Shown: positions 1-64,000 of the stretch, in pieces
How the letters are laid out: each line of letters starts with the position of its first letter
Numbering within the stretch: position 1 is the stretch's first letter
Assembly (NCBI GenBank): GCA_018816555.1
Contig: JAHIVT010000059.1
Location: 7,309-71,308, forward strand
Direction of reading: 5' to 3'
DNA: 64,000 nt
Origin: Pseudomonadota bacterium
GTDB lineage: Bacteria > Desulfobacterota > Desulfobulbia > Desulfobulbales > SURF-16
Translations under genes and position numbers: made by a program
Notes under the pieces: generated by a model
Databases searched by the model: none
What the model was told of the DNA's origin: nothing
Seen by the model: the letters and a program-made list of their open reading frames with translations, nothing else

Positions 1-290
1 CCCATCTTGACGCCGGCAAAACCTTCGGTATAAGTCATGGCCTCGAGCAGCCAGGCGGCAATCTGCAGGTCCTTGGTCTTTTCCGTGAGTGCCTGCACAC
101 TAAGGGTCAATACCTTTTCCCAGTCCGAGGTCTTGATTTCATGCTGCCAGTCACCCCGGTCAAGCATGTCATCCGCCCTTCTCGCCTCCTGGATCTCGTC
201 ATAAACCGGACTGTAACGAAGATATTCGCCGGCAGGATTATCGCCGGTCAGAGGCGTCAGTATCGCTTCAATATCAATGTTTCTCTTCAT
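1..290 (-). CDS. tssA: Type VI secretion protein TssA (ImpA N-terminal domain). Only the 5' part is present; the gene runs off the left edge.
   Basis: Not in the ORF track because it is truncated. The reverse complement of 1-290 reads MKRNIDIEAILTPLTGDNPAGEYLRYSPVYDEIQEARRADDMLDRGDWQHEIKTSDWEKVLTLSVQALTEKTKDLQIAAWLLEAMTYTEGFAGVKM. This fits the ImpA_N pattern (P-x-G-x-x-L-R-Y, Y-D-x-I-x-x-A-R, DL-x-x-A-x-W-L). The ATG at 290-288 overlaps the end of impE. Confidence 0.65.
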   Translation of the reverse strand, partial: MKRNIDIEAILTPLTGDNPAGEYLRYSPVYDEIQEARRADDMLDRGDWQHEIKTSDWEKVLTLSVQALTEKTKDLQIAAWLLEAMTYTEGFAGVKM

Positions 291-1095
291 CGTCAGTTTT
301 CATTTGGGGAAAGTTGAAGGTGACATCAGTAATCTCCAGAATGGTCATATCCTGTCCATCCACATCAAAAACGTGCTGCCCAATCCCGCGGGCCAGAGAG
401 CCGCCCAGAGAAATCCAGTCGGTCATCCGCCCCAGTCTGATCCGCCCATCCTCCTGGATAAAGGATCCGGGGTACAATACCGGCAGAAAGCAGTTCATGG
501 CATATCCCTCCCAGGTGGTGACATGGGCCGAAACCCAGAGCAGGTCAAGCAGGGTTTTGGGTGGGGTTATGGAGAGCTCCCGCAGGGATTCAAAGGGCAC
601 CCACAGATAGCGTTCATGGGCCATCACTTCAAGAAACGGCGCAAGCAGGGTATCGGAGTCGCGGAAACCGGCAAAGGGACTGCCGTTGGCCACACCCGAG
701 ATGGCAGGTATCTGCCCGGCAAGCTGTTTACACAGCTCTTCCGCCTCATCCACTTTTTTTTCAGCCAGTTTCGCCCGGGCCTCTGCATAAAGGCCAAGAT
801 AGGCCGGCGGTTCGGTCAGAAAGGAGGCGCAGCCGCCCTCTTCCATGACAACAAGCCGTTCCTTTTCCGCCCGGATCAGGTTCCGGTAGCCGATAACACC
901 GGCCTCCCGGCTGGGGTCCTGGGTGGCTATGGCCTCCAGATGGCGGTCCGCCTTATCCCACTCCCCGCAAAAGCAGAGCACCTGAAACAGCAAAGTGCGG
1001 GCCGCCAAATCCCCCGGCTTATCCCGCACCACGGCGACGAGCTGCTGCCTGGCCTCGGTGAGTTTTCCGGATTTGATCAGTTCTTTTATGTTCAC
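274..1095 (-). CDS. tagJ: T6SS accessory protein, ImpE/SciE (TagJ) family
   Basis: 273 aa. The N-terminal TPR-like segment LTEARQQLVAVVRDKPGDLAARTLLFQVLCFCGEWDKADRHLEAIATQDP is typical of ImpE. It sits between tagF and tssA. Confidence 0.65.
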   Translation of the reverse strand: MNIKELIKSGKLTEARQQLVAVVRDKPGDLAARTLLFQVLCFCGEWDKADRHLEAIATQDPSREAGVIGYRNLIRAEKERLVVMEEGGCASFLTEPPAYLGLYAEARAKLAEKKVDEAEELCKQLAGQIPAISGVANGSPFAGFRDSDTLLAPFLEVMAHERYLWVPFESLRELSITPPKTLLDLLWVSAHVTTWEGYAMNCFLPVLYPGSFIQEDGRIRLGRMTDWISLGGSLARGIGQHVFDVDGQDMTILEITDVTFNFPQMKTDDEEKH

Positions 1096-1313
1096 AAGAG
1101 AGGTATCCTTATTGCTTCAACTTTCTGACTTGGTCTATTTTACCGAAATAGCGGCTTTATATGACATTGTTACCGCCATGCTTTACGTCATTGGAATTCA
1201 GGAGACAGGAGATAGAATTGGCAATAGGTGATTTTATTACGTTAAATTTTTACTCCTGACTTCTGTATTCTTTACTTGTATCACCTGCAAATCTCCCATT
1301 TCAAACAAAAAGA

Positions 1314-2054
1314 TCATATATCCGTCAGAGGCTGCCACATCCGGGCAAAATCACCGATATTCAACGGTCGGGTAAAAAGGGCAAATCCAGGCTGCTCAAG
1401 GGGTCCGCCGACAAATAAGGTGTTGGGCACCACGCTGATTTTTTCTTTCAGCACCCGGTGCAGATGGATGATCAGGGCAAAGGGATCGCCATGATTCGCG
1501 CAATGCAGGGGCAAAAACAGGGCATCCTGATCACCGGTCACAGCCACAGGCAGGTCGTCTGGCAACAATCCCTCTACCAGCTCAACGCTTTGCCGCTGCA
1601 GATCCTGCCAGCGGGCCTGGGGCGGACGGAGCATGAGCAGATCCTCCTTGAGCCGGTCAAGCCCCTGGTAATTCTTGGTGGCCATCTGTTCCATCCGGTT
1701 CCACAGCCCTTCACAGGCCAGGGGCAGCAGCTCCCAGTTCTCCTCCCAGCTGTCCAGCAGTCCCGCCCCCATGACCAGCAGCGGATAGGGCCGGCCCATG
1801 AAATCACAGCTGTTGCGCATCACTCCGCAAACCAGGTTTTGCCGGCTGCCTGTTTTGGCCCAGAACCGCCACGAACAGTTGGCAACGAGCATCTCGCGGC
1901 CGGCACTACTCTGTTCGGTCCCGAGGCGTATCCACTGGGCAAAGGCCTCTGCCATGGGATTTCTATCGCCGATGGCAAAAAAATCCTTGGCCACCGGATG
2001 CTTGCCGGAAAGATGCCATTGCCAGCTGCCGGCGGATCTACCTAATCCCAGCAT
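1314..2054 (-). CDS. tagF: T6SS-associated protein TagF (DUF2094/ImpM)
   Basis: 246 aa. Motifs SGKHPVAKDFF, WRFW and SCDFMGRPYPLLV match the TagF pattern G-K-L-P-x-x-x-D-F, W-R-F, S-x-D-x-x-G-R-x-Y-P-L. It overlaps the tssM stop by 13 nt. Confidence 0.65.
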   Translation of the reverse strand: MLGLGRSAGSWQWHLSGKHPVAKDFFAIGDRNPMAEAFAQWIRLGTEQSSAGREMLVANCSWRFWAKTGSRQNLVCGVMRNSCDFMGRPYPLLVMGAGLLDSWEENWELLPLACEGLWNRMEQMATKNYQGLDRLKEDLLMLRPPQARWQDLQRQSVELVEGLLPDDLPVAVTGDQDALFLPLHCANHGDPFALIIHLHRVLKEKISVVPNTLFVGGPLEQPGFALFTRPLNIGDFARMWQPLTDI

Positions 2055-5000
2055 TGCACCACTCGTGTCGGCACCTGGCCGGGAGAGGCCTGCTGCAGCT
2101 GGAGAATGGGCCCGTTGCCGGCAAACTGATAGTTAACCTTGATATATTTTATGCCCAGACGCCCCAGCTCCTCTTTCTGCTCGGGAAAGTCCCCTGGATA
2201 AAAGGACTTCTGGCCGGTTTTAAAGTCCTCGAGAAAGCTGACAAAGGCCCGGCTGCCCTTGTAAATCTTGGTAAGCACCAGATTGCTCACCTCAATTTCA
2301 AAGACAACGTCCCCGCATGTTTCCGGCGCCCACTGGAAGCTTTTCATCACTGGAAACTGGAAGTTGTCCAGTTTGACGCTGCCACTGGCGCATTGCAGCT
2401 CGACATGGGTTGCGTGGGGTTTGATCAGGGCATCCTGGTTGGAATCGGTGGGCAGGCCCTTGATGGACACAGCATAACTGGCCTGGACCGTTCTCTTGGC
2501 CGTCACCCCCTTGGTGAGAAAGGTAAAGAAGCCCGGATCAAAGGCAAGCTGGCCATCCAGAGCCCGTACCGCGTAATACCCTTTACTGGGATTTCTGCTG
2601 ATAAAGGGCGCGGCCGGTCCTTTGACGAATTTCATGGCAAAGCCGTCCTCGTCAAGCAGCAGCTGCATCACCTTCTGCTGATCGCTGACGCCCTCAACCT
2701 CCACCAGCACATCCTTTTCCCAGCGATCCTGCAGATAACAGGCAGCCTCGGCCCGTTCAAAATCCCACAAAAAGTCAACTGAACCATTGATCAACGCCCA
2801 GAAGACCTCTTCATCCTTTTTGCCGGAAGTCATATAGGTTTTCATCCTGGCAATCGCCTGCCGGGCGGTGGCAATGGGATTTTTTTCATCCTTGAACACC
2901 GCTGCCGCCGTATCATAAGCGGCCTTGCGCGGCGAAAGCGTTGGCATGGCATCCTGCAGGGAGTTCTGGTAGTCCTTGAGCGCCCTGGCGGCCTGCAGCT
3001 GGTTTTCAAGATTCTCCACCCGGCCACCGCTGTCAAGCTTTTGTCCCACCTTATCGATCAGGTTCATGGACTTTTCCTCGGCCTTGGCCAGCAGACCTCC
3101 GCCTCCTTCTGACTTGCCCATCACCTCGGCCTGGGCGCGCAGATTGCGGTAGGAGCTTGTCAGTGCAACCCAGGCAGGTACAGTCTTGCCTTCCTCGGCC
3201 ACTGCCGTGCACTCATCGGCCATCTTATCAAGCAGGGTTAAATAGGGACCCGACAGGGAGGTAATCTTCTGGGCCATGGGCAGCCATTCCTGGTAACCGG
3301 CCAGCCGTTTTGCCCCCTGGCTGAAGCCGTCGGCAAAACTGCGCCACTCATCAAGATAACTCTGGCGGTACCTGTCGGCAAATTCAAGTTTCTGGCGGGC
3401 GATCTGGGCCGGGCCGGGCTCCGGCAGCGCGGCCTCGATCTCCTGCAGAAAGGCGTCAATCATGGCCTTACCCTTGCGACTGAAAGCCGGGGCAACCCTG
3501 GCACCATCCTCCACATTCCTGCTGCCACCCCAGAAGTCGGCCAGTGACACCTGGGCAAGATTCTCCTGTTCGTTGGCCCAGGGAATCAGCCAGTCAAGCC
3601 TCCCTCCCTTGGAGGCCAGGCAGAATTTCAGCCAGTTCTGCAGCTCGGTGAGCTCCAGGTTGACCTGGCTGTCATCCGGATTCCAATACAGATAATGGAG
3701 ATAGATGCTGCCCATCTTCTTTCTGACTTCCGGGATCAGCTCTTTCTGCTCCTGGGAGAGCAGGATGAGAAAAGGCACCTGGGGCATATTAGACAGGGCC
3801 TCAAGATCATTGGTCTGCAGCCGCTTTTTCAGAAGATTGATGCGGCGGACCAGATGGCTGATATGGCGGTTGAGCAACTGATCAGGGGTGGAAAGGTTGA
3901 AGCCCGCCATCCTGTCCGCCATCCTCTTGTCCAGCGGCAGGAGAAAGGTCTTTCTGAACTGCTGGCTGAATTTTTCCTTCAGCTGCCGTTCCACGTCAAT
4001 GCTGTGGGTTAGGCCGAAGCGCGGCATCCACCAGTTTTTGTTCCGCTGCTCGATGCGCAGAATGGCCTGCTGGTACTGATCAAGACTGACCACATCCATC
4101 AGCAGATCCCCCTGCATCACCGGTCCGGACTGCTGCAGGAATTCCTTGGGCACCTCCCGCATGGTCTGCAGGTTCTTGACAAAGGAAAAGCTCATCAACC
4201 CGCACAGAGCGATGATCAATGCCACCCAGGAGGTGAGCCCCAGATTGCGACTCAGCCGCTGCCACTCCAGGGAACGGGTGGTGGGGGCAAAAATGCCCCG
4301 GTCCATGGGCAGTATCCTGGCAAAGAAATCATGGAGAAAAAGCCCTTTGTTGGTGCCGGGCAGCACTTCCTTTTCACCAAGCAACCCCAGCTTCTGGAGA
4401 AAATGGGAGTATGGGGTGCCTTCCTGCCTGCCGCTGGTGAAGAAAAGCCCTCTGAGGATCGGTGTTTCCTGATAGGGATTTTCCTGGAAGGCCTTGGCCA
4501 TAAAGTTGTGCAGACCACTGCGTAATCTCGCGAATTCGCTCGGGAAAAGAATGAGGGCCGGGTCCACCTTTTTTGACTTGGTGTCATGGAGCACCCGCAG
4601 AAGAAGATTGCCGACCCGTTCACTGACCGTATCCACCGCATTGGCCCAGAAGGCCGGGGTCACCTTCATATGCTGGGGATTGACCACACCCATGGCCTGA
4701 TCGACCACCTTTTCCGGCAGCTTGTCGCAGAAATGGGTCATACCCTTGATCAGGTCACATTTGGTGACCATGACGTAGACCGGGAATTTGCTGCCGATGG
4801 CCAGCATGATCTCATCAATGCGCGAGCGAATCTGCAGCCCTTCGCGTTCAAGCTCCTCCTGACTTGCCTCCAGCAGCTTATTGGCGGAGACGGTGACGAT
4901 CAGGCCATTGAGGGGTTCTTTTTTCCTGAACTTGGCCAGCAGGCCCAGAAAACTGTGCCACTCGTCCTTGTCACGGCTCTCATGTACCGGGATGGCATAA

Positions 5001-5530
5001 CGGCCGGCGGTATCGAGAATGATTGCCTGCTCAAAGAACCACCAGTCGCAGTTCCTTGTGCCCGAGATGCCCGACACCTGGGCTGCCGAGGCAAAAGGTG
5101 AAGAGAGCCGGGCGCTTTTGATGGCAGTGGTTTTGCCGGAACCGCTTTCACCGATCACCAGATACCAGGGCAGGACATAGAGGGGATTGCCGAATTTGCG
5201 CAAATGGGAGCTTTTCAGGGTGTCGATGGCCTCCTTCCAGCGGGCCTGGAGGAGTTGTGCCTCATCCCTTTCCTGGGCCGCCATGGCCTTCAGCTTCAGA
5301 TCATCCTGGGAGATGATCTGGTCAACGAACTTCTGGTCCCCGCGTCGTCGCAGAATTTTGCGCACCAGGATAACGCCGATGGCCGCGCCGAACAGCAACA
5401 GGAGGAAAAAGAAGCCGGTCCACCAGGGCCAGTCAAGGATGAGGACCAGCCCTGCCACCAGTAGAATGACCAGGGCAAGGGCCGTGATAACCAGGAGGGA
5501 TTTTATCAGTATTCGCCAGAATTGTTTCAT
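2042..5530 (-). CDS. tssM: T6SS membrane complex protein TssM (IcmF)
   Basis: 1162 aa. Two N-terminal TM helices are followed by the Walker A motif GESGSGKTTAIKS. The size and its position after tssL are typical of IcmF. Confidence 0.9.
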   Translation of the reverse strand: MKQFWRILIKSLLVITALALVILLVAGLVLILDWPWWTGFFFLLLLFGAAIGVILVRKILRRRGDQKFVDQIISQDDLKLKAMAAQERDEAQLLQARWKEAIDTLKSSHLRKFGNPLYVLPWYLVIGESGSGKTTAIKSARLSSPFASAAQVSGISGTRNCDWWFFEQAIILDTAGRYAIPVHESRDKDEWHSFLGLLAKFRKKEPLNGLIVTVSANKLLEASQEELEREGLQIRSRIDEIMLAIGSKFPVYVMVTKCDLIKGMTHFCDKLPEKVVDQAMGVVNPQHMKVTPAFWANAVDTVSERVGNLLLRVLHDTKSKKVDPALILFPSEFARLRSGLHNFMAKAFQENPYQETPILRGLFFTSGRQEGTPYSHFLQKLGLLGEKEVLPGTNKGLFLHDFFARILPMDRGIFAPTTRSLEWQRLSRNLGLTSWVALIIALCGLMSFSFVKNLQTMREVPKEFLQQSGPVMQGDLLMDVVSLDQYQQAILRIEQRNKNWWMPRFGLTHSIDVERQLKEKFSQQFRKTFLLPLDKRMADRMAGFNLSTPDQLLNRHISHLVRRINLLKKRLQTNDLEALSNMPQVPFLILLSQEQKELIPEVRKKMGSIYLHYLYWNPDDSQVNLELTELQNWLKFCLASKGGRLDWLIPWANEQENLAQVSLADFWGGSRNVEDGARVAPAFSRKGKAMIDAFLQEIEAALPEPGPAQIARQKLEFADRYRQSYLDEWRSFADGFSQGAKRLAGYQEWLPMAQKITSLSGPYLTLLDKMADECTAVAEEGKTVPAWVALTSSYRNLRAQAEVMGKSEGGGGLLAKAEEKSMNLIDKVGQKLDSGGRVENLENQLQAARALKDYQNSLQDAMPTLSPRKAAYDTAAAVFKDEKNPIATARQAIARMKTYMTSGKKDEEVFWALINGSVDFLWDFERAEAACYLQDRWEKDVLVEVEGVSDQQKVMQLLLDEDGFAMKFVKGPAAPFISRNPSKGYYAVRALDGQLAFDPGFFTFLTKGVTAKRTVQASYAVSIKGLPTDSNQDALIKPHATHVELQCASGSVKLDNFQFPVMKSFQWAPETCGDVVFEIEVSNLVLTKIYKGSRAFVSFLEDFKTGQKSFYPGDFPEQKEELGRLGIKYIKVNYQFAGNGPILQLQQASPGQVPTRVVQCWD

Positions 5531-6213
5531 CAGGACACCGCTTTCAGGAAGTTCTCGCCGATATTATTCAAGATGAACGTGTAAATGAAAAAAAGCACAC
5601 CAAACAGCACCACAGGTGCAACAAACACCGCGATGGCCGCCGGGGTGAAAATGCTCTGTTTGGCTGTGGAGGCTGGACCGGCACTTTCCACCGGGTAGGC
5701 CTCGGGGAAAAGCTCGGTCCGGTCAAGGGCAGGCAGGCCAACCGAGCTGCCCAGCAGATATTTGAGATTGGATGTTTTAAGCTGGTCCAGCAGCAGATCG
5801 TCACCATCCTGGTGATATCTGCCCTTGAATCCCATGGCCAGGCAGAGATAGTAAATTTCCCTGGCCCCTCGCTGCTGCTGGTCAAGCCGGTTCAGCCGTT
5901 CAAAAAACTCTTCACCGGCATCGGTGGTCTGGTAATACCTGCGCTGCAGGAGTTCCTTCTGCCATTGGGTCCGCCCCTGCCAGGTTGAATTGAGAATCGA
6001 TTCATCGATCCAGGCACAGATGGCAAAGCGCGCCTCATCGTATTCCTCGCTGGAAATCTGCCCCTGGCGCATCATGGTGTCACTTTCCGACAGCAGCCGC
6101 TGCACATCGGTCTGCACCTGACTGTAGGAGAGACTGTTCTGGATGTCACTTTTTAAAAAATAGGCCACATATGCCACCAGTTCGGCAAAGCAATCCCGTA
6201 AACGCATTGTCAC
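5530..6213 (-). CDS. tssL: T6SS membrane complex protein TssL (DotU/ImpK family), with no OmpA-like extension
   Basis: 227 aa. DotU signatures are ARFAICAWIDESILNSTW, GEEFFERL and YYLCLAMGFKGRY, plus one C-terminal TM helix. It overlaps tssK by 4 nt and abuts tssM. Confidence 0.85.
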   Translation of the reverse strand: MTMRLRDCFAELVAYVAYFLKSDIQNSLSYSQVQTDVQRLLSESDTMMRQGQISSEEYDEARFAICAWIDESILNSTWQGRTQWQKELLQRRYYQTTDAGEEFFERLNRLDQQQRGAREIYYLCLAMGFKGRYHQDGDDLLLDQLKTSNLKYLLGSSVGLPALDRTELFPEAYPVESAGPASTAKQSIFTPAAIAVFVAPVVLFGVLFFIYTFILNNIGENFLKAVS

Positions 6214-7604
6214 GACCTCCCTACGACCATCAGTTCCGCCTTGAAATCATCCGGCGCATTGTCCCAGTATAATGCCAAATTGTTGCCTTTCACCACATTG
6301 CCCCATTGATCGCCGTGATGGTTGATCTGGAAGTAGAGGCAATGCGCCCGCCGGGGCAACTCCTGGGGCGGGATGGCAAGATGTTCCAGCGCAACGCCGG
6401 GAAGCGCCCGGGCTATCAAGAGCGGCAAAGACTCCCGTGAGCCGAGTTTGGCGATGCCCTGCAGGGCGTCGAGCACCTGCTGGGGCTCTTCTTCCGTCTC
6501 CACCACCAGATAATAGCGGTTGCCTTCGGTGAAATGAGCCGGCAACAGATCACCGATGTAATAAGTTCCGTCAAAGACCAGCCTGATGATGTATTCGGGA
6601 CCGGCGGTGATCTCATCAAGCAGCCTGGAAATCAAAGACTGGGCGGCCAGGAAGCATCTGCCCAGGTCATTATGGTTGTAAGCGCCGAGCAGGGCCTGGC
6701 CGTCGTCCAGTTCCCCCAGCACATTGACGGTGCTGGAAAAGGAGGACAGCTCGCCGATCAGCTGGCGCAGCAGTCCGAAAACAGGCCAGGGATGGGTGCA
6801 GGCCGGTTCGGTGAGATGAAACAGCAGCGGCACATACCTGTTCAAGGTGCGCAGGGCCAGCATGAAGACCATGTCCCGGGCACCGAAATCGCTGGTGTGG
6901 ATGCCACGCTGGGCCTTGTACTCATTAAGCTGCCGGCTGCGGCTGCCGATCTGGTCCCGGATGTTTTTGACGGTCTGGAGGAGAACCTCCGAACTCTGTA
7001 TGGTGACCGCAGGTGGGGCAAAGCCCGGAACAAAACGGATCACCTCGCCGTCCCTTTCCAGCTGGGCCAGGGGGAGAAGCAGATAATCGCCCACCATTTC
7101 CTTTTCGCTGTCCCAGAAAAGTTTCAACACCATGTGCAGTTTTTTCACCTCGCCGGGCGGGCCGTTCTCATAGAGGTCGTTGATCTGTTCCGGCTCGGCC
7201 AGGGTCACATAGCGGGTCGACACCTCGCCTATCTTGTCAAGACTTGCCAGCTCCGTCACATTGCTGCCGACCTCATCCAGTTTTTTCAAACCGAGATAAA
7301 CGGTGAAACGCTTGTCCTCCTCAACCCAGGCGTTTTTGAAAGATCGCTTCGCCAGCACGGCATTGCCCGGGAAGACCACATAGGTTCCGTCCTGAAAGAC
7401 GAACTCCCCTTTCAGGATGTCAAAGGAGAAATTGTCCAGCGCCCCCCGGGAGGCCTCCATGGCCGCCACACCCCAGAAGTAGGGATTGAGAAATTTGCGG
7501 AACGGCTGGTGCAGATCCTGGATATACAGGTCATGCTGCTGAAAATGATGGGGCTGGAGAAAAAGCCCCTGGTGCCAAAAAATTGATCGGTTGATATCCA
7601 CCAT
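6210..7604 (-). CDS. tssK: T6SS baseplate protein TssK (ImpJ/VasE)
   Basis: The N-terminus MVDINRSIFWHQGLFLQPHHFQQHD matches the TssK signature W-x-x-G-x-F-L-x-P-Q-H-F-Q-Q. I prefer the ATG at 7604 (SD-like GGAAGGGG upstream) over the track start at 7676. Confidence 0.85.
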   Translation of the reverse strand: MVDINRSIFWHQGLFLQPHHFQQHDLYIQDLHQPFRKFLNPYFWGVAAMEASRGALDNFSFDILKGEFVFQDGTYVVFPGNAVLAKRSFKNAWVEEDKRFTVYLGLKKLDEVGSNVTELASLDKIGEVSTRYVTLAEPEQINDLYENGPPGEVKKLHMVLKLFWDSEKEMVGDYLLLPLAQLERDGEVIRFVPGFAPPAVTIQSSEVLLQTVKNIRDQIGSRSRQLNEYKAQRGIHTSDFGARDMVFMLALRTLNRYVPLLFHLTEPACTHPWPVFGLLRQLIGELSSFSSTVNVLGELDDGQALLGAYNHNDLGRCFLAAQSLISRLLDEITAGPEYIIRLVFDGTYYIGDLLPAHFTEGNRYYLVVETEEEPQQVLDALQGIAKLGSRESLPLLIARALPGVALEHLAIPPQELPRRAHCLYFQINHHGDQWGNVVKGNNLALYWDNAPDDFKAELMVVGRS

Positions 7605-7705
7605 AGTCCCCTTCCATGTATCGGATATTGTAACCCGAAAGCGCGGCATCAGCCGGACATGCGCAAAAACAGGCATGCAGGCTCTGCGCCAGTCAGGCTG
7701 GCTGT

Positions 7706-8260
7706 TTATTGACCGGCAATGCTGGTGATTTTGGTCGGGCCCAATTCAAGATCCACAGTGAGGACGTCCGGTTCCAGCATGCGGAGCGCACCGGGTGTTT
7801 CAGTTGTTTTCTCCACCACGGGAATTTCAAACAGCCGCGTGACATCCTCTTTGCGTACATTGTAGTAACCGGCACCAATGGCCACATACTTGGTGCCCTC
7901 AGCCCGATCCAGGGTATAGGTGACCTTCTGATCAGGCTGGACAATAAAACGTTTGGAGTGGGTGACGCTGGGATCGAACTGGTTACAGGCGAGAAGCTGG
8001 TAGATGCCGTTGATGTCTCCGGTCAACCGGTAAAAGGCGTTGGGATCGCTGAGCTGATAAACACAGAGCAGCAGGGTATGGGGACTGGACTGATAGAGAT
8101 TCAGCTGCGGATCGGAATTGATCTGAATCTTGACCGCATCCTTGCTGTAGGAATACTGCGGTGGCGCAGGCGGTGCCGGGGGTGGCGGCGGCACCTTGGC
8201 GCAGGATGCAAGGAAAAAAAGACACAAAATTCCCCAGGATAGCTTCCAATAATTTTTCAT
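7706..8260 (-). CDS. tssJ: T6SS outer-membrane lipoprotein TssJ (SciN/VasD)
   Basis: 184 aa. It has a signal peptide with the lipobox LASC. The motif SPHTLLLCVYQLSDPNAFYRL resembles the SciN core (P-x-x-V-x-V-Y-Q-L...F). It lies immediately upstream of tssK. Confidence 0.75.
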   Translation of the reverse strand: MKNYWKLSWGILCLFFLASCAKVPPPPPAPPAPPQYSYSKDAVKIQINSDPQLNLYQSSPHTLLLCVYQLSDPNAFYRLTGDINGIYQLLACNQFDPSVTHSKRFIVQPDQKVTYTLDRAEGTKYVAIGAGYYNVRKEDVTRLFEIPVVEKTTETPGALRMLEPDVLTVDLELGPTKITSIAGQ

Positions 8261-9010
8261 TTACTCCCTCTTCTGATAAAGCTTTTGGCAGTTTTTTTCA
8301 AATTCCTTCATAAATGCTTCCAAGAGCAGACCGGATCTGTGCCAGTTCTGCAGGGTCTTATACTTATCCTGGTAGCAGTCAAACTGATGCGCCTTGCGCA
8401 ACGGTCCGAATTTCAGACCATTTTCATTCTCTTCAGCAATTCGTTCAGGATCCAGCTCATTTAAAATTTCGCCGATCTTGGTCTGGGCGGCCTCCTTATA
8501 TGCCCGCAGGGCTATGGCGAAAAACTGACCGATCTGATCAAGATATTTCTCCAGGGAGGCGATCCCTTTCTTTTCATCAATGCTGGAACTGATCACCACC
8601 CGTATGGTTTCCTCGCCGGAGGCGCTGCCCATCAGGGTGGCATTGATGCCGCCGATCAACTTGTTGACCGAATCAAAAACGGTATTTAAGGCGGCGGCCA
8701 GGTGTTTGATCATCTCTTCGGTTGACAGATCTCTCTCCAGTATCTCTTTGCCGAGAAGCATTGTCAACAGGTTGTTGAATGACTCGGAACTCATCTCGGC
8801 AGGGGAAGATGGCGGCGGCACAGGCACCACGGGAACATGACCGAAACCGGCGATGCAGCTTTCCAGAAAGGCCAGCCGCTCGGACGGGCCGTAATCGGCC
8901 AGGGCCTGGTTGAGATGCTCCTCAACCAGGTCTGCGGCATTAACCCTGTCAGCCTGATAGATCCGCCTGATTTCTTCGGCTACCTGCTCCAGTTGAGCGC
9001 TACTTGTCAT
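8261..9010 (-). CDS. Hypothetical protein, family not recognised; co-oriented with and abutting tssJ
   Basis: A 249-aa ORF with no gap to tssJ (8260/8261) and an 11-nt overlap with the upstream 778-aa gene. I recognise no motif in it. Confidence 0.5.
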   Translation of the reverse strand: MTSSAQLEQVAEEIRRIYQADRVNAADLVEEHLNQALADYGPSERLAFLESCIAGFGHVPVVPVPPPSSPAEMSSESFNNLLTMLLGKEILERDLSTEEMIKHLAAALNTVFDSVNKLIGGINATLMGSASGEETIRVVISSSIDEKKGIASLEKYLDQIGQFFAIALRAYKEAAQTKIGEILNELDPERIAEENENGLKFGPLRKAHQFDCYQDKYKTLQNWHRSGLLLEAFMKEFEKNCQKLYQKRE

Positions 9011-11336
9011 TCTTTTTCATTTTCCTCAGCGCTTCAAGTTGTTTCGGATTGATCATCACCGTTTCAGAAAGTCCGGCCTCCGCGGCATCAGGCAACTGCT
9101 GTTTCGCCGGGGCCGTCTTGTTCTCCCTCGGTGCCGGGGCGGCGGCCTTGGCGTTGCGGCCGGCAAGCAGTGCGGCAACAGCATCGGCACTCATAACCAC
9201 TGTCTTTTCCAGATCAGCTTGCTCTGCAGTCCGGGTTTTGCCGGGTGTTCCCCCGGCTGGCGCAGCGGCCTGCGCGCCGCCCGGCCTGATGGTGGGCGGC
9301 ACCTCATCAACAGTGGCATCGGCCTGGGGGGCACTGCCGGACTGGGTATGCTGCTGCATGAGCGCCGCAAGCTGGTCCGCACTCATCATTACTGTTTTTT
9401 CCAGGTCGGCTTGCTCCTCCGCGCCGGGATGCTCCTTTTTCTCTGCGGTCTTGTCTGTTGGTGACACATGGCTGGTGGTCGGCGGGGCACTGCCGGACTG
9501 GACTTCTTTCTGCATGAGCGCCGCAAGCTGGTCCGCACTCATCATTACTGTTTTTTCCAGATCTTCTTCCTCCGGCAGCTCCGCTACCTGCTCATCACCA
9601 TGATCAGCCGTTTCTGCGGCAACTTCCTGCACTGCGGCTTCGGTTGGCAGCTCCGCCATCCACCTCTGCCTGATGCCGAGCAGAATGCGACTGATGGCTG
9701 CATCGCTGTCTTCGGCAGCCATTGCCGTTACCTCTACTGCCTCAACGGCAAACAGGCTCTGCTTTACCTCCTCGGCAAGGCTTGACAGCCGAAGGGTAAA
9801 GGTTGCCGCCGAAAAATCAGAAGCCGGCTGGCAGGATTGGCGCAGCAAAGACCAGCCCAGGACCAGGGCCTGCTGCCAGAGGCCAAGCCATGCAGTGGGA
9901 AGCTGTTGCTGGACAGGCTGCCAGAAAATATTGCCCGGATTCAACACGGGGCTGTGATCTGCTGAGACCAGAAAATCCGGTTGCACCTCTGCCTGATGCC
10001 GTTCATAAAAAGCGGCGAGCATCTGGGCTATATCCCGGGCCGCAACCCTGCTGTTTACCAGCAGGACATTGAACCACAGCAGGGCAAGGGAGTGGATGCC
10101 AAGGGATTCCGGCACCTTGAGGAAAGCGGATCCCTCTGGCGGCGTCAAGCCGACGGCCAGGGGCATGGCCCGGAAATTCCAGAAATAAGGCAACGGCCCC
10201 TCATAGTCGGCAAAGTCAACCCAGAACTGATCAATGGTAAGCCGCAGGTCGGCATGCTGCAGATGGGACAAGGCGGCAAAAGAGGCTCTGCTGACCTGGG
10301 CAAGCAGGCCAAGTTTCAGATAGAGCGCCTCCAGGAAACGTCGTCCGTCCTGGAAAAACAGGGCTATCCTGCCCTCCTGCCGGCCGCCCAGGGCCTTGAC
10401 ACAGACTGCCCGGCCAGGCAAACCCGCTGACTCAAGCCGGGCGGCAAGCTCCTCTGTGGACGCCCCTGAAATAAGGGAAAGAAAATCGCCGGCATGGAGC
10501 TGCCGGGCATGGGTGGCGACCATACGGAACGGATAAAAGGCCAAGGGAATAATCCTTGTCGCAGCCAGCCTGTCAGCAGCGTAACACTCCGCGCACTGCG
10601 GGCAGCCCCGGCAGGGAAAAGCTGTCACCGCAACATTATTTTCGATGAGATGGGCAAATTCATCTATCAGAATTCGCTGGTTCTTCACCGAAGGAGCGGC
10701 GGTATCCGGAGCAGCAAAAGCAAAAAACTCCGCCTGCCCCGTAGCGATCTGACAGGAGGGACAGAAGAGAAAACGCTGCAGGCTTACAGAATAGGCCGGC
10801 AGGCCGGCGGCCAGCAGCACCTCATCCGTGCTGCAGAGTTCCAGCAATTGGCCGCAACGGGGACATGGGGGATGAAAATAACGTTGCCGGTGCAGACAAT
10901 AAAACAGTGACCTCCACAGCGGTGTCGCGCTGCCGCCGGTGGCATGCTGAGTGGTGGAAAAGGGACAGCCGACATCTTCAGCGGCGGCTTCCCCTGCCAG
11001 TTGCCACAGCGCATCGATATCCCGGTTGCTGAAGGGCACCTGGGTTTCCGAAAAGGAGTACTTGTCCTTCTGCACCAGCAGAAAGACATCCTTGAGGGAC
11101 TGTGGCGATCCAGCGGTGAAAGCGGCGGGAATGAGGCGGGCAAGGGGCGAAAAGGCATCAAGAAACGGAAAGTCAGGCGGTGTGATGGAAACAGGTGAGT
11201 CCACGCCAGGCGCAGAAACCTTCAGGTAAATCTTGGAGGATTCCGGATCAAGCCAGGGGAGCAGGGATTCGGTTGACAAAATGTGATCCACGCAGACATC
11301 CTTATTACGAGTGAACGGGAATTCATTCAAATGCAT
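9000..11336 (-). CDS. Large hypothetical protein with Cys-pair (zinc-ribbon-like) motifs and a C-terminal tandem-repeat region; first gene of the T6SS-oriented block
   Basis: 778 aa. Cys pairs are CPRCGQLLELC, CPSCQ and CRGCPQCAEC. The C-terminal third carries four copies of a D-L-E-K-T-V-M-M-S-A-D-Q-L-A-A-L-type motif, and the 156-bp period is visible in the DNA. Confidence 0.6.
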   Translation of the reverse strand: MHLNEFPFTRNKDVCVDHILSTESLLPWLDPESSKIYLKVSAPGVDSPVSITPPDFPFLDAFSPLARLIPAAFTAGSPQSLKDVFLLVQKDKYSFSETQVPFSNRDIDALWQLAGEAAAEDVGCPFSTTQHATGGSATPLWRSLFYCLHRQRYFHPPCPRCGQLLELCSTDEVLLAAGLPAYSVSLQRFLFCPSCQIATGQAEFFAFAAPDTAAPSVKNQRILIDEFAHLIENNVAVTAFPCRGCPQCAECYAADRLAATRIIPLAFYPFRMVATHARQLHAGDFLSLISGASTEELAARLESAGLPGRAVCVKALGGRQEGRIALFFQDGRRFLEALYLKLGLLAQVSRASFAALSHLQHADLRLTIDQFWVDFADYEGPLPYFWNFRAMPLAVGLTPPEGSAFLKVPESLGIHSLALLWFNVLLVNSRVAARDIAQMLAAFYERHQAEVQPDFLVSADHSPVLNPGNIFWQPVQQQLPTAWLGLWQQALVLGWSLLRQSCQPASDFSAATFTLRLSSLAEEVKQSLFAVEAVEVTAMAAEDSDAAISRILLGIRQRWMAELPTEAAVQEVAAETADHGDEQVAELPEEEDLEKTVMMSADQLAALMQKEVQSGSAPPTTSHVSPTDKTAEKKEHPGAEEQADLEKTVMMSADQLAALMQQHTQSGSAPQADATVDEVPPTIRPGGAQAAAPAGGTPGKTRTAEQADLEKTVVMSADAVAALLAGRNAKAAAPAPRENKTAPAKQQLPDAAEAGLSETVMINPKQLEALRKMKKNDK
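9180..9600. repeat. Intragenic tandem repeat with a roughly 156-bp (52-codon) period inside the 778-aa gene
   Basis: ctgcatgagcgccgcaagctggtccgcactcatcattactgttttttccag occurs identically at 9354-9404 and 9510-9560, and gcactgccggactgg precedes both copies. A diverged third copy lies near 9180-9230 and a degenerate fourth near 9003-9070. Confidence 0.8.
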
Positions 11337-11642
11337 TTGCTCATTATTAGATTCACTTTAGGTAATATTTCTTTTAATTTCAACTTCTTTTAACAGAATC
11401 TTTCCCGCTGGCAATCAGGAGAACCCTGTTGGCATTTGTCTTCATCTGCATACCGGAAGAGATGTCCTTGAATTCCCATCCAAAAAAAATGATTTTGCCT
11501 TTTCTCATTTTTATAACATAATAATGCAGGCAGCAACCTCTCTCAGGCTCGACCTCGGGACTGCCGAAAATCCGTCCCGTTTCCACTACTATTGCATCTT
11601 GCAGGAGAAAAACCTTTTCACCACTCAAACAAGGAGTCCAAA

Positions 11643-11957
11643 ATGAAAAAAATCGCTACACTACTCGCCGCATCATGTGCTCTCGTGCTCTTTGCGCTGC
11701 CGGTCCAGGCTGAAGAGGCCTCGGTGGAACTCGGCCACACCCTGTTTAATGATGCGGGGCTGGGAGCATCAAAAAATGACAAAAGCTGCAATACCTGCCA
11801 TGAAAACGGTAAAGGCATGGAAAAGGCGGGCGCCAGTTCCGATCTGGCCGCTCTGATCAACAAGTGTATCAAGGGCCCCCTGCAGGGTGAAGGAATCAGC
11901 GAAGATACCGTTGCCATGGAGTCCCTTAAACTGTACATCAAATCGCTGGCAAAATAG
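11643..11957 (+). CDS. Small secreted mono-haem c-type cytochrome
   Basis: It has the signal peptide MKKIATLLAASCALVLFALPVQA and a CxxCH haem motif (CNTCH). The SD AAGGAG lies upstream of the ATG at 11643; the track ORF starts earlier, at 11592. Confidence 0.7.
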   Translation: MKKIATLLAASCALVLFALPVQAEEASVELGHTLFNDAGLGASKNDKSCNTCHENGKGMEKAGASSDLAALINKCIKGPLQGEGISEDTVAMESLKLYIKSLAK

Positions 11958-11974
11958 CCGGTCAAAACCCACAA

Positions 11975-12020
11975 AAAACACGGTTGTAAACAGGAACGTT
12001 TTACAGCCGTGTTTTATTTT
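11975..12020 (+). terminator. Rho-independent terminator after the cytochrome c gene
   Basis: A 16-bp stem pairs aaaacacggttgtaaa (11975-11990) with tttacagccgtgtttt (12000-12015), with one G.U pair. The loop is 9 nt and a T-rich tail follows. Confidence 0.7.
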
Positions 12021-12034
12021 CCCAGGAGACAGAA

Positions 12035-12763
12035 ATGACCCAGATGCTCATCTATGAGAAAATCGTTGTTCTCGACATCAAGAAACACAAAAACACCAGA
12101 GTTGCCCCGGTGACTGATTTTTCCTTTGCCGCCTCGGCCAATTCCATACCCATTGCCGGGGTGGAATTCATCGAGGCGTCAAAGGATTACCCCATTGCCT
12201 TTATCAAAAACAGCCAGAGCGCTTACATCCCCACCATCATTTTAGGGCTGCAGGACAACCAGAACCTCTTTGTCTCAAAGGAAGGAAAGTGGAACGCCTT
12301 TTACATTCCCGCCTACATCAGGCGTTATCCGTTCGTGCCGTCAACCACCAATGAGGCAGGCAAGCTGAACATCTGCATCGATGAAGCATACAAGGGAATT
12401 GACGCGGAAAAGGGCACTCCCGTCTTCAATGAAGACGGAACCCCGGCGCCGATGCTGGAAAAAGCGGTACAGCTGATCCAGGATTATCATATGCAGATGC
12501 AGCATACCAATTCCTTTACCTCCCGCCTGGCGGATAGCGGCGTGCTGCAGGAAATGAAGGCCGAATTCGGCACCAGGGACGGCAGCAAGAAATTCAGGCT
12601 GAGCGGAATCTTTGTGGTGAATGAGGAAAAACTGCGCGCCCTCGATGATGCAAAGGTGCTCGATTTTTTCAGAAAAGGCGAATTTGCCTGGATTTACAGC
12701 CATCTGACCTCGCTCTCCAATTTCGCGAGGATGCTGGACAAATTCTTTGCCCAGCCGAAATAG
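12035..12763 (+). CDS. SapC family protein
   Basis: 242 aa. The N-terminal pattern (ANSIPIAGVEFIEASKDYPIAFIK, YIPAYIRRYPF) is typical of SapC. Confidence 0.6.
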   Translation: MTQMLIYEKIVVLDIKKHKNTRVAPVTDFSFAASANSIPIAGVEFIEASKDYPIAFIKNSQSAYIPTIILGLQDNQNLFVSKEGKWNAFYIPAYIRRYPFVPSTTNEAGKLNICIDEAYKGIDAEKGTPVFNEDGTPAPMLEKAVQLIQDYHMQMQHTNSFTSRLADSGVLQEMKAEFGTRDGSKKFRLSGIFVVNEEKLRALDDAKVLDFFRKGEFAWIYSHLTSLSNFARMLDKFFAQPK

Positions 12764-12809
12764 GAGACTCATCCGCCGATAACAGGGATGCCATCTTTCC
12801 CGCCTCTCC

Positions 12810-15077
12810 TCAGCTGTACAGGATCTCCATTTTCCATCCATGCAGGATGCCGGTATCCTGGGCGGCCAGGTCACTCACCACAAGCGTCCAGTCTCCATGC
12901 ATCGCAGCACCAACCAGCTCACGCAGTACGTCGTCAGTGCGGGTGCTGTAGGTTTTTTTTATGTCATGGCGACTGGAACCAGACCGGTCATGCAGCACCA
13001 TTTCCCTGCCGGACGGATCAATGAGAATGAGCTGCAGATCCCCTACCCAGGTATGGGAGATATCAACGGTCACATCAGCATGGAGAATGGTGCCGTTCTC
13101 CTCAACGGAGATGGTGCCGGCAACCCCCTGGGGACTGTTGTCCGGGATGGGCAGCTCAGGTCCAACCTCCCTGGCCAGGCTTTTCTGTTCAAGCTTTTCC
13201 ACTGCCATGGTCAATCCCCAGCTGGCCAGTGTGCCCTGATCAAGCCGGGCATGATCGGCCACGATGAGCTGCCACTCTCCCTGCACCATATCGCCGACAA
13301 ACTTCACCAGATCAGGGGTGCCGTCAATGCGGTACTCCTCAATGATGTCATCCTCCTCCCCTCCGGTGCGGTCGTGGAGCACAACCTCCTCGCCGCCGGG
13401 GGACACCAGTCGCACCCGCAGGTCGTTTATGTAGGAATGGTTAATCATGACCACCACGGTTAATTCCCTGAGTATCCCCTGCTCATCAATAACAATGGAG
13501 CTGCTGACTCCCTGGGGCTTATTGTCCGGGATGGCAAGCGACGGGCTGATCTCCTTGTCGATCACGGCGAACCGGGCTGCCGGTTCGCCCACCCCGACCG
13601 CGGCCCAGGCATTCTTGATGGCGGCATATTCCCTGCCCTTGTCGCCGTAAAGCTGGCGGCAGGCATTCAGCGCCGCAAAGCGCGCCTGCTCAAAGGTCCA
13701 GCGGCTCAAGGTGGAGCTGCGCATATATTCGGTCAGACCGAGAAAATAGATCTGCTCCGCCTTTTCCCTGCCTATGCCCTCCACCGTGATGCCGTGGTAA
13801 GTGCCCCCGGCAACGGTGAGATAGGCCGCCTTGCAGGGAATGCCGCAGTTATAATGAACCCAGCCCAGGTCATTTTTTTCCCCATCAGGCAGCTCCTCGG
13901 GCCGGATATGCATGAAAGAGTCCATGTGGTCCGGCAGACCATAGCGGGAGGGATCTGACAGATCGCGCAGGGCGTCGCCGCTGCGGTAAGGGGTATAGAC
14001 TCCCTCACCCATCTGCCAGTCCACTATCTCCCCGTCACTGGATATCATCACCCCGAAGAAATCGGCAAACGCCTCATCCAGGGCGCCGGACTCTTCGGCG
14101 TAGACAAACCGGGCGGTACAGGAGGTGATGGCATGGGTGAATTCATGGCCGACAATGTCCAGGGCATAGGCCAGCGGCAGCCACTGCCGGCCGTCACCGT
14201 CCCCGTAGACCATCTGCTTCCGGTAGCTGTTCCAGTAGGCGTTGTTGTAGGACTGGCCAAAATGCACCGTGGAAACCAGGGGAGAACCCTGGTTGTCGTA
14301 ACTGTCGCGGCCGAAGGTCTTCTGGTAATATTTATAGACCTCCCTGGCATTGTTATGGGCAGCCTGCACCACCTCATCGGTGGAAGTCTGTTCATCCTGG
14401 ATGACCAGGGTACCTGGCAGAGTCTGCTGATTTTTTGCCGTGTAAGTCTTCTGTGCCATGATGGCCCTGCTTTCGGAAAAGCGGTAGAGCACGCTGCCGT
14501 CATGGGCATCGATGAAATAATAGCGGGCGCCATGCTCATGCTGGACCACTATTTCCACCTGCCAGGCCAGATGCACTTTTCCGTCGGTATGCCGGTAGAG
14601 GCAGAGGCCGCTCTTATGCTTCTCCCCCTGCTCCTCCCCGATATCAGCCATGGCGACATGCACGGCATTCACCTCGCTGAAGCGCGGCTGGAAATCCACA
14701 TCCGCCTCGGCCAGCCGGTTATCCTTGTAGGCGGTCACCACCCCGTCATTGCTGATATGCACCTGCACTGAACCCTCATGCACCGGCACATCCCGGATAA
14801 ACTGCGCCAGACAGACATGCGAATGGCCATGGCTGTCACGTTCAATGGATGACACCTCAAGCTGCTCGGAAACACCAGCAGCCAAGGCAAAAAGTTCTCT
14901 GTTATCCGAAATAAAGGCCCGGGCAATGGTTTCCGGACCATCCCCTGAGGGGGCGGAGAGGCGTCCCATGATAAATTTGGCTATTTTGCCATTGTCACTC
15001 CAGAAGATTCTGTTATCCGCATCACCGGTCAGCAGCCGCCCGGATGCCTCTTCCTGTTTTTTCGTTAATTGCATCAC
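12810..15077 (-). CDS. M4 (thermolysin-like) zinc metalloprotease with two C-terminal proprotein-convertase P-domains
   Basis: The HExxH motif is VGHEFTHAIT, and the third zinc-ligand region is LDEAFADFFG. Two P-domain-like modules are present (INHSYINDLRVRLVSPGGEEVVLHDRTGG and ISHTWVGDLQLILIDPSGREMVLHDRSGS). I see no obvious N-terminal signal peptide. Confidence 0.8.
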   Translation of the reverse strand: MMQLTKKQEEASGRLLTGDADNRIFWSDNGKIAKFIMGRLSAPSGDGPETIARAFISDNRELFALAAGVSEQLEVSSIERDSHGHSHVCLAQFIRDVPVHEGSVQVHISNDGVVTAYKDNRLAEADVDFQPRFSEVNAVHVAMADIGEEQGEKHKSGLCLYRHTDGKVHLAWQVEIVVQHEHGARYYFIDAHDGSVLYRFSESRAIMAQKTYTAKNQQTLPGTLVIQDEQTSTDEVVQAAHNNAREVYKYYQKTFGRDSYDNQGSPLVSTVHFGQSYNNAYWNSYRKQMVYGDGDGRQWLPLAYALDIVGHEFTHAITSCTARFVYAEESGALDEAFADFFGVMISSDGEIVDWQMGEGVYTPYRSGDALRDLSDPSRYGLPDHMDSFMHIRPEELPDGEKNDLGWVHYNCGIPCKAAYLTVAGGTYHGITVEGIGREKAEQIYFLGLTEYMRSSTLSRWTFEQARFAALNACRQLYGDKGREYAAIKNAWAAVGVGEPAARFAVIDKEISPSLAIPDNKPQGVSSSIVIDEQGILRELTVVVMINHSYINDLRVRLVSPGGEEVVLHDRTGGEEDDIIEEYRIDGTPDLVKFVGDMVQGEWQLIVADHARLDQGTLASWGLTMAVEKLEQKSLAREVGPELPIPDNSPQGVAGTISVEENGTILHADVTVDISHTWVGDLQLILIDPSGREMVLHDRSGSSRHDIKKTYSTRTDDVLRELVGAAMHGDWTLVVSDLAAQDTGILHGWKMEILYS

Positions 15078-15140
15078 CAGACTCCCCTTTATGATTTCAT
15101 CTGATCTTCATTTACCGCTGCGGCAAGATCCGATCGCCCA

Positions 15141-16523
15141 TCACGGCTTTTTATCCACAAAAAGCCGTATTGACCGGAGCACCAGTCTTTCGGAAAAACC
15201 TGAGACAAATGCCGCAAGCAGCAGGAAATAATTTGTTTTTCCCAGCTTGTCGAAAATATCTTTATTGAAAACTTGCGCGCCGATGCCTGACTTGATAATC
15301 ATGACGATGAGCAGAGCCGACACCATGCCCATGAGAATGCGCAGCATGGTGACCCGGATGGTATGGGCCATTTCCGGTACCCTTGTTGACTTGGAGGCTG
15401 TGGGGGCGGATACTATGGCGCTCACCGTGCCGCCGAGCAGACCGAAAACCATCACGCTAACAAACATCCAGTCATCCGATAACGGCAATTCCGTGGCGGA
15501 GGAAAAAACCCTCTTTATCTGACTGAAATTAAAGGAGAGAAAACTGATCTGCACCAAAAGGATCAGGGCCAGATAGACTACGTGGCTGCGCAACAGTCCG
15601 TCCTTATAGGCCTGATTCATGTAATTTTCGTCAATGACCAGGGCGGCCTGGAAAACATTCTCCGAGTTCATGGCAGCCCCGTTCTCCACATCCGCGAGAA
15701 GATCGCGCACCGCCTCCTTGCGCCAGCCGGTCAATTTTTCCGACTCATTGTACAGGACAATGGCTTTGGTCCGCAGCTGATCCTGATCCAGGGAAAATAT
15801 CTCCATCCGTTGCGCAGCAAAAAAATACTTCCAGCCGCCATCGATGTCACCCTGGTCATCAAGCGCCTGCCGCGCCCGGCGCAGCGCCTCCCTTGCCTCC
15901 TCAATGCAGGGCTCACAAGAGCTCTTTTGGCCTCGAAAGATATTTCCCCGGCACTCGAGTTCCATGGCATAGGAATTTATGGTGGCCGACAACCTCTGCC
16001 AGCGATGCATGGCGGTGATTCTGGTAAAGATCTGGTTGGCTGTCTGGAAAAAACGTGAAAAGGTGGGCAGGTAGCGATCAATGTCATTTTCCCTGCCATA
16101 GATGGCGGCCACCAGCTTTTTTTCCTCGTTATGGGTCAGCCGTTGCAATGCCTCCCGGGGGGTGAGCCACTCCAGTTTTTTTATCTCTCTTGAAGGGGTA
16201 AAACAGCATTCATCCGCGGCAAGCATCTTCCAGAAAAAAACCACTTTCGGGGCCTTGCCGGGATAATAAAAACTGGTACCGGCAAAAGCGGTGATCACCG
16301 CCCGGCAGCCGGTTTCTTCATTGACTTCCCGCAGGGCTGTCTCTTCAATAGATTCCCCCTCTTCCTGCTTCCCCTTGGGCAAGGCCCATTCCTCCCCATA
16401 ACGGTCGCGCAGGATCACGGCAATCATGATCCCCCTTGGGGTTTGTTTTTCCACGATCCCCCCTGCGGCAATAATGAGTTTTGCCGAGGCAGTTGCAGAT
16501 TTACCGGTTGTCATGAGCTTCAC
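15141..16523 (-). CDS. Nudix hydrolase domain fused to a C-terminal multi-pass membrane domain
   Basis: GKQEEGESIEETALREVNEETGC is a perfect Nudix box (GX5EX7REUXEEXGU). A helical linker follows. The C-terminal hydrophobic helices are VVYLALILLVQISFLSF, WMFVSVMVFGLLGGTVSAIVSA, MLRILMGMVSALLIVMII and YFLLLAAFVSGF. Confidence 0.75.
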   Translation of the reverse strand: MKLMTTGKSATASAKLIIAAGGIVEKQTPRGIMIAVILRDRYGEEWALPKGKQEEGESIEETALREVNEETGCRAVITAFAGTSFYYPGKAPKVVFFWKMLAADECCFTPSREIKKLEWLTPREALQRLTHNEEKKLVAAIYGRENDIDRYLPTFSRFFQTANQIFTRITAMHRWQRLSATINSYAMELECRGNIFRGQKSSCEPCIEEAREALRRARQALDDQGDIDGGWKYFFAAQRMEIFSLDQDQLRTKAIVLYNESEKLTGWRKEAVRDLLADVENGAAMNSENVFQAALVIDENYMNQAYKDGLLRSHVVYLALILLVQISFLSFNFSQIKRVFSSATELPLSDDWMFVSVMVFGLLGGTVSAIVSAPTASKSTRVPEMAHTIRVTMLRILMGMVSALLIVMIIKSGIGAQVFNKDIFDKLGKTNYFLLLAAFVSGFSERLVLRSIRLFVDKKP

Positions 16524-16653
16524 ACTTTCGCGGTTATCCTGTTATGAAAGAGAAACTGCACCGCAGAGACATAATGTCCTCTTCAGAAATGATGGTGCAG
16601 GAATGGTCAAAACCACAAAAAGGTGGAAATTTTCCGAGATGCGGTCAGGAGTG

Positions 16654-16974
16654 CTAACAGAGCATACTCCATCCCTTTACCGTCGTCTCCTCAATTTCCG
16701 GAATATCTCCGTACTTTTCCCTGTAGCTTTTCAAGCCATCGGCAAGGACTTGCAACAGCGCCGCTGCATATACCGGACTGGTTATGATGCGGGTATGACA
16801 GACGACATCATTATTTTCCTGAAAATACTGGCCACAATCAATAACAAATTCAAAGGCGTTATGCCCGATATCAAAATAATTTGCGTACCTGCCTTCAATT
16901 GACTTGCTCACAGTTGCCTTACCCTTTTTTGTGGTTTGCGGAATTTTCCCGTCCGGATGAAGCGAACACACCAT
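16654..16974 (-). CDS. DUF3467 domain protein
   Basis: YANYFDIGHNAFEFVIDCGQYF matches the DUF3467 core. The start is uncertain: the ATG at 16974 has no clear SD, and the track ORF extends to 17043. Confidence 0.5.
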   Translation of the reverse strand: MVCSLHPDGKIPQTTKKGKATVSKSIEGRYANYFDIGHNAFEFVIDCGQYFQENNDVVCHTRIITSPVYAAALLQVLADGLKSYREKYGDIPEIEETTVKGWSMLC

Positions 16975-17239
16975 TGCTAACGGTTTTAAGCTAATCAAAA
17001 TCCGCGCCACAGAATACACAAATAAATAAACGAAACAAAACAATATATTAGGGGAAATGATTGACGCCAGTCAAAAACATTTCCCGGCAAACCTGTAACA
17101 GACGGAAGGGCAAGGCACGGATTGGAACGGCAAAGTAAGGGAAACAGACCGGAATTTCAGCTTTCCGGCTGGTGGCTAACGGACGCAGGCTGAATGTGAC
17201 AGATGGACGTCACACGGTAATGTGACAAGTGCCGGACAA

Positions 17240-18643
17240 TTACTGGCGGATCACAGAAAATGGCGTACGGATACTTCGGTGCTGGACAATCTGATGTTTG
17301 GCCATCTTCCGGTAAAGAGTCATGCGGGACCAGTTGAGTTTCTCGGCAGCCTTGCTCTTGTTCCAATTGGCGGCAAAAAGTGCGGACAGCACCTGATCAC
17401 GTTCGCTTTTCGGCCGGAAATCCCCCCCGTAAAACATCTGCTGGAAAGGCTTGGGCAGATCACGGAAGGTGATCGTATCGGACGGACCGTTGATATAGGT
17501 TGCCTCCAGGACATTCCTCAGCTCACGAATATTACCGGGCCAATCATATTTCAACAGGGAAAACCAGGCTTTTTCGCTGAATCCTTTGGTATGCAGGCCA
17601 AAGAGCATGTTGAAATCCTTGACAAATTTGCCAAGCAACACGGGGATATCCTCTCTTCGATCACGTAGAGGAGGCAAATGCACCCGCGCCACATTCAACC
17701 GAAAAAAAAGATCCTTTCTGAACCGTCCCTGCTCCACCAGTTGTTCCAGGTCCTGATTGGTTGCGGCAATGATCCGTACATCAATGTCCGTGGCAACACT
17801 GCCGCCCAGGCGGTGAACCCGCCCACATTCCAGGATGCGCAGGATCTTTGCCTGGGCAAAGGAAGACATCTCGCCGATTTCGTCAAGAAAAAGTGTGCCG
17901 CCGTGAGCCTGTTCGAATTTGCCCGGCTTGGCACTGACAGCACCGGTGAAGGCCCCTTTTTCATAGCCGAAAAGCTCGCTTTCCACCAGTTGTTCAGGCA
18001 TGGCCGAGGAATTGATGCGGATTAAGGGCATATTTTTCCGCCGACTGTGGGAATGGATATAATCCGCCGTCAACTCCTTGCCGGTTCCTGTCTCACCTGT
18101 AACGAGCACGATACTGTCCCGGTTGGCCACTTTCAGCAGGTAATCCCGCAGTTCCTGAATCTGCCTGCTGGAGCCCACCAGTTCGGATTCGCCGTTTTGC
18201 TCCTTTATTTTTTCAGCTGACGATATCTCAAAGGCGGCGGCCCGGTCATGTAAATGATGCTTGATACAACGGGTCAGCTCCTCATTGGCATCAGGTCCGG
18301 AGAAGTAATCGGTGGCGCCGGAACGCAAGGCAGCCACGGCCTTTTTTTCCGAGCCATGGCGGGCAACCAGGAATATGGACATGTCATGGCCCAGAGATTT
18401 AAACCGTTCCAGAAGATAGATGCTGTCCAATGGATCCGGCTGGGAGGAGCAGACAACAACGGCATCCACATTCAGTATTTCCGGGAAATCCTCACCTTCA
18501 CCCCCGAGAATTATTTTCCTCATCAAAAACCCGTTGCCGAGCAAATCGTTGTGTAACTGCTGGGAGAAACTGTCATCTTCAGCAATCAGCAGCAGAGTCG
18601 CCTTCCGTTGCTTCTGTTGAGGATACGTCATCTTGGTCTCCAT
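17240..18643 (-). CDS. Sigma-54-dependent transcriptional activator (NtrC family) with a degenerate N-terminal receiver
   Basis: The AAA+ Walker A is GETGTGKE and the GAFTGA loop is present (EKGAFTGA). A C-terminal Fis-type HTH is present (KSKAAEKLNWSRMTLYRKM). At the receiver's conserved Asp/Thr/Lys positions it reads VVVCSS / LVARH / YFSGPD. Confidence 0.85.
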   Translation of the reverse strand: METKMTYPQQKQRKATLLLIAEDDSFSQQLHNDLLGNGFLMRKIILGGEGEDFPEILNVDAVVVCSSQPDPLDSIYLLERFKSLGHDMSIFLVARHGSEKKAVAALRSGATDYFSGPDANEELTRCIKHHLHDRAAAFEISSAEKIKEQNGESELVGSSRQIQELRDYLLKVANRDSIVLVTGETGTGKELTADYIHSHSRRKNMPLIRINSSAMPEQLVESELFGYEKGAFTGAVSAKPGKFEQAHGGTLFLDEIGEMSSFAQAKILRILECGRVHRLGGSVATDIDVRIIAATNQDLEQLVEQGRFRKDLFFRLNVARVHLPPLRDRREDIPVLLGKFVKDFNMLFGLHTKGFSEKAWFSLLKYDWPGNIRELRNVLEATYINGPSDTITFRDLPKPFQQMFYGGDFRPKSERDQVLSALFAANWNKSKAAEKLNWSRMTLYRKMAKHQIVQHRSIRTPFSVIRQ

Positions 18644-18980
18644 ATCTGTCCCATCATTGTCAATTTCTTCATCATTAACCCGGGCTGCAGGAACCCACCC
18701 GTTGTCCGCAAATTTTCACCGGAGTCAACTGAGGGCTTGTCCCTAGATAAGCCCTCAAGATGTTGCAAGGGCACCCTCGATTAAGGATATTATATCAATA
18801 TATGTTTTTTTTACGTTTCACAAACTATTTTGTTAGAATTACTCAAAAAAAGTAGAGAAACCACGGGGAAAATGTTGGCAAAGAGAGACACTTTCACCAA
18901 AAATGGGCTGATGACCACGCAATGGTAACCCGCGAAATGAAGCAAAGGTTCCGGCATGCTGACCGGGTACTCCCGGACTG

Positions 18981-20324
18981 TCAGTCGTACTTCTTGCGCT
19001 GCCGCTCCTTCAAAATAATTTTCACGGGGATCTTATCCAGTCCGAGGCCGGCGCTGAACTGATTAGCCAGGAAACGATGATAGGAAAAATGTACCCCTTT
19101 CGGGTAGTTGACAAAGATGATAAAGGTGGGCGGCTTGATGCCCACCTGGGTGGTATAATAGAATTTGAGCCGTTTTCCCTTGTGCAGCGCAGGGTTGTGG
19201 GTTTCCACCGCTTTCCTGAGAATATTGTTGATCATATTGGTGGAAAACTCCGCTGTATACTGCTTATAAACCTCATCCAGCACGGAGAAAATCCTGTTGG
19301 TGCCGGCCCCGGTGAGAGCCGAGATATTGAGCACCGGAGCATACTCCATGAAACGCGTGGCCATGGCCACCTCTTCAAGAATTTTCTTCTGCTGTTTTTT
19401 CTCATTTTTCACCAGGTCCCACTTGTTGACCAGGAGCAGACAGGCCCGGCCGCGCTCCAGGGCATAGCTGATCACCTTGGTGTCCTGTTCAGTGATCCCT
19501 TCTCCTGCGTCGATGAGCAGTAAGGCAATGTCACATCGCTCCAGGGTGGACAGGGCTCGCATAACACTGAATTTTTCCAGTTTTTCCGTTACCTTGCCCT
19601 TACGCCGGATGCCGGCGGTGTCGATGAGCAGATAGTTGCGCCCACTTCTTTCAAGCAGGGTGTCCACCGCGTCCCGTGTGGTTCCGGGAATCTCCGAAAC
19701 CACCATGCGTTCCTCGCCGAGCAGACGGTTGATCAGCGATGATTTACCCACATTAGGACGGCCGATGCAGGCAATTTTGATAGTGTTGTCCGGCAAGACC
19801 TCCTCTTCCTCAGAGGGCTTCATGCTGGCCACCAGATTTTCGAGGAAATACGCTACGCCGTATCCGTGCTCTGCCGAAACTCCCCAGAGACGGTCAATGC
19901 CCAGCTCATAAAATTGGGCAAGAAGAGTCTCCTCCTGTTCCGGCCCGTCAATCTTATTGACCACATGGAAAAACGGTTTATCGACCCGCCGCAGCATGTT
20001 AACCACTTCATAATCTTCCGCCAGCAGTCCTCCTCTGGCATCGAGCAGCAGGACGATGATATCGGCCTCCTCAATGGCCTGCTGGGTCTGCTGCTGAATC
20101 AGCGAGCTCATGGTTTCGTCCCGGGCAATCTCTATGCCGCCCGTATCAACGAGAATAAACTGTCGGTCGTTTACCGTTACCTTTTCATAATGACGGTCAC
20201 GGGTGACTCCCGGAGTAGGATCGACGATCGCCTTCCTCGCCTTGGTAATCCGGTTAAACAGGGTTGATTTGCCCACATTGGGTCGGCCGACAAGGGCCAC
20301 CAGCGGGCAACGGGAATTTTGCAT
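18981..20324 (-). CDS. der: Ribosome-associated GTPase Der (EngA), with two tandem GTPase domains
   Basis: Two G1 motifs are present (GRPNVGKSTLFN and GRPNVGKSSLIN), followed by a C-terminal KH-like domain. Length is 447 aa. Confidence 0.9.
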   Translation of the reverse strand: MQNSRCPLVALVGRPNVGKSTLFNRITKARKAIVDPTPGVTRDRHYEKVTVNDRQFILVDTGGIEIARDETMSSLIQQQTQQAIEEADIIVLLLDARGGLLAEDYEVVNMLRRVDKPFFHVVNKIDGPEQEETLLAQFYELGIDRLWGVSAEHGYGVAYFLENLVASMKPSEEEEVLPDNTIKIACIGRPNVGKSSLINRLLGEERMVVSEIPGTTRDAVDTLLERSGRNYLLIDTAGIRRKGKVTEKLEKFSVMRALSTLERCDIALLLIDAGEGITEQDTKVISYALERGRACLLLVNKWDLVKNEKKQQKKILEEVAMATRFMEYAPVLNISALTGAGTNRIFSVLDEVYKQYTAEFSTNMINNILRKAVETHNPALHKGKRLKFYYTTQVGIKPPTFIIFVNYPKGVHFSYHRFLANQFSAGLGLDKIPVKIILKERQRKKYD

Positions 20325-20326
20325 AG

Positions 20327-21391
20327 TTAATCATCCATTCGGAAAAATTGCGCCTTTTTCAGCTGTTCTTCCAGCTCGTCGACAAGCCCGGCCAGGGAGA
20401 GGTATTCCCTGCCCAGGGGATCTTGCAAAAGCGCTTTGAGTGAACCTGCCGCCGGCAGAATAAATTGTTCGAAAAAAATCTTGCCTTTTATCTGGCTCAA
20501 AAAGGCAAAGGCGCCCAGAATCTGCAGATTACGCTGCAGAGCCAGACAGTAATAGCCTGCCCGGAAATTTTCCTGATCAAGAGAAAGCAGGCCGCTTATT
20601 GTATCACAATAATAACCATACAGCACGTCCTGTGACTCCAGGCTTAAACCTGCATAGGGATCAAGCAGCAGTGAGGCCAGATCATAACCAAGCGGGCCGA
20701 GCCGCGCCCCCTGATAATCAATGATGTGCACTTTGCCCCCATGCACCAGCAGATTACGGGACTGAAAGTCCCGATGCAGCAGATACCAGGCCGGTTCCAG
20801 GGCAGCCCTGCGGGCAATATGCTGCAGTTCAAGCAGCAGTCGGGGATCATCGGCGATCCTGCCCATGTAATCCCGGCAGAAGGACAACCTAAAATAATCC
20901 GATTCCCGGCTGAGCATGAGCGGCATGTCATAACGGGGGGTATCCCAGCAGAAGCGGGTATCAAAATTTTGCGCCCCCTCCAGTTGAAAACGGATCAAGC
21001 CGTCAATGGCCTGGCGGTAAAGGGGTTCCACCTCGGCAAACAAGCGTGCCTCGCGGACCACGGCCTGCAAATGGAGATTGCCCAGATCCTCAAAGAGGAG
21101 CAGGCCGTTTTTTTTGTCATAGCCGGCAATCTCCGGAACCGGCACGACCTTGTCATGCAGATGGACGCCGATGCGAAAGGCGGCAGCCTGCTCCTCCATC
21201 CCCCTGGCCGAGGTTGGTGACGGAAAAACGCCGATCAGGGAGCGCCCTGCCTCAATCCGTATGCGGTAAAAGGAGCGATCAGAGCCGTCGCCGCTCATCC
21301 TGTCCAGCTGCGGCAAAGCCCCAACCGGCAGGAGATTAAGCTCCCGCAGCAGGCCAAAAATCAACTCTTTTTCTTTGGTGTTTTCACTCAT
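20327..21391 (-). CDS. Aminoglycoside-phosphotransferase-fold kinase, AmgK-like (anomeric MurNAc/GlcNAc kinase family)
   Basis: The APH-fold catalytic region is LLHRDFQSRNLLV...IIDYQGA. I prefer the ATG at 21391 (MSENTKEK), which overlaps the upstream stop by 1 nt (TGATG). Pairing with a MurU-like nucleotidyltransferase supports the call. Confidence 0.6.
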   Translation of the reverse strand: MSENTKEKELIFGLLRELNLLPVGALPQLDRMSGDGSDRSFYRIRIEAGRSLIGVFPSPTSARGMEEQAAAFRIGVHLHDKVVPVPEIAGYDKKNGLLLFEDLGNLHLQAVVREARLFAEVEPLYRQAIDGLIRFQLEGAQNFDTRFCWDTPRYDMPLMLSRESDYFRLSFCRDYMGRIADDPRLLLELQHIARRAALEPAWYLLHRDFQSRNLLVHGGKVHIIDYQGARLGPLGYDLASLLLDPYAGLSLESQDVLYGYYCDTISGLLSLDQENFRAGYYCLALQRNLQILGAFAFLSQIKGKIFFEQFILPAAGSLKALLQDPLGREYLSLAGLVDELEEQLKKAQFFRMDD

Positions 21392-22257
21392 CAGACGACA
21401 ATCACATCTTCCAGCATTGTCCCATCCGGCACCTGGGCGCCATCCCAGACCACCACCCTGCTTAGACTGCATTGGCGGCCGATGCGGGCACCTGCCCCCA
21501 CACACAACCAGTCCCTGCTGTGCAGATCAGCAGGCATTCTCACGCCGATGCCGTAATAGAAAGGAGAAGCCGCTTTAAATGGCTCCTGGGTCAACAGTAC
21601 CCGGTGCAGGTTCAGATAATCCTCCGGCGTGCCCATATCCGTCCAGAAGTGGTCATGGACAACATGAGCGCGGATTTTCTTGCCCCGCGCAATCCAGTAG
21701 CGGTAACAGTCAATGATATTGTAGAAAATGCCCGGGGCAATCACCCGCAGCAGGTTCGGGTCAAGAACATGGATACCGGTAAAGGCCATTTTTCTGCCGG
21801 CTCCCCTGTCGCCGAATGCGGTAATACCCAGCTTATCATCAACCGAGACATTGTTAAAGCGCGAACAGTCATGGAGAACAAGGGTGGCGTCAGCCCCTGA
21901 GCTGCAGTGCTCCTGATAAACTCGGGCCAGATCAATGGTATGAAAAATATCGCCGTTGGTCACCAGCGCCGGCTCTGATCCGAAAAAATCCAGGGCCATG
22001 CGCAGGCCGCCCCCGGTTCCCAGCTCTATCGGCTCTTCCTGCAGGGAAATGCCATCCCGACCGGCGAGCAAATCGACAATCTGTTCACGCAGATGATGAC
22101 AGTTCACCAGAATGGCATGACACCCCGCCTCCCGCAACTGGGCAATATGTCGCAGAATCAGAGGGTGGTCAAGCACCGGAAAGAGAGGTTTCGGCCTGAG
22201 CAGGGAATAGGGCCTCAGCCGGGTACCGAAACCCGCGGCAAGTATCATGGCTTTCAT
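21391..22257 (-). CDS. Sugar-phosphate nucleotidyltransferase, MurU-like
   Basis: MKAMILAAGFGTRLRPYSLLRPKPL is the canonical NTP-transferase N-terminus. I prefer the start at 22257, because the track extension to 22335 reads through the repeat element. Confidence 0.65.
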   Translation of the reverse strand: MKAMILAAGFGTRLRPYSLLRPKPLFPVLDHPLILRHIAQLREAGCHAILVNCHHLREQIVDLLAGRDGISLQEEPIELGTGGGLRMALDFFGSEPALVTNGDIFHTIDLARVYQEHCSSGADATLVLHDCSRFNNVSVDDKLGITAFGDRGAGRKMAFTGIHVLDPNLLRVIAPGIFYNIIDCYRYWIARGKKIRAHVVHDHFWTDMGTPEDYLNLHRVLLTQEPFKAASPFYYGIGVRMPADLHSRDWLCVGAGARIGRQCSLSRVVVWDGAQVPDGTMLEDVIVV

Positions 22258-22305
22258 GAAAAGAATGGTGAAAAAATTGAGAGTTTGACTGTCTCGCAAC
22301 AACTG

Positions 22306-22410
22306 AAAATTAACCACGGAGAGCACAGAGCCCACCGAGCTAACTCTCAGTAATAAAAACGTTCTCTATGATCTCTGCGTGCTCTGTGGCGAAAAAATGA
22401 CTTTTCCCGC
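22306..22410. repeat. Hairpin-forming intergenic repeat element (REP/MITE-like), copy 1
   Basis: aaaattaaccacggagagcacagag...ctctgcgtgctctgtggcgaaaaaatgacttttcccgc. The internal inverted repeat pairs ccacggagagcacagag with ctctgcgtgctctgtgg. By eye it is about 80 percent identical to 52179-52287, in the same orientation. Confidence 0.8.
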
Positions 22411-22456
22411 TCAAGGTGCTTAATACGCAGCCATCAAGTTTGAGGTGTGGAACCGG

Positions 22457-23293
22457 TCAGAACTCCAACCTGCCGTCTGCTCCCTCGTGCACCCCGACCA
22501 CCACAATTCCGGCCTTATCAGCCTGGCTTATCACCGTTTCAGGATCAAAAAAAAGCGCCTGGCCTGCTTCGACAGCCAAAACAGCAGCCTTTACTTCCTG
22601 CATGGATTCAATGGTCGTCGGACCAATGGCCGGCAGATCAAAACGAAAATCCTGGTCAGGTTTTTTAACCTTCACCACCACTGCGTTTTCCCGGGCCAGG
22701 GCTCCGCCCCTTTTGATGGCGGCATCCGTTCCTTCGATGGCCTCCACGGCCACGACCGCCATATCACGGACCACCACGCACTGGCCGATATCAAGTTTAC
22801 CGATGGCACGGGCCATCTGAAAACCAAATTCAATGTCACGCCTCTGGCCGGCAGTCGGCTTTTTACGGGTGAGAATGCCGGCCGGGAAAAGAAGATGCTG
22901 CAGATAAAGGGTGGAGTCCAACACTTTGATCCCTTCCCTTTCCAGTTCACCGGCAAAGGCTCGCAGAATGGCATCATCCTGGCGCACATCAATTTTATTC
23001 CACAGGGATATCCCCTTCAGGTCAGGAAGCACGTCACGGAAAATACGGGTTTTGGTGATCGTGCCGAGAAAAACCGTTTCCTCCACCTTCTCTTTTTGAA
23101 AAAACTTGATGATCTTGCCCAGCTGGCCGAGTTTTACCCAGCAAAAACAATCCGCTATGGCCTCCAGATCCGGATGGCTCTCCCCTTTGTGGCCGATAAT
23201 GACCACCTCTCGCCCGGCTTTTTTTGCCGCTTCGGCGAAAAGATAGGGAAACTGCCCCCCGCCGGCAATGATCCCGATCCTACTCGTCATCAC
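22457..23293 (-). CDS. lpxI: UDP-2,3-diacylglucosamine pyrophosphatase LpxI (DUF1009)
   Basis: 278 aa. The N-terminus is IGIIAGGGQFP. It lies directly downstream of lpxA with a 14-nt overlap. Confidence 0.7.
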   Translation of the reverse strand: MMTSRIGIIAGGGQFPYLFAEAAKKAGREVVIIGHKGESHPDLEAIADCFCWVKLGQLGKIIKFFQKEKVEETVFLGTITKTRIFRDVLPDLKGISLWNKIDVRQDDAILRAFAGELEREGIKVLDSTLYLQHLLFPAGILTRKKPTAGQRRDIEFGFQMARAIGKLDIGQCVVVRDMAVVAVEAIEGTDAAIKRGGALARENAVVVKVKKPDQDFRFDLPAIGPTTIESMQEVKAAVLAVEAGQALFFDPETVISQADKAGIVVVGVHEGADGRLEF

Positions 23294-24080
23294 TGCTTAA
23301 TCTGACCACGCTGCGGTTGGAAACATTGAAAAATTCAACCATCCTGGCCACCGGGGCGGAATCGAGAATTTCCGCCTTCACCTTCTCCAGCGCTTCCTGG
23401 AGCAGCAACTCCTTGGTTTTGAATATCAAGGTAAATGCCCTGCCGAGATTTCGGATATCATCATTGCTGAATCCGGCCCGTTTGAGACCGATCTTGTTGA
23501 TACCGCGCACCTTCATGTCATTGCGGATGCCGGCCACGATAACATAGGGCGGCACATCCATGCTGATGCCGGACATACCGCCGATAAAAGAGTATTCCCC
23601 GATGCGGGAGAACTGATGGACAGCCGTCATGCCACCCACGGTAACCCGATCGCCGATCTCCACATGCCCCCCCAGGGTGGCATTATTGACCAGAATGACG
23701 TTATTGCCGATGGTACAGTCATGGGCCACATGGGAATAGGCCATGAGCATGCAGTTGTCGCCGATGGTGGTGACCCCGTGACCGCTTGGGCTGCCGCGAT
23801 GGAGGGAACAGTATTCCCTGATGATATTGCTGTCACCGATTTTCAGCAAGGTTTCCTCACCCTTATATTTGATGTCCTGGGGAGGAGCGCCGACGCAGGA
23901 AAAGGCCCCGATGTTATTGGCCTTACCGATGATAAGGGGGCCGGAAAGAAAGGCATGGGGGCCTATCTGGGAGTCAGCATCAATCCTGACCCCTTTACCG
24001 ATGATCGCATAGGGTCCGACAGAAACTGAGGAATCGAGTTCAGCACCCGGGTCAATAATGGCTGTAGGGTGAATAGTCAT
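23280..24080 (-). CDS. lpxA: Acyl-ACP:UDP-GlcNAc O-acyltransferase LpxA
   Basis: MTIHPTAIIDPGAELDSSVSVGPYAIIG begins a run of left-handed beta-helix hexapeptide repeats. Length is 266 aa and it sits in an lpxD-fabZ-lpxA context. Confidence 0.9.
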   Translation of the reverse strand: MTIHPTAIIDPGAELDSSVSVGPYAIIGKGVRIDADSQIGPHAFLSGPLIIGKANNIGAFSCVGAPPQDIKYKGEETLLKIGDSNIIREYCSLHRGSPSGHGVTTIGDNCMLMAYSHVAHDCTIGNNVILVNNATLGGHVEIGDRVTVGGMTAVHQFSRIGEYSFIGGMSGISMDVPPYVIVAGIRNDMKVRGINKIGLKRAGFSNDDIRNLGRAFTLIFKTKELLLQEALEKVKAEILDSAPVARMVEFFNVSNRSVVRLSSDDE

Positions 24081-24238
24081 ATTTTCACAAGATGTTAAGT
24101 GTTACTAGTTGAGATACATTCCTGGCATGCCGATTTCCCTCTATTTTGCATAGAAGCGGGAAAGAGGCAATGAAAAGCTTGTCTTTTTAACACAGACGGC
24201 CTGTAATTACCAGCCTTTCTCATTGCCGTTAAAAGGCA

Positions 24239-24685
24239 TCAGGAAAAGGTGGCCATCAGTACCGCCTCTGCTGCCAGCTTGCCATCCACAAAGGCCTTGC
24301 CGGCAATTTTGAAAAGTTTTGCTTTACGTTTCATGATAGAGAGTTCATAGATAATCTGATCACCGGGAACAATCTTTTTCCTGAAACGCACCCCGTCCAT
24401 GCCGGCAAAATAGACCAGATTCTTGCCGATCTTCTCTTTATCGGTGAGGTAGGCCAGGATCGCACCTGCCTGGGCCATTCCCTCCATTACCAGCACGCCT
24501 GGCATTACCGGCTCGGCGGGGAAATGCCCTTGGAAAAAGGGCTCATTAATGGTGACATTTTTTAATGCCTTGATCGCTTCACCGGGTGTCACCGCAAGAA
24601 CCCGGTCAACCAGAATAAAGGGGTAGCGGTGGGGAAGCAGCTTTAAAATTTCATTGATATCATATTGCGTAACGACTTCACTCAT
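24239..24685 (-). CDS. fabZ: 3-hydroxyacyl-ACP dehydratase FabZ
   Basis: Motifs are LLPHRYPFILVDRV and FFQGHFPAEPVMPGVL. I prefer the ATG at 24685, which has a strong SD (AAGGAGACAGGAG). Confidence 0.9.
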   Translation of the reverse strand: MSEVVTQYDINEILKLLPHRYPFILVDRVLAVTPGEAIKALKNVTINEPFFQGHFPAEPVMPGVLVMEGMAQAGAILAYLTDKEKIGKNLVYFAGMDGVRFRKKIVPGDQIIYELSIMKRKAKLFKIAGKAFVDGKLAAEAVLMATFS

Positions 24686-25739
24686 CTCCTGTCTCCTTAT
24701 TTTTTCCATCGCCTGCCAGTTCACTCACCTGCTTGCGCAAGCGGCGAACATCTTTCAACAACTGGGGAATCCGGGAAAAAGCCGTGGCCGCCTGCAGCCA
24801 TTCCTTATAGGCGATAGCCGGGAAACCGGCAACCACCGAGCCCGGCTTGACGTTGCTGTTGATGCCGCTCCGGCCCGCAGCCATGACCCCGTCGCCGACC
24901 TCCACATGATCTCCAACCCCGGATTGGCCGGCCAGCACAACGCCGTTTCCCAGTTTGCAGCTACCGGCAAGTCCGCTTTGAGACACCATCAGGCATCCCT
25001 CTCCAACCTCGGCATTATGGCCGATCTGCACCAGGTTATCGATTTTCGTGCCCTTGCCGATCACCGTGCTGCCGAAGGTGGCCCTGTCAATGCAGGTATT
25101 GGCCCCAATCTCAACATCATCTTCAAGCACCACATTACCGACCTGGGGACGCTTGATATGGATGCCCCGGGAATTGGTGGCATAGCCGAAGCCGTCACTG
25201 CCGATCACCGCGCCGCTGTAAAGAATAACCCGGCGGCCGATTCTGCAGCCTGCCCGCACCACCACGTTTGCCTCAAGAATTGTCCCGTCGCCGATGATCA
25301 CGTCCTCGCCGATAACCACCCCGGACTCGATGACAACGTTTTCCCCAAGGGTGACCCGTCGTCCGACAACCGCCAGTGGGGCGATGGACACCGAAGGAGC
25401 GATACGGCAATCCGCGCCGATGACGGCATGCTTATCGATCCCCGGGGCCGGGAGCGGCCTTTTATAAAACAGGTTATGGATCATGGCGGCAGCCAGGTAG
25501 GGATTCTTCACCCGAATGGCCGGCAGGGCAACTTCCTGTATATTCTGGGGTACAATGACCGCCGAGGCTTTGCTCCGCTCCAGCTGGTCAACATATTTTC
25601 CCTGGGCAATGAAGGTGATCTCCCCGGCAGATGCATTGGCCACATCATTGAAAGCGGCAATCCTCACCCCCGGATCACCAAGCAATTCTCCTTCAACCAA
25701 TGCGGCAAGCTCCGCCAGTGTTCGTGTTTCCTGCGTCAT
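24678..25739 (-). CDS. lpxD: UDP-3-O-acylglucosamine N-acyltransferase LpxD
   Basis: 353 aa with hexapeptide repeats. It has the canonical position upstream of fabZ. Confidence 0.9.
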   Translation of the reverse strand: MTQETRTLAELAALVEGELLGDPGVRIAAFNDVANASAGEITFIAQGKYVDQLERSKASAVIVPQNIQEVALPAIRVKNPYLAAAMIHNLFYKRPLPAPGIDKHAVIGADCRIAPSVSIAPLAVVGRRVTLGENVVIESGVVIGEDVIIGDGTILEANVVVRAGCRIGRRVILYSGAVIGSDGFGYATNSRGIHIKRPQVGNVVLEDDVEIGANTCIDRATFGSTVIGKGTKIDNLVQIGHNAEVGEGCLMVSQSGLAGSCKLGNGVVLAGQSGVGDHVEVGDGVMAAGRSGINSNVKPGSVVAGFPAIAYKEWLQAATAFSRIPQLLKDVRRLRKQVSELAGDGKNKETGDE

Positions 25740-25893
25740 TTTTTTTACTCTGCGTAATAATTACAGTCCGAGATCTGCATTACCTCTTCCGGCATTATGC
25801 ACATCAGACCCCACAATCAATCTTTCCGATCAGGCCATTGAGAGCTTGTCCGTAAATAAGCTGTCAATCTATCAGAAATTTCAGTCTGAACAA

Positions 25894-25939
25894 TAAAAAA
25901 AGACGGGCAGTTTCCCATTGCTGAAAAACGCACCCGTCT
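25894..25939 (-). terminator. Rho-independent terminator downstream of the IHF-like gene
   Basis: On the minus strand, agacggg pairs with cccgtct (25939-25933 and 25907-25901), with extra pairing inside the loop. A run of seven T follows (the A-run 25895-25901 on the plus strand). Confidence 0.6.
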
Positions 25940-25993
25940 GACAGGACAAAACAGGCAGCAAACGTCCTGTTTGGATCTTTACGCAGAATATTT

Positions 25994-26281
25994 TTAGAGA
26001 ATCCCGTTTACTCTGTCGCGCAGGATCCCTGACGGCTTGAAGGTAACCACCTTCCGGGCAGTCAGTATCAACTCCTTGCCGGTCTGGGGGTTACGCCCCC
26101 TTCTGGCATTTTTGTCTTTAATGTTGAACTTGCCGAAGCCGCTTATCAGAAGATCATCACCATTAGCCAGACAATCCTTGCTGATTTTCAGGAATGTTTC
26201 AACAATCGAGGTTGCCTGTGCCTTTGTTAAATTGTGAGTTTGATAAATTTTCTGCACCAAATCAGCCTTAGTCAGGGTCAT
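25994..26281 (-). CDS. ihfA: HU/IHF-family DNA-binding protein, closest by eye to IHF alpha
   Basis: 95 aa. GFGKFNIKDKNARRGRNPQTGKELILTARKVVTFKPS closely parallels E. coli IhfA [37 protein letters not shown]. Confidence 0.7.
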   Translation of the reverse strand: MTLTKADLVQKIYQTHNLTKAQATSIVETFLKISKDCLANGDDLLISGFGKFNIKDKNARRGRNPQTGKELILTARKVVTFKPSGILRDRVNGIL

Positions 26282-26336
26282 GTTGCTAAACCTCCATCAT
26301 TTGTAGAAACATAGGGTTATGGTCAGACATGGTTGT

Positions 26337-27641
<1,305 letters not shown>

Positions 27642-27820
27642 TCAATTTTATTGCTGTGAAAGCGATGCAAATCATCATCTGGTTTCCTGCTGATATCACT
27701 TACACAATTATCAATTCAACTTTCAGATTTGTCAACAACAACTAAGTAATTTTCTTTTTTAAAACAAGCAAATGGCCTGAAAAAATATACGGGCGGGCCT
27801 GGAAGGGGGTGAAAGACATC

Positions 27821-29065
27821 CTAACCGACAACGCTGGCCATCTTGAAAATCGGCAGATACATGGCGATGACAAGTCCGCCGATGAGACCACCGAGAAAAA
27901 CCATCATAAAAGGCTCAATCATGGCAGTCATGTTCTCCACAGCCTGATCGACCTCTTCATCGTAAAAATCCGCAATCTTCTCCAGCATGGTGTCAAGAGC
28001 ACCCGTGGCCTCACCAACATTGATCATCTGCACAACCATACTGGGGAAAACACCTGTCTCTTCCAACGGTTCGGCAATGGAACGTCCCTCAGTAATACTC
28101 TCCGCCACCCTGAATACGGCCTGCTCGATAACCTTGTTGCCCGCTGTTTTGCCGACCACATTCAACGAATCAAGAATGGGAACGCCACTGTGCAGCATGG
28201 TACCCAGGGTTCTGGTGAATTTCGCCACGGCAACCTTACAGATCAGCGGTCCGAACACCGGAGCTTTAAGAAGCATGTAATCGATTTTTTTCCGCCCCTT
28301 TTCCGTGTTATATATTTTCTTGATGGCAATAATGATAAAGGCTATGGCTGCGCCCATGAAGATGAAATTCTTTTTAACAAAATTACTGGCATCGACCACA
28401 ATCTGGGTGGGAGTCGGGAGCGCCGAACCGAAGTCGGCAAACATTTTGGCAAAAACCGGTACGACGAATATCAAAATGACGGCAGTGATGACGAGAGCGA
28501 TACAGAGACAGATCAACGGATAGGTCATGGCTCCCTTGATCTTTTTTTTCAGGGCCATGCTTTTTTCCATAAAGTTGGCAAGACGGTTAAGAATGGTGTC
28601 GAGAATACCGCCGACTTCGCCGGCATCAATCATGTTGCAGTAGAGATTGTCAAACACCTTGGGATGTTTTTTCATGCCATCGGCAAATGTCATACCTGAC
28701 TCGACATCAATGCGGATGTCGGTCAGCATCTTCTTGAAAGTAATATTTTCCTGCTGATTCGCAAGAATATCCAGACTTTGCACCAGAGGAAGACCTGCGT
28801 CAATCATCGTTGACAACTGCCGGGTAAAAATCACCACATCCTTGCCGGTCACCTTCGGCTGAAACATGGCAATGTTTGAGAAAATATCTTTTGGCGCCTC
28901 CTTCAGAACAGTCGGCTTGATTCGAATCTTCTTTAACTGGGAAAGCGCGGCAGCTTCACTGAAAGCCTCGATTTTTCCTTTTCTCTTCTCACCGTATGAA
29001 TTAACTCCCTTCCAGACATAGACAGGCATGAAATTATCCTTTTGTTTCGTTATAGGATGAGACAT
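27821..29065 (-). CDS. pilC: Type IV pilus / type II secretion platform protein (GspF/PilC family)
   Basis: 414 aa with the duplicated T2SS-F architecture and three hydrophobic segments. The start may instead be the ATG at 29029 (MPVYVWKG). Confidence 0.8.
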   Translation of the reverse strand: MSHPITKQKDNFMPVYVWKGVNSYGEKRKGKIEAFSEAAALSQLKKIRIKPTVLKEAPKDIFSNIAMFQPKVTGKDVVIFTRQLSTMIDAGLPLVQSLDILANQQENITFKKMLTDIRIDVESGMTFADGMKKHPKVFDNLYCNMIDAGEVGGILDTILNRLANFMEKSMALKKKIKGAMTYPLICLCIALVITAVILIFVVPVFAKMFADFGSALPTPTQIVVDASNFVKKNFIFMGAAIAFIIIAIKKIYNTEKGRKKIDYMLLKAPVFGPLICKVAVAKFTRTLGTMLHSGVPILDSLNVVGKTAGNKVIEQAVFRVAESITEGRSIAEPLEETGVFPSMVVQMINVGEATGALDTMLEKIADFYDEEVDQAVENMTAMIEPFMMVFLGGLIGGLVIAMYLPIFKMASVVG

Positions 29066-29264
29066 TCACGAAAGTGAAATGTTTTTTTCACCGCAAAACG
29101 GCTAATCACCAGCATCCAGAAATAAATTTTATATCAAGATTTCTAGAAATACAACTTTATTGACAATGTTTTCCATTTCTTATGGACTTTTTCTCCATTC
29201 ACCCCAAACAGATGCAAAAACCTGACCACGAGCCGGCAGCATGGTTCCAAGGCACTTTTTTCTG

Positions 29265-29293
29265 TTGACAGAGCCATCTCTTTCATTTAGATA
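29265..29293 (+). promoter_or_regulatory. Candidate sigma70-type promoter for the PxxKW gene
   Basis: TTGACA (29265-29270), a 17-nt spacer, then TAGATA (29288-29293), about 75 nt upstream of the ATG at 29370. This is a pattern match only. Confidence 0.25.
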
Positions 29294-29369
29294 GATATGT
29301 TTCGTAAACACAAATTTATTTTTCTATTGAGACAAATATTCTTATTTTTCATACAAGGAGGGTCCTGTC

Positions 29370-29633
29370 ATGGCTACCAATGCACCGACAGCAAGTGAAC
29401 TGCAAAGCAGCGGTTTTTTTAATCCCATCATCGATCAGTGTGATGGATGCGACAGAGTCGTCGAGGCAAACAATAACAAGTATTGTCAGACTTTCGCCTT
29501 TCCCGATGCAAAATGGCGTCTGGGTATCTGCAATTTTGCCACCCACAAAAAACCTGAGATAGTTGTCAGCACCATCAAGGTCAACCCTCTGAAAGCAGCA
29601 AAGAGGGCCTCAGGCGGCAAGAAAAAGAAATAG
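29370..29633 (+). CDS. Small cysteine-rich protein, apparently of the PxxKW family
   Basis: 87 aa. Cysteines occur at CDGCD, YCQ and ICNF. The motif FPDAKW fits P-x-x-K-W and the tail is Lys-rich. An SD AAGGAGGG lies upstream. Confidence 0.5.
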   Translation: MATNAPTASELQSSGFFNPIIDQCDGCDRVVEANNNKYCQTFAFPDAKWRLGICNFATHKKPEIVVSTIKVNPLKAAKRASGGKKKK

Positions 29634-29648
29634 TTCTAGCGGATCTAT

Positions 29649-29683
29649 GCAACTGGATGTCGGTACGGCCGGCATCCAGTTGC
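29649..29683. terminator. Hairpin between convergent genes, possibly a bidirectional terminator
   Basis: An 11-bp perfect stem pairs gcaactggatg (29649-29659) with catccagttgc (29673-29683). There is no strong T-tail. Confidence 0.4.
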
Positions 29684-29716
29684 CCGCAGACTGGAGTACT
29701 CCAATATTTTGTCCTG

Positions 29717-30268
29717 TCATCCCCTGGCCTTGGGGTAAAGCGAGAGAAGGAATTCCTCATCCTGCAGAATTTCCTGAAATCTTGAATAATTATCCCGAAA
29801 ATTCGCCGAAGCTTTCCCTTCCTTGATCAATAATTCAGCCGCCTGCTCAAGCATTCCCCTGGAATGATCCCTTATAGCATAAAAAATCTTGTCAAGAATG
29901 AACTGCGTTTTTTTCTCATAGGGTGGGACTTTCTTCAAAAGGGCAATTTCCGCGTGTCTCAATGTCGGATTCGAACATAAGGCAAACAATTTCGGTGTAT
30001 CATAGATATCTGCCGCCTCCAGAAAACGATACTGCATCTCCGCATCAAGTTCCCTGAACGCTTTCCTGAGCTGTCCCTGCTCTTCACCGCTTTTTTCCGC
30101 CAGTAACAAACGGATATAGGGCGTTATTTCTTCCTGAGACAAAATTCCTTTTCTGAAGACGCCTATAAGCCACCTGATCTTCATTTCCGGACTTTTTGAG
30201 ACAAAGGGAAGACATCTCTCCAGCCAGTTATTGGTCTTTTTATTTTTTAAAAAAGATATCATATTCAA
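29717..30268 (-). CDS. Hypothetical protein
   Basis: A 183-aa ORF downstream of and co-oriented with the CheY-like gene. No motif recognised. Confidence 0.45.
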   Translation of the reverse strand: MNMISFLKNKKTNNWLERCLPFVSKSPEMKIRWLIGVFRKGILSQEEITPYIRLLLAEKSGEEQGQLRKAFRELDAEMQYRFLEAADIYDTPKLFALCSNPTLRHAEIALLKKVPPYEKKTQFILDKIFYAIRDHSRGMLEQAAELLIKEGKASANFRDNYSRFQEILQDEEFLLSLYPKARG

Positions 30269-30301
30269 GACTATACAATTCTTATTGTTGCCGTACCAGG
30301 A

Positions 30302-30679
30302 TTACCGCACAACCTTATTAATGATGTACTCCATATATTCAGAGGTAAAAGGTTTGGTTACGTACTGCTGCGCCCCTTCTCTGAATGCGGCGATTATCTG
30401 TCCGAGTTGCGCCTCAGCAGTTACCATGACAAACGGCATGTCCTTATTTTTAGGGTCACGACGTATGGCTTTCAGCAGCTCAAGGCCGCTCAACCCGGGC
30501 ATGGAATAATCGGAAATGACCACCGCAACCTGCTCTGTGGCAATAGTCTTCAGGGCGCTACCAGCGTCAGACGCCTCCAGCACATCTTCATATCCCATTT
30601 TTGCCAGAAATGAGGAAATAATCCGCCTCATTACCCTTGAATCATCCACAACCAGAATTTTCCCGGATGCCTTTGTCAT
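30302..30679 (-). CDS. Single-domain response regulator (CheY-like receiver)
   Basis: KILVVDDSRVMRR, VVISDYSMPGLSG, FVMVTAE and YVTKPF show the canonical Asp/Thr/Lys residues. Confidence 0.85.
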   Translation of the reverse strand: MTKASGKILVVDDSRVMRRIISSFLAKMGYEDVLEASDAGSALKTIATEQVAVVISDYSMPGLSGLELLKAIRRDPKNKDMPFVMVTAEAQLGQIIAAFREGAQQYVTKPFTSEYMEYIINKVVR

Positions 30680-30898
30680 AATTTAAGGTAAGCGCTTATA
30701 TCAATTTTTGTTACCCGCTGAACATTTACAGATTGATGTCAGGGGGATATAAGAAATAATATTTCTGTTTGACGGAATAAACAAAGCAAGATACATTAAC
30801 TTGCAGCATAACAAATAAAATCCTTCCAAGCCATGCAGAAGTCCTATTTCGTCATATATTATCAAAAAAAATCTTTAAATGACAAGAAGTGAACAATC

Positions 30899-31831
30899 AT
30901 GTCAAACGCCAAGAAAACCGCCCCCAGCAAAACAATTATTATCCTTGTTCTTCTCGCCCTTGCCGCTGTTGCAGCATTGCTGATAGTAAATGCCAGCCGG
31001 AAAGCGGACAAAAAAACGGCCATCTCCCTGGAGCAGGAGCAGCAGAAACTCCAGGAAAAGGTAAATATTCTTGACAAGGAACTTGCCGCCCCGGAAGGCT
31101 CCGAATCCGGAGGTCAGAGCGAATCTGCCGGCATGCAGACCGAGTCCGGCGCCGAGGCTGATAACCAGGCAGCAGGCAAAGACATTACCATGGATCCCTG
31201 CAAAACCACCTCAGCCGGAATTGATAGGTTTTTTACCCGGCTGGACCAGGAAGATTACATTATCGATCTCAACCTGGAAGGCGGTTCAAAGGCATACTTC
31301 ATCACGGTCATCAATAAGCTGCTGGCCAACAAGCCCACCATCACCAGGGAAACTGACAATCTGCTGTCCATACTCCAGAATGCCGCCCACTTTTATCGTG
31401 TGCTGGGCGAAAAAAATATCTTTACCCTGAAAAAAATCATGGCCCTGGAAAAAGGTCAATTAGAACCGGTGATGGCTGACTTTTACTCTCTCATCCTGCA
31501 CCGGGATGAATGCCTGAGCGTTCAATATCCGATCCAGTTGCCCATGGAGGATTTGTACAGCTATTCGACCTTCTTTCTCAATACCCTCGGAGGCCAGTCC
31601 TATCTGTTTCGCCGAGAACCGGCTTTCAGGACCCTGGTCAAATATTACTGCGTGCTGGTCATGGACCTGGCCAACATGAAGAACGCCAATCCTCTGGGCA
31701 TTGATATCAGATATCCCATCAACAGCCTGATCGAGGAAATGACTGCGACATCCGGCCTGGAGAATAAGGACAAATACCTGGATAATCTTCTCCAGCTGCA
31801 GGAAAAGTATAAAACACTGTATGGCAACTGA
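30899..31831 (+). CDS. Hypothetical membrane-anchored protein
   Basis: 310 aa. It has an N-terminal TM anchor (IIILVLLALAAVAALLIV), then a coiled/acidic linker. No family recognised. Confidence 0.5.
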   Translation: MSNAKKTAPSKTIIILVLLALAAVAALLIVNASRKADKKTAISLEQEQQKLQEKVNILDKELAAPEGSESGGQSESAGMQTESGAEADNQAAGKDITMDPCKTTSAGIDRFFTRLDQEDYIIDLNLEGGSKAYFITVINKLLANKPTITRETDNLLSILQNAAHFYRVLGEKNIFTLKKIMALEKGQLEPVMADFYSLILHRDECLSVQYPIQLPMEDLYSYSTFFLNTLGGQSYLFRREPAFRTLVKYYCVLVMDLANMKNANPLGIDIRYPINSLIEEMTATSGLENKDKYLDNLLQLQEKYKTLYGN

Positions 31832-31878
31832 AATCTGAGATTCCCTGATTTCCGCCAACCTGGCCATAACATAAAGAA

Positions 31879-31912
31879 AGGGAACTGACCGCACAGTCAG
31901 TTCCCTTTTTTT
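31879..31912. terminator. Rho-independent terminator hairpin between the convergent 310-aa gene and the RyR gene (end of the cassette)
   Basis: The stem pairs agggaactgac (31879-31889) with gtcagttccct (31895-31905), followed by a T-run to 31912 on the plus strand. The minus-strand tail is T/C-rich, so it may act in both directions. Confidence 0.7.
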
Positions 31913-31933
31913 ATGTCTATTCTGTTCAAGCAA

Positions 31934-32251
31934 TTATTGCCGAAAAATTCCAAGCCTGATCATTTCGGCAATGATCGCCTTGGCACCCTCCACGTCGATT
32001 CGTTTTTCCGATTCCGGGAGGTGCTCATACGGGACGAGATTCGGCTGCAGCTTCCGGGCTTCATCCCGCTCTTCCCCGTAGCGCCACCCCTGGCCAATCC
32101 TCTCCGCCGCCCACCTGTCATGGTTGACCCGGGCGATTGCCTCCAGCGCGTCGCCCATGACCGCTGCCGCACGCTCCAGTTCGTCGCGACCGGCAATCCG
32201 CGGCTCATACTCCCCGAAAGGTGTCGCGATCTTTTTTACTGCCGCGCTCAA
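31934..32251 (-). CDS. Small RyR-domain protein (ryanodine-receptor repeat, Pfam RyR type); fourth gene of the cassette
   Basis: 105 aa. NHDRWAAERIGQGWRYGEERDEARKLQPNLVPYEHLPESEKRIDVEGAKAII matches the RyR pattern (H-x-x-W-x-x-x-R-x-x-x-G-W-x-Y-G...P-x-L-V-P-Y-x-x-L-P-E-x-E-K). A TTG start at 32251 overlaps the CHAT gene stop (TTGA), and an SD AGGAGA lies 7 nt upstream. Confidence 0.7.
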   Translation of the reverse strand: MSAAVKKIATPFGEYEPRIAGRDELERAAAVMGDALEAIARVNHDRWAAERIGQGWRYGEERDEARKLQPNLVPYEHLPESEKRIDVEGAKAIIAEMIRLGIFRQ

Positions 32252-34215
32252 GGTCTCTCCTTTTGGGGGGATACATTACTGTCACCGAGCGCGGCAAGTG
32301 CGGCCCTGGCAAAATCATCCCATTCATTTTGTTTCCAGATATCGACATAGCGGCGGAACTGCCGCATGGTTGATTGCACGGGAAACTCCTTGGGACCACA
32401 AGTTTCCAGGATCTCGTTGCAGCAACGGATAATTTCCTTCTTAGCCTCCTCCGCACTGTACTGCTCGCCTCCATAAAGAGCGCCCAGCATTTCCAGTTCC
32501 GCCAGCGTTCCGCAGGCCCAGGCCCGCTCGCTCCCAACCGCATTGAGCAACCTCCAGTGGCTGATTTGCCGAGCTGTGCTCCACCAGTGACCATGTTTTT
32601 TTGCCAATTCGGTCATGCCGACTTTTTCAGCCCTCATTAAGACCGCCAGCATTGACAGATACTGGGTGATAACCCAGTTGTTGGAGGGCTCGGCCACCAT
32701 GGCCTGCCTGTATAACAGGCAGCATTTCTGATAGGCTTCCAGTTTTTCCTTCTCCTTGCCTGCGATCTGCTCATAGGCGATGCCGATCCGTTTTTCACTG
32801 GCAGCGCTCACCCCCAGTCGTTCAGCCAGTTCCCTGTCGGAAGATTGCGCCTCAGGTTCTTCCCGCCATGCTTGCAGTTCCTCACGGATGGAGGCACAGA
32901 GACCATCCATCTCCCCGGTCACCGTTTTCTCATCCTGGCCCTCAAACTCTCCGATCTTGAGCAGATCATCGATCCGCGCGAATTTGGTTTCGATCCGCCC
33001 GCGGGTCTGCTTTTCGCGAAAATCGCTGACCTGATTTTCAAAATCCCAGGGCACGGTTGCATAGGTCACGATACTCGCCCAGTCATGCGTTTCCGGGCAA
33101 GAGGTGCGCAGACGCTGCCGCACTTCGTGGAGGACGCAGCGGGGATCGGCCCCCTTGAGCAGACGTTTGTACAGTACTTCAGTAAAGATGGTCGAGGAAC
33201 GCATCCACAGGGGAAACTGGGAGGCAAAGACCCAGGGGATGCCGGCGGCGTGCAGCTCGTGGGCTATGCTGCCGCCGGGGGTGAGCACGGAGCGCACATT
33301 GCCGGAATCGCAGGTTGCCAGCGAGAGCACAGTGGGCCGATGACGGGCGGCGCAGTCCAAAGCGCGGTCCGTGGTAAGGGCAATGGCGAGCCGCTCGCCG
33401 TCAACCACATCGACCTCTGCCGGGTTCGTGCTGTCGCACAACGCAAGCCCGTACTGCTGGTCGCCGGCATGATCATAGGGGGCGCCGTGGGCCAGGATAT
33501 GGACATGGGTGTACTCGGTATCCATACAGGCCTGCCGGATCTGCTCAAGCGTTGCTTCCGGCAGCACGGTGAGTATATTTTTTACCTCGGCCAGCCGCGC
33601 TTCCTCACTGTTCTTGATTTTTATCCAGGGGTCAATAGCGCGGCGCAGGGCAACCAGATGCCGTTCGGCAGGCACCACCGCGAGTCCGCCAGGGGAGGCA
33701 AAGATAAACAGGATGCGGGGCGGACGATTCCATTCCACCGGCAGGGGCCGGCCGCGCCGCACCTCCCTGGTCAGGGTGATGGGTGTCTTTGATTGCAGAA
33801 AGAGCGGCGAACCGGATCCGGGAAAACCTGCCGGGGCAATGGCCGCCTCAAAAGGCAAAAGAGCCAGTTCAAAACCGGAAAGCGACAGCCGCAGATGCAC
33901 AAACTTTCCCTTGGCCGCCTGGACGCTGCCGAGTTCGGCAAGCAGGCCGGGAACCTGGCCGAACATCTGACCGATGGTCTCGCCCAGTTCGCGCAGCTCG
34001 GCCTCCCGCTGACCTGCGGGCACAGGTGTTCCCTCGGTGTAATAGCGGAGCCGTTCCAGGCGGATGAGCAACTGCCGCTGTTCAAAGGGCAGGCGTACGG
34101 TCACCGGTCCGTCGGCACCGCAGAGGACGAGGTAAGGGGTCAGCGGTGACAGGAGCTGGTTGTGCGCCGGGCCGGGTCGCAGGATTTCCAGTTTGACGTT
34201 GTGGATCTCAGACAT
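32248..34215 (-). CDS. CHAT-domain (caspase-like) protease with a C-terminal helical-repeat region; third gene of the cassette
   Basis: The His/Cys dyad context is THVHILAHGAP (His codon at about 33487-33489) and VLSLATCDSG (Cys codon 33310-33312). An upstream ELALLPFE motif is typical of CHAT N-regions. I prefer the ATG at 34215 (MSEIHNVKLEIL) with SD GAGG, 4 nt after the stop of the upstream gene; the track ORF extends to 34362. Confidence 0.8.
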   Translation of the reverse strand: MSEIHNVKLEILRPGPAHNQLLSPLTPYLVLCGADGPVTVRLPFEQRQLLIRLERLRYYTEGTPVPAGQREAELRELGETIGQMFGQVPGLLAELGSVQAAKGKFVHLRLSLSGFELALLPFEAAIAPAGFPGSGSPLFLQSKTPITLTREVRRGRPLPVEWNRPPRILFIFASPGGLAVVPAERHLVALRRAIDPWIKIKNSEEARLAEVKNILTVLPEATLEQIRQACMDTEYTHVHILAHGAPYDHAGDQQYGLALCDSTNPAEVDVVDGERLAIALTTDRALDCAARHRPTVLSLATCDSGNVRSVLTPGGSIAHELHAAGIPWVFASQFPLWMRSSTIFTEVLYKRLLKGADPRCVLHEVRQRLRTSCPETHDWASIVTYATVPWDFENQVSDFREKQTRGRIETKFARIDDLLKIGEFEGQDEKTVTGEMDGLCASIREELQAWREEPEAQSSDRELAERLGVSAASEKRIGIAYEQIAGKEKEKLEAYQKCCLLYRQAMVAEPSNNWVITQYLSMLAVLMRAEKVGMTELAKKHGHWWSTARQISHWRLLNAVGSERAWACGTLAELEMLGALYGGEQYSAEEAKKEIIRCCNEILETCGPKEFPVQSTMRQFRRYVDIWKQNEWDDFARAALAALGDSNVSPQKERP

Positions 34216-34219
34216 GTCT

Positions 34220-35713
34220 TTACCTCGTGAACTGTTGAATGATCGTGCGGGTGACGGGATCGGTTCCTGCAATGTGGGCCAGTTCGCCGACCACTGTGCC
34301 GTCTTCGTCGGCCCTGATGCAGACCGCGCTCTGTTGCCGCAGGACAAAGGATTGCCGGTCAAAGACCGCCTGATCGATATCCTTCATCCGGCCTTTGACA
34401 AGCAGCTCATACACCGGCTTGAAGGTTTCTTCGCTGGCAAGCATGGCCTCGGTGAAACGGAGCAGGCGGATCCAGGTGCCGCAATTAAAATAAAAACGGC
34501 CGCCGCCCAGATCGATGGCGCGTTCAAGATGGGTATGACCGGTGACGATGAAATGGATACCCTGCCCCACCGAGTCGACCATCTCCTTGCAGGCGTCGTC
34601 CCGGTCCGCTATCTCGAAAGTCTTGTCACCCTTGAGCCAGTCTTTCAGTGCCCGGCGCAGGGCCTCGATCTTGCTGACGCCGCTAAACCAGCCGGTGAGC
34701 CGGTCCCAGAGATACTGGCCGGTACCGAGGGTTTCGTCCTGGGGATCAGTGACGGCGCTGCCGGTCTTGTATTGCTTTTCCGCCGCCAGCAGCAGGGCGT
34801 CGGCTGAGGGACGGCTGGCCCCGGCACCGCTGCGCAGTCCCTCCATGAGGTTTGGTCCCAGCAGACCCTCCACAGCCACGGGCCGTGCCTGCTTTTTGGC
34901 CGGGGCGGTGAAACCCTCGGCCGAAAGCCGCTGGTCCACCTCCCTGCTGCCCTCCACCTTCTCACCGATAACCGGGATGAGGCGGTTGATCTTTTCGAGC
35001 TGGCCGGGGTCAAGGGCCAGGAGCACGCCGACAGCGGCCGTCATCTCCGGTTTTAAAAGGTCAATCCAGGGATATTGCCCCTTCACCTTGTTCATGACGT
35101 CCTTGACCATCTTAGTGCCGGCGTTGGGCTCCCATTCGCCAGCCTTAAGCGATCGGCCGCTGTTGAGCCGCCGGGCCGCCTTGGCGAGGTCCTCGTAACG
35201 GACATAGTTCCAGGCGTCCACTTCGTTGCCGTGGGTGCAGAACACCCGGGCGCCGCCCACCAGGCAGGAGTAGCCGGCCCCCATGGTGGAAAACTCGATG
35301 CGGGCCCGGGCCAGGAGATCAGCACCGGCGAGCCGTTCGACCACGGCGCGCTGTACCACCGGAAAAGACAGCTCAAGGTCGTGGTTGCCAAGGGCGATGA
35401 CCAGGGTGCGTTTGTCAATTTTCACAAAATCCGCCAAGGCTTCCCAGATGGGGGCAAAAGCAGGATCTGCCATGATCCGTTTGATCACGGTCTCGGCATT
35501 GTCCACGGCGATGTAGCCGCCGCTCTCCTCGGCCAGGGTGTCGATGACATCACCGTTTAAGACCAGGGCCACTTGCCCGTCCGGCTTTTGTGCCGCCACC
35601 CAGCGGATGAATCCCGCCAGTTTCCCGGTCTCCCGGAGAATCTGAAAACCGGGTTCACCTCCCATGTGGAGGTCGGAGATGACATGAACTTCGTCGAATT
35701 GGGGTAAGGGCAT
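34220..35713 (-). CDS. Calcineurin-like metallophosphoesterase; second gene of the cassette
   Basis: All five MPE motifs occur in order: VISDLHMGG (DxH), NGDVID (GD), LGNHD (GNHD), CTHGNE (H) and VTGHTH (GHxH). A roughly 180-aa insertion precedes the last motif. An SD AAGGAG lies 8 nt upstream of the ATG at 35713. Confidence 0.8.
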   Translation of the reverse strand: MPLPQFDEVHVISDLHMGGEPGFQILRETGKLAGFIRWVAAQKPDGQVALVLNGDVIDTLAEESGGYIAVDNAETVIKRIMADPAFAPIWEALADFVKIDKRTLVIALGNHDLELSFPVVQRAVVERLAGADLLARARIEFSTMGAGYSCLVGGARVFCTHGNEVDAWNYVRYEDLAKAARRLNSGRSLKAGEWEPNAGTKMVKDVMNKVKGQYPWIDLLKPEMTAAVGVLLALDPGQLEKINRLIPVIGEKVEGSREVDQRLSAEGFTAPAKKQARPVAVEGLLGPNLMEGLRSGAGASRPSADALLLAAEKQYKTGSAVTDPQDETLGTGQYLWDRLTGWFSGVSKIEALRRALKDWLKGDKTFEIADRDDACKEMVDSVGQGIHFIVTGHTHLERAIDLGGGRFYFNCGTWIRLLRFTEAMLASEETFKPVYELLVKGRMKDIDQAVFDRQSFVLRQQSAVCIRADEDGTVVGELAHIAGTDPVTRTIIQQFTR

Positions 35714-35737
35714 TGCTGTTCTCCTTGGGTTAGATAG

Positions 35738-38686
35738 TTATGGTGTCTGAATGGTGGCCTTGGCCGGGTCGGCGACGGCCAGCAATTTTTCAAGTTCCTG
35801 GACTTCCCGGTCCCGACGGTGGTAGCCGGTTTCCGCGACCAGTTTTTTGACCTTAACTAGGTGTTCGCGGGCGGAGGGCAAGTCGTTTTCGGCCAGCAGC
35901 AGTCGGCAGCTCTCGAGATGATAATCGGTGAGGAAGAGACGCATACCGCAGCGTTCGGCGATTTCAAAAACTTCGTCCAGGTCGCGGCGGGCAGAGCCAA
36001 ATTGCCCCTGCTCCCGGCAGAAGAAGGCCCGGTCCAGCAGGCCGCGGGGAAGATAATCCTGTCTCCCTGCCTTACGCAGGAAATCAACGGCCACGGCCAG
36101 ATGGCTGACGGCTTCGGCCGTCTCGTCCAGCCGCTGGCAGGCCCGGCATAGGGTGAGATGGTCCAGGCCGATGTCGAGGGGCCAATTTTCAGCCTTAATC
36201 CATTCAAGAGTTTTCTCCGCCCGCTCCCTAGCCTCGGCCGGCCGGTCGAGTTCAAGGAGCAGGTCACAGTAGCGATAGCCCTGCAAGGAGTAGAGGAAAG
36301 GGTACTGGGGCTGGCACTCCCGCTGCATGGCCTCGGCCTGGCGGAACAGCTCCTCCGCTTCGGCCAACCGGCCGTCCTGATGGAGGGAGCCAGCACGGGT
36401 GGTGCGGGTGGCCAAGTGCCAAAAGGCATCACCGCTCTGGTCGGCCAGCTCCACCGACCTTTTCCCATACTCCATAGCCCGGTCCAGGTCACCCGTGACG
36501 AGGAAAAGTTCGCTGAGGTTGCCGGCAATGATGGTCGCATCTTGCCAATTTTCCTGCTGGACCCGCATTTCCAAACCGGCCCGCATCGGCCCGGCCGCCT
36601 CGTCCAACCGACCCAGGGCTCGGAGGCTGAAACCGGCCCAACTCAGAAGCGCCGCCTGATCAAATTCGCGAAGTCCGGTCGCGGGCCGGTCCCAAAGCTT
36701 CTCGAAAAAGTTAGCCAAGGCGCCCAGATCGGAGCCGAATGCGCCGAGTTTGCTCGTGCAGTAATGGTCGGTCATCCTTATGAGTCGTTGCCAGTAAACC
36801 TCCTCCAGCGTCTCCTGCTGCCGGCCGGCCCGGCAGCCATGGGCGCAGGCGTAAAAAAGCGGAGCCATTTCCTCGATGGTGTCCGGCAGTTCCCTGGCAA
36901 TGCCCTTGTAATGCTCATAAAGCCGCAGGTTGCCCTCCTGCCAGGCTGAGGGGAAATGCTTTTGAAGAAGGTCGGCCATATGCTCCCGCACCAGGGGGTG
37001 GCAGTCCAGGTCGCCGGGGCGATGGCTGCTTGTCGGGGCCAGGAGACCGAAGCGCCGCAGTCGACTGAGGCACTCATGGCGGTCTCCTTTTTCCACTGCC
37101 ATGATGCGGCCGGTCAACTCTGGGATGGCCGGCGGGGTGAGGAGTGCTGCCAGGGCCTCCCTGTCGGCCGGGCGATCAAAGAGGCCAAGGAGCCGCAGAT
37201 ACTCGACCTCCGGTGAATCCCCTAAAAGACCGACCAGGGCGGCCATAACCCGCCGGGGTTGGCGACCATGCTCCTCGGGGAGGTCCAGGTCAGGGATATC
37301 GGCCGCGTGTTGGATGTGGTGTTCGGGGATCTCATGGAGATAGGCGGCCAGGAGCTTGACGGCCAGGGCGTGGTTGCCAAAGGCTCGCGAAGCCTCCTCC
37401 AGCTCCAGGTCCGTGCCCCGCACCCCGCCCACGCGCAAAAGCGCTCGGCCGGCTGCGGCGGAAATCTGCTCCAGGTTGCGTGCCTGAACGGTTTGCGGGA
37501 AACGACGGAGATCAGCCACCTCTTCCCGACTGGTGATGAGGCAGAGGCCGGGATTATTCCTGGCCAGTTCCGTGACCAGGGCAGCAAGGCCGGGGTCCTT
37601 GATGCGGCCCTTGTCAAAATCATGCTCGGCCTGCAACGGCTCCAGGCCGTCCAGCACCAGCAGCGTCCGCTGCTGCTTGATGAGGCCTGCCAGCCGCTGG
37701 CCCTTGTCCCAGGGAGAGCCGGTAATAGGATTCGGGTCGCCGAACCAGGCCAGGGCCCCGGCAATGAAGCGGTCCGCCGAGGTGACCCGCTCCCCGCTCC
37801 CCTGGCTGTAAAAAGACCAGCCAAAGACTCGGGCCGCACCGCGATAGTTGTCCGCGGCCATCTCGGCAAGCCAACGGTTGACCAAAGTGGATTTGCCCAC
37901 CCCACCCCAGGCAACAAAAGAGATAATATTGGTTTTGCCCTGCTCCCAGGCACTGTCCAGTAACTCAAGCTCCGCCTCCCGACCAAAGAGTTCTGCCCCG
38001 GTTATAGGCAGACGGGAGATCTCCACCGGAGGCAGCAATAATTCCAAGAGCGAGGTTGGCGTACTTGATTGGCTGAGTGCTTCTTCCGAAAAGTCAATGT
38101 TGAGCAAGAAATCCTGTTCTGTGGGAATGTCCTTATCAGAGAGGCCCGGCAGTGACGGTCCCATTACATTGCCAAGGATCTCATCAATCAACAGATTTTC
38201 AAAAACGAAAGCCTCATGCTCCGGGACGGTCTGCTGCGCCTGTTCCGCCACCTTGATAGCAAAATCCGCGAGCTGCTGTTTCCGCTTTGTTTTACCCCTA
38301 ATGGCAGCAAGACACTTGTTGCCGGTGGGAAACATCTGGATGCCTTTGAGCCAGCGGATGGCCTGCCACGGGCAGGGCTCAGCCAGTAGGGGCAGGATGG
38401 TCAGGTTTTCAGCCGCCCGCCGTTTAAGCAGGGCCGGCACCTCCTCCTTGATGATAAAATCCGAGGCCAGAAAATTTTTGGTGATGAGGCAGACCGCTAC
38501 TCGGGCCCCCTCCACCGCCTCTTTAATCTCCGGGTACCAGTCAGCGCCGGTGTTGATCTTGCGGTCATGCCAGAGCAGCAGATCGCCTTGCTGCTCAAAT
38601 GCCTTGAGATGGGGGAGAAGCTGATTTTTCCACTCCTCATCCAGGTGGCTATAACTGATGAACACCGTGGGCCTGGCAGTACTCAT
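35738..38686 (-). CDS. TIR - NB-ARC (STAND NTPase) - TPR protein; first gene of the cassette
   Basis: The N-terminal TIR is TVFISYSHLDEEW...ARVAVCLITKNFLASDFIIKEE. Walker A is AWGGVGKSTL (DNA 37886-37907). Walker B is NB-ARC-like, TLLVLDGLE, followed by CLITSRE. About 550 aa of C-terminal TPR-like repeats follow. The start is either the ATG at 38686 or the TTG at 38746. Confidence 0.85.
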   Translation of the reverse strand: MSTARPTVFISYSHLDEEWKNQLLPHLKAFEQQGDLLLWHDRKINTGADWYPEIKEAVEGARVAVCLITKNFLASDFIIKEEVPALLKRRAAENLTILPLLAEPCPWQAIRWLKGIQMFPTGNKCLAAIRGKTKRKQQLADFAIKVAEQAQQTVPEHEAFVFENLLIDEILGNVMGPSLPGLSDKDIPTEQDFLLNIDFSEEALSQSSTPTSLLELLLPPVEISRLPITGAELFGREAELELLDSAWEQGKTNIISFVAWGGVGKSTLVNRWLAEMAADNYRGAARVFGWSFYSQGSGERVTSADRFIAGALAWFGDPNPITGSPWDKGQRLAGLIKQQRTLLVLDGLEPLQAEHDFDKGRIKDPGLAALVTELARNNPGLCLITSREEVADLRRFPQTVQARNLEQISAAAGRALLRVGGVRGTDLELEEASRAFGNHALAVKLLAAYLHEIPEHHIQHAADIPDLDLPEEHGRQPRRVMAALVGLLGDSPEVEYLRLLGLFDRPADREALAALLTPPAIPELTGRIMAVEKGDRHECLSRLRRFGLLAPTSSHRPGDLDCHPLVREHMADLLQKHFPSAWQEGNLRLYEHYKGIARELPDTIEEMAPLFYACAHGCRAGRQQETLEEVYWQRLIRMTDHYCTSKLGAFGSDLGALANFFEKLWDRPATGLREFDQAALLSWAGFSLRALGRLDEAAGPMRAGLEMRVQQENWQDATIIAGNLSELFLVTGDLDRAMEYGKRSVELADQSGDAFWHLATRTTRAGSLHQDGRLAEAEELFRQAEAMQRECQPQYPFLYSLQGYRYCDLLLELDRPAEARERAEKTLEWIKAENWPLDIGLDHLTLCRACQRLDETAEAVSHLAVAVDFLRKAGRQDYLPRGLLDRAFFCREQGQFGSARRDLDEVFEIAERCGMRLFLTDYHLESCRLLLAENDLPSAREHLVKVKKLVAETGYHRRDREVQELEKLLAVADPAKATIQTP

Positions 38687-38746
38687 CCGATTCTCTTTCC
38701 GGGTTGGCTGTTTAGCGGGAAATGGGGATGTTGACGTCTTCCCCAA

Positions 38747-39018
38747 AAATGAATGATTGCTCAGAAAAAAACCCGCAATTAAAGAATTTGCAAGAGAAAA
38801 CTGCTATGAGATGGCAGGAAAAAGAAAAAAAAGGAAGAAAGCGGATGGGGATGTAGGGGCACCCCTTGTGGGTGCCCTATCCCAGGCGGATACCGAATTG
38901 GCCATCATGCAGTACGCGAACTCTAACTGCCTGGACAGTGGCAAACAACGGGTAGCCCGCTCCCAGGGCACCCACAAGGGGTGCCCCTACAGGAATGACA
39001 ATTGGCAATCATTCATTT
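38747..39018. repeat. MITE-like 272-bp element bounded by 14-bp perfect terminal inverted repeats and containing a pair of inverted palindromic modules
   Basis: The terminal inverted repeats are aaatgaatgattgc (38747-38760) and gcaatcattcattt (39005-39018). The internal module tgtaggggcaccccttgtgggtgccct (38862-38888) recurs as its reverse complement at 38964-38990, and each copy is itself a hairpin (gggcaccc/gggtgccc). Confidence 0.7.
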
Positions 39019-39063
39019 GTACCCCGTGTCATTCCCATGCAATCGTCCCGCCTAGATACAAGG

Positions 39064-39085
39064 GGGGCGGTTCGCGAACCGCCCC
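39064..39085. repeat. Perfect 22-bp GC-rich palindrome
   Basis: The sequence is ggggcggttcgcgaaccgcccc. It lies about 40 nt downstream of the BI-1 gene stop on the minus strand, with no T-tail. Confidence 0.7.
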
Positions 39086-39123
39086 TACTAATTCCCCGTG
39101 GCAAAAGCCAGGCCGGGCGACAA

Positions 39124-39840
39124 CTAATCCCGGTTGCCGAGGAACTGCAGCAGGCTGAGGAACAGGTTGATAAAATCAAGATACAGGGCCAGGGCCCCCA
39201 TGATCGCCCCCTTGCGGATGGCTGACTCGCCCTGCTGCATGATGCCGGAGGCGCCGATCTGGGTGATTTTCTGCACGTCATAGGCGGTGAGCCCGGTGAA
39301 GATAATCACGCCAAGCCCGGAAACGATCCAGGCCATCATGGAGCTCTGCAGGAAAATGTTGACCACCGAGGCAATGATCATGCCGACCAGACCCATAAAC
39401 ATGAATGAGCCCAGGCCGGAGAGATCCTTCTTGGTCACCATGCCGTAAATGGCCATGGCGCCGAACATGCCTGCGGTGATAAAGAAGGTGGCGGCCACGG
39501 AAGTGGATGTATAGATACGCAGGATGACGGACAGGGTGACGCCGTTTAAGGCCGAGTAGATGAGAAAGAGGGCGGTTGCCACCGGGGCGGAGAGACGCGT
39601 CACCCTGGCTGACAGATAAAAAACCAGCCCCAGCTCGGCAATGATGATGCCCCAGCGCATCATGGGGTTAAAGATGAAAATCTGCATGGCGGTTTCCGAG
39701 TTCGCCACCAGAAAGGCCATCAGCCCGGTGAGACCCAGCCCGATAGCCATCCAGTTGAAAACCTTGGCCAGGAAAATTGTTGAGGCCTGGGTTTCGGCCT
39801 GTGAAACGGTTATCGTTCTATTTAAGCCATTCTCAAACAT
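39124..39840 (-). CDS. Bax inhibitor-1 / YccA family membrane protein
   Basis: Seven hydrophobic segments. The N-terminal region reads STIFLAKVFNWMAIGLGLTG. I prefer the ATG at 39840 with SD GAAGGAG. Confidence 0.8.
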   Translation of the reverse strand: MFENGLNRTITVSQAETQASTIFLAKVFNWMAIGLGLTGLMAFLVANSETAMQIFIFNPMMRWGIIIAELGLVFYLSARVTRLSAPVATALFLIYSALNGVTLSVILRIYTSTSVAATFFITAGMFGAMAIYGMVTKKDLSGLGSFMFMGLVGMIIASVVNIFLQSSMMAWIVSGLGVIIFTGLTAYDVQKITQIGASGIMQQGESAIRKGAIMGALALYLDFINLFLSLLQFLGNRD

Positions 39841-39960
39841 TTTCTTGCTCCTTCGTAATATGTGAAAAAAGTTGAAAGTCTTGGTCAAACAAACCATGCG
39901 GCGCCGCTGCGCCCAGAATTTTTATAAAATCACCTTAAGGGTTTGTCCATAAATAAGCTC

Positions 39961-41037
39961 TTATTTCTTTGCACTCATTAATATAGCCACTGCTCTCGTC
40001 GAGTCAAGCTGTTCAAAGGCTATTTTCAAGGCGGCGGTCAAGGGAACCGACAGCAGCATGCCGGCAATTCCCCACATCCAGCCCCAGAAAACCAGGGAGA
40101 GCAGAACCACCAGGGGACTGAGGTTAAGACCCCTGCCCATAACCTTCGGTTCCAGGATATTACCCACCACCATCTGGATGAGGACCAGGATAAGCGCCAC
40201 CAGGGCGGCCTTACCGAAACCGAACTGAAAAAGGGTGATGGCCACCGGCGGCAGCACGGCTATCAGCGAGCCGATATTGGGGATGAAATTCAGCAGAAAG
40301 GCCAGCACCCCCCAGAGCAGGGCAAAGGGAACGTCAAAAAGCGCCAGGGCAATGGTGACCAGCACGCCGGTCAACAGACTGATCAGGGTCTTCAGGCCGA
40401 GATAGCTCTGCACCGCCTTGTTGATCCGGCCAATGACCTCAAGCGTCGGCTTGGCATTTTTCGCACCCAGCCCCTCGACCAGACGCTGGGTGATGCTCTC
40501 CCGCTCGGCCAGCATGAACACCATGATCAGAATCACCCAGAACATGTTGCCGAAAAAGGAAAAAAAGGAACCGCTCAAGCGCTGCACCATGCTGCCTATG
40601 GGTTGCAGATCGACCTGTTTGAAGCTCTTGATAACCGAGTCGTACATTTCCCGGGCCTGATCGGGGCTGATATTGAACCATTTGAGCAGATACGCGGCAT
40701 AGTCCCAGAATTTCTTCTCAAACTCGGGAAGCTGCTGGTAAAATTCTTTAATATTAAGGCTTACCATGCTGCCGATGAGATAGATAACACTGAGGATGAA
40801 GAAAACCACGATGATGATGCGCAGAGAGCTGGGGACTTTGAGACGCTGCAGGATTTCCATGGGAATGCCCAGGGCGTAGCAGAGCAGCAGCGAGATGAAA
40901 AAAGGGACAAACAGGAAGCCCAGGGTTTTGAAAATGAGCGTCATGCACACCAGCAAGGTGGCCCAGGCCGCAGCCTTGACCACTCCGAGCCCTTGGAACT
41001 TCATCATCTTTTGCATTTCTTCTCGTCTATTTTCCAT
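39961..41037 (-). CDS. AI-2E family transporter (PerM/YhhT-like)
   Basis: A polytopic membrane protein with the AI-2E C-terminal pattern (NFIPNIGSLIA, GNILEPKVMG, LSPLVVLLSLVFWGWMWGIAGMLLSVPLTA). The start is uncertain: I chose the ATG at 41037, just after the MBL gene stop, while the track ORF extends to 41202. Confidence 0.75.
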   Translation of the reverse strand: MENRREEMQKMMKFQGLGVVKAAAWATLLVCMTLIFKTLGFLFVPFFISLLLCYALGIPMEILQRLKVPSSLRIIIVVFFILSVIYLIGSMVSLNIKEFYQQLPEFEKKFWDYAAYLLKWFNISPDQAREMYDSVIKSFKQVDLQPIGSMVQRLSGSFFSFFGNMFWVILIMVFMLAERESITQRLVEGLGAKNAKPTLEVIGRINKAVQSYLGLKTLISLLTGVLVTIALALFDVPFALLWGVLAFLLNFIPNIGSLIAVLPPVAITLFQFGFGKAALVALILVLIQMVVGNILEPKVMGRGLNLSPLVVLLSLVFWGWMWGIAGMLLSVPLTAALKIAFEQLDSTRAVAILMSAKK

Positions 41038-41041
41038 TTCT

Positions 41042-41806
41042 TCACGTCTCTGAAAGAATTCTAAACATATCACCCGGTTCCGGCAGAAAAACATGGAGCC
41101 CGCCAGTTCCGTCCAGCCCGGCAACTTTTTTCTTGGCGGTTTCTCTGCAGGTTCGCTCCAGATGTACCAGGGCAAGATGTTTCCCCCCGGCGCGGCTGGC
41201 AAATTCGAGGCATTTCATGATATTGCCGTGGTTTTCCACCTCCCTGTCCAGCCTGAAGGCCTCGTGCACGATCAAATCACATCCTGCTGCCAGAGTTTCC
41301 GTTTCCCTGGTCGGCCTGCCATCCCCGCTGTAAAAAATCCGGTGGCTGCCGTCATCAATGCGTATGGACAGACAACGCTGGGAATGGATATTTTCCGCCG
41401 AGCTCCAGTTCGTGCCGGCAATTTCCCGGGCCTGTCCCGGTTCTATTTCCACAAAATCAAGGTGGTACATGAGCCGCGGCAGAAAGCCGGGGTAGGCAAG
41501 CTCCATGGCCGCCGTAATCTTTTCCAGGATGCCCTGCTGCCCGGCAATAACCAGCTTTTTCCTCCGGCCCATTTCCCAGAATCTGAGGAGCAACAGCGGC
41601 ATGCCGAAAAAATGATCGCCATGAAAGTGAGAAATCCAGACAGCGTCCAGTTCGTCCGGATCGCTGCTCAGACCAAAATAGAGATGGGGGGTGGTAAAAC
41701 CGCAGTCCAGCAGGAACCGCTGCCCCTTTCCCGCTGTCACATGAAGCGAGGTATTGGGACAGTGTTGATCGCAGGCTTCGCCAACCCCTAAAAAGTGTAT
41801 TTTCAT
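41042..41806 (-). CDS. MBL-fold metallo-hydrolase (RNase Z-like)
   Basis: 254 aa. The HxHxDH motif is ISHFHGDHF and the N-terminus is MKIHFLGVGEA. Confidence 0.75.
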   Translation of the reverse strand: MKIHFLGVGEACDQHCPNTSLHVTAGKGQRFLLDCGFTTPHLYFGLSSDPDELDAVWISHFHGDHFFGMPLLLLRFWEMGRRKKLVIAGQQGILEKITAAMELAYPGFLPRLMYHLDFVEIEPGQAREIAGTNWSSAENIHSQRCLSIRIDDGSHRIFYSGDGRPTRETETLAAGCDLIVHEAFRLDREVENHGNIMKCLEFASRAGGKHLALVHLERTCRETAKKKVAGLDGTGGLHVFLPEPGDMFRILSET

Positions 41807-42008
41807 ATGATGAACAAACTGAAAAAAAAGTACTTTGTCCAGTTAAAAAGCATGACAAGGCCATCATCCCTGCACAAAATTATTTCCATGTACCCGGCCA
41901 ATAGCATGCTGTTGACAGAGACGCAAGCCGGGCAAAAAAAATGTTCGCCGGCATATTGTCTGATAAAAATGAGCAAGTCAGACGGCAATTATATGGTATA
42001 CTACCAAA

Positions 42009-45000
42009 ATGGCAAATTTTTCATTCACCCAGGAAATTACTCACCTGCTCTCAAAATACGAAGCTCTGGCGCCGGAAGAGCAGAAACTGCTCCAGTTCAT
42101 CTCGATTGTTTTCGAGCCCGCCGGCGCTGCAACCACCATCAGCTGTTTTCGGGAATTTACCGGCAGGCATGATGATGAAAGTCTGCCCGGTGAGGAGCGA
42201 TCACAATCAGCGGCGCTACGCAAACTGCAGGAACAGGGTCTCGCGACCTGGCGCTGCCAGTGCAACCCCCTAATTGTGGAAATCATCAGCAGAAAGGCCC
42301 TGAGCGCAGGTAACTTTGCCCGCATGGCCCGCATCATTGCCAGAAATCTTCCCGTCCAGGGGCAGGCGTACGATGCCCTGCAGCAGAAAGGCCAGCGCCA
42401 TCTGCGGGAAATGCGCATCGGGCTGTATCTGAACGATTTCGATCATTTTAATGACCATCTGCTGCGCTACTATGACTGCCCGGAAACCTCGGAACAGCAC
42501 TCGCCCCTGGTGGAGATCGTCAACAACCCGTTTGAGGCGCAGTGGTTCAGCACCCTGCCGCCCCACCTGCAGCTCCACGGCCTGCATGAAATAAGCAGAA
42601 AAAGCCTGCTCCATCTTGAATCGTTTGCCCAGCCCCTTGCCTATCTCTCCGATGAAAACATCCTGAAGATCATCCCTCCACCGGGCTGGCCATCAGTCTA
42701 TTATCTGCTTATCCTCAACCAGTTGCTGCGCGCCGACATCAAGGCAGCCCGGGAAAAAATCGCCGAAGGCAAAAACCATATTGATTCCTTCGGCCTGCGG
42801 GGCTGGCTGGAATTCCTGGAGGGCCGCAACAGCGATGCCATCGCCAGCTTCCAGGAGGATCTGATCGATCTGCGCCTCAAAAAAGAGTCGAAAAACGTTT
42901 TTTTCATCGGCATGGAAGGACTCATCTTCATCCTGGCTCTGCTGAAATCCGGAGACTACAGAAAGTATCCGATCATTGCCACCTTCATCTCCACCTTGGA
43001 AACAGAGCAGAGTAATAATCCCCTGCTTCCTGCCTACAGGATTCTCCAGCAGGTGACCAAGGCAAAACTGGAAAACTTCAAGCTGGACTCCACTGCACAG
43101 ATATGGCAACAGGATGAAAAAGACGCGGTGACGGCCCTATTCATGGGGCTTGGCAGTTTCTGGCTCAATGGCGCGCTGGAATCAGCCCAGCGCCACGAAC
43201 TGCATGAATTTTACACACGGGCCAGAGAAAACGGCTACGACTGGCTGGCCATGGAATATGCTTCCCTGCTCTATCAAGCCACCGAAATCGAGTCTTATCA
43301 AGACTTCAGCCGCTCTATCTGCGGGGAATCGGCACTCACCTCTCTGCACTCCGTGCTACCCCATGAGAAATCGTGGCAACGAGCCCTGAAGGCCTTAAAT
43401 ATCGTCAGCCTGGAAAATGAGGAGAATGGCCAACTCCAGTACAGAATGGTCTGGATGGTGGACTTCAAGGACGGTTTTGTTACCATTTACCCCAGGGAAC
43501 AGAAGTTTACCGCCAGCGGCAAATGGAGCCAGGGACGCTCCGTGGCCTTGAAGCGTCTGTATGCCGGAGAGAATCTCTCTTTCCTCACGGAGCAGGACCA
43601 GAGAATCAGGGCAACATTACGCAAAAAGGAGTTCAGCCATGAAACATCCTTTGAATTTGACATGGATGAAACCCTGTCCGCCCTGGTCGGTCACCCCCTG
43701 CTCTTTTCCAGCACACACACCTCAGTGCCGGTTGAATTCACCAGAGGGGAACCGGAACTGCATGCCACCCAGAAAGATGACAAGGTGCTGCTGGAATTTT
43801 CCTCACCCATCGGCGACGAAAAAGTAATGGCCTTACGGGAAACCCCCACCCGCTTCCGCATTATCGAGATCTCCGAAAAACACCGCAAAATTGCGGCAAT
43901 CATCGGCGACGACGGCCTCATCGTTCCGGAAGGCGCTAAAAAACAGGCCCTTGAAACCCTGGGCAATCTTTCCTCCTGCCTGACCATTCACTCTGATATC
44001 GGCGCCACCTCCAGAGAAATAGAAGAGGTACCGGCGGCGGACAAGATCATCATGCAACTGCTGCAGGTGGGTAACGGCTTCAGAGTCTCCATGCTGGTTA
44101 AGCCCTTTGCCACCGGCGGTCCCTATCTCTACCCCGGCGAAGGGGCGATGAACGTCATGGCCGAAATCAACGGCAAACGCCTGCAAACCTGTCGCAACCT
44201 TGACAAGGAGAGAGAGAACTGCGCGCAGATTGAAGAGAGATGCCCTACCCTGGCCAGACTGGGCGGGATGGACGGCGAATGGTTCATCGAAAATCTGCAG
44301 GATTGCCTTGAGGTTCTTTCTGAAATCCAGAACCTGGGGGATGATGTCATCATTGAGTGGCCGGAAGGGGAAAAACTCACCATCCGTCATCATGCCTCGT
44401 TTCATGATTTCCATGTGCAGATCAGACAGAAACAGAACTGGTTTGAACTGGAAGGACAGCTCACCATCGACCAGGAAAAGGTGATGGAGATGAAAACGCT
44501 GCTGGAACTGACCCAGGCCAATTCAGGCAGATTCATTCCGCTGGGCAAAGGCGAATTTATGGCCCTGTCCCGGGAATTCCGCAAACAGCTGGATGAATTA
44601 ACCTCCTTTACCGAACCCCTTGGCCAGAAACGGCGGATGCATCCTCTGGCATCCTGCGCCCTGGAAGGTTTCACGGAAAGCGGCGTTCAGTTGACCGCCG
44701 ACAGCTATTGGCAGGAACAGCTGCAGCGCATCCGGGAATCACGCTCCTTTCACAGTGAGGTGCCGACAACCCTGCAGGCTGAACTGCGCGAGTACCAGAT
44801 TGAGGGATTCAAATGGCTGGCCCGTCTCAAACACTGGGGTGTCGGCGCCTGTCTGGCAGACGATATGGGACTGGGGAAAACCGTGCAGAGCCTGGGCATC
44901 ATTCTGCAGGAGGCGCCCCAGGGCCCTTCCCTGGTGGTAGCCCCCACCTCCGTCTGCATGAACTGGCAGGAGGAAATCCTCCGTTTCGCTCCCACCCTGC

Positions 45001-46154
45001 AGGCGGTGATCTTCGGCGGCAAAGAACGGCAACAGCTGCTTGACACTCTTGCGCCTTTTGACGTGCTTATCTGCAGCTACGGTCTTCTGCAGCAGGAAAC
45101 CACACTCCTTTCCTCCAGAAAATGGCAGGTCATTGTGCTGGACGAGGCCCAGGCCATCAAAAATATTGCCACCAAGCGCTCCAGGGCAGCCATGGAACTC
45201 GATGGCAATTTCAAGATGATCACCACCGGCACCCCCATCGAAAACCACCTGGGAGAACTATGGAATCTTTTCAACTTCATCAATCCTGGTCTTCTCGGTT
45301 CCCTGGATCAGTTCAATCAGCGCTATGCCCTGGCCATTGAAAAAGACAAGGACAAGAATGCCCGGAAAAAGTTAAAAAAACTGATCCAGCCCTTCATCCT
45401 GCGGCGTTTGAAAAGTCAGGTCCTGGAGGAGCTGCCGCCGCGTACCGAGGTCACTCTCCAGGTCAATATGAGCCCTGAAGAGACAGCCTTCTACGAAGCA
45501 TTACGCTTCCGCGCCCTGGAGAAAATCGTACGCAGTGACGCCTCTCCCTCCCACCGGCATATGCAGATCCTGGCGGAGATCATGAAACTGCGGCAGGCCT
45601 GCTGCAATCCCAAGCTTGTCCAGCCGGATACGACCATTCAAAGCTCCAAACTCGAGCTTTTCGGCACCATCATCACGGATCTCATCGAAAACCGCCATAA
45701 GGCCCTGGTTTTCAGCCAGTTTGCCCGGCACCTGCACATCCTGCGCGCCTTTCTTGACCAACGCCATATCACCTATAAATATCTTGACGGCTCCACACCG
45801 GCGCTGAAACGCCAGGAACAGGTGGCTGAGTTCCAGGCCGGAGAAGGGGATCTCTTCCTCATCAGCCTCAAGGCAGGCGGTCTGGGGCTCAACCTCACCG
45901 CTGCCGATTATGTTATTCATATGGACCCATGGTGGAACCCGGCGGTGGAGGACCAGGCCTCGGATCGAGCCCATCGCATCGGCCAGAAGCATCCCGTCAC
46001 CGTTTACCGGCTTGTCACCAAAAACACCATCGAGGAAAAAATCATCAGATTGCATCATGACAAACGCGAACTGGCTGACAGCCTCCTGGAAGGCAGCGAT
46101 ATGAGCCATAAACTGCGGGCGGAAGATCTCCTGGAGCTCCTGAAAGATTTTTAG
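42009..46154 (+). CDS. SNF2-family helicase/translocase with a roughly 900-aa uncharacterised N-terminal region
   Basis: Motif I is LADDMGLGKTVQ and motif II is VLDEAQAIKN. The C-terminal helicase lobe includes LISLKAGGLGLNLTAADYVIHMDPWWNPAVEDQASDRAHRIGQ. Confidence 0.85.
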   Translation: MANFSFTQEITHLLSKYEALAPEEQKLLQFISIVFEPAGAATTISCFREFTGRHDDESLPGEERSQSAALRKLQEQGLATWRCQCNPLIVEIISRKALSAGNFARMARIIARNLPVQGQAYDALQQKGQRHLREMRIGLYLNDFDHFNDHLLRYYDCPETSEQHSPLVEIVNNPFEAQWFSTLPPHLQLHGLHEISRKSLLHLESFAQPLAYLSDENILKIIPPPGWPSVYYLLILNQLLRADIKAAREKIAEGKNHIDSFGLRGWLEFLEGRNSDAIASFQEDLIDLRLKKESKNVFFIGMEGLIFILALLKSGDYRKYPIIATFISTLETEQSNNPLLPAYRILQQVTKAKLENFKLDSTAQIWQQDEKDAVTALFMGLGSFWLNGALESAQRHELHEFYTRARENGYDWLAMEYASLLYQATEIESYQDFSRSICGESALTSLHSVLPHEKSWQRALKALNIVSLENEENGQLQYRMVWMVDFKDGFVTIYPREQKFTASGKWSQGRSVALKRLYAGENLSFLTEQDQRIRATLRKKEFSHETSFEFDMDETLSALVGHPLLFSSTHTSVPVEFTRGEPELHATQKDDKVLLEFSSPIGDEKVMALRETPTRFRIIEISEKHRKIAAIIGDDGLIVPEGAKKQALETLGNLSSCLTIHSDIGATSREIEEVPAADKIIMQLLQVGNGFRVSMLVKPFATGGPYLYPGEGAMNVMAEINGKRLQTCRNLDKERENCAQIEERCPTLARLGGMDGEWFIENLQDCLEVLSEIQNLGDDVIIEWPEGEKLTIRHHASFHDFHVQIRQKQNWFELEGQLTIDQEKVMEMKTLLELTQANSGRFIPLGKGEFMALSREFRKQLDELTSFTEPLGQKRRMHPLASCALEGFTESGVQLTADSYWQEQLQRIRESRSFHSEVPTTLQAELREYQIEGFKWLARLKHWGVGACLADDMGLGKTVQSLGIILQEAPQGPSLVVAPTSVCMNWQEEILRFAPTLQAVIFGGKERQQLLDTLAPFDVLICSYGLLQQETTLLSSRKWQVIVLDEAQAIKNIATKRSRAAMELDGNFKMITTGTPIENHLGELWNLFNFINPGLLGSLDQFNQRYALAIEKDKDKNARKKLKKLIQPFILRRLKSQVLEELPPRTEVTLQVNMSPEETAFYEALRFRALEKIVRSDASPSHRHMQILAEIMKLRQACCNPKLVQPDTTIQSSKLELFGTIITDLIENRHKALVFSQFARHLHILRAFLDQRHITYKYLDGSTPALKRQEQVAEFQAGEGDLFLISLKAGGLGLNLTAADYVIHMDPWWNPAVEDQASDRAHRIGQKHPVTVYRLVTKNTIEEKIIRLHHDKRELADSLLEGSDMSHKLRAEDLLELLKDF

Positions 46155-46171
46155 TAATAGTTATTATTTAT

Positions 46172-46199
46172 TTGCCTTTTTCTCCATCCATGCTATGAT
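46172..46199 (+). promoter_or_regulatory. Candidate sigma70-type promoter for the downstream small Cys-motif gene
   Basis: TTGCCT (46172-46177), a 16-nt spacer, then TATGAT (46194-46199), about 40 nt upstream of the ATG at 46238. This is a pattern match only. Confidence 0.3.
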
Positions 46200-46237
46200 G
46201 TTAAAAAAAACAACTCATTAATATAGTGGAGGAAATT

Positions 46238-46681
46238 ATGTGTCTTGAAGTGAAGAAAAAATGTGAATGCGGTAGCAGACAGGTACAGTTTCATCTGCGG
46301 GACAATATCATGAACCCCAATGTGCTGGACCGTCTTTTCTGCCCGGACTGCTCGGCAGACACCCCCATCAACCGGGAGACCATGCTCCAGGATAACGGCT
46401 GGATCATCGAGTATGACATGACCCTTGCCAGAATGTACGGTCTCACCCAACTCTCCCTGTCAGCCGATGAGATCAGTCCGGAATTTATTTTTGATCAGGG
46501 CTATGCCACCTGGCGGGAAATGTATCCCGGTGAGTCCGGGGATATTGCCGGTGAAAGGGAGCGTATCATTGCCGGGAGAGACGAGAACCCCAAAAGGTAT
46601 CTGCAGGAAATCAACGCCTGGGCCATCACCCGGATCAACCGCCTGAAAGAGGCGGGCTGGCGCAAGGCGATGCTCGCTTAA
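46238..46681 (+). CDS. Hypothetical protein with an N-terminal CxC...CxxC (zinc-ribbon-like) motif
   Basis: The Cys motifs are CECG...CPDC. GGAGG lies 7 nt upstream of the ATG at 46238; the track ORF starts at 46226. Confidence 0.5.
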   Translation: MCLEVKKKCECGSRQVQFHLRDNIMNPNVLDRLFCPDCSADTPINRETMLQDNGWIIEYDMTLARMYGLTQLSLSADEISPEFIFDQGYATWREMYPGESGDIAGERERIIAGRDENPKRYLQEINAWAITRINRLKEAGWRKAMLA

Positions 46682-46827
46682 GACAGGGGGACAAATGCGC
46701 CTCACCCCTCTTTACCTCATTCTTGCTTGACACCCGAGCAAAGGCGGGTTTATCCTGAAATGTACGGGGAAAATTCCGCCTTTGACCAATTTTTACAACC
46801 GCAATGAGTCTGCCCGGGAGAGTCATC

Positions 46828-47262
46828 ATGAAACAAACCATTCTGTTTCTTTTCTTTCTGCTTGTCCCCTTTCTCTTCTCCGCCCCCACCGTTTCCGCCC
46901 AGGAAGGCTATCTTACCACCGCTGAGCTGAAAAAAATTCTCTCCGACAGAACCTTCCTGATAACAGCCTCGGACGATATCCCGAATGGCAGTCATATCTA
47001 TTTTGCCGGTGACGGCAGATATACCATCCTCTTTCCCACCGGCAACACCCGCTCATCAGATATTTGGAATATTGACGAAAATAATAATTTTTGCATGCGT
47101 CGGGCTCGCCGCTCGGGAAGCGGTACAAATTATATCACCCACTGCGGCAAGGTATCCCTGGCCGGAGCCAATGCCTTGACTCTCTACAATGAAGAGGGTA
47201 ATCCGGCTAAAATGCTGCAGTTCGTGGGTAATGGCGACCTGCTCAGGCAATTCGCCAAGTAA
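46828..47262 (+). CDS. Hypothetical secreted protein
   Basis: It has the signal peptide MKQTILFLFFLLVPFLFSAPTVSAQ. The ATG is at 46828. Confidence 0.5.
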   Translation: MKQTILFLFFLLVPFLFSAPTVSAQEGYLTTAELKKILSDRTFLITASDDIPNGSHIYFAGDGRYTILFPTGNTRSSDIWNIDENNNFCMRRARRSGSGTNYITHCGKVSLAGANALTLYNEEGNPAKMLQFVGNGDLLRQFAK

Positions 47263-47468
47263 CAATCAGCGCGTTGAGAATGCCCTCCAACCCGACGTGA
47301 TGCATCCCCACGTTATCGCATCGCCACAGCAAACCCCACCGATTACTCATCCTGGTCCCTTATTCCCCTGACACGAAGTTTCTTGTTGGCAATTACCGGC
47401 TACATGGTATATCAGTGTTATTTCAAGATGAAACGTTAGGCATCATGGGTAAGATAGGAGAAAAAAGC

Positions 47469-48923
47469 ATGGAAAGTCTCGTTGGGAGATATACCATCAG
47501 GCGAAGGCTCATTTTCATCACCATACTGTTTATGGTGTTTGGCGGCCTGCTGGTGCCTGACTACTCCTGGCAGATATTCTCCCTGAAAAAGAAACTCATG
47601 GCCCTGGAGCAGTTTCATAATTTTTTGGATGATGTACTGGAGTTGCGCCGGTACGAGAAAAATTTCCTCTTCGGTATCGGCAACGATAACGTCTCCCCCA
47701 TTTTAGCCTATCTGGGCAAGATCCAATCCCATATCGCCACCCTGGAGGATGATATTCTTGAAGTCACGGACAGGAAGGAATATGATAATTTTCTCGGCAC
47801 CTTCTACCATTACAAGGAAATATTCCGAAAATACAGCTATTCCGCGGAGGTAGACTCAACAGAGATCAGGGAATCAGGCCGGGACATGGTGGAGTTCGCC
47901 GAGAAGCTGGTCAAACGCAAGCATGACCATCTGCACAGCAGTCTCGAACTTCTCCTTTACCGGTTTGTCGGCATCACGGGCACCCTTTTCTTTGCCCTTA
48001 TCCTCATCTTCCAGCTGCAGGTCAGGAACGTGTTGAAACGCATCGCCTTTGTCCAGAAAGCTACCCGTGACGTGGTCAAGGACAAGTTTACCCCCATCGC
48101 CGATAACGCCAAAATCCAGGACGAGGTCACCGGACTGATTATTGCCTTCAACAAGATGGTCACCGAGATCGATGCCAGAAAGGAACAGCTGGTACAATCC
48201 CGTAAGCTGGCCGCCATCGGCACCTTCTCCTCCGGTATCGCCCATGAATTAAACAACCCCCTTAACAACATTTCTCTGTCAGCCGATACCCTTCTGGAGG
48301 AATATGATAACCTCTCCGAAGCAGAGGCCAAGGAGATCATTACCGACATCATCAGCCAGACGGAAAGGGCTTCCGGAGTTGTCAAGAACCTGCTGGATTT
48401 TTCCCGGGACAAAGCCCCATCCTCCATGCCGCTGCGCATTACGGACGCGGTGGAAGCTTCCCACAAACTTATCGCCAACCAGCTGATGATCAACGCCATC
48501 TGGTTTGAAAATTATATCCACGAGGATCTCCCCCTGGTCATGGGTGATATGCAGAAACTGCAGCAGGTGTTCATCAACCTGTTCGTCAACGCCATCCAGG
48601 CGATGCCCGAGGGCGGGGGTCTCCTATACGTAGATGCCCAGCCGGCGCCGGACGGCATGCTCAAGATCATCGTCAACGATACGGGACCGGGTATACCACC
48701 GGAGATCATCGGTCATATTTTCGATCCTTTTTACACCACCAAGGAGGTCGGTGCCGGAACCGGCCTTGGCCTGTCCATTGTTTACGGTATTATCAAAAAA
48801 CATGGCGGCTATGTTGAAGTAAAGAGTAAAGTGAATGTCGGCACAACATTCATAATTTATCTGCCCATTGCAGGAAACCCGGAAGAACAGCAGGAAAAGC
48901 AAGATGAAAGTCGCCATAATTGA
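47469..48923 (+). CDS. Sensor histidine kinase (TM-sensor-HAMP-HisKA-HATPase)
   Basis: The H-box is FSSGIAHELNNPL. The N and G boxes are INLFVNAIQAM, NDTGPGI and GTGLGLSIV. There are two TM segments. I prefer the ATG at 47469, which has an AGGAG SD. Confidence 0.85.
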   Translation: MESLVGRYTIRRRLIFITILFMVFGGLLVPDYSWQIFSLKKKLMALEQFHNFLDDVLELRRYEKNFLFGIGNDNVSPILAYLGKIQSHIATLEDDILEVTDRKEYDNFLGTFYHYKEIFRKYSYSAEVDSTEIRESGRDMVEFAEKLVKRKHDHLHSSLELLLYRFVGITGTLFFALILIFQLQVRNVLKRIAFVQKATRDVVKDKFTPIADNAKIQDEVTGLIIAFNKMVTEIDARKEQLVQSRKLAAIGTFSSGIAHELNNPLNNISLSADTLLEEYDNLSEAEAKEIITDIISQTERASGVVKNLLDFSRDKAPSSMPLRITDAVEASHKLIANQLMINAIWFENYIHEDLPLVMGDMQKLQQVFINLFVNAIQAMPEGGGLLYVDAQPAPDGMLKIIVNDTGPGIPPEIIGHIFDPFYTTKEVGAGTGLGLSIVYGIIKKHGGYVEVKSKVNVGTTFIIYLPIAGNPEEQQEKQDESRHN

Positions 48924-50247
48924 TGATGAAGAGATGGCCTGCCGCCTTATAAAACGCGTCCTTGATGCAGAAGGGTTTGAGGTGGAATATTTCCTGACCG
49001 GCCATTCCTTTCTGCAGAGACTGACCATGGAGACATTTCCCGTTGTTTTTATCGATCTGCATCTGCCGGATATGAACGGCATGGAAATTCTCACCCAGGT
49101 CAAAAAAAGATTTGAAGATACGGAGGCGATCATCATAACCGGCCACGCCTCAATCGAAACGGCGGTGGATGCCATCAAGGCCGGAGCCTACCATTACATC
49201 ACCAAGCCCTTCAAACGTCATGACGTGCGGTTGCTGGCCAACAAGGCCAGAAAAAAAATCGACCTGCTGGTGGAAAACCGTGCTCTCCGCCAGGCCCTGA
49301 GCCAGGGCGGCACCATCGCCGGCTTTGTCGGTTCCAGTCCGGCCATGCAGGAGGTCTTCGCCATGATCAAAAAAGTGGCCATGGTCAACTGCAATGTCCT
49401 GCTCCAGGCGGAGACCGGTACCGGTAAGCAGATGGCGGCCAGGGCCATCCATTCCCTGAGCCCCAGAAAAGAAAATGCGTTCATCGCCTTCAACTGCGGC
49501 GGATTTGCCGAAGAACTCATTGCCAGTGAACTGTTCGGCCATGAGAAAGGCGCCTTTACCGGCGCCACCGCCACCAAAATCGGCCTGCTCGAATCCGCTG
49601 CAGAAGGCACCGTATTTTTAGACGAGATAGGCGAAATGCCCCTGTCCATGCAGGTCAAACTGCTGCATGTGCTGCAGGAACGACAGATTTTCAGGGTGGG
49701 CGGCACCAAGTCCATTGATCTGGATATCCGCATCATTGCCGCCACCAACAAGGACCTGAAAAAGGAGGTTGAGGCGGGCTCATTCAGGGAGGACCTCTTT
49801 TACCGCCTCAACGTGGTCACCATCCGCCTGCCCAAGCTCACGGAAAGAAAAGACGATATCCCGCTGCTGATTTCCCATTTTATCGAGAAATTCAGTCTGG
49901 CCTTCAGCAAGGACACCAGGCAGATCTCCCCCCAGGCCCTTGATATCCTGCTGCATTATCATTACCCCGGCAATGTCCGCGAACTGGAAAACATCATCCA
50001 GCGGGCGGTGGCGCTGGCCGAAGGGGAAAGCATCCAGGTCCGGGACCTGCCGGCTGATCTCAGAAAACTGGCCTTTACCACCTTCGAGGGCGAGGACCTG
50101 CTCTCCCTGGAAACCATGGAAAAACATCATATCTCTAAGGTGCTTGATATTACCGGCAACAATCGCAAGCTGAGCAGCGAGATTCTCGGCATTCCACTGA
50201 CCACCCTGTGGCGGCGCATAAAAAAATACGGACTCGGCAAAAAGTAA
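48904..50247 (+). CDS. Sigma-54-dependent response regulator (NtrC family)
   Basis: The receiver is canonical (MKVAIIDDEE, VFIDLHLPDMNG, YITKPF). AAA+ motifs are AETGTGKQ and EKGAFTGA, and a C-terminal HTH is present. It overlaps the kinase gene by 20 nt. Confidence 0.9.
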   Translation: MKVAIIDDEEMACRLIKRVLDAEGFEVEYFLTGHSFLQRLTMETFPVVFIDLHLPDMNGMEILTQVKKRFEDTEAIIITGHASIETAVDAIKAGAYHYITKPFKRHDVRLLANKARKKIDLLVENRALRQALSQGGTIAGFVGSSPAMQEVFAMIKKVAMVNCNVLLQAETGTGKQMAARAIHSLSPRKENAFIAFNCGGFAEELIASELFGHEKGAFTGATATKIGLLESAAEGTVFLDEIGEMPLSMQVKLLHVLQERQIFRVGGTKSIDLDIRIIAATNKDLKKEVEAGSFREDLFYRLNVVTIRLPKLTERKDDIPLLISHFIEKFSLAFSKDTRQISPQALDILLHYHYPGNVRELENIIQRAVALAEGESIQVRDLPADLRKLAFTTFEGEDLLSLETMEKHHISKVLDITGNNRKLSSEILGIPLTTLWRRIKKYGLGKK

Positions 50248-50310
50248 TAAAGCCTGACGGCAGACCTTTTAATTTTTACCGGATGCTGCGAGGAGAGGAG
50301 AATCGCCGCT

Positions 50311-50601
50311 ATGGCCGCTTATCTTGTCATAAGGGTGAACATCACCGACTGGGACAGATTCAAAGAATATCTGCAGGTAACGCCTGCCATCATTGCCAAG
50401 TTCGGGGGCAGACATATCGCCCGCGGCGGAGAAACAATGACCCTTGAAGGCCCTGAGGAAAAGCGCAGGGTCGTGTTGATTGAATTCCCGAGCATGGAAC
50501 AGGCGAAAAAATTTTACAACTCAGCCGAATACCAGCAGGCCAGAAAACTCCGAGAAGGCGCGGCCGAGGGCGAAATACTGGCTGTTGAAGGCGTATTTTA
50601 G
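50311..50601 (+). CDS. DUF1330 domain protein
   Basis: 96 aa. MAAYLVIRVNITDWDRFKEY...IEFPSMEQAKKFYNSAEYQ fits the DUF1330 pattern. Confidence 0.65.
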   Translation: MAAYLVIRVNITDWDRFKEYLQVTPAIIAKFGGRHIARGGETMTLEGPEEKRRVVLIEFPSMEQAKKFYNSAEYQQARKLREGAAEGEILAVEGVF

Positions 50602-50741
50602 CCCATACCAGACCCTGTTTCACAGCCATGCCTTGCAACAACTCCCTTACCATCGGCATAGAGAGCCGGCTGGCCCTCAAGCCGTCGACTTTCCCATGCC
50701 GGAGGCCATTACTAAATATTTTATCACTCAAGAGGTGACCA

Positions 50742-50939
50742 ATGAAGCTCTACTCCTATCTTACCGGACCCGATGATGAAACATTCTGCAAAAGAGTATG
50801 CGCCAAGCTTAACGACGGCTGGGAGTTGTACGGCAACCCGACCCTGACCTTCGACGGGAAAAATGTCATTGCCGGTCAAGCGATTGTTAAAGTGGTGGAA
50901 GGAAAATTTCATGACGAAATCAATTTAAAGCAAATGTAA
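50742..50939 (+). CDS. DUF1737 domain protein
   Basis: 65 aa. YLTGPDDETFCKRVCAKLNDGWELYGNP fits the DUF1737 pattern. Confidence 0.55.
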   Translation: MKLYSYLTGPDDETFCKRVCAKLNDGWELYGNPTLTFDGKNVIAGQAIVKVVEGKFHDEINLKQM

Positions 50940-50970
50940 TTGGCTGAGCCGGTTTGAGGCACACCGAAAT

Positions 50971-51105
50971 GAAGTCCGCCAGATGATGTTCGATGAGCGC
51001 TTTGTCCGCATGTGACGGTTCTACCTGGCGGGCTGTTCCTCCTCATTTTGGCATGGCAAGATGCATGTGTTCCAGCTGCTTTTCTCCAGACTGAGGGGTT
51101 TGAAT
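50971..51105 (+). pseudogene. 3'-terminal remnant of a cyclopropane-fatty-acyl-phospholipid synthase (cfa-like) gene
   Basis: The frame starting at 50971 reads EVRQMMFDERFVRM*RFYLAGCSSSFWHGKMHVFQLLFSRLRGL. This parallels the Cfa C-terminus (..ERF-x-RMW/F-x-YYL-x-x-C-x-x-x-F....Q..FSR). An in-frame TGA (51013-51015) lies where an aromatic residue (Trp/Phe) is expected, and the upstream roughly 330 codons are absent. Confidence 0.6.
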
Positions 51106-51297
51106 TTTTTCGCGGTTTTTGCGCAAATCATTCTGTCCCGTTGTTATGATAAAATATGGGCAGATTGAGTTGTTTTATTGTAGTTTTACAACAGACGAAA
51201 GGAGCAAAACCTCTCAACTTCAGCACAATGAATTGCCGAAGTCAAATACAAAGCATATTCCTATTCCCAGGGTCAGCTTATAGGAGAAAATGAATCC

Positions 51298-52185
51298 ATG
51301 CCCACCACCCTTCATATCACCAGCGGCGATATCGCCGGGAGTAACCTTGCCAAGTCAGGCCTGGGCGGCGAGGTGTTTGTCTGGCACGACATACTCTACG
51401 ATGGCCCCAGGAATCCCGGCTGGCCAACGGATGATACCCTCACCGCCCGGGCCTGGTTTCTTGAACAGGCAACCGGCGGCGGCCTGGACCAGGACCTCAT
51501 TCTGAGCACCTTGGAGAATCAATACCGCAAGATCGCCACCACAACGGAATATGAACGAATTGTCCTGTGGTTTGACGCCTGCCTCTTTGATCAGGCAATG
51601 CTCGTCCACATCCTTGCCTGCATGCTGCACCAGGGCATCCGGCAGGCGGAACTGCTCTGTGTGGACACGTTTCCAGGAATCGTGCCCTTCAACGGGCTGG
51701 GCCAGCTTCAGCCACCGCAGCTTGCTTCACTGTATGACAGGCGGCGACCTGTCACGGATGAACAGTTCCGCTTAGCCCTGGTGGCGGATAAGGCCTTTGC
51801 CACCCAGGACCCAATACTCTTTGCCGAGTTGTCACGCAACACCACTGCGCCCCTGCCGTGGATTCCCCCTGCCGTGACGCGCTGGCTGCAAGAACAGCCC
51901 GATCCAACAAGCGGCCTTGGCCGGCTTGAGTCCCTGGCCCTGCAGGCTATCCGCGGGGGGTGCGCGACCCCGGCGGAGATCTTCTCCGCCGTGGCAGCCG
52001 CTGATACCCCTCCGCAATATTGGGGCGACATGACATTGTGGGCAAAAATCAACGGGCTGGCGGATCGCGAGCCACCGCTGGTGCAGATCGAAGGACCGAC
52101 CCCACGGCTGCCGCAATGGGAAGGCATAACGGATCTGCAACGATTCCGGATCACCAGTCTGCCGATCCAGACTGAAGGAAATTAA
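51298..52185 (+). CDS. DUF1835 (plus DUF3658-like C-terminus) domain protein
   Basis: The N-terminus LHITSGDIAGSNL...VWHDILYDGP is typical of DUF1835. Length is 295 aa. Confidence 0.6.
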   Translation: MPTTLHITSGDIAGSNLAKSGLGGEVFVWHDILYDGPRNPGWPTDDTLTARAWFLEQATGGGLDQDLILSTLENQYRKIATTTEYERIVLWFDACLFDQAMLVHILACMLHQGIRQAELLCVDTFPGIVPFNGLGQLQPPQLASLYDRRRPVTDEQFRLALVADKAFATQDPILFAELSRNTTAPLPWIPPAVTRWLQEQPDPTSGLGRLESLALQAIRGGCATPAEIFSAVAAADTPPQYWGDMTLWAKINGLADREPPLVQIEGPTPRLPQWEGITDLQRFRITSLPIQTEGN

Positions 52186-52287
52186 CCACAGAGAGCACAG
52201 AGGCCACAGAGTTGACTGAGTGTAATTTAAAAATAAAAAATTCTCCGTGATCTCTGTGCTCTCTGTGGTGAAAAAAGATTTTCCCGC
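52179..52287. repeat. Hairpin-forming intergenic repeat element (REP/MITE-like), copy 2
   Basis: aaattaaccacagagagcacagaggccacagag...ctccgtgatctctgtgctctctgtggtgaaaaaagattttcccgc. The internal inverted repeat pairs ccacagagagcacagag with ctctgtgctctctgtgg. It is homologous to 22306-22410. Confidence 0.8.
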
Positions 52288-52310
52288 AGCTGCGTAACAG
52301 GAGGCTATCC

Positions 52311-53282
52311 ATGATCAGAGTAGGAACCTTTAATCTCAACAATCTCTTTTCCCGCTATAATTTTGAGGCCGAAATTGCTGCCATACCCGGTGAGGACCCG
52401 GGCGGGATCGCCCTGACTTTTGAGAGCTCGCAAGTCAAAGTTCGCACCTTTATGGGGCGGCTGGTCAAGGCAAAAAAACAAGATGATACGGTGGAAATTG
52501 GCAGGCGGATTGTCGAGGTGATGAATGCCGATGTCCTGGCGGTCCAAGAGGTTGAACACATAGAAATTCTCAAACAGTTTAACCAGGAGTATCTCCAGAA
52601 CCTCTATCCTTACATCGCGCTGGTGGAAGGAAACGATCAACGTCTGATTGACGTGGGGATCATGTCAAAGCTGCCCATCGGCACTATCATCTCCCATCAA
52701 ACCGCCACCCACCCGGAAAAACCGGATGAACGGGTTTTCAGCCGGGACCTGCTGCAGGTGGAGATCCTTGACCATAACCGGAAAAAACTTTTCACCCTCT
52801 ATAATACCCATCTGAAAAGTCACTACGTGCCGTACTGGGAGGACCCAATTCAGGGTGCTCTGGAGGCCAATAATCGGCGGCGACGGCAGGCTGAAACAAT
52901 TTCGAGAATCATCAGCCACATGGAACGTCCGAACAGCAAATTCGTGCTCACCGGGGACATGAATGACGGGCCGGATTCCCAGTTCCTGTCACCAATGTTT
53001 ACCGCAGATAAACAACAGCTGGTCAATGCCCTGCAAAACCCCGCGGAGACGCGCCCGCCCAAGGCCGAATCAACCGGCCAGGGTCCAGGGCCGCAGACCA
53101 CGGCCTGGACCCACAGATTTAATCCCCCTGGCCCGCCATTACCCGAGTACCGGCTCTTTGACCAGATCTGGTTGAGTCCTGCACTGGCTAACCGATTCGC
53201 CAATCCGACCATCGACCGCCGTACCAAACATGGCGGAGATGGCAGTGACCACGATCCGGCCTGGATTGACCTGGACCTGTAA
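52311..53282 (+). CDS. Endonuclease/exonuclease/phosphatase (EEP) family protein
   Basis: Motifs are RVGTFNLNNLF, DVLAVQEVE, LTGDMND and the C-terminal GSDHDPAWIDL. Length is 323 aa. Confidence 0.75.
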   Translation: MIRVGTFNLNNLFSRYNFEAEIAAIPGEDPGGIALTFESSQVKVRTFMGRLVKAKKQDDTVEIGRRIVEVMNADVLAVQEVEHIEILKQFNQEYLQNLYPYIALVEGNDQRLIDVGIMSKLPIGTIISHQTATHPEKPDERVFSRDLLQVEILDHNRKKLFTLYNTHLKSHYVPYWEDPIQGALEANNRRRRQAETISRIISHMERPNSKFVLTGDMNDGPDSQFLSPMFTADKQQLVNALQNPAETRPPKAESTGQGPGPQTTAWTHRFNPPGPPLPEYRLFDQIWLSPALANRFANPTIDRRTKHGGDGSDHDPAWIDLDL

Positions 53283-53471
53283 ACAGCCGGGATAAGATGA
53301 TTTCCAGGCCAAATCAAAGAGATTAACTCAGTCAACTGTTCAGTGAGTGGCAAGAAAATTTCCCTTTCGTTTTTTTTTGCAGTATTCTTTTTATAAGCAG
53401 GCACATAACCAGAGAATGGTGCCTGCAAGCCCATAGCAACATCGTCAATCCACAGCCAAAAGGGACTCTCC

Positions 53472-54773
53472 ATGGAACCGGCTAAAAATCTTCAGGACCT
53501 CTCACATATAAATATAACCCACCCACGCTTCGGTGATCTCACCCGGCCCCAGGCCGTCAGCCTGGCAAATCCCGCCGAAAACCAGCTTCTCCCGCCCTTT
53601 TGTGAGAAGGATCTCGCCTATATCCATCTTTCGGTCACCGGACGCTGTAATGCCCGGTGCAAGGGCTGCATCAATTCCACCATCTCCAATTCCTTTACCG
53701 ATGACCGCAGAGTGGTCGCACCGATCCAGGACACCGTGCCGGAACGGGATGCGGCATGCATCCTCCATCTGCTGGCAGAGACGGACAAGGAAGGAGCGAT
53801 TATCTGTTTTTACGGCGGTGAGCCCCTGCTGGCTATGGACAAGCTCATAAAGATAAAAGAGATTATCGACCATGCCTGCTGTACTCTACCGGTCCGCTAC
53901 ATGCTGTACACCAACGGCAGCCTGCTTGATAAGGAGGTGGCAAATCATCCCGATTTCTTCAGGGATCTCTGGCTCACCTCCATCTCCATTGACGGACGCA
54001 GGCAGCAGCATGAAGCGGTGCGCCCCGGCACGGATCTGCAGAAAATCCATCAGGGGCTGATCGCCCTGCGCAGGATTGCCACCGGCAAAATCCTCATGTG
54101 GTCCACCCTGCGGGAAAACCAGTCCCTGGCCGACTGCTTTGCCGAATTTCTTGGTCTCCATGAGCAGAAACTGATGGATCTCTTTTTCTGGCACTGGGTG
54201 GAAACGGAGCAGCCCTTTGAACGATTCGCGGACTATTGCGCCCGGTACGAAGCCGACCTGGAGCTGGTGATGGATCACTATCTTGCCCGGCTCAGGGAGG
54301 GCTCTATCCTGCCCCTGATTCACATCAACGAACTGATTATTTTCGCCCTCACCGGCCTGCGCCGCAATTCTTCCGGCTGCGGGGTGGAAGTGGCTGATAA
54401 TTTCGATCTGATTGACGGCAAGATCCACTCCTGCGCCGACCTGCCCCCGGAGATGGCCATCGGCCATATTGACCCTGAGGGACATCCCCATATCCGTCCT
54501 GTTGATCTCATGGGCCTGGTGGAGTACAAAAAAACCCTGGGCTGCTACCAGTGCGGGGTGCATGATTACTGCGGCGGCCGCTGTCCGGTGCAGGCGCACA
54601 TCAGCAGCGGGGAGCGTCTTCGCCAGTATTGCCAGCTCATGCGGCTGCACGTGGGCATTGTCCTGTCCTCTCTCGATGAGATCAGAAAAGCCATGGCTGC
54701 CCACGGTCTCACTCCCCAGCATCTCTATGACCAGGCGGCATTCTATGCCCAGTTTACCGATGTGACGCCATGA
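53472..54773 (+). CDS. Radical SAM enzyme with a C-terminal SPASM-type Cys cluster
   Basis: The CX3CX2C motif is CNARCKGC. FYGGEPLL is the GGE-type SAM motif. The C-terminal Cys cluster is CYQCGVHDYCGGRCP. Confidence 0.8.
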   Translation: MEPAKNLQDLSHINITHPRFGDLTRPQAVSLANPAENQLLPPFCEKDLAYIHLSVTGRCNARCKGCINSTISNSFTDDRRVVAPIQDTVPERDAACILHLLAETDKEGAIICFYGGEPLLAMDKLIKIKEIIDHACCTLPVRYMLYTNGSLLDKEVANHPDFFRDLWLTSISIDGRRQQHEAVRPGTDLQKIHQGLIALRRIATGKILMWSTLRENQSLADCFAEFLGLHEQKLMDLFFWHWVETEQPFERFADYCARYEADLELVMDHYLARLREGSILPLIHINELIIFALTGLRRNSSGCGVEVADNFDLIDGKIHSCADLPPEMAIGHIDPEGHPHIRPVDLMGLVEYKKTLGCYQCGVHDYCGGRCPVQAHISSGERLRQYCQLMRLHVGIVLSSLDEIRKAMAAHGLTPQHLYDQAAFYAQFTDVTP

Positions 54774-55954
54774 GTCTGCTCACCCGTCAGAGAAACTTCG
54801 ACACCCTGATCGTGGCCGGCGTCGGGGCAATCGGCAGCAGCATGATCAGCCTTGGTTGCGATGTGCTGCCATTCTTTAAAAAAGTGATTCTGGTGGATCT
54901 TGATGCCGGCCGCTTTGCCGGGTTCCGCAGCCGCGGCTTCAGCTTTGTGCAGGGCTCGGTGGAAGACAGTGAGGTGCTTGCCAAAGTAACGGACATGGTG
55001 GAGGGCAAGGGACTGTTGGTCAATCTCTGCGCAGATGTGGACAATGTGCTGATTCGTCGCATGCTGGCCCCTCGTGACCTGGCCTATGTGGACTCCTGCG
55101 CCGGGGCAGGCCGCAATCCAGGGGAGCACCTTTTCAGCAGCAGCATGGAGTATGCCCTGACCCCGGTGGAAAGCCGCTGCCCCCAATGGCTCTGCTGGGG
55201 AATCAACCCCGGCATGGTGGAGATCATTGTCCGCCGTATCATGCGGGAAACCCCCCAGCTTCGTGGCGGGCTGGATGTTACTGTTTATGAACATGATCAG
55301 CTTGAGGCCCCGGATCTTGATAAAAAAATTGCGGTGGGTTGGTGCCCCTCCGCCTTTATTGAAGAGATGATGCTTTTCCCCACCCTGGAGATCAGAAACG
55401 GCCTGCCCCGCGAAGATTGCCAGCCTGGAGCCCGCCGGGCCATGGCCTTCTGGCAGGGCGATCCCATTGCCTCCCGCATCGTCGCCCACGAGGATATCTG
55501 GAACATGGGCATGATAGGCGGAGTCAAGGACGCCTGTTTTGTCTACGGTCTGCACCCTCTGGTCATGGGCATCCTGGATCGCACCCCCCGGGAGGCGGAG
55601 GATGTTCTGCAGGTCCCTCCGGCAAACGTTCCTGTCTGCGGCCTTGAACGGGTGGCCGTCAGGGTAGGCGACGCTGCAGCCCATTGGCAGAGAACCCTGT
55701 GCTGGCAGACAGACCACCAACAGACCTGGAAAGAGCATGGCATCAATGCCGTACAGCTGCAAACCGCCCTCTCCATGCTGCTGGCTGTCCTGCTCCTGCA
55801 GCAGACCCGTTACGGCAGGTTGGCCGGCACCTATTGCGCCGCTGATCTGCCCATTTGCGCCGGGGACTGGCAGGAGTTCGAGCGGATCATGCCGGCCCTT
55901 GGCATGGCCTGGGAGGATGGTGACCATCTTGATCTCCGTTTCCAGAGAATGTGA
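54770..55954 (+). CDS. Saccharopine-dehydrogenase / homospermidine-synthase-like NAD(P)-binding protein
   Basis: The N-terminal Rossmann motif is LIVAGVGAIGSS. WGINPGMVE and GWCPSAFIEE resemble the GANPG and W-S-x-x-G-F-x-E-E motifs of the family. It overlaps the rSAM gene by 4 nt (ATGA). Confidence 0.55.
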   Translation: MSLLTRQRNFDTLIVAGVGAIGSSMISLGCDVLPFFKKVILVDLDAGRFAGFRSRGFSFVQGSVEDSEVLAKVTDMVEGKGLLVNLCADVDNVLIRRMLAPRDLAYVDSCAGAGRNPGEHLFSSSMEYALTPVESRCPQWLCWGINPGMVEIIVRRIMRETPQLRGGLDVTVYEHDQLEAPDLDKKIAVGWCPSAFIEEMMLFPTLEIRNGLPREDCQPGARRAMAFWQGDPIASRIVAHEDIWNMGMIGGVKDACFVYGLHPLVMGILDRTPREAEDVLQVPPANVPVCGLERVAVRVGDAAAHWQRTLCWQTDHQQTWKEHGINAVQLQTALSMLLAVLLLQQTRYGRLAGTYCAADLPICAGDWQEFERIMPALGMAWEDGDHLDLRFQRM

Positions 55955-56055
55955 GTTGGTGGGAAATCTCTCCATAACCCATCAGGAATAAGAGCACTTT
56001 TACAAAATCCAGAGAAGAAGAGGAACGATTGCATCCGAGTACATGAGGGAAAGAG

Positions 56056-56418
56056 ATGGCGAAAACAACTATCACCTACTGGAACCCGCTCAGCCCTGAA
56101 AACAACCATAAATGGCTGCCAATCAAAGGCCTTGGGGGAATGGCTGAGGAATTGACCTTGAGTATTGACGAGCAAAGCGGTGAATATACCCGTTTAACTC
56201 GATTTCATCCCGGGGCGGACACAACCCCCTTTGGCGGCAAAAGCCATGATTACCCTGAAGAAGTCTTTATTGTCAGCGGACGCCTTTATGATGCCGCATT
56301 TGATTTGTGGCTGGAAGCCGGCCATTATGCCAGCAGGCCTCCGGGTGAGCTACACGGGCCGTTCCGCACCGATAGAGGATGTGTGGTGCTTGAACTGTCG
56401 TTTCCCAATAGAAATTAA
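56056..56418 (+). CDS. Cupin-domain protein (ChrR-cupin-like)
   Basis: 120 aa. The core HDYPEEVFIVSGRLYD...GHYASRPPGELHGPF fits the cupin pattern. Confidence 0.55.
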   Translation: MAKTTITYWNPLSPENNHKWLPIKGLGGMAEELTLSIDEQSGEYTRLTRFHPGADTTPFGGKSHDYPEEVFIVSGRLYDAAFDLWLEAGHYASRPPGELHGPFRTDRGCVVLELSFPNRN

Positions 56419-56455
56419 TAGATAAGCAAGCCATTCAAACGAAGGAGAACAGCTT

Positions 56456-57022
56456 ATGCAGGCACGTGGCCCCCTCATGATAGAGCATCGGTTCATTGAA
56501 CGGATGATCACTTTAATCAAGCATGCCCTGGCTCAGACGGAGAAAACCAGGGAAATTGATCCGGTGTTCGTCGACAAGGCGGTTGACTTTGTCCGGACCT
56601 ATGCGGACCGCACCCACCACGGCAAAGAGGAAGACATCCTGTTTAAGAACCTGCAGGACAAAAAACTGTCAGATGCGGATCGCAGAGTCATGAATGAACT
56701 GATCGAAGAACATGCCTTCGGACGGACCACCACCAGGGCTCTCGTCGCGGCTAATACCCGTTATCGGAACGGCGACGCCTCGGCCCTAGCAGACATTGCC
56801 AACTGCCTGCGCACCCTGGTGGATTTCTACCCAAAGCATATCGAGAAAGAGGATAAAGTCTTTTTCCCTGCCTCCCGGGTCTACTTCACCGAAGCAGAAG
56901 ACCAGGCAATGCTTGCTGCGTTCTGGGAATTCGATCGGCAGATGATTCACGAACACTATAAGTCTGTGGTCGATGACCTGGAAAAACACTATGCAGTCCC
57001 GGCAACTGCCACAAGCTCGTAA
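56456..57022 (+). CDS. Hemerythrin-domain protein
   Basis: Motifs are LMIEHRFIERM, HHGKEEDILF, EEH and FWEFD. Length is 188 aa. Confidence 0.65.
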   Translation: MQARGPLMIEHRFIERMITLIKHALAQTEKTREIDPVFVDKAVDFVRTYADRTHHGKEEDILFKNLQDKKLSDADRRVMNELIEEHAFGRTTTRALVAANTRYRNGDASALADIANCLRTLVDFYPKHIEKEDKVFFPASRVYFTEAEDQAMLAAFWEFDRQMIHEHYKSVVDDLEKHYAVPATATSS

Positions 57023-57238
57023 CCGGGCAACGCAGGCAAAAGTACTTAAAATGCACTCAAGTACTTAAATTTTTGCCGCCCTTGCCTTTGCAAATGGCGT
57101 GTGATAGCCCTACAACAGCATGGAGGTTCACGCTGGGTTTTCAGTCTCGCGGGTATACTTTGCAACTAAGTGCAATCAAGACAACACCCATCGGGTTGGG
57201 GTAAAGCAACCCGTTCATGAATTGACAAGGAGAGAACC

Positions 57239-57664
57239 ATGATCAAACGTACTGTAATTCTTTCAGTTGTGGCCGGCGTTGTATCAATGTTTCCTGTTGT
57301 TTCCATGGGTGCGGAACAGGATCACACCCAGGTACAAACCCAGATGCAGCAACAGGAGCAAATATATGGCAGCCAGTTAATGAGCCCCGAGGAAATGGCC
57401 GAGCACCGGGCAAAAATGCGTAGCTTGAAGACCAATGAGGAACGAGAGGCTTACCGTTTGGAGCATCATCAGATGATGCAGGAGCGCGCAAGAGAACAAG
57501 GAGTCACCCTGCCTGATGAACCGCCCACCCCGGGAGGAGAAATGGGGTCTGGCATGGGTATGGGAAGTGGGGGTATGGGTTCCGGTAGTGGCATGGGCTC
57601 GGGAGGCGGTGCTATGGGAAGTGGCGGCATGGGTATGGGATCCGGCGGTGGCCGCAACCGCTGA
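57239..57664 (+). CDS. Secreted protein with a Gly/Met/Ser-rich low-complexity C-terminus
   Basis: It has a signal peptide (VILSVVAGVVSMFPVVSMGA), a helical EEMAEHRAKMRSLKTNEEREAYRLEHHQMMQERAREQG segment, and then a tail of GMG/SG repeats. Confidence 0.6.
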   Translation: MIKRTVILSVVAGVVSMFPVVSMGAEQDHTQVQTQMQQQEQIYGSQLMSPEEMAEHRAKMRSLKTNEEREAYRLEHHQMMQERAREQGVTLPDEPPTPGGEMGSGMGMGSGGMGSGSGMGSGGGAMGSGGMGMGSGGGRNR

Positions 57665-58218
57665 CATTGCCTGCAATTGGAACTTGAGAGGCGCCGCATC
57701 CGTGGCGTCTCTCTCTGTCTGCTGCAGCCACATCATCCTTTTCCATTCTCCCTATCCCTTTCAGCAAAGATTTCATATTGAAATGCCGACAGCCTGACTA
57801 ATGGCTTAATCCCCTGTCAGGCATGGATTTGCACGCCCCTCCCCCCTGCCATTTCAAAATGAAATGCGAACTCTATAAAAACCACTTCACTTCCCTGTCC
57901 CCCCGCGCCCTGTTTTCCAAACGTGGCACACCCAGTCGTCAATAGACTCAGCCAGTCCGCTCCATTCCCTGCTCTGCAGTGAGCAGACCTTCCCCATTGC
58001 CCGGCTCAACATAATCCGCGACTGCGGCGTATAAAATTAAATCAATAATTCCAAAAACATAACCACTTATTTCTGCCATATTTTTCTCTATTCCAGTCTC
58101 TGGCACGGTTCCTGATAATACCAGATGATGAAAGGAACCGAAGCTTGCACGCGCTGGCACTTTCAGCAACTGAACGGCCGGGTACAAGAAGTTAAGGAAG
58201 CAGTGGAATGAAGGAAAC

Positions 58219-58680
58219 ATGAACAGAATTCTGGTAGCAGTTGAGACCGGGCACCCAAGCGTGTCAGCCGTGGTTTATGCCCTTAATCTTGCACAACGGA
58301 TACAGGCTCAGATCTCTTTTCTTCTGATCGACCACCCTGGTGACGAGGTTGACGCCTCGGCGGGAGAGACCAATGATGAGTTTACCGTACAGAAACAATT
58401 ACTCACTCTCATCAGCGACAGCAGTCGCAGGGATGGAGTGAAGGTAAATTTCTATGTGGGGAACGGGTCCTATGAAATGGAACTTATCAATTTTGTTCAG
58501 CAAAACAATATTTCCCTGCTGATCGTCGGCTTTCCCGCCCCCGGCCAGCAAGAGGGAGCAGGTCGCTTTCTGGAGAGGCTGATGAACATCAAACAAAAAA
58601 TCAACTGCCGGATCATGATTGTATCAGAGAAGTTATCCAGCACAAGTTTAACATTCAACCAAAAAAGAGGAGTACGTTAA
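58219..58680 (+). CDS. Universal-stress-protein-like (USP fold) protein
   Basis: ILVAVETGHPSVSAVVYALNLAQ and LLIVGF resemble the USP pattern, but the match is weak. It abuts the TauE gene (58680). Confidence 0.4.
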   Translation: MNRILVAVETGHPSVSAVVYALNLAQRIQAQISFLLIDHPGDEVDASAGETNDEFTVQKQLLTLISDSSRRDGVKVNFYVGNGSYEMELINFVQQNNISLLIVGFPAPGQQEGAGRFLERLMNIKQKINCRIMIVSEKLSSTSLTFNQKRGVR

Positions 58681-59612
58681 TGTGGCACATGTATCTTCCA
58701 ATCGCGGGAAACAGCGTGAATATTCTAACGATTTTCGGCCTGGGAGGGGCGGTCGGCCTCCTGTCCGGCATCTTTGGCGTGGGAGGCGGTTTTCTCATGA
58801 CCCCTCTGCTGATCATGTTCGGTATCCCGGCCACGGTGGCGGCAGCCTCTGATTCCAATCAGATCGTCGGCGCCTCCACTTCAGGCACCCTGGCCCACTG
58901 GAAACTGGGCAATGTTGATTTCAAAATGGGCTTTCTGCTGCTCATCGGCGGCGTTCTGGGCGGCACCCTGGGCGTACAGGTCATCAAGATCCTGCGAGCC
59001 ATGGGCAATGCCGACTTTCTCATCACCGTAACCTACGTGCTGATGCTGGGTGGCGTGGGCTCTTACATGTTCATTGAGGCCCTCCAGTCGCTTAAGAAAA
59101 CAGAGGCCCCGGTTGTGTCAGCAACAGCTGCTCCGAAGAAAGAGTCCACCTACGCCCGGATGCTGAAGAAACTGCCCTGGCAGACCAAGTTCGCCAAGTC
59201 GGGAGTTGAGATCTCCCTGCTGCTGCCGCTCGTCCTCGGCACACTGGTCGGCGTGCTTGCAGCCATCATGGGAGTGGGCGGCGGTTTCATCATGGTACCG
59301 GTCATGGTCTATCTGCTGAGAATGCCCATGCACGTGGTCGTAGGAACCAGCCTGTTCCAGATTCTCTTTACCTGTGTAAACGTAACAATCATGCAGTCAT
59401 GGAGCAACCACACCGTGGATTTCGTGCTGGCGCTCCTGCTGCTGCTCGGATCAACCATTGGCGCTCAGGTCGGCACCAAGTTAAGCAAAAAACTGAAAGG
59501 CGATCAGCTGAAAATCCTGCTGGCATCACTGGTATTGATTGTCTGTGTGAAAATGATGGCCGACCTGCTGCTGACGCCAGACATACTTTTATCATACAAA
59601 GGGGGGCACTAA
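58680..59612 (+). CDS. Sulfite exporter TauE/SafE family permease
   Basis: 310 aa and polytopic. The duplicated GVGGGFLMTPLL / GVGGGFIMVPVM motifs are typical of TauE. Confidence 0.8.
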   Translation: MWHMYLPIAGNSVNILTIFGLGGAVGLLSGIFGVGGGFLMTPLLIMFGIPATVAAASDSNQIVGASTSGTLAHWKLGNVDFKMGFLLLIGGVLGGTLGVQVIKILRAMGNADFLITVTYVLMLGGVGSYMFIEALQSLKKTEAPVVSATAAPKKESTYARMLKKLPWQTKFAKSGVEISLLLPLVLGTLVGVLAAIMGVGGGFIMVPVMVYLLRMPMHVVVGTSLFQILFTCVNVTIMQSWSNHTVDFVLALLLLLGSTIGAQVGTKLSKKLKGDQLKILLASLVLIVCVKMMADLLLTPDILLSYKGGH

Positions 59613-59613
59613 T

Positions 59614-60405
59614 ATGTCTCAGAAAATTGTCATTACACTGTTTTTCCTGTTCGCAACTCTTGTCAGTCTGCCGCCGGCCCTGCGGGCGGAGCAGCCTGTT
59701 ACCCTCAACCTTGACCCGACCAGCATCAGCATCAGCGCCTTTTACAATGGCACGGATGTCAAAGTTTCCGGCGAAGCGCCGGCGGATGCTGAGCTGCTTA
59801 TCCGCCTCACCGGCACCCGCCATGACGTCACCCTGAAGAAAAAAGGCAAGGTCGGCGGTGTATTGTGGATGAATGTCGGTGAAGTGACCTTTGAAAATGT
59901 GCCCTCCGTCTACCTGTTATACACCTCTAAGGGGTTGGGGGAAATAGCCACATCTGAGAACTCCAACAAGTGGGACAGTATGGGCCTTGGTTTTGATGCA
60001 ATCAAGCAGGAAATGCAGGTTCTCCCCGTTCCCAACGACAAGGAGGTCGTTTTCAAAGAGTTCATGAAACTCAAGAAACACGAAGATCTGTATAAGCTGG
60101 AGCCTGATGCGGTTCAGTTTACCGACGCCACAGGAGCGATGAAGCCTTACACAGCCACCATTCATGTGCCGCCGAAATTAAAACCGGGCACCTACCAGGT
60201 GGATGTGATCGCGGTCAAAGGCGATAAGATCGTTGAAGGCAGCAGCAGCCAGCAGCTCAAATTGACTCAGATCGGATTTCCCGCTTTCCTGTCGTCCATG
60301 GCCTTTGATCGTTCCCTGTTATACGGCATCATGGCCGTTGTCATCGCCATCTTCGCAGGCCTTGGCACGAGCCTTATATTCAGGAGCAAGGGTGGTGCTC
60401 ATTAA
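59614..60405 (+). CDS. TIGR02186-family (Alph_Pro_TM-like) membrane protein
   Basis: It has a signal peptide, a periplasmic domain and a single C-terminal TM helix. It lies immediately after a TauE permease, which is the usual partner as I recall it. Confidence 0.5.
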   Translation: MSQKIVITLFFLFATLVSLPPALRAEQPVTLNLDPTSISISAFYNGTDVKVSGEAPADAELLIRLTGTRHDVTLKKKGKVGGVLWMNVGEVTFENVPSVYLLYTSKGLGEIATSENSNKWDSMGLGFDAIKQEMQVLPVPNDKEVVFKEFMKLKKHEDLYKLEPDAVQFTDATGAMKPYTATIHVPPKLKPGTYQVDVIAVKGDKIVEGSSSQQLKLTQIGFPAFLSSMAFDRSLLYGIMAVVIAIFAGLGTSLIFRSKGGAH

Positions 60406-60507
60406 GCACGGTGACCTATTGCACTATCTATTAAAAAGGCATACTGTTAGGATTGAAATCACTTACGGGGTGTCGGGCTGACAACCGGACACCCCCGGTG
60501 AGGAGAG

Positions 60508-63255
60508 ATGACAATGGTTTCCATCAGCAAGTCTCTTATACGCCTTAATGGCGAGACATATTTACCTCATCCGCTTATGCGGGACTTACCGGATGCCAGG
60601 GGTAATGGAAACCACCCTGTGGCCGACCGGTCCCCGGTTAAAGACAGAAGTTTACAAACAATGAAAAAGATCATTTCATGGGCCAACCGCACCTTTCATC
60701 TGGAACCTAAAACTACTGGGCGTGTTCCTTTTGCCACCCTTTTCGGCAAATTCCAGAATATTCTGGCACTGAACAACCGGTCACTGGAACTCATTGCCGA
60801 GGCCAACGACAAACTGGGTGGCCAATATGTTTTTGATCAGCAGTATATTCACTCTTTCTGCCGGGAGCTGAGGGAACTCGTCGATCAACTGATCTATAAT
60901 TTTGAAGGTCTGGCCCCGCAGAAATACCCGGGAATTTATAAGGTATTCAGAGAGATCAATTACGATATCGAAGCAGACCTGGCCAGGCGCCTGGTGATTT
61001 CCGGTTCCGATTTTGTCATGCCCTATGCACGAATCAGCAGAGAACATATCAATGTGGTGGGGGGCAAAAATGCCCGACTGGCGGAAATGAAAAATGTTCT
61101 CGGTCTGCGTGTCCCGGATGGTTTCGCCATCACGGCCCGCTCCTTTCAGTCTTTCATGGAGTCCAACGAACTCTGGCCCAAGGTACAGGCAATCACCGAA
61201 GACTGGCAACACAACAGACTGAGCGGTGAGCAGGCCTCGGCCAAAATAATGGCCCTTATCCGTAAGGCCACTGTTCCCGTGGACGTGATAAAGGCGGTGC
61301 AGGCTGAACTTGAGCAGCTTCGTCAACGCCGGGAAAACAAGACCCTCCATCTGGCCGTGCGCAGCAGCGCCTGGGGTGAAGACAGCGATTTTTCCTTTGC
61401 CGGCCAGTATAAGAGCATGTTGAATGTGGCCGAAGAGAACCTGTTTCAGGCCTACAAGGATGTGATTGCCAGCACCTTTTCCCCCGCGGCCATGGAATAC
61501 CGGCGCCATAACGGTTTCGGCGATCAGGAAATGTCCATGTCCGTTGCCTGCCAGGCCATGATCGATGCCAGGATAAGCGGGGTGATATATACCATCGCTC
61601 CCTCTTCGCCCCGGCAGGACGACCTGATGATTTCCGCTGCCTGGGGATTGGGTGAACCGGTGGTTTCCGGTGAAATCAGCGCCGATCAGTACACCATCAG
61701 CAGAAAAAAACCACACAAAATTTCAGCCGTCAGCCTGGTGCGCAAGGAAAAACAGCTTATCCTGCAGCCGGAGGGCGGCACAGTAATGCAGAAGGTGGAG
61801 GATTCCCGCAAGAGCAATGCCTCTCTGACCAACGATCAGATCAGCCAACTGGCCACCACCGCTCTGGAGATCGAACAGTTTTTCAGATCCCACATGGATA
61901 TCGAATTTACCATTGACCAGCAGGGGCAACTGGTTATCCTGCAGGCGCGCCCCCTGAACGTGGCATCGCAAAATCCGCAGCAGCTCTGTGACATTGCCGC
62001 CATCGTCAAGAAATATCCTGTTCTCATGAAGGATAAAGGCGTTATTGCCCAGAAAGGAATCGGCGCCGGCAAGATATTTGTGGTGAACAGCAACGCCGAT
62101 CTCAATCATTTTCCCAGCGGCGCCATCCTGGTGGCCAGATATGCATCTCCACTTTACGCCAAGGTGATGAGCAAGGCGCGCGGTATCATCACCGATGTGG
62201 GTTCAGCCACCTGTCACATGGCAACCATCGCCAGGGAATTCCGTGTACCCACCATCGTCAATACGGGCAATGCCACCGAGGTGTTCACCACCGGTCAGGA
62301 TGTCACCATCGATGCCGAGGAAAACATTGTTTACGGGGGAACCATCGACGAACTCTGCTTTTACGGTCTGACCACGGAACGGATTGAAGAGACTTACGAA
62401 TACCGGCTGCTGCGCCGCATTCTGAAAAAAATCGAACCGCTTTACCTGGTGGATCCCACGGAAGAAAATTTCATTCCGGAAGGCTGCCGGAGTTTTCACG
62501 ACATTATCAGGTTTGTCCATGAAAAGGCTGTGGAAGAACTGATTAATCTCCATTACACCCAACAGCACGATCCACAGTCCCTGTCCGGCAAACTGCGCTG
62601 GGATCTGCCCCTTGACATGATCCTCATCGATATCGGCGGCGGTATCACCGCACCAGACAAAGACGGCGACATCGACATCGCTCGGATCGCTTCCATTCCC
62701 ATGCGGGCTTTTGTCAAGGGCCTGAGCAGTCCCGGTGCATGGAACAATGAACCACTGTCCGTTGATATGTCCAGTTTCATGTCCAGTCTGACCAAGACTA
62801 TGCCCGCCGAACTCACCAGTCCTAAATATATGGGACAGAATCTGGCCGTGATCTCGAAGGGATATGCAAACATCAGTCTGCGGCTGGGCTACCACTTCAC
62901 CATTATCGATGCCTATGTCTCCGATAATCTCAATGACAGCTATATCTACTTCCGCTTTGCCGGCGGCGTAAGCGATTTGACCCGCCGTTCACGCAGGGCC
63001 AGATTTTTAGAAAAAATTTTAACGGAAAACGATTTCGTGGTTGAGGTGCACGGCGATCTTGTTATTGCCAGAATCAAGCAACTGCCCACCAGCGACATCG
63101 AAACAAAGATCAACTTTCTTGGTCTGCTGGTGGGATTTACCCGCCAGCTGGACATTCTGCTGATCAGTGATCAGCACATCAACCAGTTCGTTTCAGGCTT
63201 TGAGATGCTGGTTAGAAAAAATACCGATAAATTATATCCGGAGGCACTCACATGA
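60508..63255 (+). CDS. PEP/pyruvate-binding (PPDK_N) plus PEP-utilising mobile-domain protein (phosphoenolpyruvate-synthase-like)
   Basis: The N-terminal ATP-grasp-like region is VGGKNARLAEM. The phospho-histidine swivel motif is GSATCHMATIAREFRVPTIV. The start is more likely the ATG at 60514 (AGGAG 8 nt upstream) and could be 60661. Confidence 0.75.
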   Translation: MTMVSISKSLIRLNGETYLPHPLMRDLPDARGNGNHPVADRSPVKDRSLQTMKKIISWANRTFHLEPKTTGRVPFATLFGKFQNILALNNRSLELIAEANDKLGGQYVFDQQYIHSFCRELRELVDQLIYNFEGLAPQKYPGIYKVFREINYDIEADLARRLVISGSDFVMPYARISREHINVVGGKNARLAEMKNVLGLRVPDGFAITARSFQSFMESNELWPKVQAITEDWQHNRLSGEQASAKIMALIRKATVPVDVIKAVQAELEQLRQRRENKTLHLAVRSSAWGEDSDFSFAGQYKSMLNVAEENLFQAYKDVIASTFSPAAMEYRRHNGFGDQEMSMSVACQAMIDARISGVIYTIAPSSPRQDDLMISAAWGLGEPVVSGEISADQYTISRKKPHKISAVSLVRKEKQLILQPEGGTVMQKVEDSRKSNASLTNDQISQLATTALEIEQFFRSHMDIEFTIDQQGQLVILQARPLNVASQNPQQLCDIAAIVKKYPVLMKDKGVIAQKGIGAGKIFVVNSNADLNHFPSGAILVARYASPLYAKVMSKARGIITDVGSATCHMATIAREFRVPTIVNTGNATEVFTTGQDVTIDAEENIVYGGTIDELCFYGLTTERIEETYEYRLLRRILKKIEPLYLVDPTEENFIPEGCRSFHDIIRFVHEKAVEELINLHYTQQHDPQSLSGKLRWDLPLDMILIDIGGGITAPDKDGDIDIARIASIPMRAFVKGLSSPGAWNNEPLSVDMSSFMSSLTKTMPAELTSPKYMGQNLAVISKGYANISLRLGYHFTIIDAYVSDNLNDSYIYFRFAGGVSDLTRRSRRARFLEKILTENDFVVEVHGDLVIARIKQLPTSDIETKINFLGLLVGFTRQLDILLISDQHINQFVSGFEMLVRKNTDKLYPEALT

Positions 63256-63650
63256 CTATAGAACAGAAGACATCAATCCTCATCCTGGACGATGAGCCGA
63301 TTGTCAGCAAACGACTGAAACCATCACTTGATAAAAACGGCTATGAGGTCGAGACCTTTGTCCGCAGTGTTGACGCCTTGAGTCGCATCCGGGAAAGGGA
63401 TTTCGACATTATCATCACCGACCTGAAGATGGAAGGCGTCAACGGCATGGAATTTCTGACCGAGGCCAAGAGGCGTTCTCCCTCAACCGAGGTGATCGTC
63501 ATCACCGGTTTTGCCACCATGGAAACGGCCAAGCAATCCTTCAGCAAAGGAGTATTTGATTTCCTGGCCAAGCCTTTCAAGCTGGGGGAAATCCTTGAGG
63601 TGATCCGCAAGGCGGACATAAAGCGAAAAGAAAAGGTCGCAGCAGCATAA
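63252..63650 (+). CDS. Single-domain response regulator (receiver)
   Basis: ILILDDEP, IIITDLKMEGVNG, VIVITGF and FLAKPF are the receiver motifs. It overlaps the upstream gene by ATGA. Confidence 0.85.
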   Translation: MTIEQKTSILILDDEPIVSKRLKPSLDKNGYEVETFVRSVDALSRIRERDFDIIITDLKMEGVNGMEFLTEAKRRSPSTEVIVITGFATMETAKQSFSKGVFDFLAKPFKLGEILEVIRKADIKRKEKVAAA

Positions 63651-63771
63651 AACCGACGACTTTTCACCACTTCCGGAGGCGTTGCCGTAAGCAGTGCGAC
63701 AACTGCGCCGGTTACCCTCAAGCCCCGCTTATAAATTCGAATACACACTGTCAGGTGTGAGGTGAACAACC

Positions 63772-64000
63772 ATGATAAAAACCCTTCTCTCTCTGGATGA
63801 AAATTTAGCTTCAAGTATTGCCCTGCGCTATGCCTTCCACCAGGCCAATCTCATTCCGGCCATGAAACTGCAGGCGATCCATGTGGAAGAACCGGATAAC
63901 AATAAAAAGCATTCGGCCGGCTCCGGGTGGGTCAGGCGCACCTGGGAAAAAGGAATGGAAGCTGCCGGCGCCGATGAGGTCAACAGGCTGCTGAAAACGG
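63772..64000 (+). CDS. Hypothetical protein (possibly USP-like). Only the 5' part is present; the gene runs off the right edge.
   Basis: The ATG at 63772 opens a frame reading MIKTLLSLDENLASSIALRYAFHQANLIPAMKLQAIHVEEPD... that stays open to the window end. Confidence 0.4.
   Translation, partial: MIKTLLSLDENLASSIALRYAFHQANLIPAMKLQAIHVEEPDNNKKHSAGSGWVRRTWEKGMEAAGADEVNRLLKT

Follow-up and report, generated by a model that had tools for sequence, protein, structure and literature searches.

Genetic organization of the locus

We analyzed a 64,000-nt stretch of DNA (here called the window), corresponding to positions 7,309 to 71,308 of the forward strand of contig JAHIVT010000059.1 (GenBank assembly GCA_018816555.1); all coordinates below are window positions. 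ORF calling and direct reading of the sequence revealed four intact, co-oriented genes on the minus strand, termed g1 to g4, in an operon-like layout (Table 1). The same four products emerged when genes were called independently on the source contig (ENA ERZ27247128 k141_802784). The original prediction had described junctions of +24 nt, +4 nt, and a TTGA overlap, with Shine-Dalgarno sequences, and our reading agreed: the TAA of g1 is followed by 24 nt including AAGGAG and then by the ATG of g2, the TAA of g2 is followed by AGAC and the ATG of g3 (with GAGG upstream), and g3 and g4 overlap in TTGA, preceded by AGGAGA. The GC content is uniform over g1 to g4 (0.60-0.61 vs 0.45-0.54 in the flanks). 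Full-length homologues number from hundreds to thousands for each protein, and the four genes are far beyond chance.

The hairpin expected to close the unit at 31879-31912 was located at 31877-31908, with a T-run after it. It is bidirectional, also ending the convergent gene at 30899-31831, and no terminator of comparable strength lies between the four genes. Likewise, the repeat-laden leader of about 430 bp was recovered as a 437-nt region containing a perfect 27-nt inverted repeat nested in a 14-nt inverted repeat, with an RNA fold z-score of -6.3. The 27-nt arms belong to a REPIN-like insertion, which is found only in the window and at L083/L084 and is absent from L003, L085, and L092; the promoter-proximal stretch of the leader (~110 nt) is kept in 5/5 syntenic loci.

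Table 1. Positions of genes, domains, motifs, and flanking elements in the window
Feature	Position	Strand	Remarks
Leader	38687-39123	-	437 nt, between a Bax1-I-family gene and g1
Terminator of the Bax1-I gene	39064-39085		Inside the leader
REPIN-like insertion	38852-38878 and 38965-38991 (arms)		~190 bp, in the leader; each arm is GTAG plus a hairpin
g1	35738-38686	-	982 aa from ATG; TIR-STAND NTPase-TPR; its ORF list entry reaches further 5', to a TTG at 38746
g1, TIR domain	~38336-38665	-	Pfam TIR_2, 8.6e-14
g1, TIR Glu pair E81/E82	38441-38446	-	
g1, Walker A GGVGKST	37886-37906	-	
g1, Walker B LLVLDG	37646-37663	-	
g1, TPR region (putative sensor)	~35741-36829	-	Pfam TPR_MalT, 3.1e-13; TPR_12
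g2	34220-35713	-	497 aa; metallophosphoesterase (MPE)
g2, motif SDLHMGG	35657-35677	-	
g2, motif NGDVID	35540-35557	-	
g2, motif GNHD	35378-35389	-	
g2, motif THGNE	35222-35236	-	
g2, predicted disordered insertion	34685-34951	-	aa 255-343; pLDDT <50
g2, DQRLS in insertion	34922-34936	-	
g2, LLGPN in insertion	34850-34864	-	
g2, TLGTG in insertion	34718-34732	-	
g2, motif GHTHLE	34523-34540	-	
g3	32248-34215	-	655 aa from ATG; CHAT (caspase-like) protease with C-terminal TPR-like superhelix
g3, CHAT domain	~33064-33990	-	Pfam CHAT (PF12770), 1.2e-23, 84.5 bits
g3, His243	33487-33489	-	
g3, Cys302	33310-33312	-	
g3, TPR(-S)-like part	~32281-33042	-	
g4	31934-32251	-	105 aa; TTG start overlapping the g3 stop; single-repeat RyR-domain protein
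g4, conserved N-terminal motif TPFGEYEP	32201-32224	-	
g4, RyR domain	~31946-32149	-	Pfam RyR (PF02026), 7.3e-18, 65 bits vs a cut-off of 27.4
g4, H44	32120-32122	-	
g4, W47	32111-32113	-	
g4, Q69	within 32042-32053	-	Replaces the His of relatives
g4, D86	31994-31996	-	
Intrinsic terminator	31877-31908	-	Hairpin, then T-run; closes the cassette

Sequence analysis of the four proteins

Pfam matches and motif conservation describe g1 as a tripartite protein, in line with the proposed succession of a TPR sensor, a switch, and a TIR output. The E81/E82 pair and both Walker motifs are conserved at ≥95% among 119 family members. NB-ARC had been proposed for the switch, and we rejected it as a specific label, since g1 has no match to PF00931 and an NB-ARC entry of the PDB matched only with E = 0.58; a precomputed PF00931 entry exists for 1/120 g1 homologues. 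NACHT (3.7e-5, 24.1 bits, under the cut-off of 26.7) and AAA_16 (6e-4) were likewise sub-threshold in Pfam. By its sequence, the NTPase is of the STAND type. The other domain calls (TIR, TPR, Metallophos, CHAT, and RyR) were all upheld by Pfam, and the catalytic and nucleotide-binding motifs reported as intact are conserved in homologues throughout, including the CHAT cysteine, whose codon lies where it had been placed. PADLOC found a ThsB-like TIR in g1 (1.6e-18, at the domain level only) and a marginal TPR match, and none of its Avs/bNACHT family models (Avs1-5, bNACHT01/09, etc.) matched. The homologues of g1 exceed 3500. Among close relatives, identity is ~65% in the TPR part vs 83-88% in the NTPase. 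We then looked at eight genomic contexts of distant homologues (50-61% identity): seven genes were solitary, one adjoined a SEFIR/TIR-STAND paralogue, and no CHAT module was found beside any of them. Since the family occurs only alone or paired with a paralogue in all eight contexts, the TIR domain may act on its own as an NADase effector instead of producing a signal.

The g2 protein matches Metallophos (PF00149; 9.4e-9, 36.4 bits vs a cut-off of 21.5), and its five metal-ligand motifs (DxH, GD, GNHD, H, and GHxH) are invariant in 53 homologues. A search of the PDB with the family profile returned no sequence match. The core is confidently modeled by AF2. Among solved folds, the protein comes closest to LpxH, purple acid phosphatases, and the ADPRibase-Mn-like 2nxf, but with TM values of 0.27-0.5 the similarity is weak, and any assignment of a substrate class is a guess. 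The pLDDT of residues 255 to 343 falls below 50 vs >85 in the flanks, and this insertion is variable except for R262, L263, L285, G286, L329, and G330, which are invariant (RL, LG, and LG). With its confident core, invariant metal ligands, and disordered insertion carrying invariant motifs, the modeled MPE looks like a pro-enzyme, and the insertion is a candidate for a gating segment cleaved by a protease.

The AF2 model of g3 has a pLDDT of 82.5, and its best Foldseek matches are SAVED-CHAT (8tl0), Csx29, and separase, plus TPR repeats. The H243/C302 dyad is invariant in 53 sequences, and some homologues contain the TPR-S domain PF20308. PADLOC returned SAVED_CHAT at the domain level only, and no SLOG, Macro, SAVED, or CARF signal-binding domain was detected in g3. 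More broadly, Pfam, PADLOC, and NCBIfam identified no recognized signal-binding domain (SLOG, Macro, ThsE C-terminal, etc.) in g2 or g3.

The g4 protein matches an RyR1 repeat construct with E = 1.4e-28, and H44, W47, and D86 are invariant in its family alignment. Phage RyR-domain proteins bind or cleave 2'/3'cADPR via H75, W78, and D117, and cADPR isomers are the documented ligand class of RyR domains (PMC13232231). The second His among the ligand contacts is retained in L003-L007 and L083, whereas the window, L091, and L092 have Gln there. RyR repeats have a conserved His at the aligned position, in their K-x-H-P motif, which we equate with the phosphate-binding His100 of the phage proteins (RyDEP), an equivalence drawn from spacing and the RyR1 alignment and not from a RyDEP alignment. 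All five close homologues from metagenomes are encoded directly after a CHAT gene. Among genes for more distant small RyR proteins, the one in L099 overlaps a TIR gene and the one in L096 a SLATT gene; that of L097 lies in an operon with a TIR gene to either side, and in L108 the RyR gene is preceded by a Pycsar-type cyclase beside a TIR gene. PADLOC had no match for the RyR protein or the MPE.

Distribution of the MPE-CHAT pair

The MPE is rare and patchily distributed: scanning 185,579 species genomes (one genome per species) yielded at least 127 tblastn-confirmed loci. In 80/80 GTDB species loci, the MPE and CHAT genes are adjacent and co-directional, with projected gaps of -5 to +97 nt, and their identities to the window proteins co-vary (r = 0.92). 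The same adjacency is found on two plasmids, a Methylobacterium plasmid and a Paraburkholderia megaplasmid, at 34-38% identity. Within these 80 species genomes, a g1-type TIR-STAND gene accompanies the pair in only 1 and an RyR gene in 6; MPE-CHAT-RyR without g1 occurs at L004, L005, L007, L094, and L095. The original prediction treated the four genes as one co-occurring system. This did not hold: the genes largely fail to co-occur in other genomes, an outcome named beforehand as counter-evidence, and the CHAT module is missing from the distant g1 contexts as well. The widely conserved evolutionary unit is thus the MPE-CHAT pair and not the four-gene set. Since ~70 of the 80 pairs have no TIR or RyR gene within 10 kb, the pair must be able to act without g1 and g4.

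The neighbors of the pair vary from TIR-STAND-TPR to LRR-Roc-COR-TIR or SIR2-TIR plus nSTAND1-WD40, or none of these. Many pairs adjoin housekeeping or membrane-stress genes, such as those for RNase E, PspA/YqiJ/flotillin, or a GMC-oxidoreductase/patatin/ADC operon. Unrelated TIR architectures lie within ~4 kb in 9/80 loci (LRR-Roc-COR-TIR, SIR2-TIR [twice], TIR-GGDEF, TIR-FGE-sulfatase, TIR-Pterin_4a, and ThsB-like), and other TIR types occur near the pair in eight loci besides the single g1-type one. These TIR ORFs are concentrated close to the pair (11 proximal vs 2 distal), despite more distal sequence having been searched.

Composite nature of the four-gene cassette

The full cassette is restricted to one Thermodesulfobacteriota-like lineage, where it occupies a single chromosomal site on five contigs: the window, L003, L085 (partial), L091 (partial), and L092. 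The 24-nt g1/MPE junction, with its Shine-Dalgarno sequence and no terminator, is shared by the window, L085, and L092, and the gap is ~230 nt in L003. In L083, a sister genome, the same site retains g1 (81-88% amino acid identity) and the RyR gene (83%), and exactly the segment corresponding to window positions 32265-35775 (MPE and CHAT) is replaced by a gene for a 1809-aa DUF7379/alpha-beta-hydrolase/LCAT-CHAT-TPR-S fusion without detectable pairwise similarity to g3. These observations establish that the cassette is a lineage-specific composite and that its modules are exchanged as units. Because the swap in L083 is clean and other TIR proteins repeatedly turn up next to MPE-CHAT, a functional link between the TIR and CHAT modules is plausible. 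The three genes downstream of g1 had been viewed as co-translated partner modules; this view calls for refinement, the MPE and CHAT belonging to a known protease-effector class (PMC12642450) and RyR having a documented ligand class (PMC13232231).

Proposed mechanism and alternative explanations

We propose that the locus is a horizontally acquired conflict island, most likely antiphage, made of three separable modules; that it acts as set out here has a probability of roughly 0.5 in our estimate. The atypical GC content of the island and the patchy, rare occurrence of the MPE count as support for an acquired conflict island. We infer the defense function, the zymogen activation, the substrate, the TIR signaling, and the RyR role as follows. 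As a STAND-type pattern-recognition protein, g1 would bind a trigger with its fast-diverging C-terminal TPR region, a reading supported by the slower divergence of the NTPase, and NTP-dependent oligomerization would gather the N-terminal TIR domains and result in NAD+ cleavage. The co-evolving g2 and g3 would form a protease-effector pair, in which the CHAT protease has its own TPR-S-like domain. Once activated, CHAT would cut the ~90-residue disordered insertion of the LpxH-like MPE, perhaps at the two invariant L-G motifs, and so release it from its latent state; the resulting toxic enzyme, a nucleotide pyrophosphatase or phosphodiesterase, would arrest the cell. Zymogens of the MBL nuclease and alpha/beta-hydrolase classes offer a parallel, being cleaved at two sites by partner proteases (PMC12642450; PMC12799240), and an MPE-like enzyme is listed among the protease-associated effectors as uncharacterized (PMC12642450). 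The small, probably dimeric g4 protein, which keeps the His/Trp/Asp ligand contacts of the phage cADPR-binding RyDEP proteins, may bind an ADPR-derived TIR product and either relay this signal to the CHAT protease or buffer it, setting the activation threshold. In type IV Thoeris, a TIR signal switches on a caspase-like protease (10.1101/2024.10.24.620036), which provides a precedent. The constant MPE-CHAT pairing, the exchange of modules at L083, and the recurrence of TIR genes near MPE-CHAT and of RyR genes near CHAT and nucleotide-signaling genes favor this proposal. Points that weigh against it are the many pairs without a TIR or RyR gene within 10 kb, the lone or paralogue-paired state of distant g1 homologues, the wider g1/MPE gap of L003, the lack of a detected signal-binding domain in g3, the Gln of the window-type RyR protein, and the weak fold matches of the MPE.

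Alternatively, two independent defense systems could sit side by side and pass no information: a self-sufficient, Avs/bNACHT-like g1 that kills by NAD+ depletion, and a separate MPE-CHAT(-RyR) system that senses through the TPR-S domain of CHAT. We hold this to be possible, with a probability clearly below that of the conflict island acting as proposed. The eight distant g1 contexts without a CHAT module, the 79/80 species loci with MPE-CHAT and without g1, the five MPE-CHAT-RyR loci without g1, and the ~230-nt gap in L003 all favor separate systems, and defense genes commonly cluster in islands, which also fits. However, two unconnected systems would not readily account for the short junction shared by the window, L085, and L092 (24 nt, with a Shine-Dalgarno sequence and free of terminators), nor for L083, where the CHAT effector alone is swapped and g1 and RyR stay in place; the concentration of TIR genes of many architectures right beside MPE-CHAT elsewhere and the same GC content across all four genes argue against them as well.

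It is unlikely that the roles within the module are reversed, with CHAT as the terminal, promiscuous effector and the MPE, with or without RyR, as a regulator acting on the nucleotide signal by hydrolysis or binding, so that the protease stays inactive below a threshold. Such an arrangement would resemble type IV Thoeris, in which a TIR product activates a caspase-like effector that then cuts numerous proteins (10.1101/2024.10.24.620036), and MPE-fold enzymes do include nucleotide pyrophosphatases, LpxH and ADPRibase-Mn-like being among the closest folds; cADPR signals are also degraded or sequestered by phage RyR proteins (PMC13232231). But the strict pairing of MPE and CHAT (82/82) and their co-variation even without a nearby TIR gene fit a substrate and its protease better than signal turnover, the insertion, long, disordered, and marked by short invariant motifs, looks like a cleavable gating linker, and the partner swapped in at L083 is an alpha/beta hydrolase, a class experimentally shown to be a zymogen (PMC12642450). 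Still less likely, in our view, is a core that is not antiviral and serves in regulated proteolysis or programmed cell death under envelope or metabolic stress, with an incidental TIR-STAND neighbor. The patchy, HGT-like distribution that includes plasmids, the atypical composition of the island for its genome, and the clustering of the pair with TIR, SIR2-TIR, nSTAND1-WD40, ROCO-TIR, and other CHAT fusions typical of conflict systems tell against a stress module, even though neighborhoods with PspA/YqiJ/flotillin or patatin/GMC-oxidoreductase/acetoacetate-decarboxylase-like/alpha-beta-hydrolase genes recur in several genera, the MPE has no PADLOC match, and stress-response roles have been raised for some protease-effector modules (PMC12642450).

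Comparison with known systems

As the original prediction had anticipated, neither PADLOC nor NCBIfam assigned the cassette to a named defense system: PADLOC gave domain-level matches only, and NCBIfam gave nothing relevant. The closest known group comprises the protease-effector zymogen modules, in which an MBL nuclease is paired with a trypsin-like or caspase protease (Hachiman/AVAST/Lamassu add-ons, "canu") or an alpha/beta hydrolase with a protease (PMC12799240; PMC12642450). There, as here, the effector gene lies directly upstream of the protease gene and co-evolves with it, the effector has flexible insertions with conserved short motifs, and the module recombines with diverse sensors, including STAND proteins; an alpha/beta-hydrolase-CHAT protein even replaces MPE-CHAT at the same site in L083. 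In contrast to these modules, the putative effector is a calcineurin-like metallophosphoesterase nearest LpxH instead of an MBL nuclease, the protease belongs to the CHAT type and ends in a TPR-S-like domain, unlike the trypsin-like proteases or the MALT1-like ones with an Ig domain, there is no fusion to the sensor, and the locus also includes an accessory gene for an RyR-domain protein.

Type IV Thoeris (TIR plus the caspase-like ThsE, with N7-cADPR as the signal; 10.1101/2024.10.24.620036) also combines a TIR gene and a caspase-superfamily protease in one locus. Here, however, the TIR domain is the N terminus of a 982-aa STAND-TPR receptor, a class excluded from the Thoeris survey, the CHAT protease has a TPR domain and no ThsE-like C-terminal domain was found, and there are a dedicated MPE partner and an RyR gene. 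With g1, the operon contains a TIR protein with a catalytic Glu, as expected of Thoeris; the expected co-occurrence of TIR and effector is lacking, with a g1-type TIR-STAND in 1/80 species loci with MPE-CHAT. The antiviral STAND proteins Avs/bNACHT (PMC13581612) share with g1 the tripartite order of effector (TIR), STAND NTPase, and TPR-like sensor, the faster divergence of the sensor, and family members that are mostly single genes. They differ in that no PADLOC Avs/bNACHT model matches g1, the Pfam NACHT match is sub-threshold, and, in this lineage, a co-oriented protease-effector module lies downstream of g1.

The closest solved folds to g3 belong to two CRISPR-associated CHAT proteases, Csx29 (TPR-CHAT of the type III-E Craspase) and SAVED-CHAT (type III-B), each of which cleaves one particular partner protein (Csx30 and PCaspase) when an upstream sensor has fired. 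Unlike these, g3 has no CRISPR context and no SAVED domain, its TPR part is C-terminal of CHAT whereas that of Csx29 is N-terminal, and its presumed substrate is an enzyme rather than a regulator or a second protease. Finally, RyDEP, the phage RyR (PF02026) proteins that cleave or sequester 2'/3'cADPR (PMC13232231), share with g4 the Pfam domain, the small size, a probable dimeric state, and the ligand-contact His/Trp/Asp with identical spacing (H44/W47/D86 vs H75/W78/D117). In the sublineage of the window, g4 differs by the Gln in place of the phosphate-binding His; it also has the conserved N-terminal extension TPFGEYEP, and it is host-encoded in a putative defense operon, not in a phage counterdefense locus. 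This host-encoded RyR link is the freshest lead at the locus.

Gene layout and protein domains

Four minus-strand ORFs are present as the original prediction described them, and independent gene calling on the source 80-kb metagenome contig returned the same four products, a TIR-STAND-TPR protein (g1), a metallophosphoesterase (MPE; g2), a CHAT protease (g3), and a small RyR protein (g4). The junctions, read from the sequence, are as tight as had been claimed: +24 nt between g1 and g2, with AAGGAG inside; +4 nt between g2 and g3, with GAGG upstream; and a TTGA stop/start overlap of g3 and g4, preceded by AGGAGA. The closing terminator was also recovered, and the terminator scan found none comparable to it between g1 and g4. 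The GC content of all four genes (0.60-0.61) contrasts with that of the flanks (0.45-0.54), so they constitute one compositionally distinct island; no genome with an "empty site" was found to set its insertion boundaries. An MBL-fold gene lies in the conserved flank of all syntenic loci, and since this position is constant whatever the island contains, the gene probably encodes a host housekeeping hydrolase outside the system.

Searches against Pfam confirmed the TIR, TPR, Metallophos, CHAT, and RyR domains that had been called, but not NB-ARC, for which g1 has no match, and this label for its NTPase was rejected. Family alignments of all four proteins bore out the claim that the catalytic and nucleotide-binding residues are intact: in 119 sequences, the g1 TIR residues E81/E82 and the two Walker motifs (A, GGVGKST; B, LLVLDG) are conserved to 95% or more, the five metal motifs of the MPE are all invariant (53 sequences), and so are His243 and Cys302 of the CHAT protein and H44, W47, and D86 of the RyR protein. 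PADLOC gave domain-level matches alone (ThsB-like TIR and part of SAVED_CHAT), with nothing for the MPE or RyR proteins and no system-level name for any of the four, and NCBIfam has no family name for any of them; the cassette thus remains without assignment to a named defense system, as first proposed.

Coordinates and content of the window features and of compared loci
Feature or locus	Record	Positions	Strand	Size	Pfam matches or content
g1	window	35738-38686	minus	982 aa counted from ATG	TIR_2 8.6e-14; TPR_MalT; TPR_12; NACHT and AAA_16 below threshold
g2	window	34220-35713	minus	497 aa	Metallophos 9.4e-9
g3	window	32248-34215	minus	655 aa	CHAT 1.2e-23
g4	window	31934-32251	minus	105 aa, TTG start	RyR 7.3e-18
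Terminator	window	31877-31908			strong, bidirectional
MBL-fold gene	window	41042-41806	minus		Anti-Pycsar_Apyc1 / Lactamase_B (precomputed Pfam matches)
REPIN-like insertion	window	38830-39020		~190 bp	arms 38852-38878 and 38965-38991
REPIN-like insertion	L083	7696-7833			
Conserved leader part	window	38690-38830		~110 nt	directly upstream of g1
L050	Noviherbaspirillum MAG DASPMC010000026.1	6091-14643			1127-aa LRR-Roc-COR-TIR (ROCO-type GTPase) directly upstream of MPE-CHAT; TIR-GGDEF directly downstream, opposite strand; third TIR protein ~8.5 kb upstream
L073	Methylococcaceae MAG JADKAL010000001.1	10001-18816			MPE-CHAT, then on the same strand SIR2_2-TIR and nSTAND1 NTPase with large WD40 propeller
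L077					SIR2-TIR, divergent, upstream of MPE-CHAT
L019					TIR-FGE-sulfatase near MPE-CHAT
L065					TIR-Pterin_4a near MPE-CHAT
L058, L062, L068					ThsB-like TIRs near MPE-CHAT
L004					split DUF4062 ORF directly upstream
L107	Methylobacterium plasmid NZ_CP099612.1	24287-28376			convergent cluster adjoining the plasmid MPE-CHAT pair
L096	Ga0335085_10009748	3068-4527			small RyR gene overlapping start of DUF4231/SLATT_1 membrane protein
L097	AUXO016373209.1	175-5529			co-directional overlapping operon: TIR-methyltransferase (434 aa), RCK-domain protein (806 aa), RyR (99 aa), TIR (441 aa)
L099	Ga0075418_10000353	5755-8246			small RyR gene overlapping stop of 723-aa TIR protein
L108	Priestia aryabhattai plasmid NZ_CP128553.1	59026-67235			Pycsar-like operon: PycTM effector, two hypothetical proteins, adenylate/guanylate cyclase, and a final 94-aa RyR gene; convergent with operon encoding 743-aa TIR protein

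Distribution of the MPE-CHAT pair and of g1

The four genes had been expected to co-occur as one set, and the genomic survey speaks against this. Scanning a single genome for each species yielded 127 confirmed MPE loci; in the best 80 of these 127, a g3 homologue follows the MPE gene on the same strand without exception (80/80; gap projected at -5 to +97 nt), and a g1-type gene occurs in one locus (L003) and a RyR gene in six. Homologues are numerous (>1,100 for MPE and >1,800 for CHAT) and spread over many phyla and plasmids, the MPE family alone having 1,154 matches, mostly full length and at least 59% identical, from very different phyla. MPE and CHAT proteins vary together in their identity to the copies in the window (Pearson, 0.92; Spearman, 0.74), and pairs that are only 34 to 38% identical, one carried by a 37.5-kb Methylobacterium plasmid and one by a Paraburkholderia megaplasmid, are still adjacent. 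The other neighbors depend on the clade: a GMC-oxidoreductase/patatin/ADC-like/alpha-beta-hydrolase operon in Methylobacter, Rheinheimera, Shewanella, and Azotobacter, RNase E in Nitrosomonas, and PspA/YqiJ/flotillin genes in Desulfobacteria (ORF calling in high-GC loci was greedy and crude, and served solely to choose neighbors for Pfam scans). Because the pairing is constant, g1 and RyR genes are rare, and other neighbors vary by clade, the MPE-CHAT pair is the evolutionary unit.

Beside the Methylobacterium plasmid pair, we observed a convergent cluster encoding a second, unrelated metallophosphoesterase with wHTH-Calcineurin_assc, an ORC-CDC6-like protein, a hypothetical protein, and a Dam methylase, which may be another defense-type cluster.

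The g1 family is larger still, with >3,500 full-length matches, and identity is ~50% even in ANME and Methanosarcinales archaea, Anaerolineae, and Planctomycetota. Seven of eight homologues inspected at 50 to 61% identity are solitary among unrelated genes, the eighth adjoins a SEFIR/TIR-STAND paralogue, and a CHAT module was found in none of these eight contexts. Relatives at 71% identity or more all occupy one chromosomal site, between MBL-fold/AI-2E/Bax1-I genes and genes for a 310-aa protein and a response regulator, and each of them has a CHAT module directly after it. The full cassette recurs in L003 and in L092 (a 342-kb contig), with partial versions in two further loci, L085 and L091. 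Among close relatives of g1, the TPR part is ~65% identical versus 83 to 88% for the NTPase, the pattern expected of a fast-evolving sensor.

The "repeat-laden leader" of the original prediction does contain repeats, which belong to a REPIN-like insertion made of two inverted GTAG-plus-GC-hairpin REP-type units forming a perfect 27-nt inverted repeat. The window shares the insertion with the sister genome at the same site (L083/L084), and the leaders of L003, L085, and L092, which can be aligned apart from it, lack it; no other copy of the REP-type unit was found within the 64-kb window. As the insertion is missing in 3/5 syntenic loci, a regulatory role of these repeats in the system was rejected. 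The part of the leader directly upstream of g1 is conserved in all five (e.g., TCCTGCCATCTNATAGCAGTTTTCTCTTGCAAATT.TTTAATTGCGGGTTTTTTTCTGA) and could hold the native promoter or operator; a sigma-70 consensus scan gave no match there.

Module replacement, TIR neighbors, and predicted structures

In a comparison with the sister genome (GCA_018897105.1), nucleotide homology covers the flank and g1, stops at window position 35776, and resumes at 32264, which is 13 nt ahead of where the RyR gene starts. Between these points, the 3.5 kb of MPE plus CHAT are swapped for a single 1809-aa protein with DUF7379/alpha-beta-hydrolase/LCAT-like, CHAT, and TPR-S domains. This exchange between a retained TIR-STAND gene and a retained RyR gene is a natural experiment that reveals interchangeable parts. 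Pairwise similarity between the fusion and g3 was undetectable, and homology beyond the domain level was rejected; the fusion has relatives close to MPE-CHAT pairs, too, in two loci that carry ThsB-like TIRs (L058 and L062).

When the 80 loci were searched with an iterated TIR profile and the matches checked against Pfam, 9 proved to carry TIR proteins, unrelated in architecture, no more than about 4 kb from MPE-CHAT. Of the TIR ORFs, eleven fall inside a distance of 4 kb from the pair and two beyond it, though more distal sequence was searched, which points to a specific proximity of TIR genes to MPE-CHAT.

The AF2 model of the MPE (53 sequences) has a pLDDT of 75.5, with a confident core and values below 50 at residues 255 to 343, a region that is variable in sequence, yet has R262-L263, L285-G286, and L329-G330 invariant. 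Foldseek matches were weak and generic for MPE folds, the best being the UDP-sugar pyrophosphatase LpxH (E about 4e-5), followed by purple acid phosphatases and an ADPRibase-Mn-like protein; the family profile had no match among PDB sequences. The CHAT model (pLDDT, 82.5) ends in a TPR-like superhelix of 250 residues, some g3 homologues match Pfam TPR-S, and the best structural matches are SAVED-CHAT (8tl0), Csx29, and separase. These modeled features would fit a protease acting on the flexible linker of a partner enzyme.

RyR proteins

Close metagenome homologues of g4 follow a CHAT gene in 5/5 cases, an anecdotal statistic, given that the scan returned only 12 loci. Genes for more distant small RyR proteins sit beside TIR, SLATT, or cyclase genes (Table), and the operon of L097 is a candidate for a different RyR-containing, TIR-rich system. 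Phage RyDEP proteins, which share the RyR domain (PF02026), bind or hydrolyze 2'/3'cADPR via His75, Trp78, His100, and Asp117 (May 2026 preprint, PMC13232231). H44, W47, and D86 of g4 have the same spacing as RyDEP His75, Trp78, and Asp117; where the second His would stand, the window, L091, and L092 proteins have Gln and other operon-type RyR proteins have His. This Gln, at the K-L-H-P position (window 32042-32053), is common to the three together with the TTG start, and those of L003-L007 and L083 have His there; being kept throughout the sublineage, it reflects neither a sequencing error nor a recent defect. The CHAT-associated RyR proteins also carry an N-terminal extension of ~35 aa beyond the Pfam domain, with an invariant TPFG-Y-P (aa 10 to 17 of g4; window 32201-32224) that could be a docking or cleavage site.

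Discussion

The best-supported reading of the locus is a composite conflict island, in which g1 would be a STAND receptor with TIR output, g2 and g3 a protease/pro-enzyme effector pair, and g4 a small, putatively nucleotide-binding accessory protein. From the types of module, their patchy, plasmid-including distribution, the atypical composition, and the gene company, we infer a conflict or defense role with a probability of about 0.8. As to whether the MPE is a CHAT-activated zymogen, we consider the odds about even; the few immune pro-enzymes known to be activated by a protease would then be joined by a phosphoesterase.

How far the parts of the composite island act together is a separate question. 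A coupling of g1 to the CHAT module would accord with the tight g1/MPE junction, with g1 and RyR having stayed in place where the CHAT effector was exchanged, with the recurrence of TIR neighbors, and with the precedent of type IV Thoeris; however, g1 and MPE-CHAT each usually occur alone, the gap in L003 is about 230 nt, and no recognized signal-binding domain was found in g3. A nucleotide-mediated coupling of TIR to CHAT through the RyR protein we regard as rather doubtful. We think it unlikely that the locus encodes a full STAND-gated, Thoeris-like pathway: the trigger-bound TIR-STAND protein would make an ADPR-derived second messenger, the host RyR protein would serve as its dedicated receptor or threshold-setter, and the RyR protein would license CHAT to cleave, and so unleash, a metallophosphoesterase pro-toxin. 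In the same proposal, small bacterial RyR proteins would form an unrecognized class of nucleotide-signal binders in TIR-, SLATT-, and cyclase-based immune operons, from which phages would have captured their RyDEP counter-defense proteins.

For the composite island with a host RyR-domain gene, we found no description in the literature searched, and no tool names it. The searches returned nothing relevant on CHAT with metallophosphoesterase or on TPR-S with caspase, nor RyR together with TIR and SLATT, and no mention of MPE, CHAT, or RyR turned up in searches of a Thoeris survey and a STAND survey. The interest of the cassette lies in the association of a host RyR with TIR and CHAT, which is the freshest lead, and in the candidate MPE zymogen.

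Compared with known systems, g1 adds a member to a familiar kind, antiviral STAND proteins comprising at least 90 defense-associated families (PMC13581612), and the cassette bears on whether STAND-fused TIR domains are NAD+ depleters only or also signal. The MPE-CHAT pair belongs to a recognized class of protease-effector modules and appears to be experimentally untouched: an alpha/beta hydrolase with a protease is an experimentally shown zymogen module, activated by double cleavage, and an MPE-like enzyme is listed among protease-associated effectors without characterization (PMC12642450); MBL pro-nucleases, including those of caspase-nuclease "canu" loci, follow the same zymogen logic (Tuck et al., PMC12799240). 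The alpha/beta-hydrolase-CHAT replacement in L083 is kin by type to that zymogen. Finally, binding or cleavage of cADPR immune signals by RyR-domain proteins was shown first in 2026 and for phage proteins only; here the RyR domain is host encoded, in operons with TIR, CHAT, SLATT, and cyclase genes, which suggests a function on the host side of nucleotide immune signaling and makes this idea directly testable.

Follow-up and report, generated by a model that had tools for sequence, protein, structure and literature searches.

A CHAT caspase-like protease gene strictly paired with a metallophosphoesterase gene: a putative two-gene conflict module within a TIR-STAND operon

MBL nucleases that are activated by trypsin or by a caspase carry disordered gating loops which must be cut (PMC12799240). 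In systems with CHAT proteases, i.e., Craspase with Csx29 (type III-E) and SAVED-CHAT (type III-B/CBASS), a sensor switches the protease on and a specific co-encoded protein is cut. Type IV Thoeris combines a TIR protein with a caspase-like protease (10.1101/2024.10.24.620036). With regard to conflict systems, passages of Kaur et al. (2020) state that caspase-like peptidases are always accompanied by an alpha/beta-hydrolase gene, and STAND, TIR, calcineurin-like phosphoesterase and pYEATS are placed in one effector-sharing network, with calcineurin-like phosphoesterases and caspases listed as effectors, in the passages concerned (PMC7159879, PMC8195603). Furthermore, RyR-domain proteins were described to bind or cleave 2'/3'-cADPR (2026 preprint, PMC13232231).

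Within the 64,000-nucleotide stretch of DNA analyzed here (the window), four genes on the minus strand form an operon. It starts with a TIR-STAND(NACHT-like)-TPR gene (35738..38686; 982 aa), followed by the genes of a metallophosphoesterase (MPE; 34220..35713; 497 aa), of a CHAT caspase-like protease (32248..34215; 655 aa) and of a single-repeat RyR-domain protein (31934..32251; 105 aa). The genes are spaced by 24, 4 and -4 nt, and the operon is closed by an intrinsic terminator hairpin (31877..31908, minus strand; a 14-pair stem, then a T-rich tail), which is bidirectional and common to a convergent gene. Their GC content is uniform (0.596–0.613) and differs en bloc from that of the flanks (0.47–0.55). 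The 24 nt between the STAND stop and the MPE ATG contain an AAGGAGA Shine-Dalgarno; at the other end of the operon, the RyR TTG start shares the bases TTGA with the CHAT stop (TGA, 32250-32248) and is preceded by AGGAGA. The MPE/CHAT junction (34216..34226, minus strand) reads TCACGAGGTAAAGACATG and comprises a GAGG Shine-Dalgarno, which adjoins the MPE stop TAA (34222-34220) and lies 7 nt upstream of the CHAT ATG (34215-34213), and the spacer AGAC between stop and start, as given by an earlier reading made from the sequence only, which had placed the CHAT start 4 nt after the MPE stop. A longer CHAT ORF of 704 aa from a TTG at 34362 extends into the end of the MPE gene and was therefore discarded as an artifact of mechanical ORF listing. 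In the window, the MPE-CHAT cassette would have been gained together with the TIR-STAND-TPR and RyR genes as one four-gene operon.

Judged from sequence and fold comparison, the third gene encodes an intact caspase-like (CHAT) protease with predicted endopeptidase activity. The Pfam CHAT profile (PF12770) matches aa 76-384 with 84.5 bits (cut-off 24; E 1.2e-23) and is covered from position 2 to 286 of 289. The catalytic core (aa 160-390; 33046..33738, minus strand) was modeled by AlphaFold2 with a pLDDT of ~80–90, and its best PDB match in Foldseek is the SAVED-CHAT filament 8tl0 (E 3.6e-6 to 1e-5, probability 1.0, rmsd 3.5–4.3 Å over ~225 columns), whereas Csx29 structures match weakly (E ~0.02). 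When the PDB was searched by sequence, neither the CHAT and MPE family profiles nor the CHAT core yielded a significant relative. The dyad residues His243 (33487-33489) and Cys302 (33310-33312) lie in the strings VHILAHGAP and SLATCDSGN, respectively. His243, together with Gly244, and Cys302 are invariant in 24 homologues and again in 61, and an independent, unrelated CHAT domain at locus L090 (see below) has its HG and C at the aligned positions. Profile search, fold search and conservation consequently uphold the CHAT assignment of the sequence-only reading, as well as its intact His/Cys dyad on catalytic positions.

The regions on both sides of the core are of special interest with regard to the trigger of the protease. 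The N-terminal region (aa 1-155; 33751..34215, minus strand) is highly conserved and was modeled with a pLDDT below 55 when taken alone; a Pfam scan with the N-terminal 166 aa gave no match, and no ligand-binding fold was recognized in the AlphaFold2 model or the Pfam scan. The 155 aa matched 532 cluster representatives (50% identity clusters), and, among the 150 matches listed of these 532, they lie at the N-terminus of proteins that are nearly always CHAT proteins of ~650 aa, so that the region appears to be confined to its own CHAT family. The C-terminal tail (aa 391-655, ~265 aa and not ~300 aa as had been estimated) is indeed all-helical (pLDDT ~90) and matches TPR proteins in Foldseek. 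A TPR/TPR-S-like domain is assigned to aa 391-645 (32281..33045, minus strand); the Pfam TPR-S match to the tail is sub-threshold (E 0.025), and three CHAT homologues carry a precomputed PF20308 match. It is the least conserved and most variable part of the protein among 61 homologues, and we describe it as a putative sensor or substrate-docking domain. An EAD or Death-like adaptor, for which a search of both termini had been suggested, was rejected for CHAT: Pfam gave no match in the N-terminal 166 aa, the comparison of the CHAT and MPE family profiles by hhalign revealed nothing shared (probability 1.7%), the N-terminus of STAND is a TIR domain according to Pfam, and the CHAT N-terminus is family-confined (among the matches listed).

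Across genomes, MPE and CHAT are strictly paired. By tblastn, an MPE homologue was found directly upstream of the CHAT homologue at 80 of 80 genome loci, at which the CHAT homologues show 44–80% identity and belong to many phyla (Thermodesulfobacteriota, Gamma-, Beta- and Alphaproteobacteria, Acidobacteriota, Chloroflexota, Rokubacteria and a Brocadia-like planctomycete). The pairing was taken from tblastn and not from ORF clusters, because at some GC-rich loci the greedy longest-ORF caller had selected ORFs of the antisense strand (cluster 'asMPE'). Translational coupling is conserved as well, with gaps of at most 5 nt (mostly 1–5) or an apparent overlap in ~57 of 60 related loci, negative gaps being start-codon over-extensions and not real overlaps. 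Moreover, the two proteins diverge in step, as their pairwise identities correlate with r = 0.85. The STAND gene, in contrast, is a lineage-specific add-on, which accompanies the pair only in the window's own lineage (the window, L001, L084/85 and L092); STAND homologues at 58–61% identity are solitary. CHAT had been proposed as a translationally coupled partner of both the STAND and the MPE genes, which holds across phyla for MPE and is restricted to one lineage for STAND. As MPE is the constant partner and STAND is not, MPE and CHAT look like an undescribed two-gene module. PADLOC v2 contains no model for the pair, and neither NCBIfam nor PADLOC assigned MPE, CHAT or RyR to a family, except for a partial SAVED_CHAT match to CHAT, which spans profile positions 114-268 of 498 and thereby the CHAT part only. 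We found no description of the pair in the papers searched on CHAT and metallophosphoesterases or phosphoesterases in defense, and neither the pair nor the family N-terminus appears in the matching passages of PMC7159879 and PMC8195603.

This module probably serves anti-phage defense. Context alone does not establish such a role, because the genes flanking the pair, which are unrelated between loci, are mostly housekeeping genes and known defense genes are a minority among them. These neighborhoods, the missing PADLOC model and a scan of viral contigs that yielded no relatives of the pair would also suit a non-immune regulatory or stress-response module, e.g., one that links controlled proteolysis to the turnover of nucleotides or lipid precursors and stands beside a TIR-STAND gene by chance. 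We consider such a role very unlikely in view of the patchy spread of the pair across phyla (328 matches among 185,579 species genomes), its presence on a 37.5-kb Methylobacterium plasmid (36.6% identity), the compositional island formed by the operon in the window, the IS elements and the decayed or split copies seen at some loci, the rare C-terminal fusions of the CHAT family to pYEATS, trypsin or AAA domains, with pYEATS and trypsin as conflict-type partners, and the TIR, SIR2, Cas3 and GajB-like neighbors that recur beside it. The patchy spread, the GC island, the variable C-terminus, the fusions, the recurring TIR genes and the decayed copies read like the signature of a conflict system, in which the MPE-then-CHAT cassette would be an obligate, horizontally mobile and true functional unit.

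What CHAT acts on could be indicated by its partner. MPE matches Pfam Metallophos (E 9e-9), and all five metal/catalytic motifs are invariant (D14xH16, G54D55, G109N110H111, H161 and G392H393xH395). Among PDB folds, LpxH matches it best (E 4.5e-6); purple acid phosphatase, polymerase small subunits and Mre11 match as well, and so does the zebrafish dimetal phosphatase 2nxf, which is related to ADP-ribose pyrophosphatases. The ranking of subfamilies is thus weak, and any substrate class named for MPE is tentative. MPE carries an insertion of ~180 aa (aa 163-344; 34682..35227, minus strand) that separates motifs IV and V and coincides in position with the lid of LpxH. Three dipeptides in it, R262-L263 (34925-34930), L285-G286 (34856-34861) and L329-G330 (34724-34729, all on the minus strand), are at least 95% conserved among 61 homologues amid a variable, indel-rich coil. 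In the AlphaFold2 model, the pLDDT is below 50 for aa 163-176, 186-205, 222-234 and 241-344, part of this sequence being invariant, and above 85 for the core. The poor values here and in the CHAT N-terminus may be a mere effect of shallow 24-sequence alignments, and the structural reading was confined to the confident parts of both models. From the alignment, the insertion appears to combine variable coil and invariant motifs as would be anticipated for a site of cleavage or docking, and represents a candidate gating or docking segment.

The sequence-only reading had seen no obvious substrate gene in the vicinity, and indeed no gasdermin match was obtained among the operon genes or adjacent ORFs. 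This view overlooks the strictly co-inherited MPE with its lid-position insertion as the best candidate. We infer that MPE is the likeliest substrate of CHAT, and likewise the region of cleavage and the class of compounds on which MPE would act. As the best explanation for the whole we tentatively propose that the regulated CHAT protease of an obligate two-gene cassette opens a latent MPE. CHAT would accordingly be a regulated endopeptidase and not a housekeeping one, whose tail, and perhaps also its N-terminal region, detects a trigger or docks a partner. Once activated, it would cut MPE inside the ~180-aa insertion, within the coil at about aa 250–330, and the cut at this lid position could free an enzyme that attacks nucleotides or nucleic acids as a phosphodiesterase or pyrophosphatase and would thereby halt growth or phage replication. 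An alternative option, which we regard as unlikely, is that CHAT is triggered via its TPR tail and degrades many cell proteins, with MPE as an independent second effector or a stabilizing subunit instead of a substrate. Promiscuous Arg-specific caspase-like proteases are known from type IV Thoeris and the type III-B PCaspase, the active sites of both CHAT and MPE are intact, and the conserved, poorly modeled CHAT N-terminus and the MPE insertion might be in permanent contact as a constitutive interface. However, the characterized CHAT-family proteases (Csx29 and SAVED-CHAT) cut specific co-encoded substrates, and the pattern of the MPE insertion fits a site of cleavage or docking.

Apart from this pair, the first and last genes of the operon gave hints of a further signaling layer. 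The STAND protein matches Pfam TIR_2 (E 9e-14), weakly NACHT/AAA_16, and TPR_MalT and TPR_12, and contains a GGVGKS P-loop; it thereby unites a TIR effector, a P-loop NOD and a repeat sensor in one protein, as in defense-type TIR-STAND proteins (Avs/bNACHT-like). Divergence among its close relatives is centered on the TPR sensor (aa 600-900), with 46–69% identity compared to 81–98% for the TIR and NOD regions. The RyR gene, which the sequence-only reading had already named (32251..31934), is likewise genuine, matching Pfam RyR with E 7e-18 and 65 bits (cut-off 27.4) and PDB RyR repeats down to E 1e-28. H44xxW47 and D86 are kept; Gln69 stands where the aligned repeats have a conserved His, which may, by our reading of the alignment, be the phosphate-contacting one. 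The gene is lacking at ~74 of the 80 genome loci, and the minority that has it mostly features a TIR-type NADase nearby, located upstream in ~8 of 10 RyR-positive loci including the distant L027. Because of this absence, RyR was rejected as an obligate or general substrate of CHAT, a target that had been considered before; by our analysis, it would more likely bind or hydrolyze TIR-made ADP-ribose signals. At the same chromosomal site, the syntenic locus L090 encodes STAND (77% identity), then a protein of 1809 aa and then RyR. This protein takes the place of MPE and CHAT and comprises two alpha/beta-hydrolase domains, CHAT and TPR-S, with a marginal match before the CHAT domain to Peptidase_M17_N, a domain that may be macro-like. 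The hydrolase-CHAT slot is swapped here between a constant STAND and a constant RyR.

Beside MPE-CHAT, genes of the TIR family recur in at least five architectures (TIR-STAND, DUF4062, LRR-Roc-COR-TIR, SIR2-TIR and TIR-FGE-sulfatase). Together with the close spacing and uniform GC content of the operon, this could reflect a cascade in which STAND senses a phage protein via its TPR and oligomerizes, TIR makes a NAD-derived nucleotide, the CHAT N-terminus binds it to turn on the protease as the actual killer, and MPE and RyR degrade the signal. MPE as pyrophosphatase and RyR as ribose-ribose glycosidase would in that case set the threshold or reset the system. The NADases upstream of RyR, the cADPR isomers bound or cleaved by RyR domains, the type IV Thoeris caspase-like protease activated by TIR-made N7-cADPR, the resemblance of the MPE fold to NDP-X pyrophosphatases such as LpxH, the match to 2nxf and the marginal Peptidase_M17_N match in the L090 effector are all in line with it. 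Yet ~85% of the MPE-CHAT loci lack a TIR gene in their vicinity, so TIR signaling is not the general trigger, and as most loci have neither TIR nor RyR, MPE is not explicable as an eraser of TIR signals in TIR-less genomes. Moreover, CHAT differs from the type IV Thoeris protease, a C14-type caspase, the CHAT N-terminal region gave no recognizable ligand-binding fold, and STAND homologues are usually solitary, with TIR probably as their own effector; this cascade thus appears doubtful to us. STAND and MPE-CHAT could also act independently of each other and share no more than a transcript in the window.

In the preferred reading, i.e., CHAT opening a latent MPE, TIR-STAND and RyR probably add a TIR/NAD-derived signaling layer with RyR as a buffer that binds or hydrolyzes the TIR product, and any signaling from TIR to CHAT is presumed. 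Somewhat less likely than the cascade above is a three-tier version with a brake, in which the STAND-TIR nucleotide would activate CHAT, CHAT would cut the latent MPE open, RyR would buffer or reset the signal, and MPE-CHAT alone would be a new, widespread two-gene defense system. MPE would then be a bacterial 'caspase-activated phosphodiesterase', and the host-encoded RyR protein would have the fold by which phages destroy cADPR signals.

The MPE-CHAT pair may represent an undescribed two-gene conflict system, present in 328 of ~186,000 species genomes and represented by 532 protein clusters (50% identity). If the proposed model is true, the recently established principle of latent hydrolases that are unlocked by proteases would apply not only to MBL nucleases but also to the superfamily of metallophosphoesterases. 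The one site of this lineage at which STAND and RyR are constant and the hydrolase-CHAT part is swapped offers a natural experiment on whether TIR-STAND drives CHAT. To our knowledge, RyR-domain proteins have so far been characterized only as phage anti-Thoeris factors, and the host-side protein described here would test RyR as a host regulator of ADP-ribose-type signals.

In comparison with known systems, the CHAT fold is shared with Csx29 of Craspase and with SAVED-CHAT. However, TPR-CHAT/Csx29 has an N-terminal TPR and acts with Cas7-11, whereas here CHAT precedes the TPR and the operon holds no cas genes; unlike SAVED-CHAT, the protein has no SAVED domain (no SAVED Pfam match), and its partner is MPE. 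Membership in SAVED-CHAT, Craspase or gasdermin systems was consequently rejected on architecture. With type IV Thoeris, the operon shares a TIR protein next to a caspase-superfamily protease, which a TIR-derived nucleotide could activate. Here, however, TIR is fused within a 982-aa STAND-TPR protein and missing at most loci, the protease is a CHAT with a TPR tail instead of C14-like, and a strictly conserved MPE is interposed, which sets the locus apart from this type. The RyR protein resembles the RyDEP phage proteins (PMC13232231) as a single R12-type repeat of ~100 aa that keeps HxxW and the ligand- or catalytic-site Asp, but it is host-encoded in a putative defense operon and not a phage anti-defense factor, and the presumed phosphate-contacting His is apparently Gln.

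The adaptor-coupled effectors in passages of Kaur et al. (2020, 2021) have one adaptor domain in common with their sensor, and this domain is reused in other architectures; on CHAT, no such EAD or Death-like adaptor was found. The combination of a caspase-like peptidase with a hydrolase gene, in turn, agrees with the NTP-dependent conflict systems with TPR-S or FGS sensors described by Kaur, Burroughs, Iyer and Aravind in the passages considered (PMC7159879, PMC8195603), and the L090 effector is exactly such a hydrolase-CHAT-TPR-S protein. The hydrolase of the pair is a calcineurin-like metallophosphoesterase and not an MBL-fold nuclease as in canu, Hachiman and AVAST, and its protease is a CHAT with a C-terminal TPR-S-like tail instead of a trypsin or a MALT1-like caspase with Ig domain. 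Nevertheless, it resembles these protease-gated pro-nucleases (PMC12799240) in that protease and hydrolase genes are co-inherited (here at 80 of 80 loci, r = 0.85), in the disordered insertions near the hydrolase active site (here the predicted, low-pLDDT insertion of MPE), in the caspase-family proteases with TPR partners of canu loci, and in that such pairs can be combined with various sensors, AVAST/STAND among them.

The protease gene lies on the minus strand, where its ORF runs from an ATG at 34215 to a TGA at 32250-32248 and encodes a product of 655 aa; a 704-aa ORF from a mechanical list is an artefact, as its TTG start falls within the upstream gene. The coordinates given by the sequence-only reading were correct, with the strand to be read as minus, and the tight spacing it had described is directly visible: the TAA stop of the metallophosphoesterase (MPE) gene at 34222-34220 is followed by the four bases AGAC and then by the CHAT start codon, with a GAGG Shine-Dalgarno motif abutting the MPE stop 7 nt 5' of the ATG. 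The product belongs to the CHAT family of caspase-like proteases, as had been proposed, on the evidence of Pfam HMM, catalytic dyad and fold alike. The Pfam CHAT match (aa 76-384) reaches 84.5 bits, the cut-off being 24, with an E value of 1.2e-23, and the strings HILAHG and SLATCDSG are both found and place the dyad at His243 (33489-33487) and Cys302 (33312-33310). In an AlphaFold2 model built from an alignment of 24 homologues, the caspase-like core (aa about 160-390, pLDDT mostly 75-90) matched the SAVED-CHAT filament 8tl0 with Foldseek E values of 3.6e-6 to 1e-5.

The core is followed by an all-helical C-terminal domain (aa 391-645, pLDDT around 90), so that the helical tail seen earlier is present, at about 265 aa rather than 300. 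Its Foldseek matches are TPR proteins, its similarity to Pfam TPR-S is sub-threshold (E 0.025), and three homologues carry a precomputed TPR-S match. Conservation is lowest in this TPR-like tail (aa 420-655) and peaks in the N-terminal 60 aa and in the surroundings of the catalytic Cys (aa 296-390). The N-terminal 155 aa are without a confident fold in the model. Used as query in an exhaustive HMMER search, they retrieved 532 cluster representatives, and among the 150 of these that were listed the match was N-terminal and nearly always in proteins of ~650 aa, i.e., in the same CHAT family. Since this region leads back to its own family and profile-profile comparison between CHAT and MPE gave no common domain, the idea of an N-terminal adaptor of the EAD or Death-like type is unsupported. 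A few family members carry extra C-terminal domains, namely an AAA ATPase (P0363, 1262 aa), a prokaryotic YEATS domain (P0376, 889 aa) or a trypsin domain (P0497, 919 aa).

The window's minus strand carries four genes arranged head to tail. The TIR-STAND-TPR gene (STAND; 38686..35738, 982 aa) is separated by 24 nt, with AAGGAGA before the next ATG, from the MPE gene (35713..34220, 497 aa), and CHAT (34215..32248) shares a TTGA overlap with the small RyR-domain gene (32251..31934, 105 aa), whose start is preceded by AGGAGA and whose end is followed by a strong bidirectional terminator at 31877-31908. The GC content of these genes (0.596-0.613) stands against 0.47-0.55 in the flanking genes and 0.537 in the whole window, so that the four look like a single acquired block. 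The same terminator is shared by a convergent gene on the plus strand (30899-31831), which encodes a 310-aa protein of no Pfam family and is part of the host backbone (GC 0.497, synteny conserved in the related loci L001 and L084). Upstream of STAND, the intergenic region 38747-39018 contains nested perfect inverted repeats: two 27-nt arms (38852-38878 and 38965-38991), separated by 86 nt and each forming a GGGCACCC/GGGTGCCC hairpin of its own, are enclosed by 14-nt arms (38747-38760 and 39005-39018). Their 25-nt core occurs at two places only within the window, with 0 expected by chance; one possibility is a MITE/REP-like element at the border of the island, another an invertible promoter segment. 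A 254-aa MBL-fold protein is encoded at 41042-41806 (minus strand), and its precomputed Pfam matches include Anti-Pycsar_Apyc1 and Lactamase_B. As its gene belongs to the conserved backbone beside the island, also in the relatives L090 and L092, it is probably a housekeeping MBL hydrolase.

When one genome per species was scanned, 328 loci with a CHAT relative emerged, and the best 80 of these, at 44% to 80% identity, were examined. Their sources include Thermodesulfobacteriota, Methylococcales, Nitrosomonas, Burkholderiales, Azotobacter, Shewanella, Rheinheimera and an alphaproteobacterium, as well as Acidobacteriota, Chloroflexota, Rokubacteria and a Brocadia-like planctomycete. An MPE homologue detected by tblastn ends just before the CHAT start in all 80. 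In about 57 of the 60 loci with both ORFs called, the gap was at most 5 nt or the genes apparently overlapped, the exceptions being split or frameshifted copies. Moreover, the pairwise identities of MPE and CHAT correlate across 61 genomes (r = 0.85). We have very little doubt that the two form an obligate pair. CHAT could also be a promiscuous executioner protease, to which MPE would contribute as co-effector or subunit, but we consider this unlikely.

In five loci (L006, L015, L055, L079, L088), the MPE or CHAT gene is split, truncated or frameshifted, e.g., an MPE in two parts of 305 + 154 aa in L088 and a CHAT in two parts of 611 + 101 aa in L055, which suggests that the cassette is decaying in some genomes. 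No relative of the pair was found in a viral contig collection, and a pair at only 36.6% identity is carried by a 37.5-kb Methylobacterium plasmid (L089, NZ_CP099612.1). Beside it, at 9186-14084, lies a divergent four-gene cluster encoding a Dam methyltransferase, a second metallophosphoesterase and two hypothetical proteins, which may be another defence operon.

Apart from MPE and CHAT, the next commonest neighbour families occur in at most 14 of these best 80 loci each; STAND was detected in L001 alone, and RyR in L001-L004 and L027 and weakly in L045. As nothing else is conserved across the loci, the unit of function is MPE plus CHAT, and of the partnership with the STAND and MPE genes claimed for CHAT in the sequence-only reading, the MPE half holds and the STAND half is limited to the window's own lineage. 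The neighbours are mostly housekeeping genes (RNase E, RluC, GMC oxidoreductase, patatin, flotillin, CstA), which would fit a regulatory module without immune function, as would the lack of a PADLOC model; such a module is nevertheless very improbable, given that the pair is patchily distributed, is found on a plasmid, has the composition of an island and occurs in decayed copies and in conflict-type fusions.

The TIR-STAND-TPR family is large, with >3500 matches in bacteria and archaea, and homologues sharing 58-61% identity occur singly in unrelated contexts; the protein by itself thus looks like an autonomous TIR-effector NLR-type sensor. Compared with its closest relatives (P0241-P0247), the TIR and NOD parts share 81-98% identity and the TPR sensor (aa 600-900) 46-69%, so that the sensor either evolves fast or has been exchanged by recombination. 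Several metagenome relatives from the window's lineage are occupied at the same chromosomal site, which is bordered on one side by genes for an SNF2 helicase, the MBL-fold protein, an AI-2E transporter and Bax1-I, and on the other by the 310-aa gene, a response regulator, a 181-aa gene, DUF6811 and T2SSF. L092 carries STAND (76% identity) and, after a 24-nt gap, MPE (94% identity over 437 aa to the contig end), while L084/L085 have a C-terminal STAND remnant and an IS110-type transposase, followed by MPE, CHAT and RyR. In L090 (GCA_018897105.1), STAND (77% identity) and RyR are retained, and the middle slot is swapped for an 1809-aa protein (8998-14424) combining two alpha/beta-hydrolase/DUF7379/LCAT-like domains, a marginal Peptidase_M17_N match, CHAT and TPR-S, i.e., for a different hydrolase joined to CHAT-TPR-S, with a CHAT domain not closely related to that of the window. 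This swap is the best evidence for a functional link of the middle slot with STAND and RyR. It also echoes a rule of Kaur et al. (PMC7159879), by which caspase-like peptidases in conflict systems are always accompanied by a hydrolase gene.

Other genes recur upstream of the pair. A protein of ~450-500 aa with MAP3K_TRAF_bd and TPR-S directly precedes it, with a 4-nt overlap into the MPE start in L086/87 (L086:3145-4506, L087:48-1469), and the same family adjoins the pair in L006, L012, L032 and L033; the N-terminal ~80 aa of the L006 copy have no family assignment. It may represent a third-gene variant of the system. DUF4062 proteins, reported as TIR-like NADases (2026 preprint, 10.64898/2026.05.01.722283), lie upstream in L002 and L004, an LRR-Roc-COR-TIR protein in L023, SIR2-TIR together with a WD40 protein in L024, L025 and L047, and a TIR-FGE-sulfatase protein in L027. 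TIR-family genes of at least five architectures are found near the pair, but in only about one-eighth of the loci.

RyR accompanies MPE-CHAT in the window, L001-L004, L083, L084/85 and L027, and the swapped effector in L090; L003 and L083 have no TIR gene nearby. Aligned to RyR repeats, the protein is a bona fide single repeat. In phages, RyR-domain proteins (RyDEP) act on 2'- and 3'-cADPR by cleavage or sequestration, for which they use a His/Asp dyad, a Trp and a His that binds phosphate (2026 preprint, PMC13232231); the window protein retains the HxxW motif and the Asp, and one conserved His is replaced by Gln. The operon, together with the repeated occurrence of TIR and RyR, agrees with a fully integrated cascade, in which the TIR product would activate CHAT as in type IV Thoeris, and MPE and RyR would erase the signal. 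Such a cascade leaves the strict conservation of MPE unexplained where TIR is absent, and we regard it as rather improbable.

None of the five metallophosphoesterase motifs of MPE varies (D14xH16, G54D55, G109N110H111, H161, G392H393xH395). AlphaFold2 gives the core a pLDDT above 85 and most of an insertion between motifs IV and V values below 50, the poorly modelled part spanning aa 163-344 (about 180 aa). The first half of the insertion is highly conserved, and aa ~250-330 are variable and indel-rich, with three dipeptides at least 95% conserved (R262-L263, L285-G286, L329-G330). The best PDB fold match is LpxH (E 4.5e-6), which has its lid domain in the place that the insertion occupies topologically. 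Behind it come purple acid phosphatases, polymerase small subunits, the zebrafish dimetal phosphatase 2nxf and Mre11, in a ranking too weak to single out a substrate. Strong conservation goes together with poor modelling in isolation in the CHAT N-terminus as well as in the MPE insertion, compatible with an interface between the two.

We tentatively favor a mechanism in which CHAT gates MPE, a reading that we hold to be quite possible. CHAT would act as a regulated endopeptidase, with MPE as obligate partner and most probable substrate and the variable TPR-S-like tail as sensor or docking domain. The insertion at the lid position would keep MPE inactive until a cut in the variable coil (~aa 250-330) unlocks the enzyme as a phosphodiesterase or pyrophosphatase, whose activity could arrest the infected cell. 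In the window, the TIR-STAND sensor and the RyR protein have been added to the pair within one operon, with RyR probably binding or hydrolyzing the TIR product. Precedent for gating comes from protease-gated pro-nucleases and the caspase-nuclease "canu" system (PMC12799240).

PADLOC-DB v2 contains no MPE model and matches the protease by partial SAVED_CHAT only, and NCBIfam has no model for either protein. The literature searched holds no description of the pair, its coverage being incomplete and an earlier description possible. Among known systems, TPR-CHAT/Csx29 was rejected because the domain order is reversed and cas genes are absent, SAVED-CHAT because there is no SAVED domain, and canu because the partner hydrolase is not an MBL nuclease; membership in gasdermin systems and in type IV Thoeris was likewise rejected. 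In its proposed working, the MPE-CHAT pair comes closest to protease-gated pro-hydrolase pairs.

Follow-up and report, generated by a model that had tools for sequence, protein, structure and literature searches.

A stand-alone RyR-domain protein encoded at the end of a TIR-STAND, metallophosphoesterase and CHAT protease operon, a possible accessory regulator of the TIR signal

The window, by which we mean the whole stretch of 64,000 nucleotides that was analysed, contains an operon of four genes on its minus strand. These encode a TIR-STAND-TPR protein, a metallophosphoesterase (MPE), a CHAT protease and, as the last gene, a small RyR-domain protein. The features of the operon are as follows.

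31870..31915, both strands: bidirectional intrinsic terminator closing the operon, with a 20-bp stem and T-runs on either strand, 19 nt past the RyR stop
31934..32251, minus strand: RyR gene, encoding a 105-aa stand-alone single-repeat RyR-domain protein, TTG start
32256..32261, minus strand: Shine-Dalgarno AGGAGA of the RyR gene, read from the sequence, inside the 3' end of the CHAT gene
32248..34215, minus strand: CHAT caspase-like protease, 655 aa from ATG 34215 (Pfam CHAT, E=1.4e-23)
34220..35713, minus strand: calcineurin-like metallophosphoesterase (MPE), 497 aa (Pfam Metallophos, E=9e-9)
35738..38686, minus strand: TIR-STAND(NACHT-like)-TPR protein, likely start ATG 38686; the ORF reaches TTG 38746

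A sequence-only reading had described the RyR ORF as coupled to a TIR-containing operon. This description holds, as the upstream genes match CHAT, Metallophos and, in the first gene, TIR_2 together with NACHT/AAA_16-like and TPR domains. The TIR-STAND and MPE genes are separated by 24 nt, a spacer that contains a Shine-Dalgarno site, the MPE and CHAT genes by 4 nt, and the CHAT and RyR genes overlap by 4 nt. The operon is chromosomal and is flanked by Bax1-I and housekeeping genes. The GC content of the island is foreign, and no phage genes were detected in it. The four-gene operon was horizontally acquired.

The 105-aa ORF, whose strand had not been given in the earlier reading, had been said to consist essentially of one RyR repeat, and the Pfam scan agrees. 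PF02026 (RyR) matched with E=7.3e-18 (65 bits, the curated cutoff being 27.4) in a single stretch covering residues 35-102, and the scan returned no other domain. The junction with the CHAT gene reads CAAAAGGAGAGACC-TTGA on the minus strand; the CHAT gene ends in TGA (32250-32248), which the TTG start (32251-32249) overlaps in the way the earlier reading had claimed. Its distance of 7 nt between AGGAGA and the start is approximately right, being about 7 nt from the centre of the motif and 4 nt from its 3' end. A GGAG-type Shine-Dalgarno motif occurs at an equal distance to the RyR start in six orthologous loci. The start position itself is conserved, with ATG at that codon in two orthologues and TTG in the others. 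Furthermore, 17 homologues with 63-91% identity were found, and dN/dS amounted to 0.10-0.30 in pairs with dS > 0.35. Based on the Pfam match, the homologues, the dN/dS values, the conserved start and a confident structural model, the ORF is a genuine 105-aa protein under purifying selection. An antisense ORF of 145 aa (31913-32350, plus strand) was rejected, since no family could be assigned to it and the gene that it overlaps is under purifying selection.

The start of the CHAT gene was set by the junction sequence and the gene calls of homologues. A longer version of 704 aa was rejected, since it would overlap the MPE gene with its first 49 codons, and the homologues begin at the internal ATG. 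According to its AF2 model (pLDDT 85) the protein comprises an N-terminal beta domain, the CHAT fold and C-terminal TPR-like helical repeats, and the catalytic residues H243/C302 are invariant in 58 homologues. Foldseek matched the model to SAVED-CHAT and the Csx29 TPR-CHAT protein (8TL0, 7ZOQ, 8EEX) and to separase, with E-values of 1e-7 to 1e-5 for SAVED-CHAT/Csx29. With these two the window protein shares the CHAT fold with catalytic His/Cys and the idea of a protease controlled by a nucleotide or a partner, but it differs from them in its C-terminal helical repeats, in its obligate MPE and in the lack of a SAVED domain or CRISPR context. The PADLOC match to SAVED_CHAT (E=2.5e-13) is confined to the CHAT part, neither Pfam nor the AF2 model revealed a SAVED domain, and no CRISPR genes were detected in the loci examined. 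Apart from the beta domain, the CHAT fold and the helical repeats, no nucleotide-sensor domain was recognisable in the model.

The motifs DxH, GD, GNHD, H and GHTH of the MPE are invariant in 30 homologues. No relatives of this protein were detected in the PDB, either by sequence or by profile, or in NCBIfam, PADLOC and PHROG. The MPE, the universal partner of this CHAT family, had been overlooked in the earlier reading.

In the TIR-STAND-TPR protein (~980 aa), TIR_2 (E=9e-14), TPR_MalT and TPR_12 were matched above the Pfam cutoff. In comparison with Avs and NLR-like TIR-STAND proteins, which combine an N-terminal effector, a central STAND NTPase and a C-terminal repeat sensor, the N-terminal TIR and the C-terminal TPRs are recognised above cutoff, whereas the NTPase matches remain below it (NACHT, 24.0 against 26.7 bits; AAA_16, 20.7 against 32.6 bits), and PADLOC returned no Avs model match in the window operon. 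The protein also matches the PADLOC model of the ThsB-like TIR (E=1.7e-18). Since the alignment places a Glu residue opposite the catalytic Glu in the plant TIR motif 'WCLDEL', the TIR of the window looks active, judged by its sequence.

The combination of a TIR with catalytic Glu and a Cys/His caspase-fold protease in one operon resembles type IV Thoeris, a two-gene operon of a short TIR and the caspase-like ThsE with N7-cADPR as signal. By analogy, its logic of a TIR signal acting on a protease would be a plausible template for the window operon. The comparison was made at the level of operon content. Unlike in type IV Thoeris, the TIR of the window is fused to a STAND NTPase and a TPR sensor, the 655-aa CHAT+TPR protein is always paired with the 497-aa MPE, and there are four genes including the additional RyR.

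The AF2 model of the RyR protein (pLDDT 92.5) was found by Foldseek to be best matched by a stand-alone protein of B. thetaiotaomicron annotated as 'putative ryanodine receptor' (3NRT, 6UAG, 6UAM; 36-38% identity), with TM values of 0.72-0.80 for 3NRT/6UAG and 94 of the 105 residues superposing on 3NRT. This protein is a repeat of about 100 aa which, according to the titles of the PDB entries, was crystallised as open and closed dimers. The model also matches Repeat12 structures of RyR1-3, including RyR3 Repeat12 bound to ATP, ADP or dantrolene, and the profile of the window RyR family likewise matched RyR1-3 R12 and 3NRT in the PDB.

Phage-like proteins with a length of about 115 aa made up most of what the profile search for RyR relatives returned. 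Small RyR proteins occur in 182 phage records and PHROG matches were obtained as well. Two of the phage-like proteins with long contigs (P0090, P0027) lie in prophage or phage contexts and are uninformative on host operons. According to two preprints of 2026, RyR-domain proteins of phages bind 2'cADPR, 3'cADPR and cADPR or hydrolyse them (PMC13232231; bioRxiv 10.64898/2026.06.04.730250). RyDEP (gp78 of the Mycobacterium phage DyoEdafos) cleaves 2'/3'cADPR, and six of eight homologues bind these molecules (PMC13232231). RyR-Tad (gp68 of the Pectobacterium phage CB1) uses equivalent residues and binds 3'cADPR at 43 nM, in addition to 2'cADPR and cADPR (bioRxiv 10.64898/2026.06.04.730250). Homodimers of the RyDEP/RyR-Tad type are formed via the helices alpha1 and alpha4.

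The window RyR aligns with RyDEP without gaps, H75, W78, H100 and D117 of RyDEP corresponding to H44, W47, Q69 and D86. [quoted passage not shown] H44, W47 and D86 are identical at the ligand positions of RyDEP/RyR-Tad, and R62 stands where RyR-Tad has a Lys. Q69 replaces the phosphate-contacting His, which is found in 13 of the 17 family members; Gln is restricted to the window protein and its three closest relatives. Across the phage and host members of the alignment H, W, K, P and D are invariant. Judged by these residues, the sequence of the window RyR has kept the pocket in which cADPR isomers are held by the RyR proteins of phages.

The window protein and RyDEP/RyR-Tad therefore have in common that they are stand-alone, single PF02026 repeats with the ligand residues His/Trp/Asp, Lys/Arg and His/Gln, and their predicted fold would be that of an R12-like, dimer-forming repeat. 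They differ in that the window RyR has an identity of no more than about 30-37% to them in the core, carries Gln in place of the phosphate-binding His and has its own N-terminal TPFGEYEP hairpin, which is specific to and invariant in the window family and is modelled as part of the fold. It is also host-encoded in a TIR-containing operon instead of a phage anti-defence or NAD-salvage locus. The earlier suggestion that the RyR module might bind a TIR-derived nucleotide gains strong indirect support from the ligands of the phage proteins, the ungapped alignment with RyDEP and the residues that are kept.

The genomic context was surveyed from the CHAT side and comprised 56 MPE-CHAT clusters. In addition, contigs were scanned with a profile of the close-family RyR alignment, whose very specific patterns returned 5 loci. 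The MPE gene lies directly upstream of the CHAT gene wherever the upstream sequence suffices. At least 13 of the 56 clusters are flanked by TIR proteins, which belong to at least six architectures including STAND-TPR, LRR-Roc-COR, TPR and FGE-sulfatase. This recurrence in different architectures argues for a functional link between MPE-CHAT and TIR. A DUF4062 protein (L001) reached a probability of only 2% in a profile comparison with TIR and was left out of the TIR counts. RyR is absent from 50 of the 56 clusters, ten of which are linked to TIR, and CHAT proteins with and without an RyR partner are of equal length and architecture. The MPE-CHAT pair is an autonomous and widespread core to which TIR sensors and RyR are add-ons; RyR is a rare accessory that was gained twice independently.

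Where RyR is present it always immediately follows a CHAT gene, in seven context types, and the subfamily of the window (63-91% identity) was found only beside CHAT genes. It was kept beside an unrelated CHAT fusion, a CHAT+TPR-S protein, in the locus L008/9 and persists where the TIR partner or the CHAT partner has been exchanged. TIR-STAND and RyR occur together in the window and in L006, L010, L008/9 and L109, and a convergent RyR of a different subfamily accompanies a TIR-FGE protein in L057. The two lineages in which RyR and TIR occur together, the window clade and L057, are independent of each other. Two other loci (L005, L013) encode MPE-CHAT-RyR without any TIR within about 10 kb. Fisher tests of the association between RyR and TIR gave p about 0.05-0.13 for clusters that are phylogenetically non-independent. 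The linkage of RyR with TIR, on which the sequence-only reading had laid its emphasis, is borne out only in part, and it is suggestive but statistically not secure. The strict partner of RyR is the CHAT gene and not TIR, and ten TIR-linked clusters lack RyR. Among the best 84 of 5256 representative RyR proteins, fusions to TIR, CHAT or STAND were not detected, the fusion partners being restricted to TrkA_N, ion-channel and eukaryotic signalling domains.

Since the phage relatives neutralise TIR signals and RyR is the last gene of a TIR-MPE-CHAT operon, the protein is probably a regulator of the signal that is built into the operon. We tentatively favour the reading that RyR is an accessory protein which binds a nucleotide and regulates the TIR signal, probably as a sink or off-switch, although we hold this with less than even confidence. 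The RyR would form a homodimer mimicking a Repeat12 domain, with two ligand pockets as in the solved stand-alone RyR proteins, and its ligand would be a nucleotide derived from ADP-ribose, which the TIR of the adjacent STAND sensor would produce. As it would represent a bare ligand-binding module without output domain, and as MPE-CHAT works without RyR in most lineages, TIR-linked ones included, a sink would be its most likely role. Such a host-encoded sink might be a sponge or a RyDEP-like glycosidase. It would set the activation threshold or reset the system, so that the CHAT and MPE effectors are not set off by leaky TIR activity, and the weak TTG coupled to the CHAT gene would keep RyR scarce relative to the protease and in a fixed proportion to it. 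Several observations count against a sink. Position 69, which contacts phosphate, is occupied by Gln, RyR tracks CHAT more strictly than TIR, as seen in L005 and L013, and its association with TIR is not significant given the non-independence of the clusters. Moreover, RyR domains fused to channels and TrkA_N/RCK in cellular multidomain proteins serve as sensors and not as sinks, and a TIR domain carried by a STAND protein usually depletes NAD as an effector and does not make a signal (bioRxiv 10.64898/2025.12.03.692087).

The fit of RyR beside an unrelated CHAT protein in L008/9 is as good for a CHAT-directed as for a TIR-directed role. It is possible, with a lower probability, that RyR is a receptor or adaptor whose nucleotide-bound, closed dimer docks on the TPR-like C-terminus of the CHAT protein, or on the MPE, and switches it on. 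It would then work in trans as a sensor subunit, in analogy to the SAVED part of SAVED-CHAT or to the C-terminal domain that the caspase of type IV Thoeris carries. The invariable position directly after CHAT in seven context types and after two independent gains, the overlap of the CHAT stop with the RyR start, and the survival of RyR when the CHAT cassette is exchanged for the CHAT+TPR-S protein are in line with this, as are the lack of a recognisable nucleotide-sensor domain in the CHAT model, the regulatory nature of RyR repeats fused to ion channels and TrkA_N proteins, and the open and closed dimer forms of the Bacteroides RyR. However, 50 of the 56 clusters do without RyR, and the ten of them with an adjacent TIR indicate that RyR is not needed for the coupling of TIR to CHAT. 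In addition, no architectural difference separates CHAT proteins with and without RyR, and all stand-alone RyR proteins assayed to date are sponges or hydrolases. That RyR specifically receives the TIR signal, its dimer being closed by a cADPR-type nucleotide and then activating the CHAT and MPE effector pair, seems unlikely.

The RyR might instead report the ATP/ADP/ADPR status to MPE-CHAT, the TIR-STAND protein being an independent, Avs-like NADase neighbour. This would explain the presence of RyR and MPE-CHAT without TIR in L005 and L013 and the weak RyR-TIR statistics, and it agrees with the binding of ATP, ADP or AMP-PCP by animal Repeat12 (PDB titles) as well as with the typical role of STAND-borne TIR domains as NADase effectors (bioRxiv 10.64898/2025.12.03.692087). 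Nevertheless, the 24-nt spacer with its Shine-Dalgarno site ties TIR-STAND to the MPE in a single operon, TIR proteins of at least six architectures recur beside MPE-CHAT, and the closest characterised stand-alone relatives prefer cADPR isomers, which leaves a metabolic sensor rather improbable.

CRISPR CHAT-family proteases cleave specific proteins encoded in their neighbourhood, as Csx29 does with Csx30. The RyR, which adjoins the CHAT gene, is co-translated with it and has the invariant, family-specific TPFGEYEP at its N-terminus, might similarly be released or inactivated through cleavage by CHAT. We consider such a substrate or decoy very unlikely, since the MPE as universal neighbour of CHAT would be the likelier substrate, no cleavage site is predicted and the conserved N-terminus lies within the modelled fold that superposes on 3NRT. 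There is equally little to be expected of a phage-derived anti-Thoeris gene that was captured by the island and has no role in its own operon, for instance because its targets are other TIR systems in the host or in rival elements. Most of the small RyR proteins come from phages or prophages (the 182 phage records, P0090, P0027, PHROG) and the GC content is foreign, but the island is devoid of phage genes, the subfamily is confined to CHAT neighbourhoods, and purifying selection, operon coupling and the same position across at least seven contexts speak against a mere passenger.

To our knowledge, no function of the RyR repeat in prokaryotes was known before 2026. Our literature search revealed no description of a host RyR in a defence operon or of an MPE-CHAT system, and neither Kaur et al. 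2020/2021 nor the 2025 Thoeris survey mention RyR in an immune-operon role. MPE-CHAT is a widespread two-gene core that is apparently undescribed.

The locus puts a host RyR inside a TIR/caspase-like immune operon. Type III CRISPR systems have ring nucleases, small host proteins which are encoded with the immune system and remove its second messenger. If the RyR is a sink, it would be, as far as we found, the first host-encoded regulator of a bacterial TIR signal and the counterpart of these ring nucleases, an analogy of function only as fold and ligand are unrelated, and it would hint at where the phage sponges probably came from. If it is a receptor, Thoeris-like systems would gain a new class of sensor, and the action of cADPR on RyR domains would have a precedent in bacteria. 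The phage proteins RyDEP and RyR-Tad would then be hijacked copies of a host immune receptor, and the disputed link between cADPR and RyR in animals would be directly testable via the conserved pocket. Furthermore, the MPE-CHAT pair, which recruits TIR proteins of strikingly varied sensor architecture, may be a candidate defence system in its own right.

The RyR gene is the final gene of a four-gene operon on the minus strand, composed as follows:

38686 to 35738, minus strand: TIR-STAND-TPR protein, first gene of the operon
35713 to 34220, minus strand: calcineurin-like metallophosphoesterase (MPE), 497 aa, second gene
34215 to 32248, minus strand: CHAT (caspase-like) protease, 655 aa, third gene, directly before RyR
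31934 to 32251, minus strand: RyR protein, 105 aa, TTG start

The first spacer (24 nt, TIR-STAND-TPR to MPE) holds the motif AAGGAGA, the second (MPE to CHAT) measures 4 nt, and a bidirectional terminator is located 19 nt past RyR. At the minus-strand junction of CHAT and RyR (CAAAAGGAGAGACC-TTGA) the start codon (TTG) and the CHAT stop codon (TGA) overlap, as the sequence-only reading had described, and the Shine-Dalgarno motif AGGAGA ends 4 nt before the TTG. RyR is co-transcribed with the CHAT gene and in the window also translationally coupled to it. Among the loci with the junction checked, the overlap occurs only in the lineage of the window and L006 (loci from other genomes are denoted L), the RyR gene lying about 90-130 nt past CHAT in L001, L005, L013 and L109.

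Since the GC content of the four genes (57-65%) exceeds that of their flanks (42-55%; window 31000-39000), the operon was presumably acquired horizontally as an island. A strong GC-rich hairpin, GGGGCGGTTCGCGAACCGCCCC, was detected just past the Bax1-I gene (window 39064-39085, minus strand), implying a separate promoter for the TIR operon in the gap at 38746-39064; a sigma-70 scan found none there. Near the island, a 254-aa metallo-beta-lactamase-fold protein is encoded (41042-41806, minus strand). It may be a cyclic-nucleotide phosphodiesterase; its homologue in L006 has precomputed hits to PF23023 (Anti-Pycsar Apyc1) and Lactamase_B.

The ORF encodes a real single-repeat RyR protein. Its sole domain, as read earlier from the sequence, is one RyR repeat (residues 35-102, Pfam PF02026, E=7.3e-18), and its 17 homologues (63-91% identity), all from metagenome bins of the Desulfobulbia/Thermodesulfobacteriota type, are every one about 105 aa long. 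Pairwise dN/dS ranged from 0.10 to 0.30 (pairs with dS > 0.35). The position of the start codon is kept among orthologues (TTG in four, ATG at the same codon in two), as is a GGAG-type Shine-Dalgarno site, and I8, P11, Y15 and P17 are invariant within the first 20 residues of the family. The AlphaFold model is confident (pLDDT 92.5) and can be superposed on 3NRT/6UAG, a stand-alone RyR protein from Bacteroides thetaiotaomicron (TM 0.72-0.80, 36-38% identity). Further structural matches are Repeat12 of RyR1 and RyR3, including entries with ATP, ADP, AMP-PCP and dantrolene, and profile hits recovered the relationship to Repeat12 and stand-alone RyR proteins as well. Sequence and fold tests both place the protein in the RyR/PF02026 family.

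Two preprints from mid-2026 describe phage RyR proteins acting on TIR-made signals. RyDEP (gp78 of mycobacteriophage DyoEdafos) is a glycosidase opening 2'cADPR and 3'cADPR to ADPR by an H75/D117 dyad, with W78 stacking on the adenine and H100 touching the phosphates; of eight phage homologues, six bind 2'cADPR/3'cADPR, and further characterisation of two showed them to be nanomolar sponges (PMC13232231). RyR-Tad (Pectobacterium phage CB1 gp68) binds 3'cADPR (43 nM), 2'cADPR and cADPR via H129/W132, K147, H154 and K170/D171 (bioRxiv 10.64898/2026.06.04.730250). In a gapless alignment with gp78 (sequence from MN234187), H75, W78, H100 and D117 correspond to H44, W47, Q69 and D86 of the window protein, while K147 and H154 of RyR-Tad correspond to R62 and Q69. 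At position 69, His is present in 13 of the 17 family proteins, and Gln is confined to the window protein and the three relatives nearest to it. Invariant over host and phage proteins are H44, W47, G55, W56, G59, D63, K67, P70, P74, L78 and D86. Judging from these residues, the window protein appears to have kept intact the pocket in which RyDEP and RyR-Tad hold their ligands; unlike these, it is not a phage anti-defence gene product.

The genes upstream of RyR, MPE and the 655-aa CHAT, are a strictly conserved two-gene module (window 32248-35713, minus strand; L018-L103). The CHAT family comprises 1866 matches conserved over the full length (56-80% identity), in hosts including Methylocaldum, Nitrosomonas, Methylobacter and Desulfosediminicola, with catalytic His243 and Cys302 invariant. 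We examined 95 loci, forming 56 clusters at 90% CHAT identity, and the 497-aa MPE, likewise with invariant catalytic motifs, directly precedes CHAT in every locus with enough upstream sequence. The clusters are spread over Gamma-, Beta- and Deltaproteobacteria-type genomes, the pair often standing alone among housekeeping genes, as in Nitrosomonas communis, Methylocaldum szegediense and Desulfosediminicola flagellatus. No relatives of the MPE were found in PDB, NCBIfam, PADLOC or PHROGs, and neither a PADLOC entry nor, in the literature searched, a published description of the pair. In the CHAT model (pLDDT 85) the caspase-like fold lies between an N-terminal beta domain and TPR-like repeats at the C-terminus. 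The model is similar to SAVED-CHAT, Csx29 and separase, but no nucleotide-sensor domain is recognisable in it.

According to an iterated TIR profile search on all locus ORFs, with representative hits checked against Pfam, TIR_2 genes flank 13 of the 56 clusters. They differ strongly in architecture (TIR-STAND-TPR, LRR-Roc-COR-TIR, TIR-FGE-sulfatase, a TIR-TPR protein directly past CHAT, a 440-aa protein with C-terminal TIR, and others), and this recurrent recruitment argues for a functional link between TIR and MPE-CHAT. Unusual sensor architectures, among them LRR-Roc-COR-TIR (a ROCO-like GTPase), TIR-FGE-sulfatase and TIR-TPR, were located at L039:5436-8312, L054:4635-8015, L057:3890-5257 and L053:5940-6881. 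Most of the flanking TIRs keep the catalytic Glu, including that of the window, which on its STAND sensor is probably active.

RyR is much rarer at these loci and occurs twice. The first is the clade with CHAT proteins sharing about 73% identity or more with that of the window; RyR is missing from L029 (CHAT 73% identical) and L108 (71%, MPE frameshifted). The second, independent one is L057/L058 (CHAT 57% identical), where a canonical RyR gene of another subfamily lies convergently about 90 nt past CHAT in the order TIR-FGE, 989-aa TPR protein, MPE, CHAT. RyR genes are scarce in general (a word-indexed search of 5.8 billion protein clusters gave 2381 hits, an exhaustive search of 1.8 billion gave 5256 representatives), so that coincidence is a very unlikely explanation for two gains at the same position. 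TIR genes accompany 3 of 6 MPE-CHAT clusters with RyR and 10 of 50 without (p=0.13), or, counting the L008 context as well, 4 of 7 and 10 of 50 (p=0.05); these clusters are not independent of one another. The association of RyR with CHAT is firm, that with TIR suggestive.

Contexts of the RyR-bearing loci (gene order)
(a) window, L006/L025, L010: Bax1-I, TIR-STAND-TPR, MPE, CHAT, RyR
(b) L109: site as in (a), IS110-type transposase (L109:982-2130) between TIR-STAND and MPE
(c) L008/L009: site and TIR-STAND as in (a), one 1809-aa protein in place of MPE and CHAT, RyR kept
(d) L001/L012: DUF4062, response-regulator-HATPase, MPE, CHAT, RyR
(e) L005: IS remnants (5276-5863), MPE, CHAT, RyR
(f) L013 (Desulfocapsa): MPE, CHAT, RyR

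No TIR gene was detected within 10 kb of the RyR locus in L005 or L013. The 1809-aa protein, a DUF7379/LCAT hydrolase-CHAT-TPR-S fusion, has no BLAST similarity to the window CHAT; the RyR kept there is at 84% identity. The interval between Bax1-I and a 310-aa gene is a cassette-swap hotspot (window 31934-38746 versus L008/L009:1382-10225). Decay and rearrangement are seen among the relatives in the L109 transposase, the L005 IS remnants and the L108 frameshift (7505-8996). On the short contig L011 (1-3762) an intact RyR gene is found in odd order with fragments of an MPE and a TIR-STAND gene; either the locus was rearranged or the assembly is chimeric.

In outline the operon is similar to type IV Thoeris, whose caspase-like protease is switched on by a signal from TIR, but type IV Thoeris is a two-gene system and the operon falls outside that definition; it is neither SAVED-CHAT nor Craspase. 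The searchable literature yielded no account of a host RyR gene within a TIR/CHAT operon. The RyR protein would dimerise and bind an ADPR-derived TIR product. We tentatively favour a role as a sink or off-switch encoded by the host (a sponge or a RyDEP-like glycosidase) that would set the activation threshold, because the protein seems to be a bare binding module, the MPE-CHAT core would work without it, including in ten TIR-linked clusters, and the CHAT proteins seem unchanged where it is present. The main rival, somewhat less likely, is a trans-acting receptor activating CHAT; in its favour, RyR strictly adjoins CHAT, is kept across the CHAT swap and accompanies a CHAT without a recognisable sensor domain. 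Lesser alternatives are an ATP/ADP sensor independent of TIR, to which the nucleotide-bound Repeat12 entries might point, a substrate of the CHAT protease, and an anti-Thoeris gene carried along as a passenger.

In the wider family, most of the small RyR proteins (about 115 aa) are encoded by phages or prophages (182 phage records, PHROG hits; P0090 and P0027, two RyR proteins from our searches, have prophage contexts). Multidomain proteins score best among the representatives from the exhaustive search; they combine two to six RyR repeats with TrkA_N/RCK modules, ion channels or domains of eukaryotic signalling, and none of the best 84 of the 5256 representatives is fused to TIR, CHAT or STAND. 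P0266, P0269, P0276 and about 20 others form a large family of 700-1000 aa with a TrkA_N/RCK domain and two C-terminal RyR repeats; further fusions involve Ion_trans, PKD or cNMP-binding channels. Since both phage stand-alone and channel-fused forms exist, the RyR repeat can serve either as a stand-alone ligand sink, as in phages, or as a regulatory sensor in cis, as in channels.
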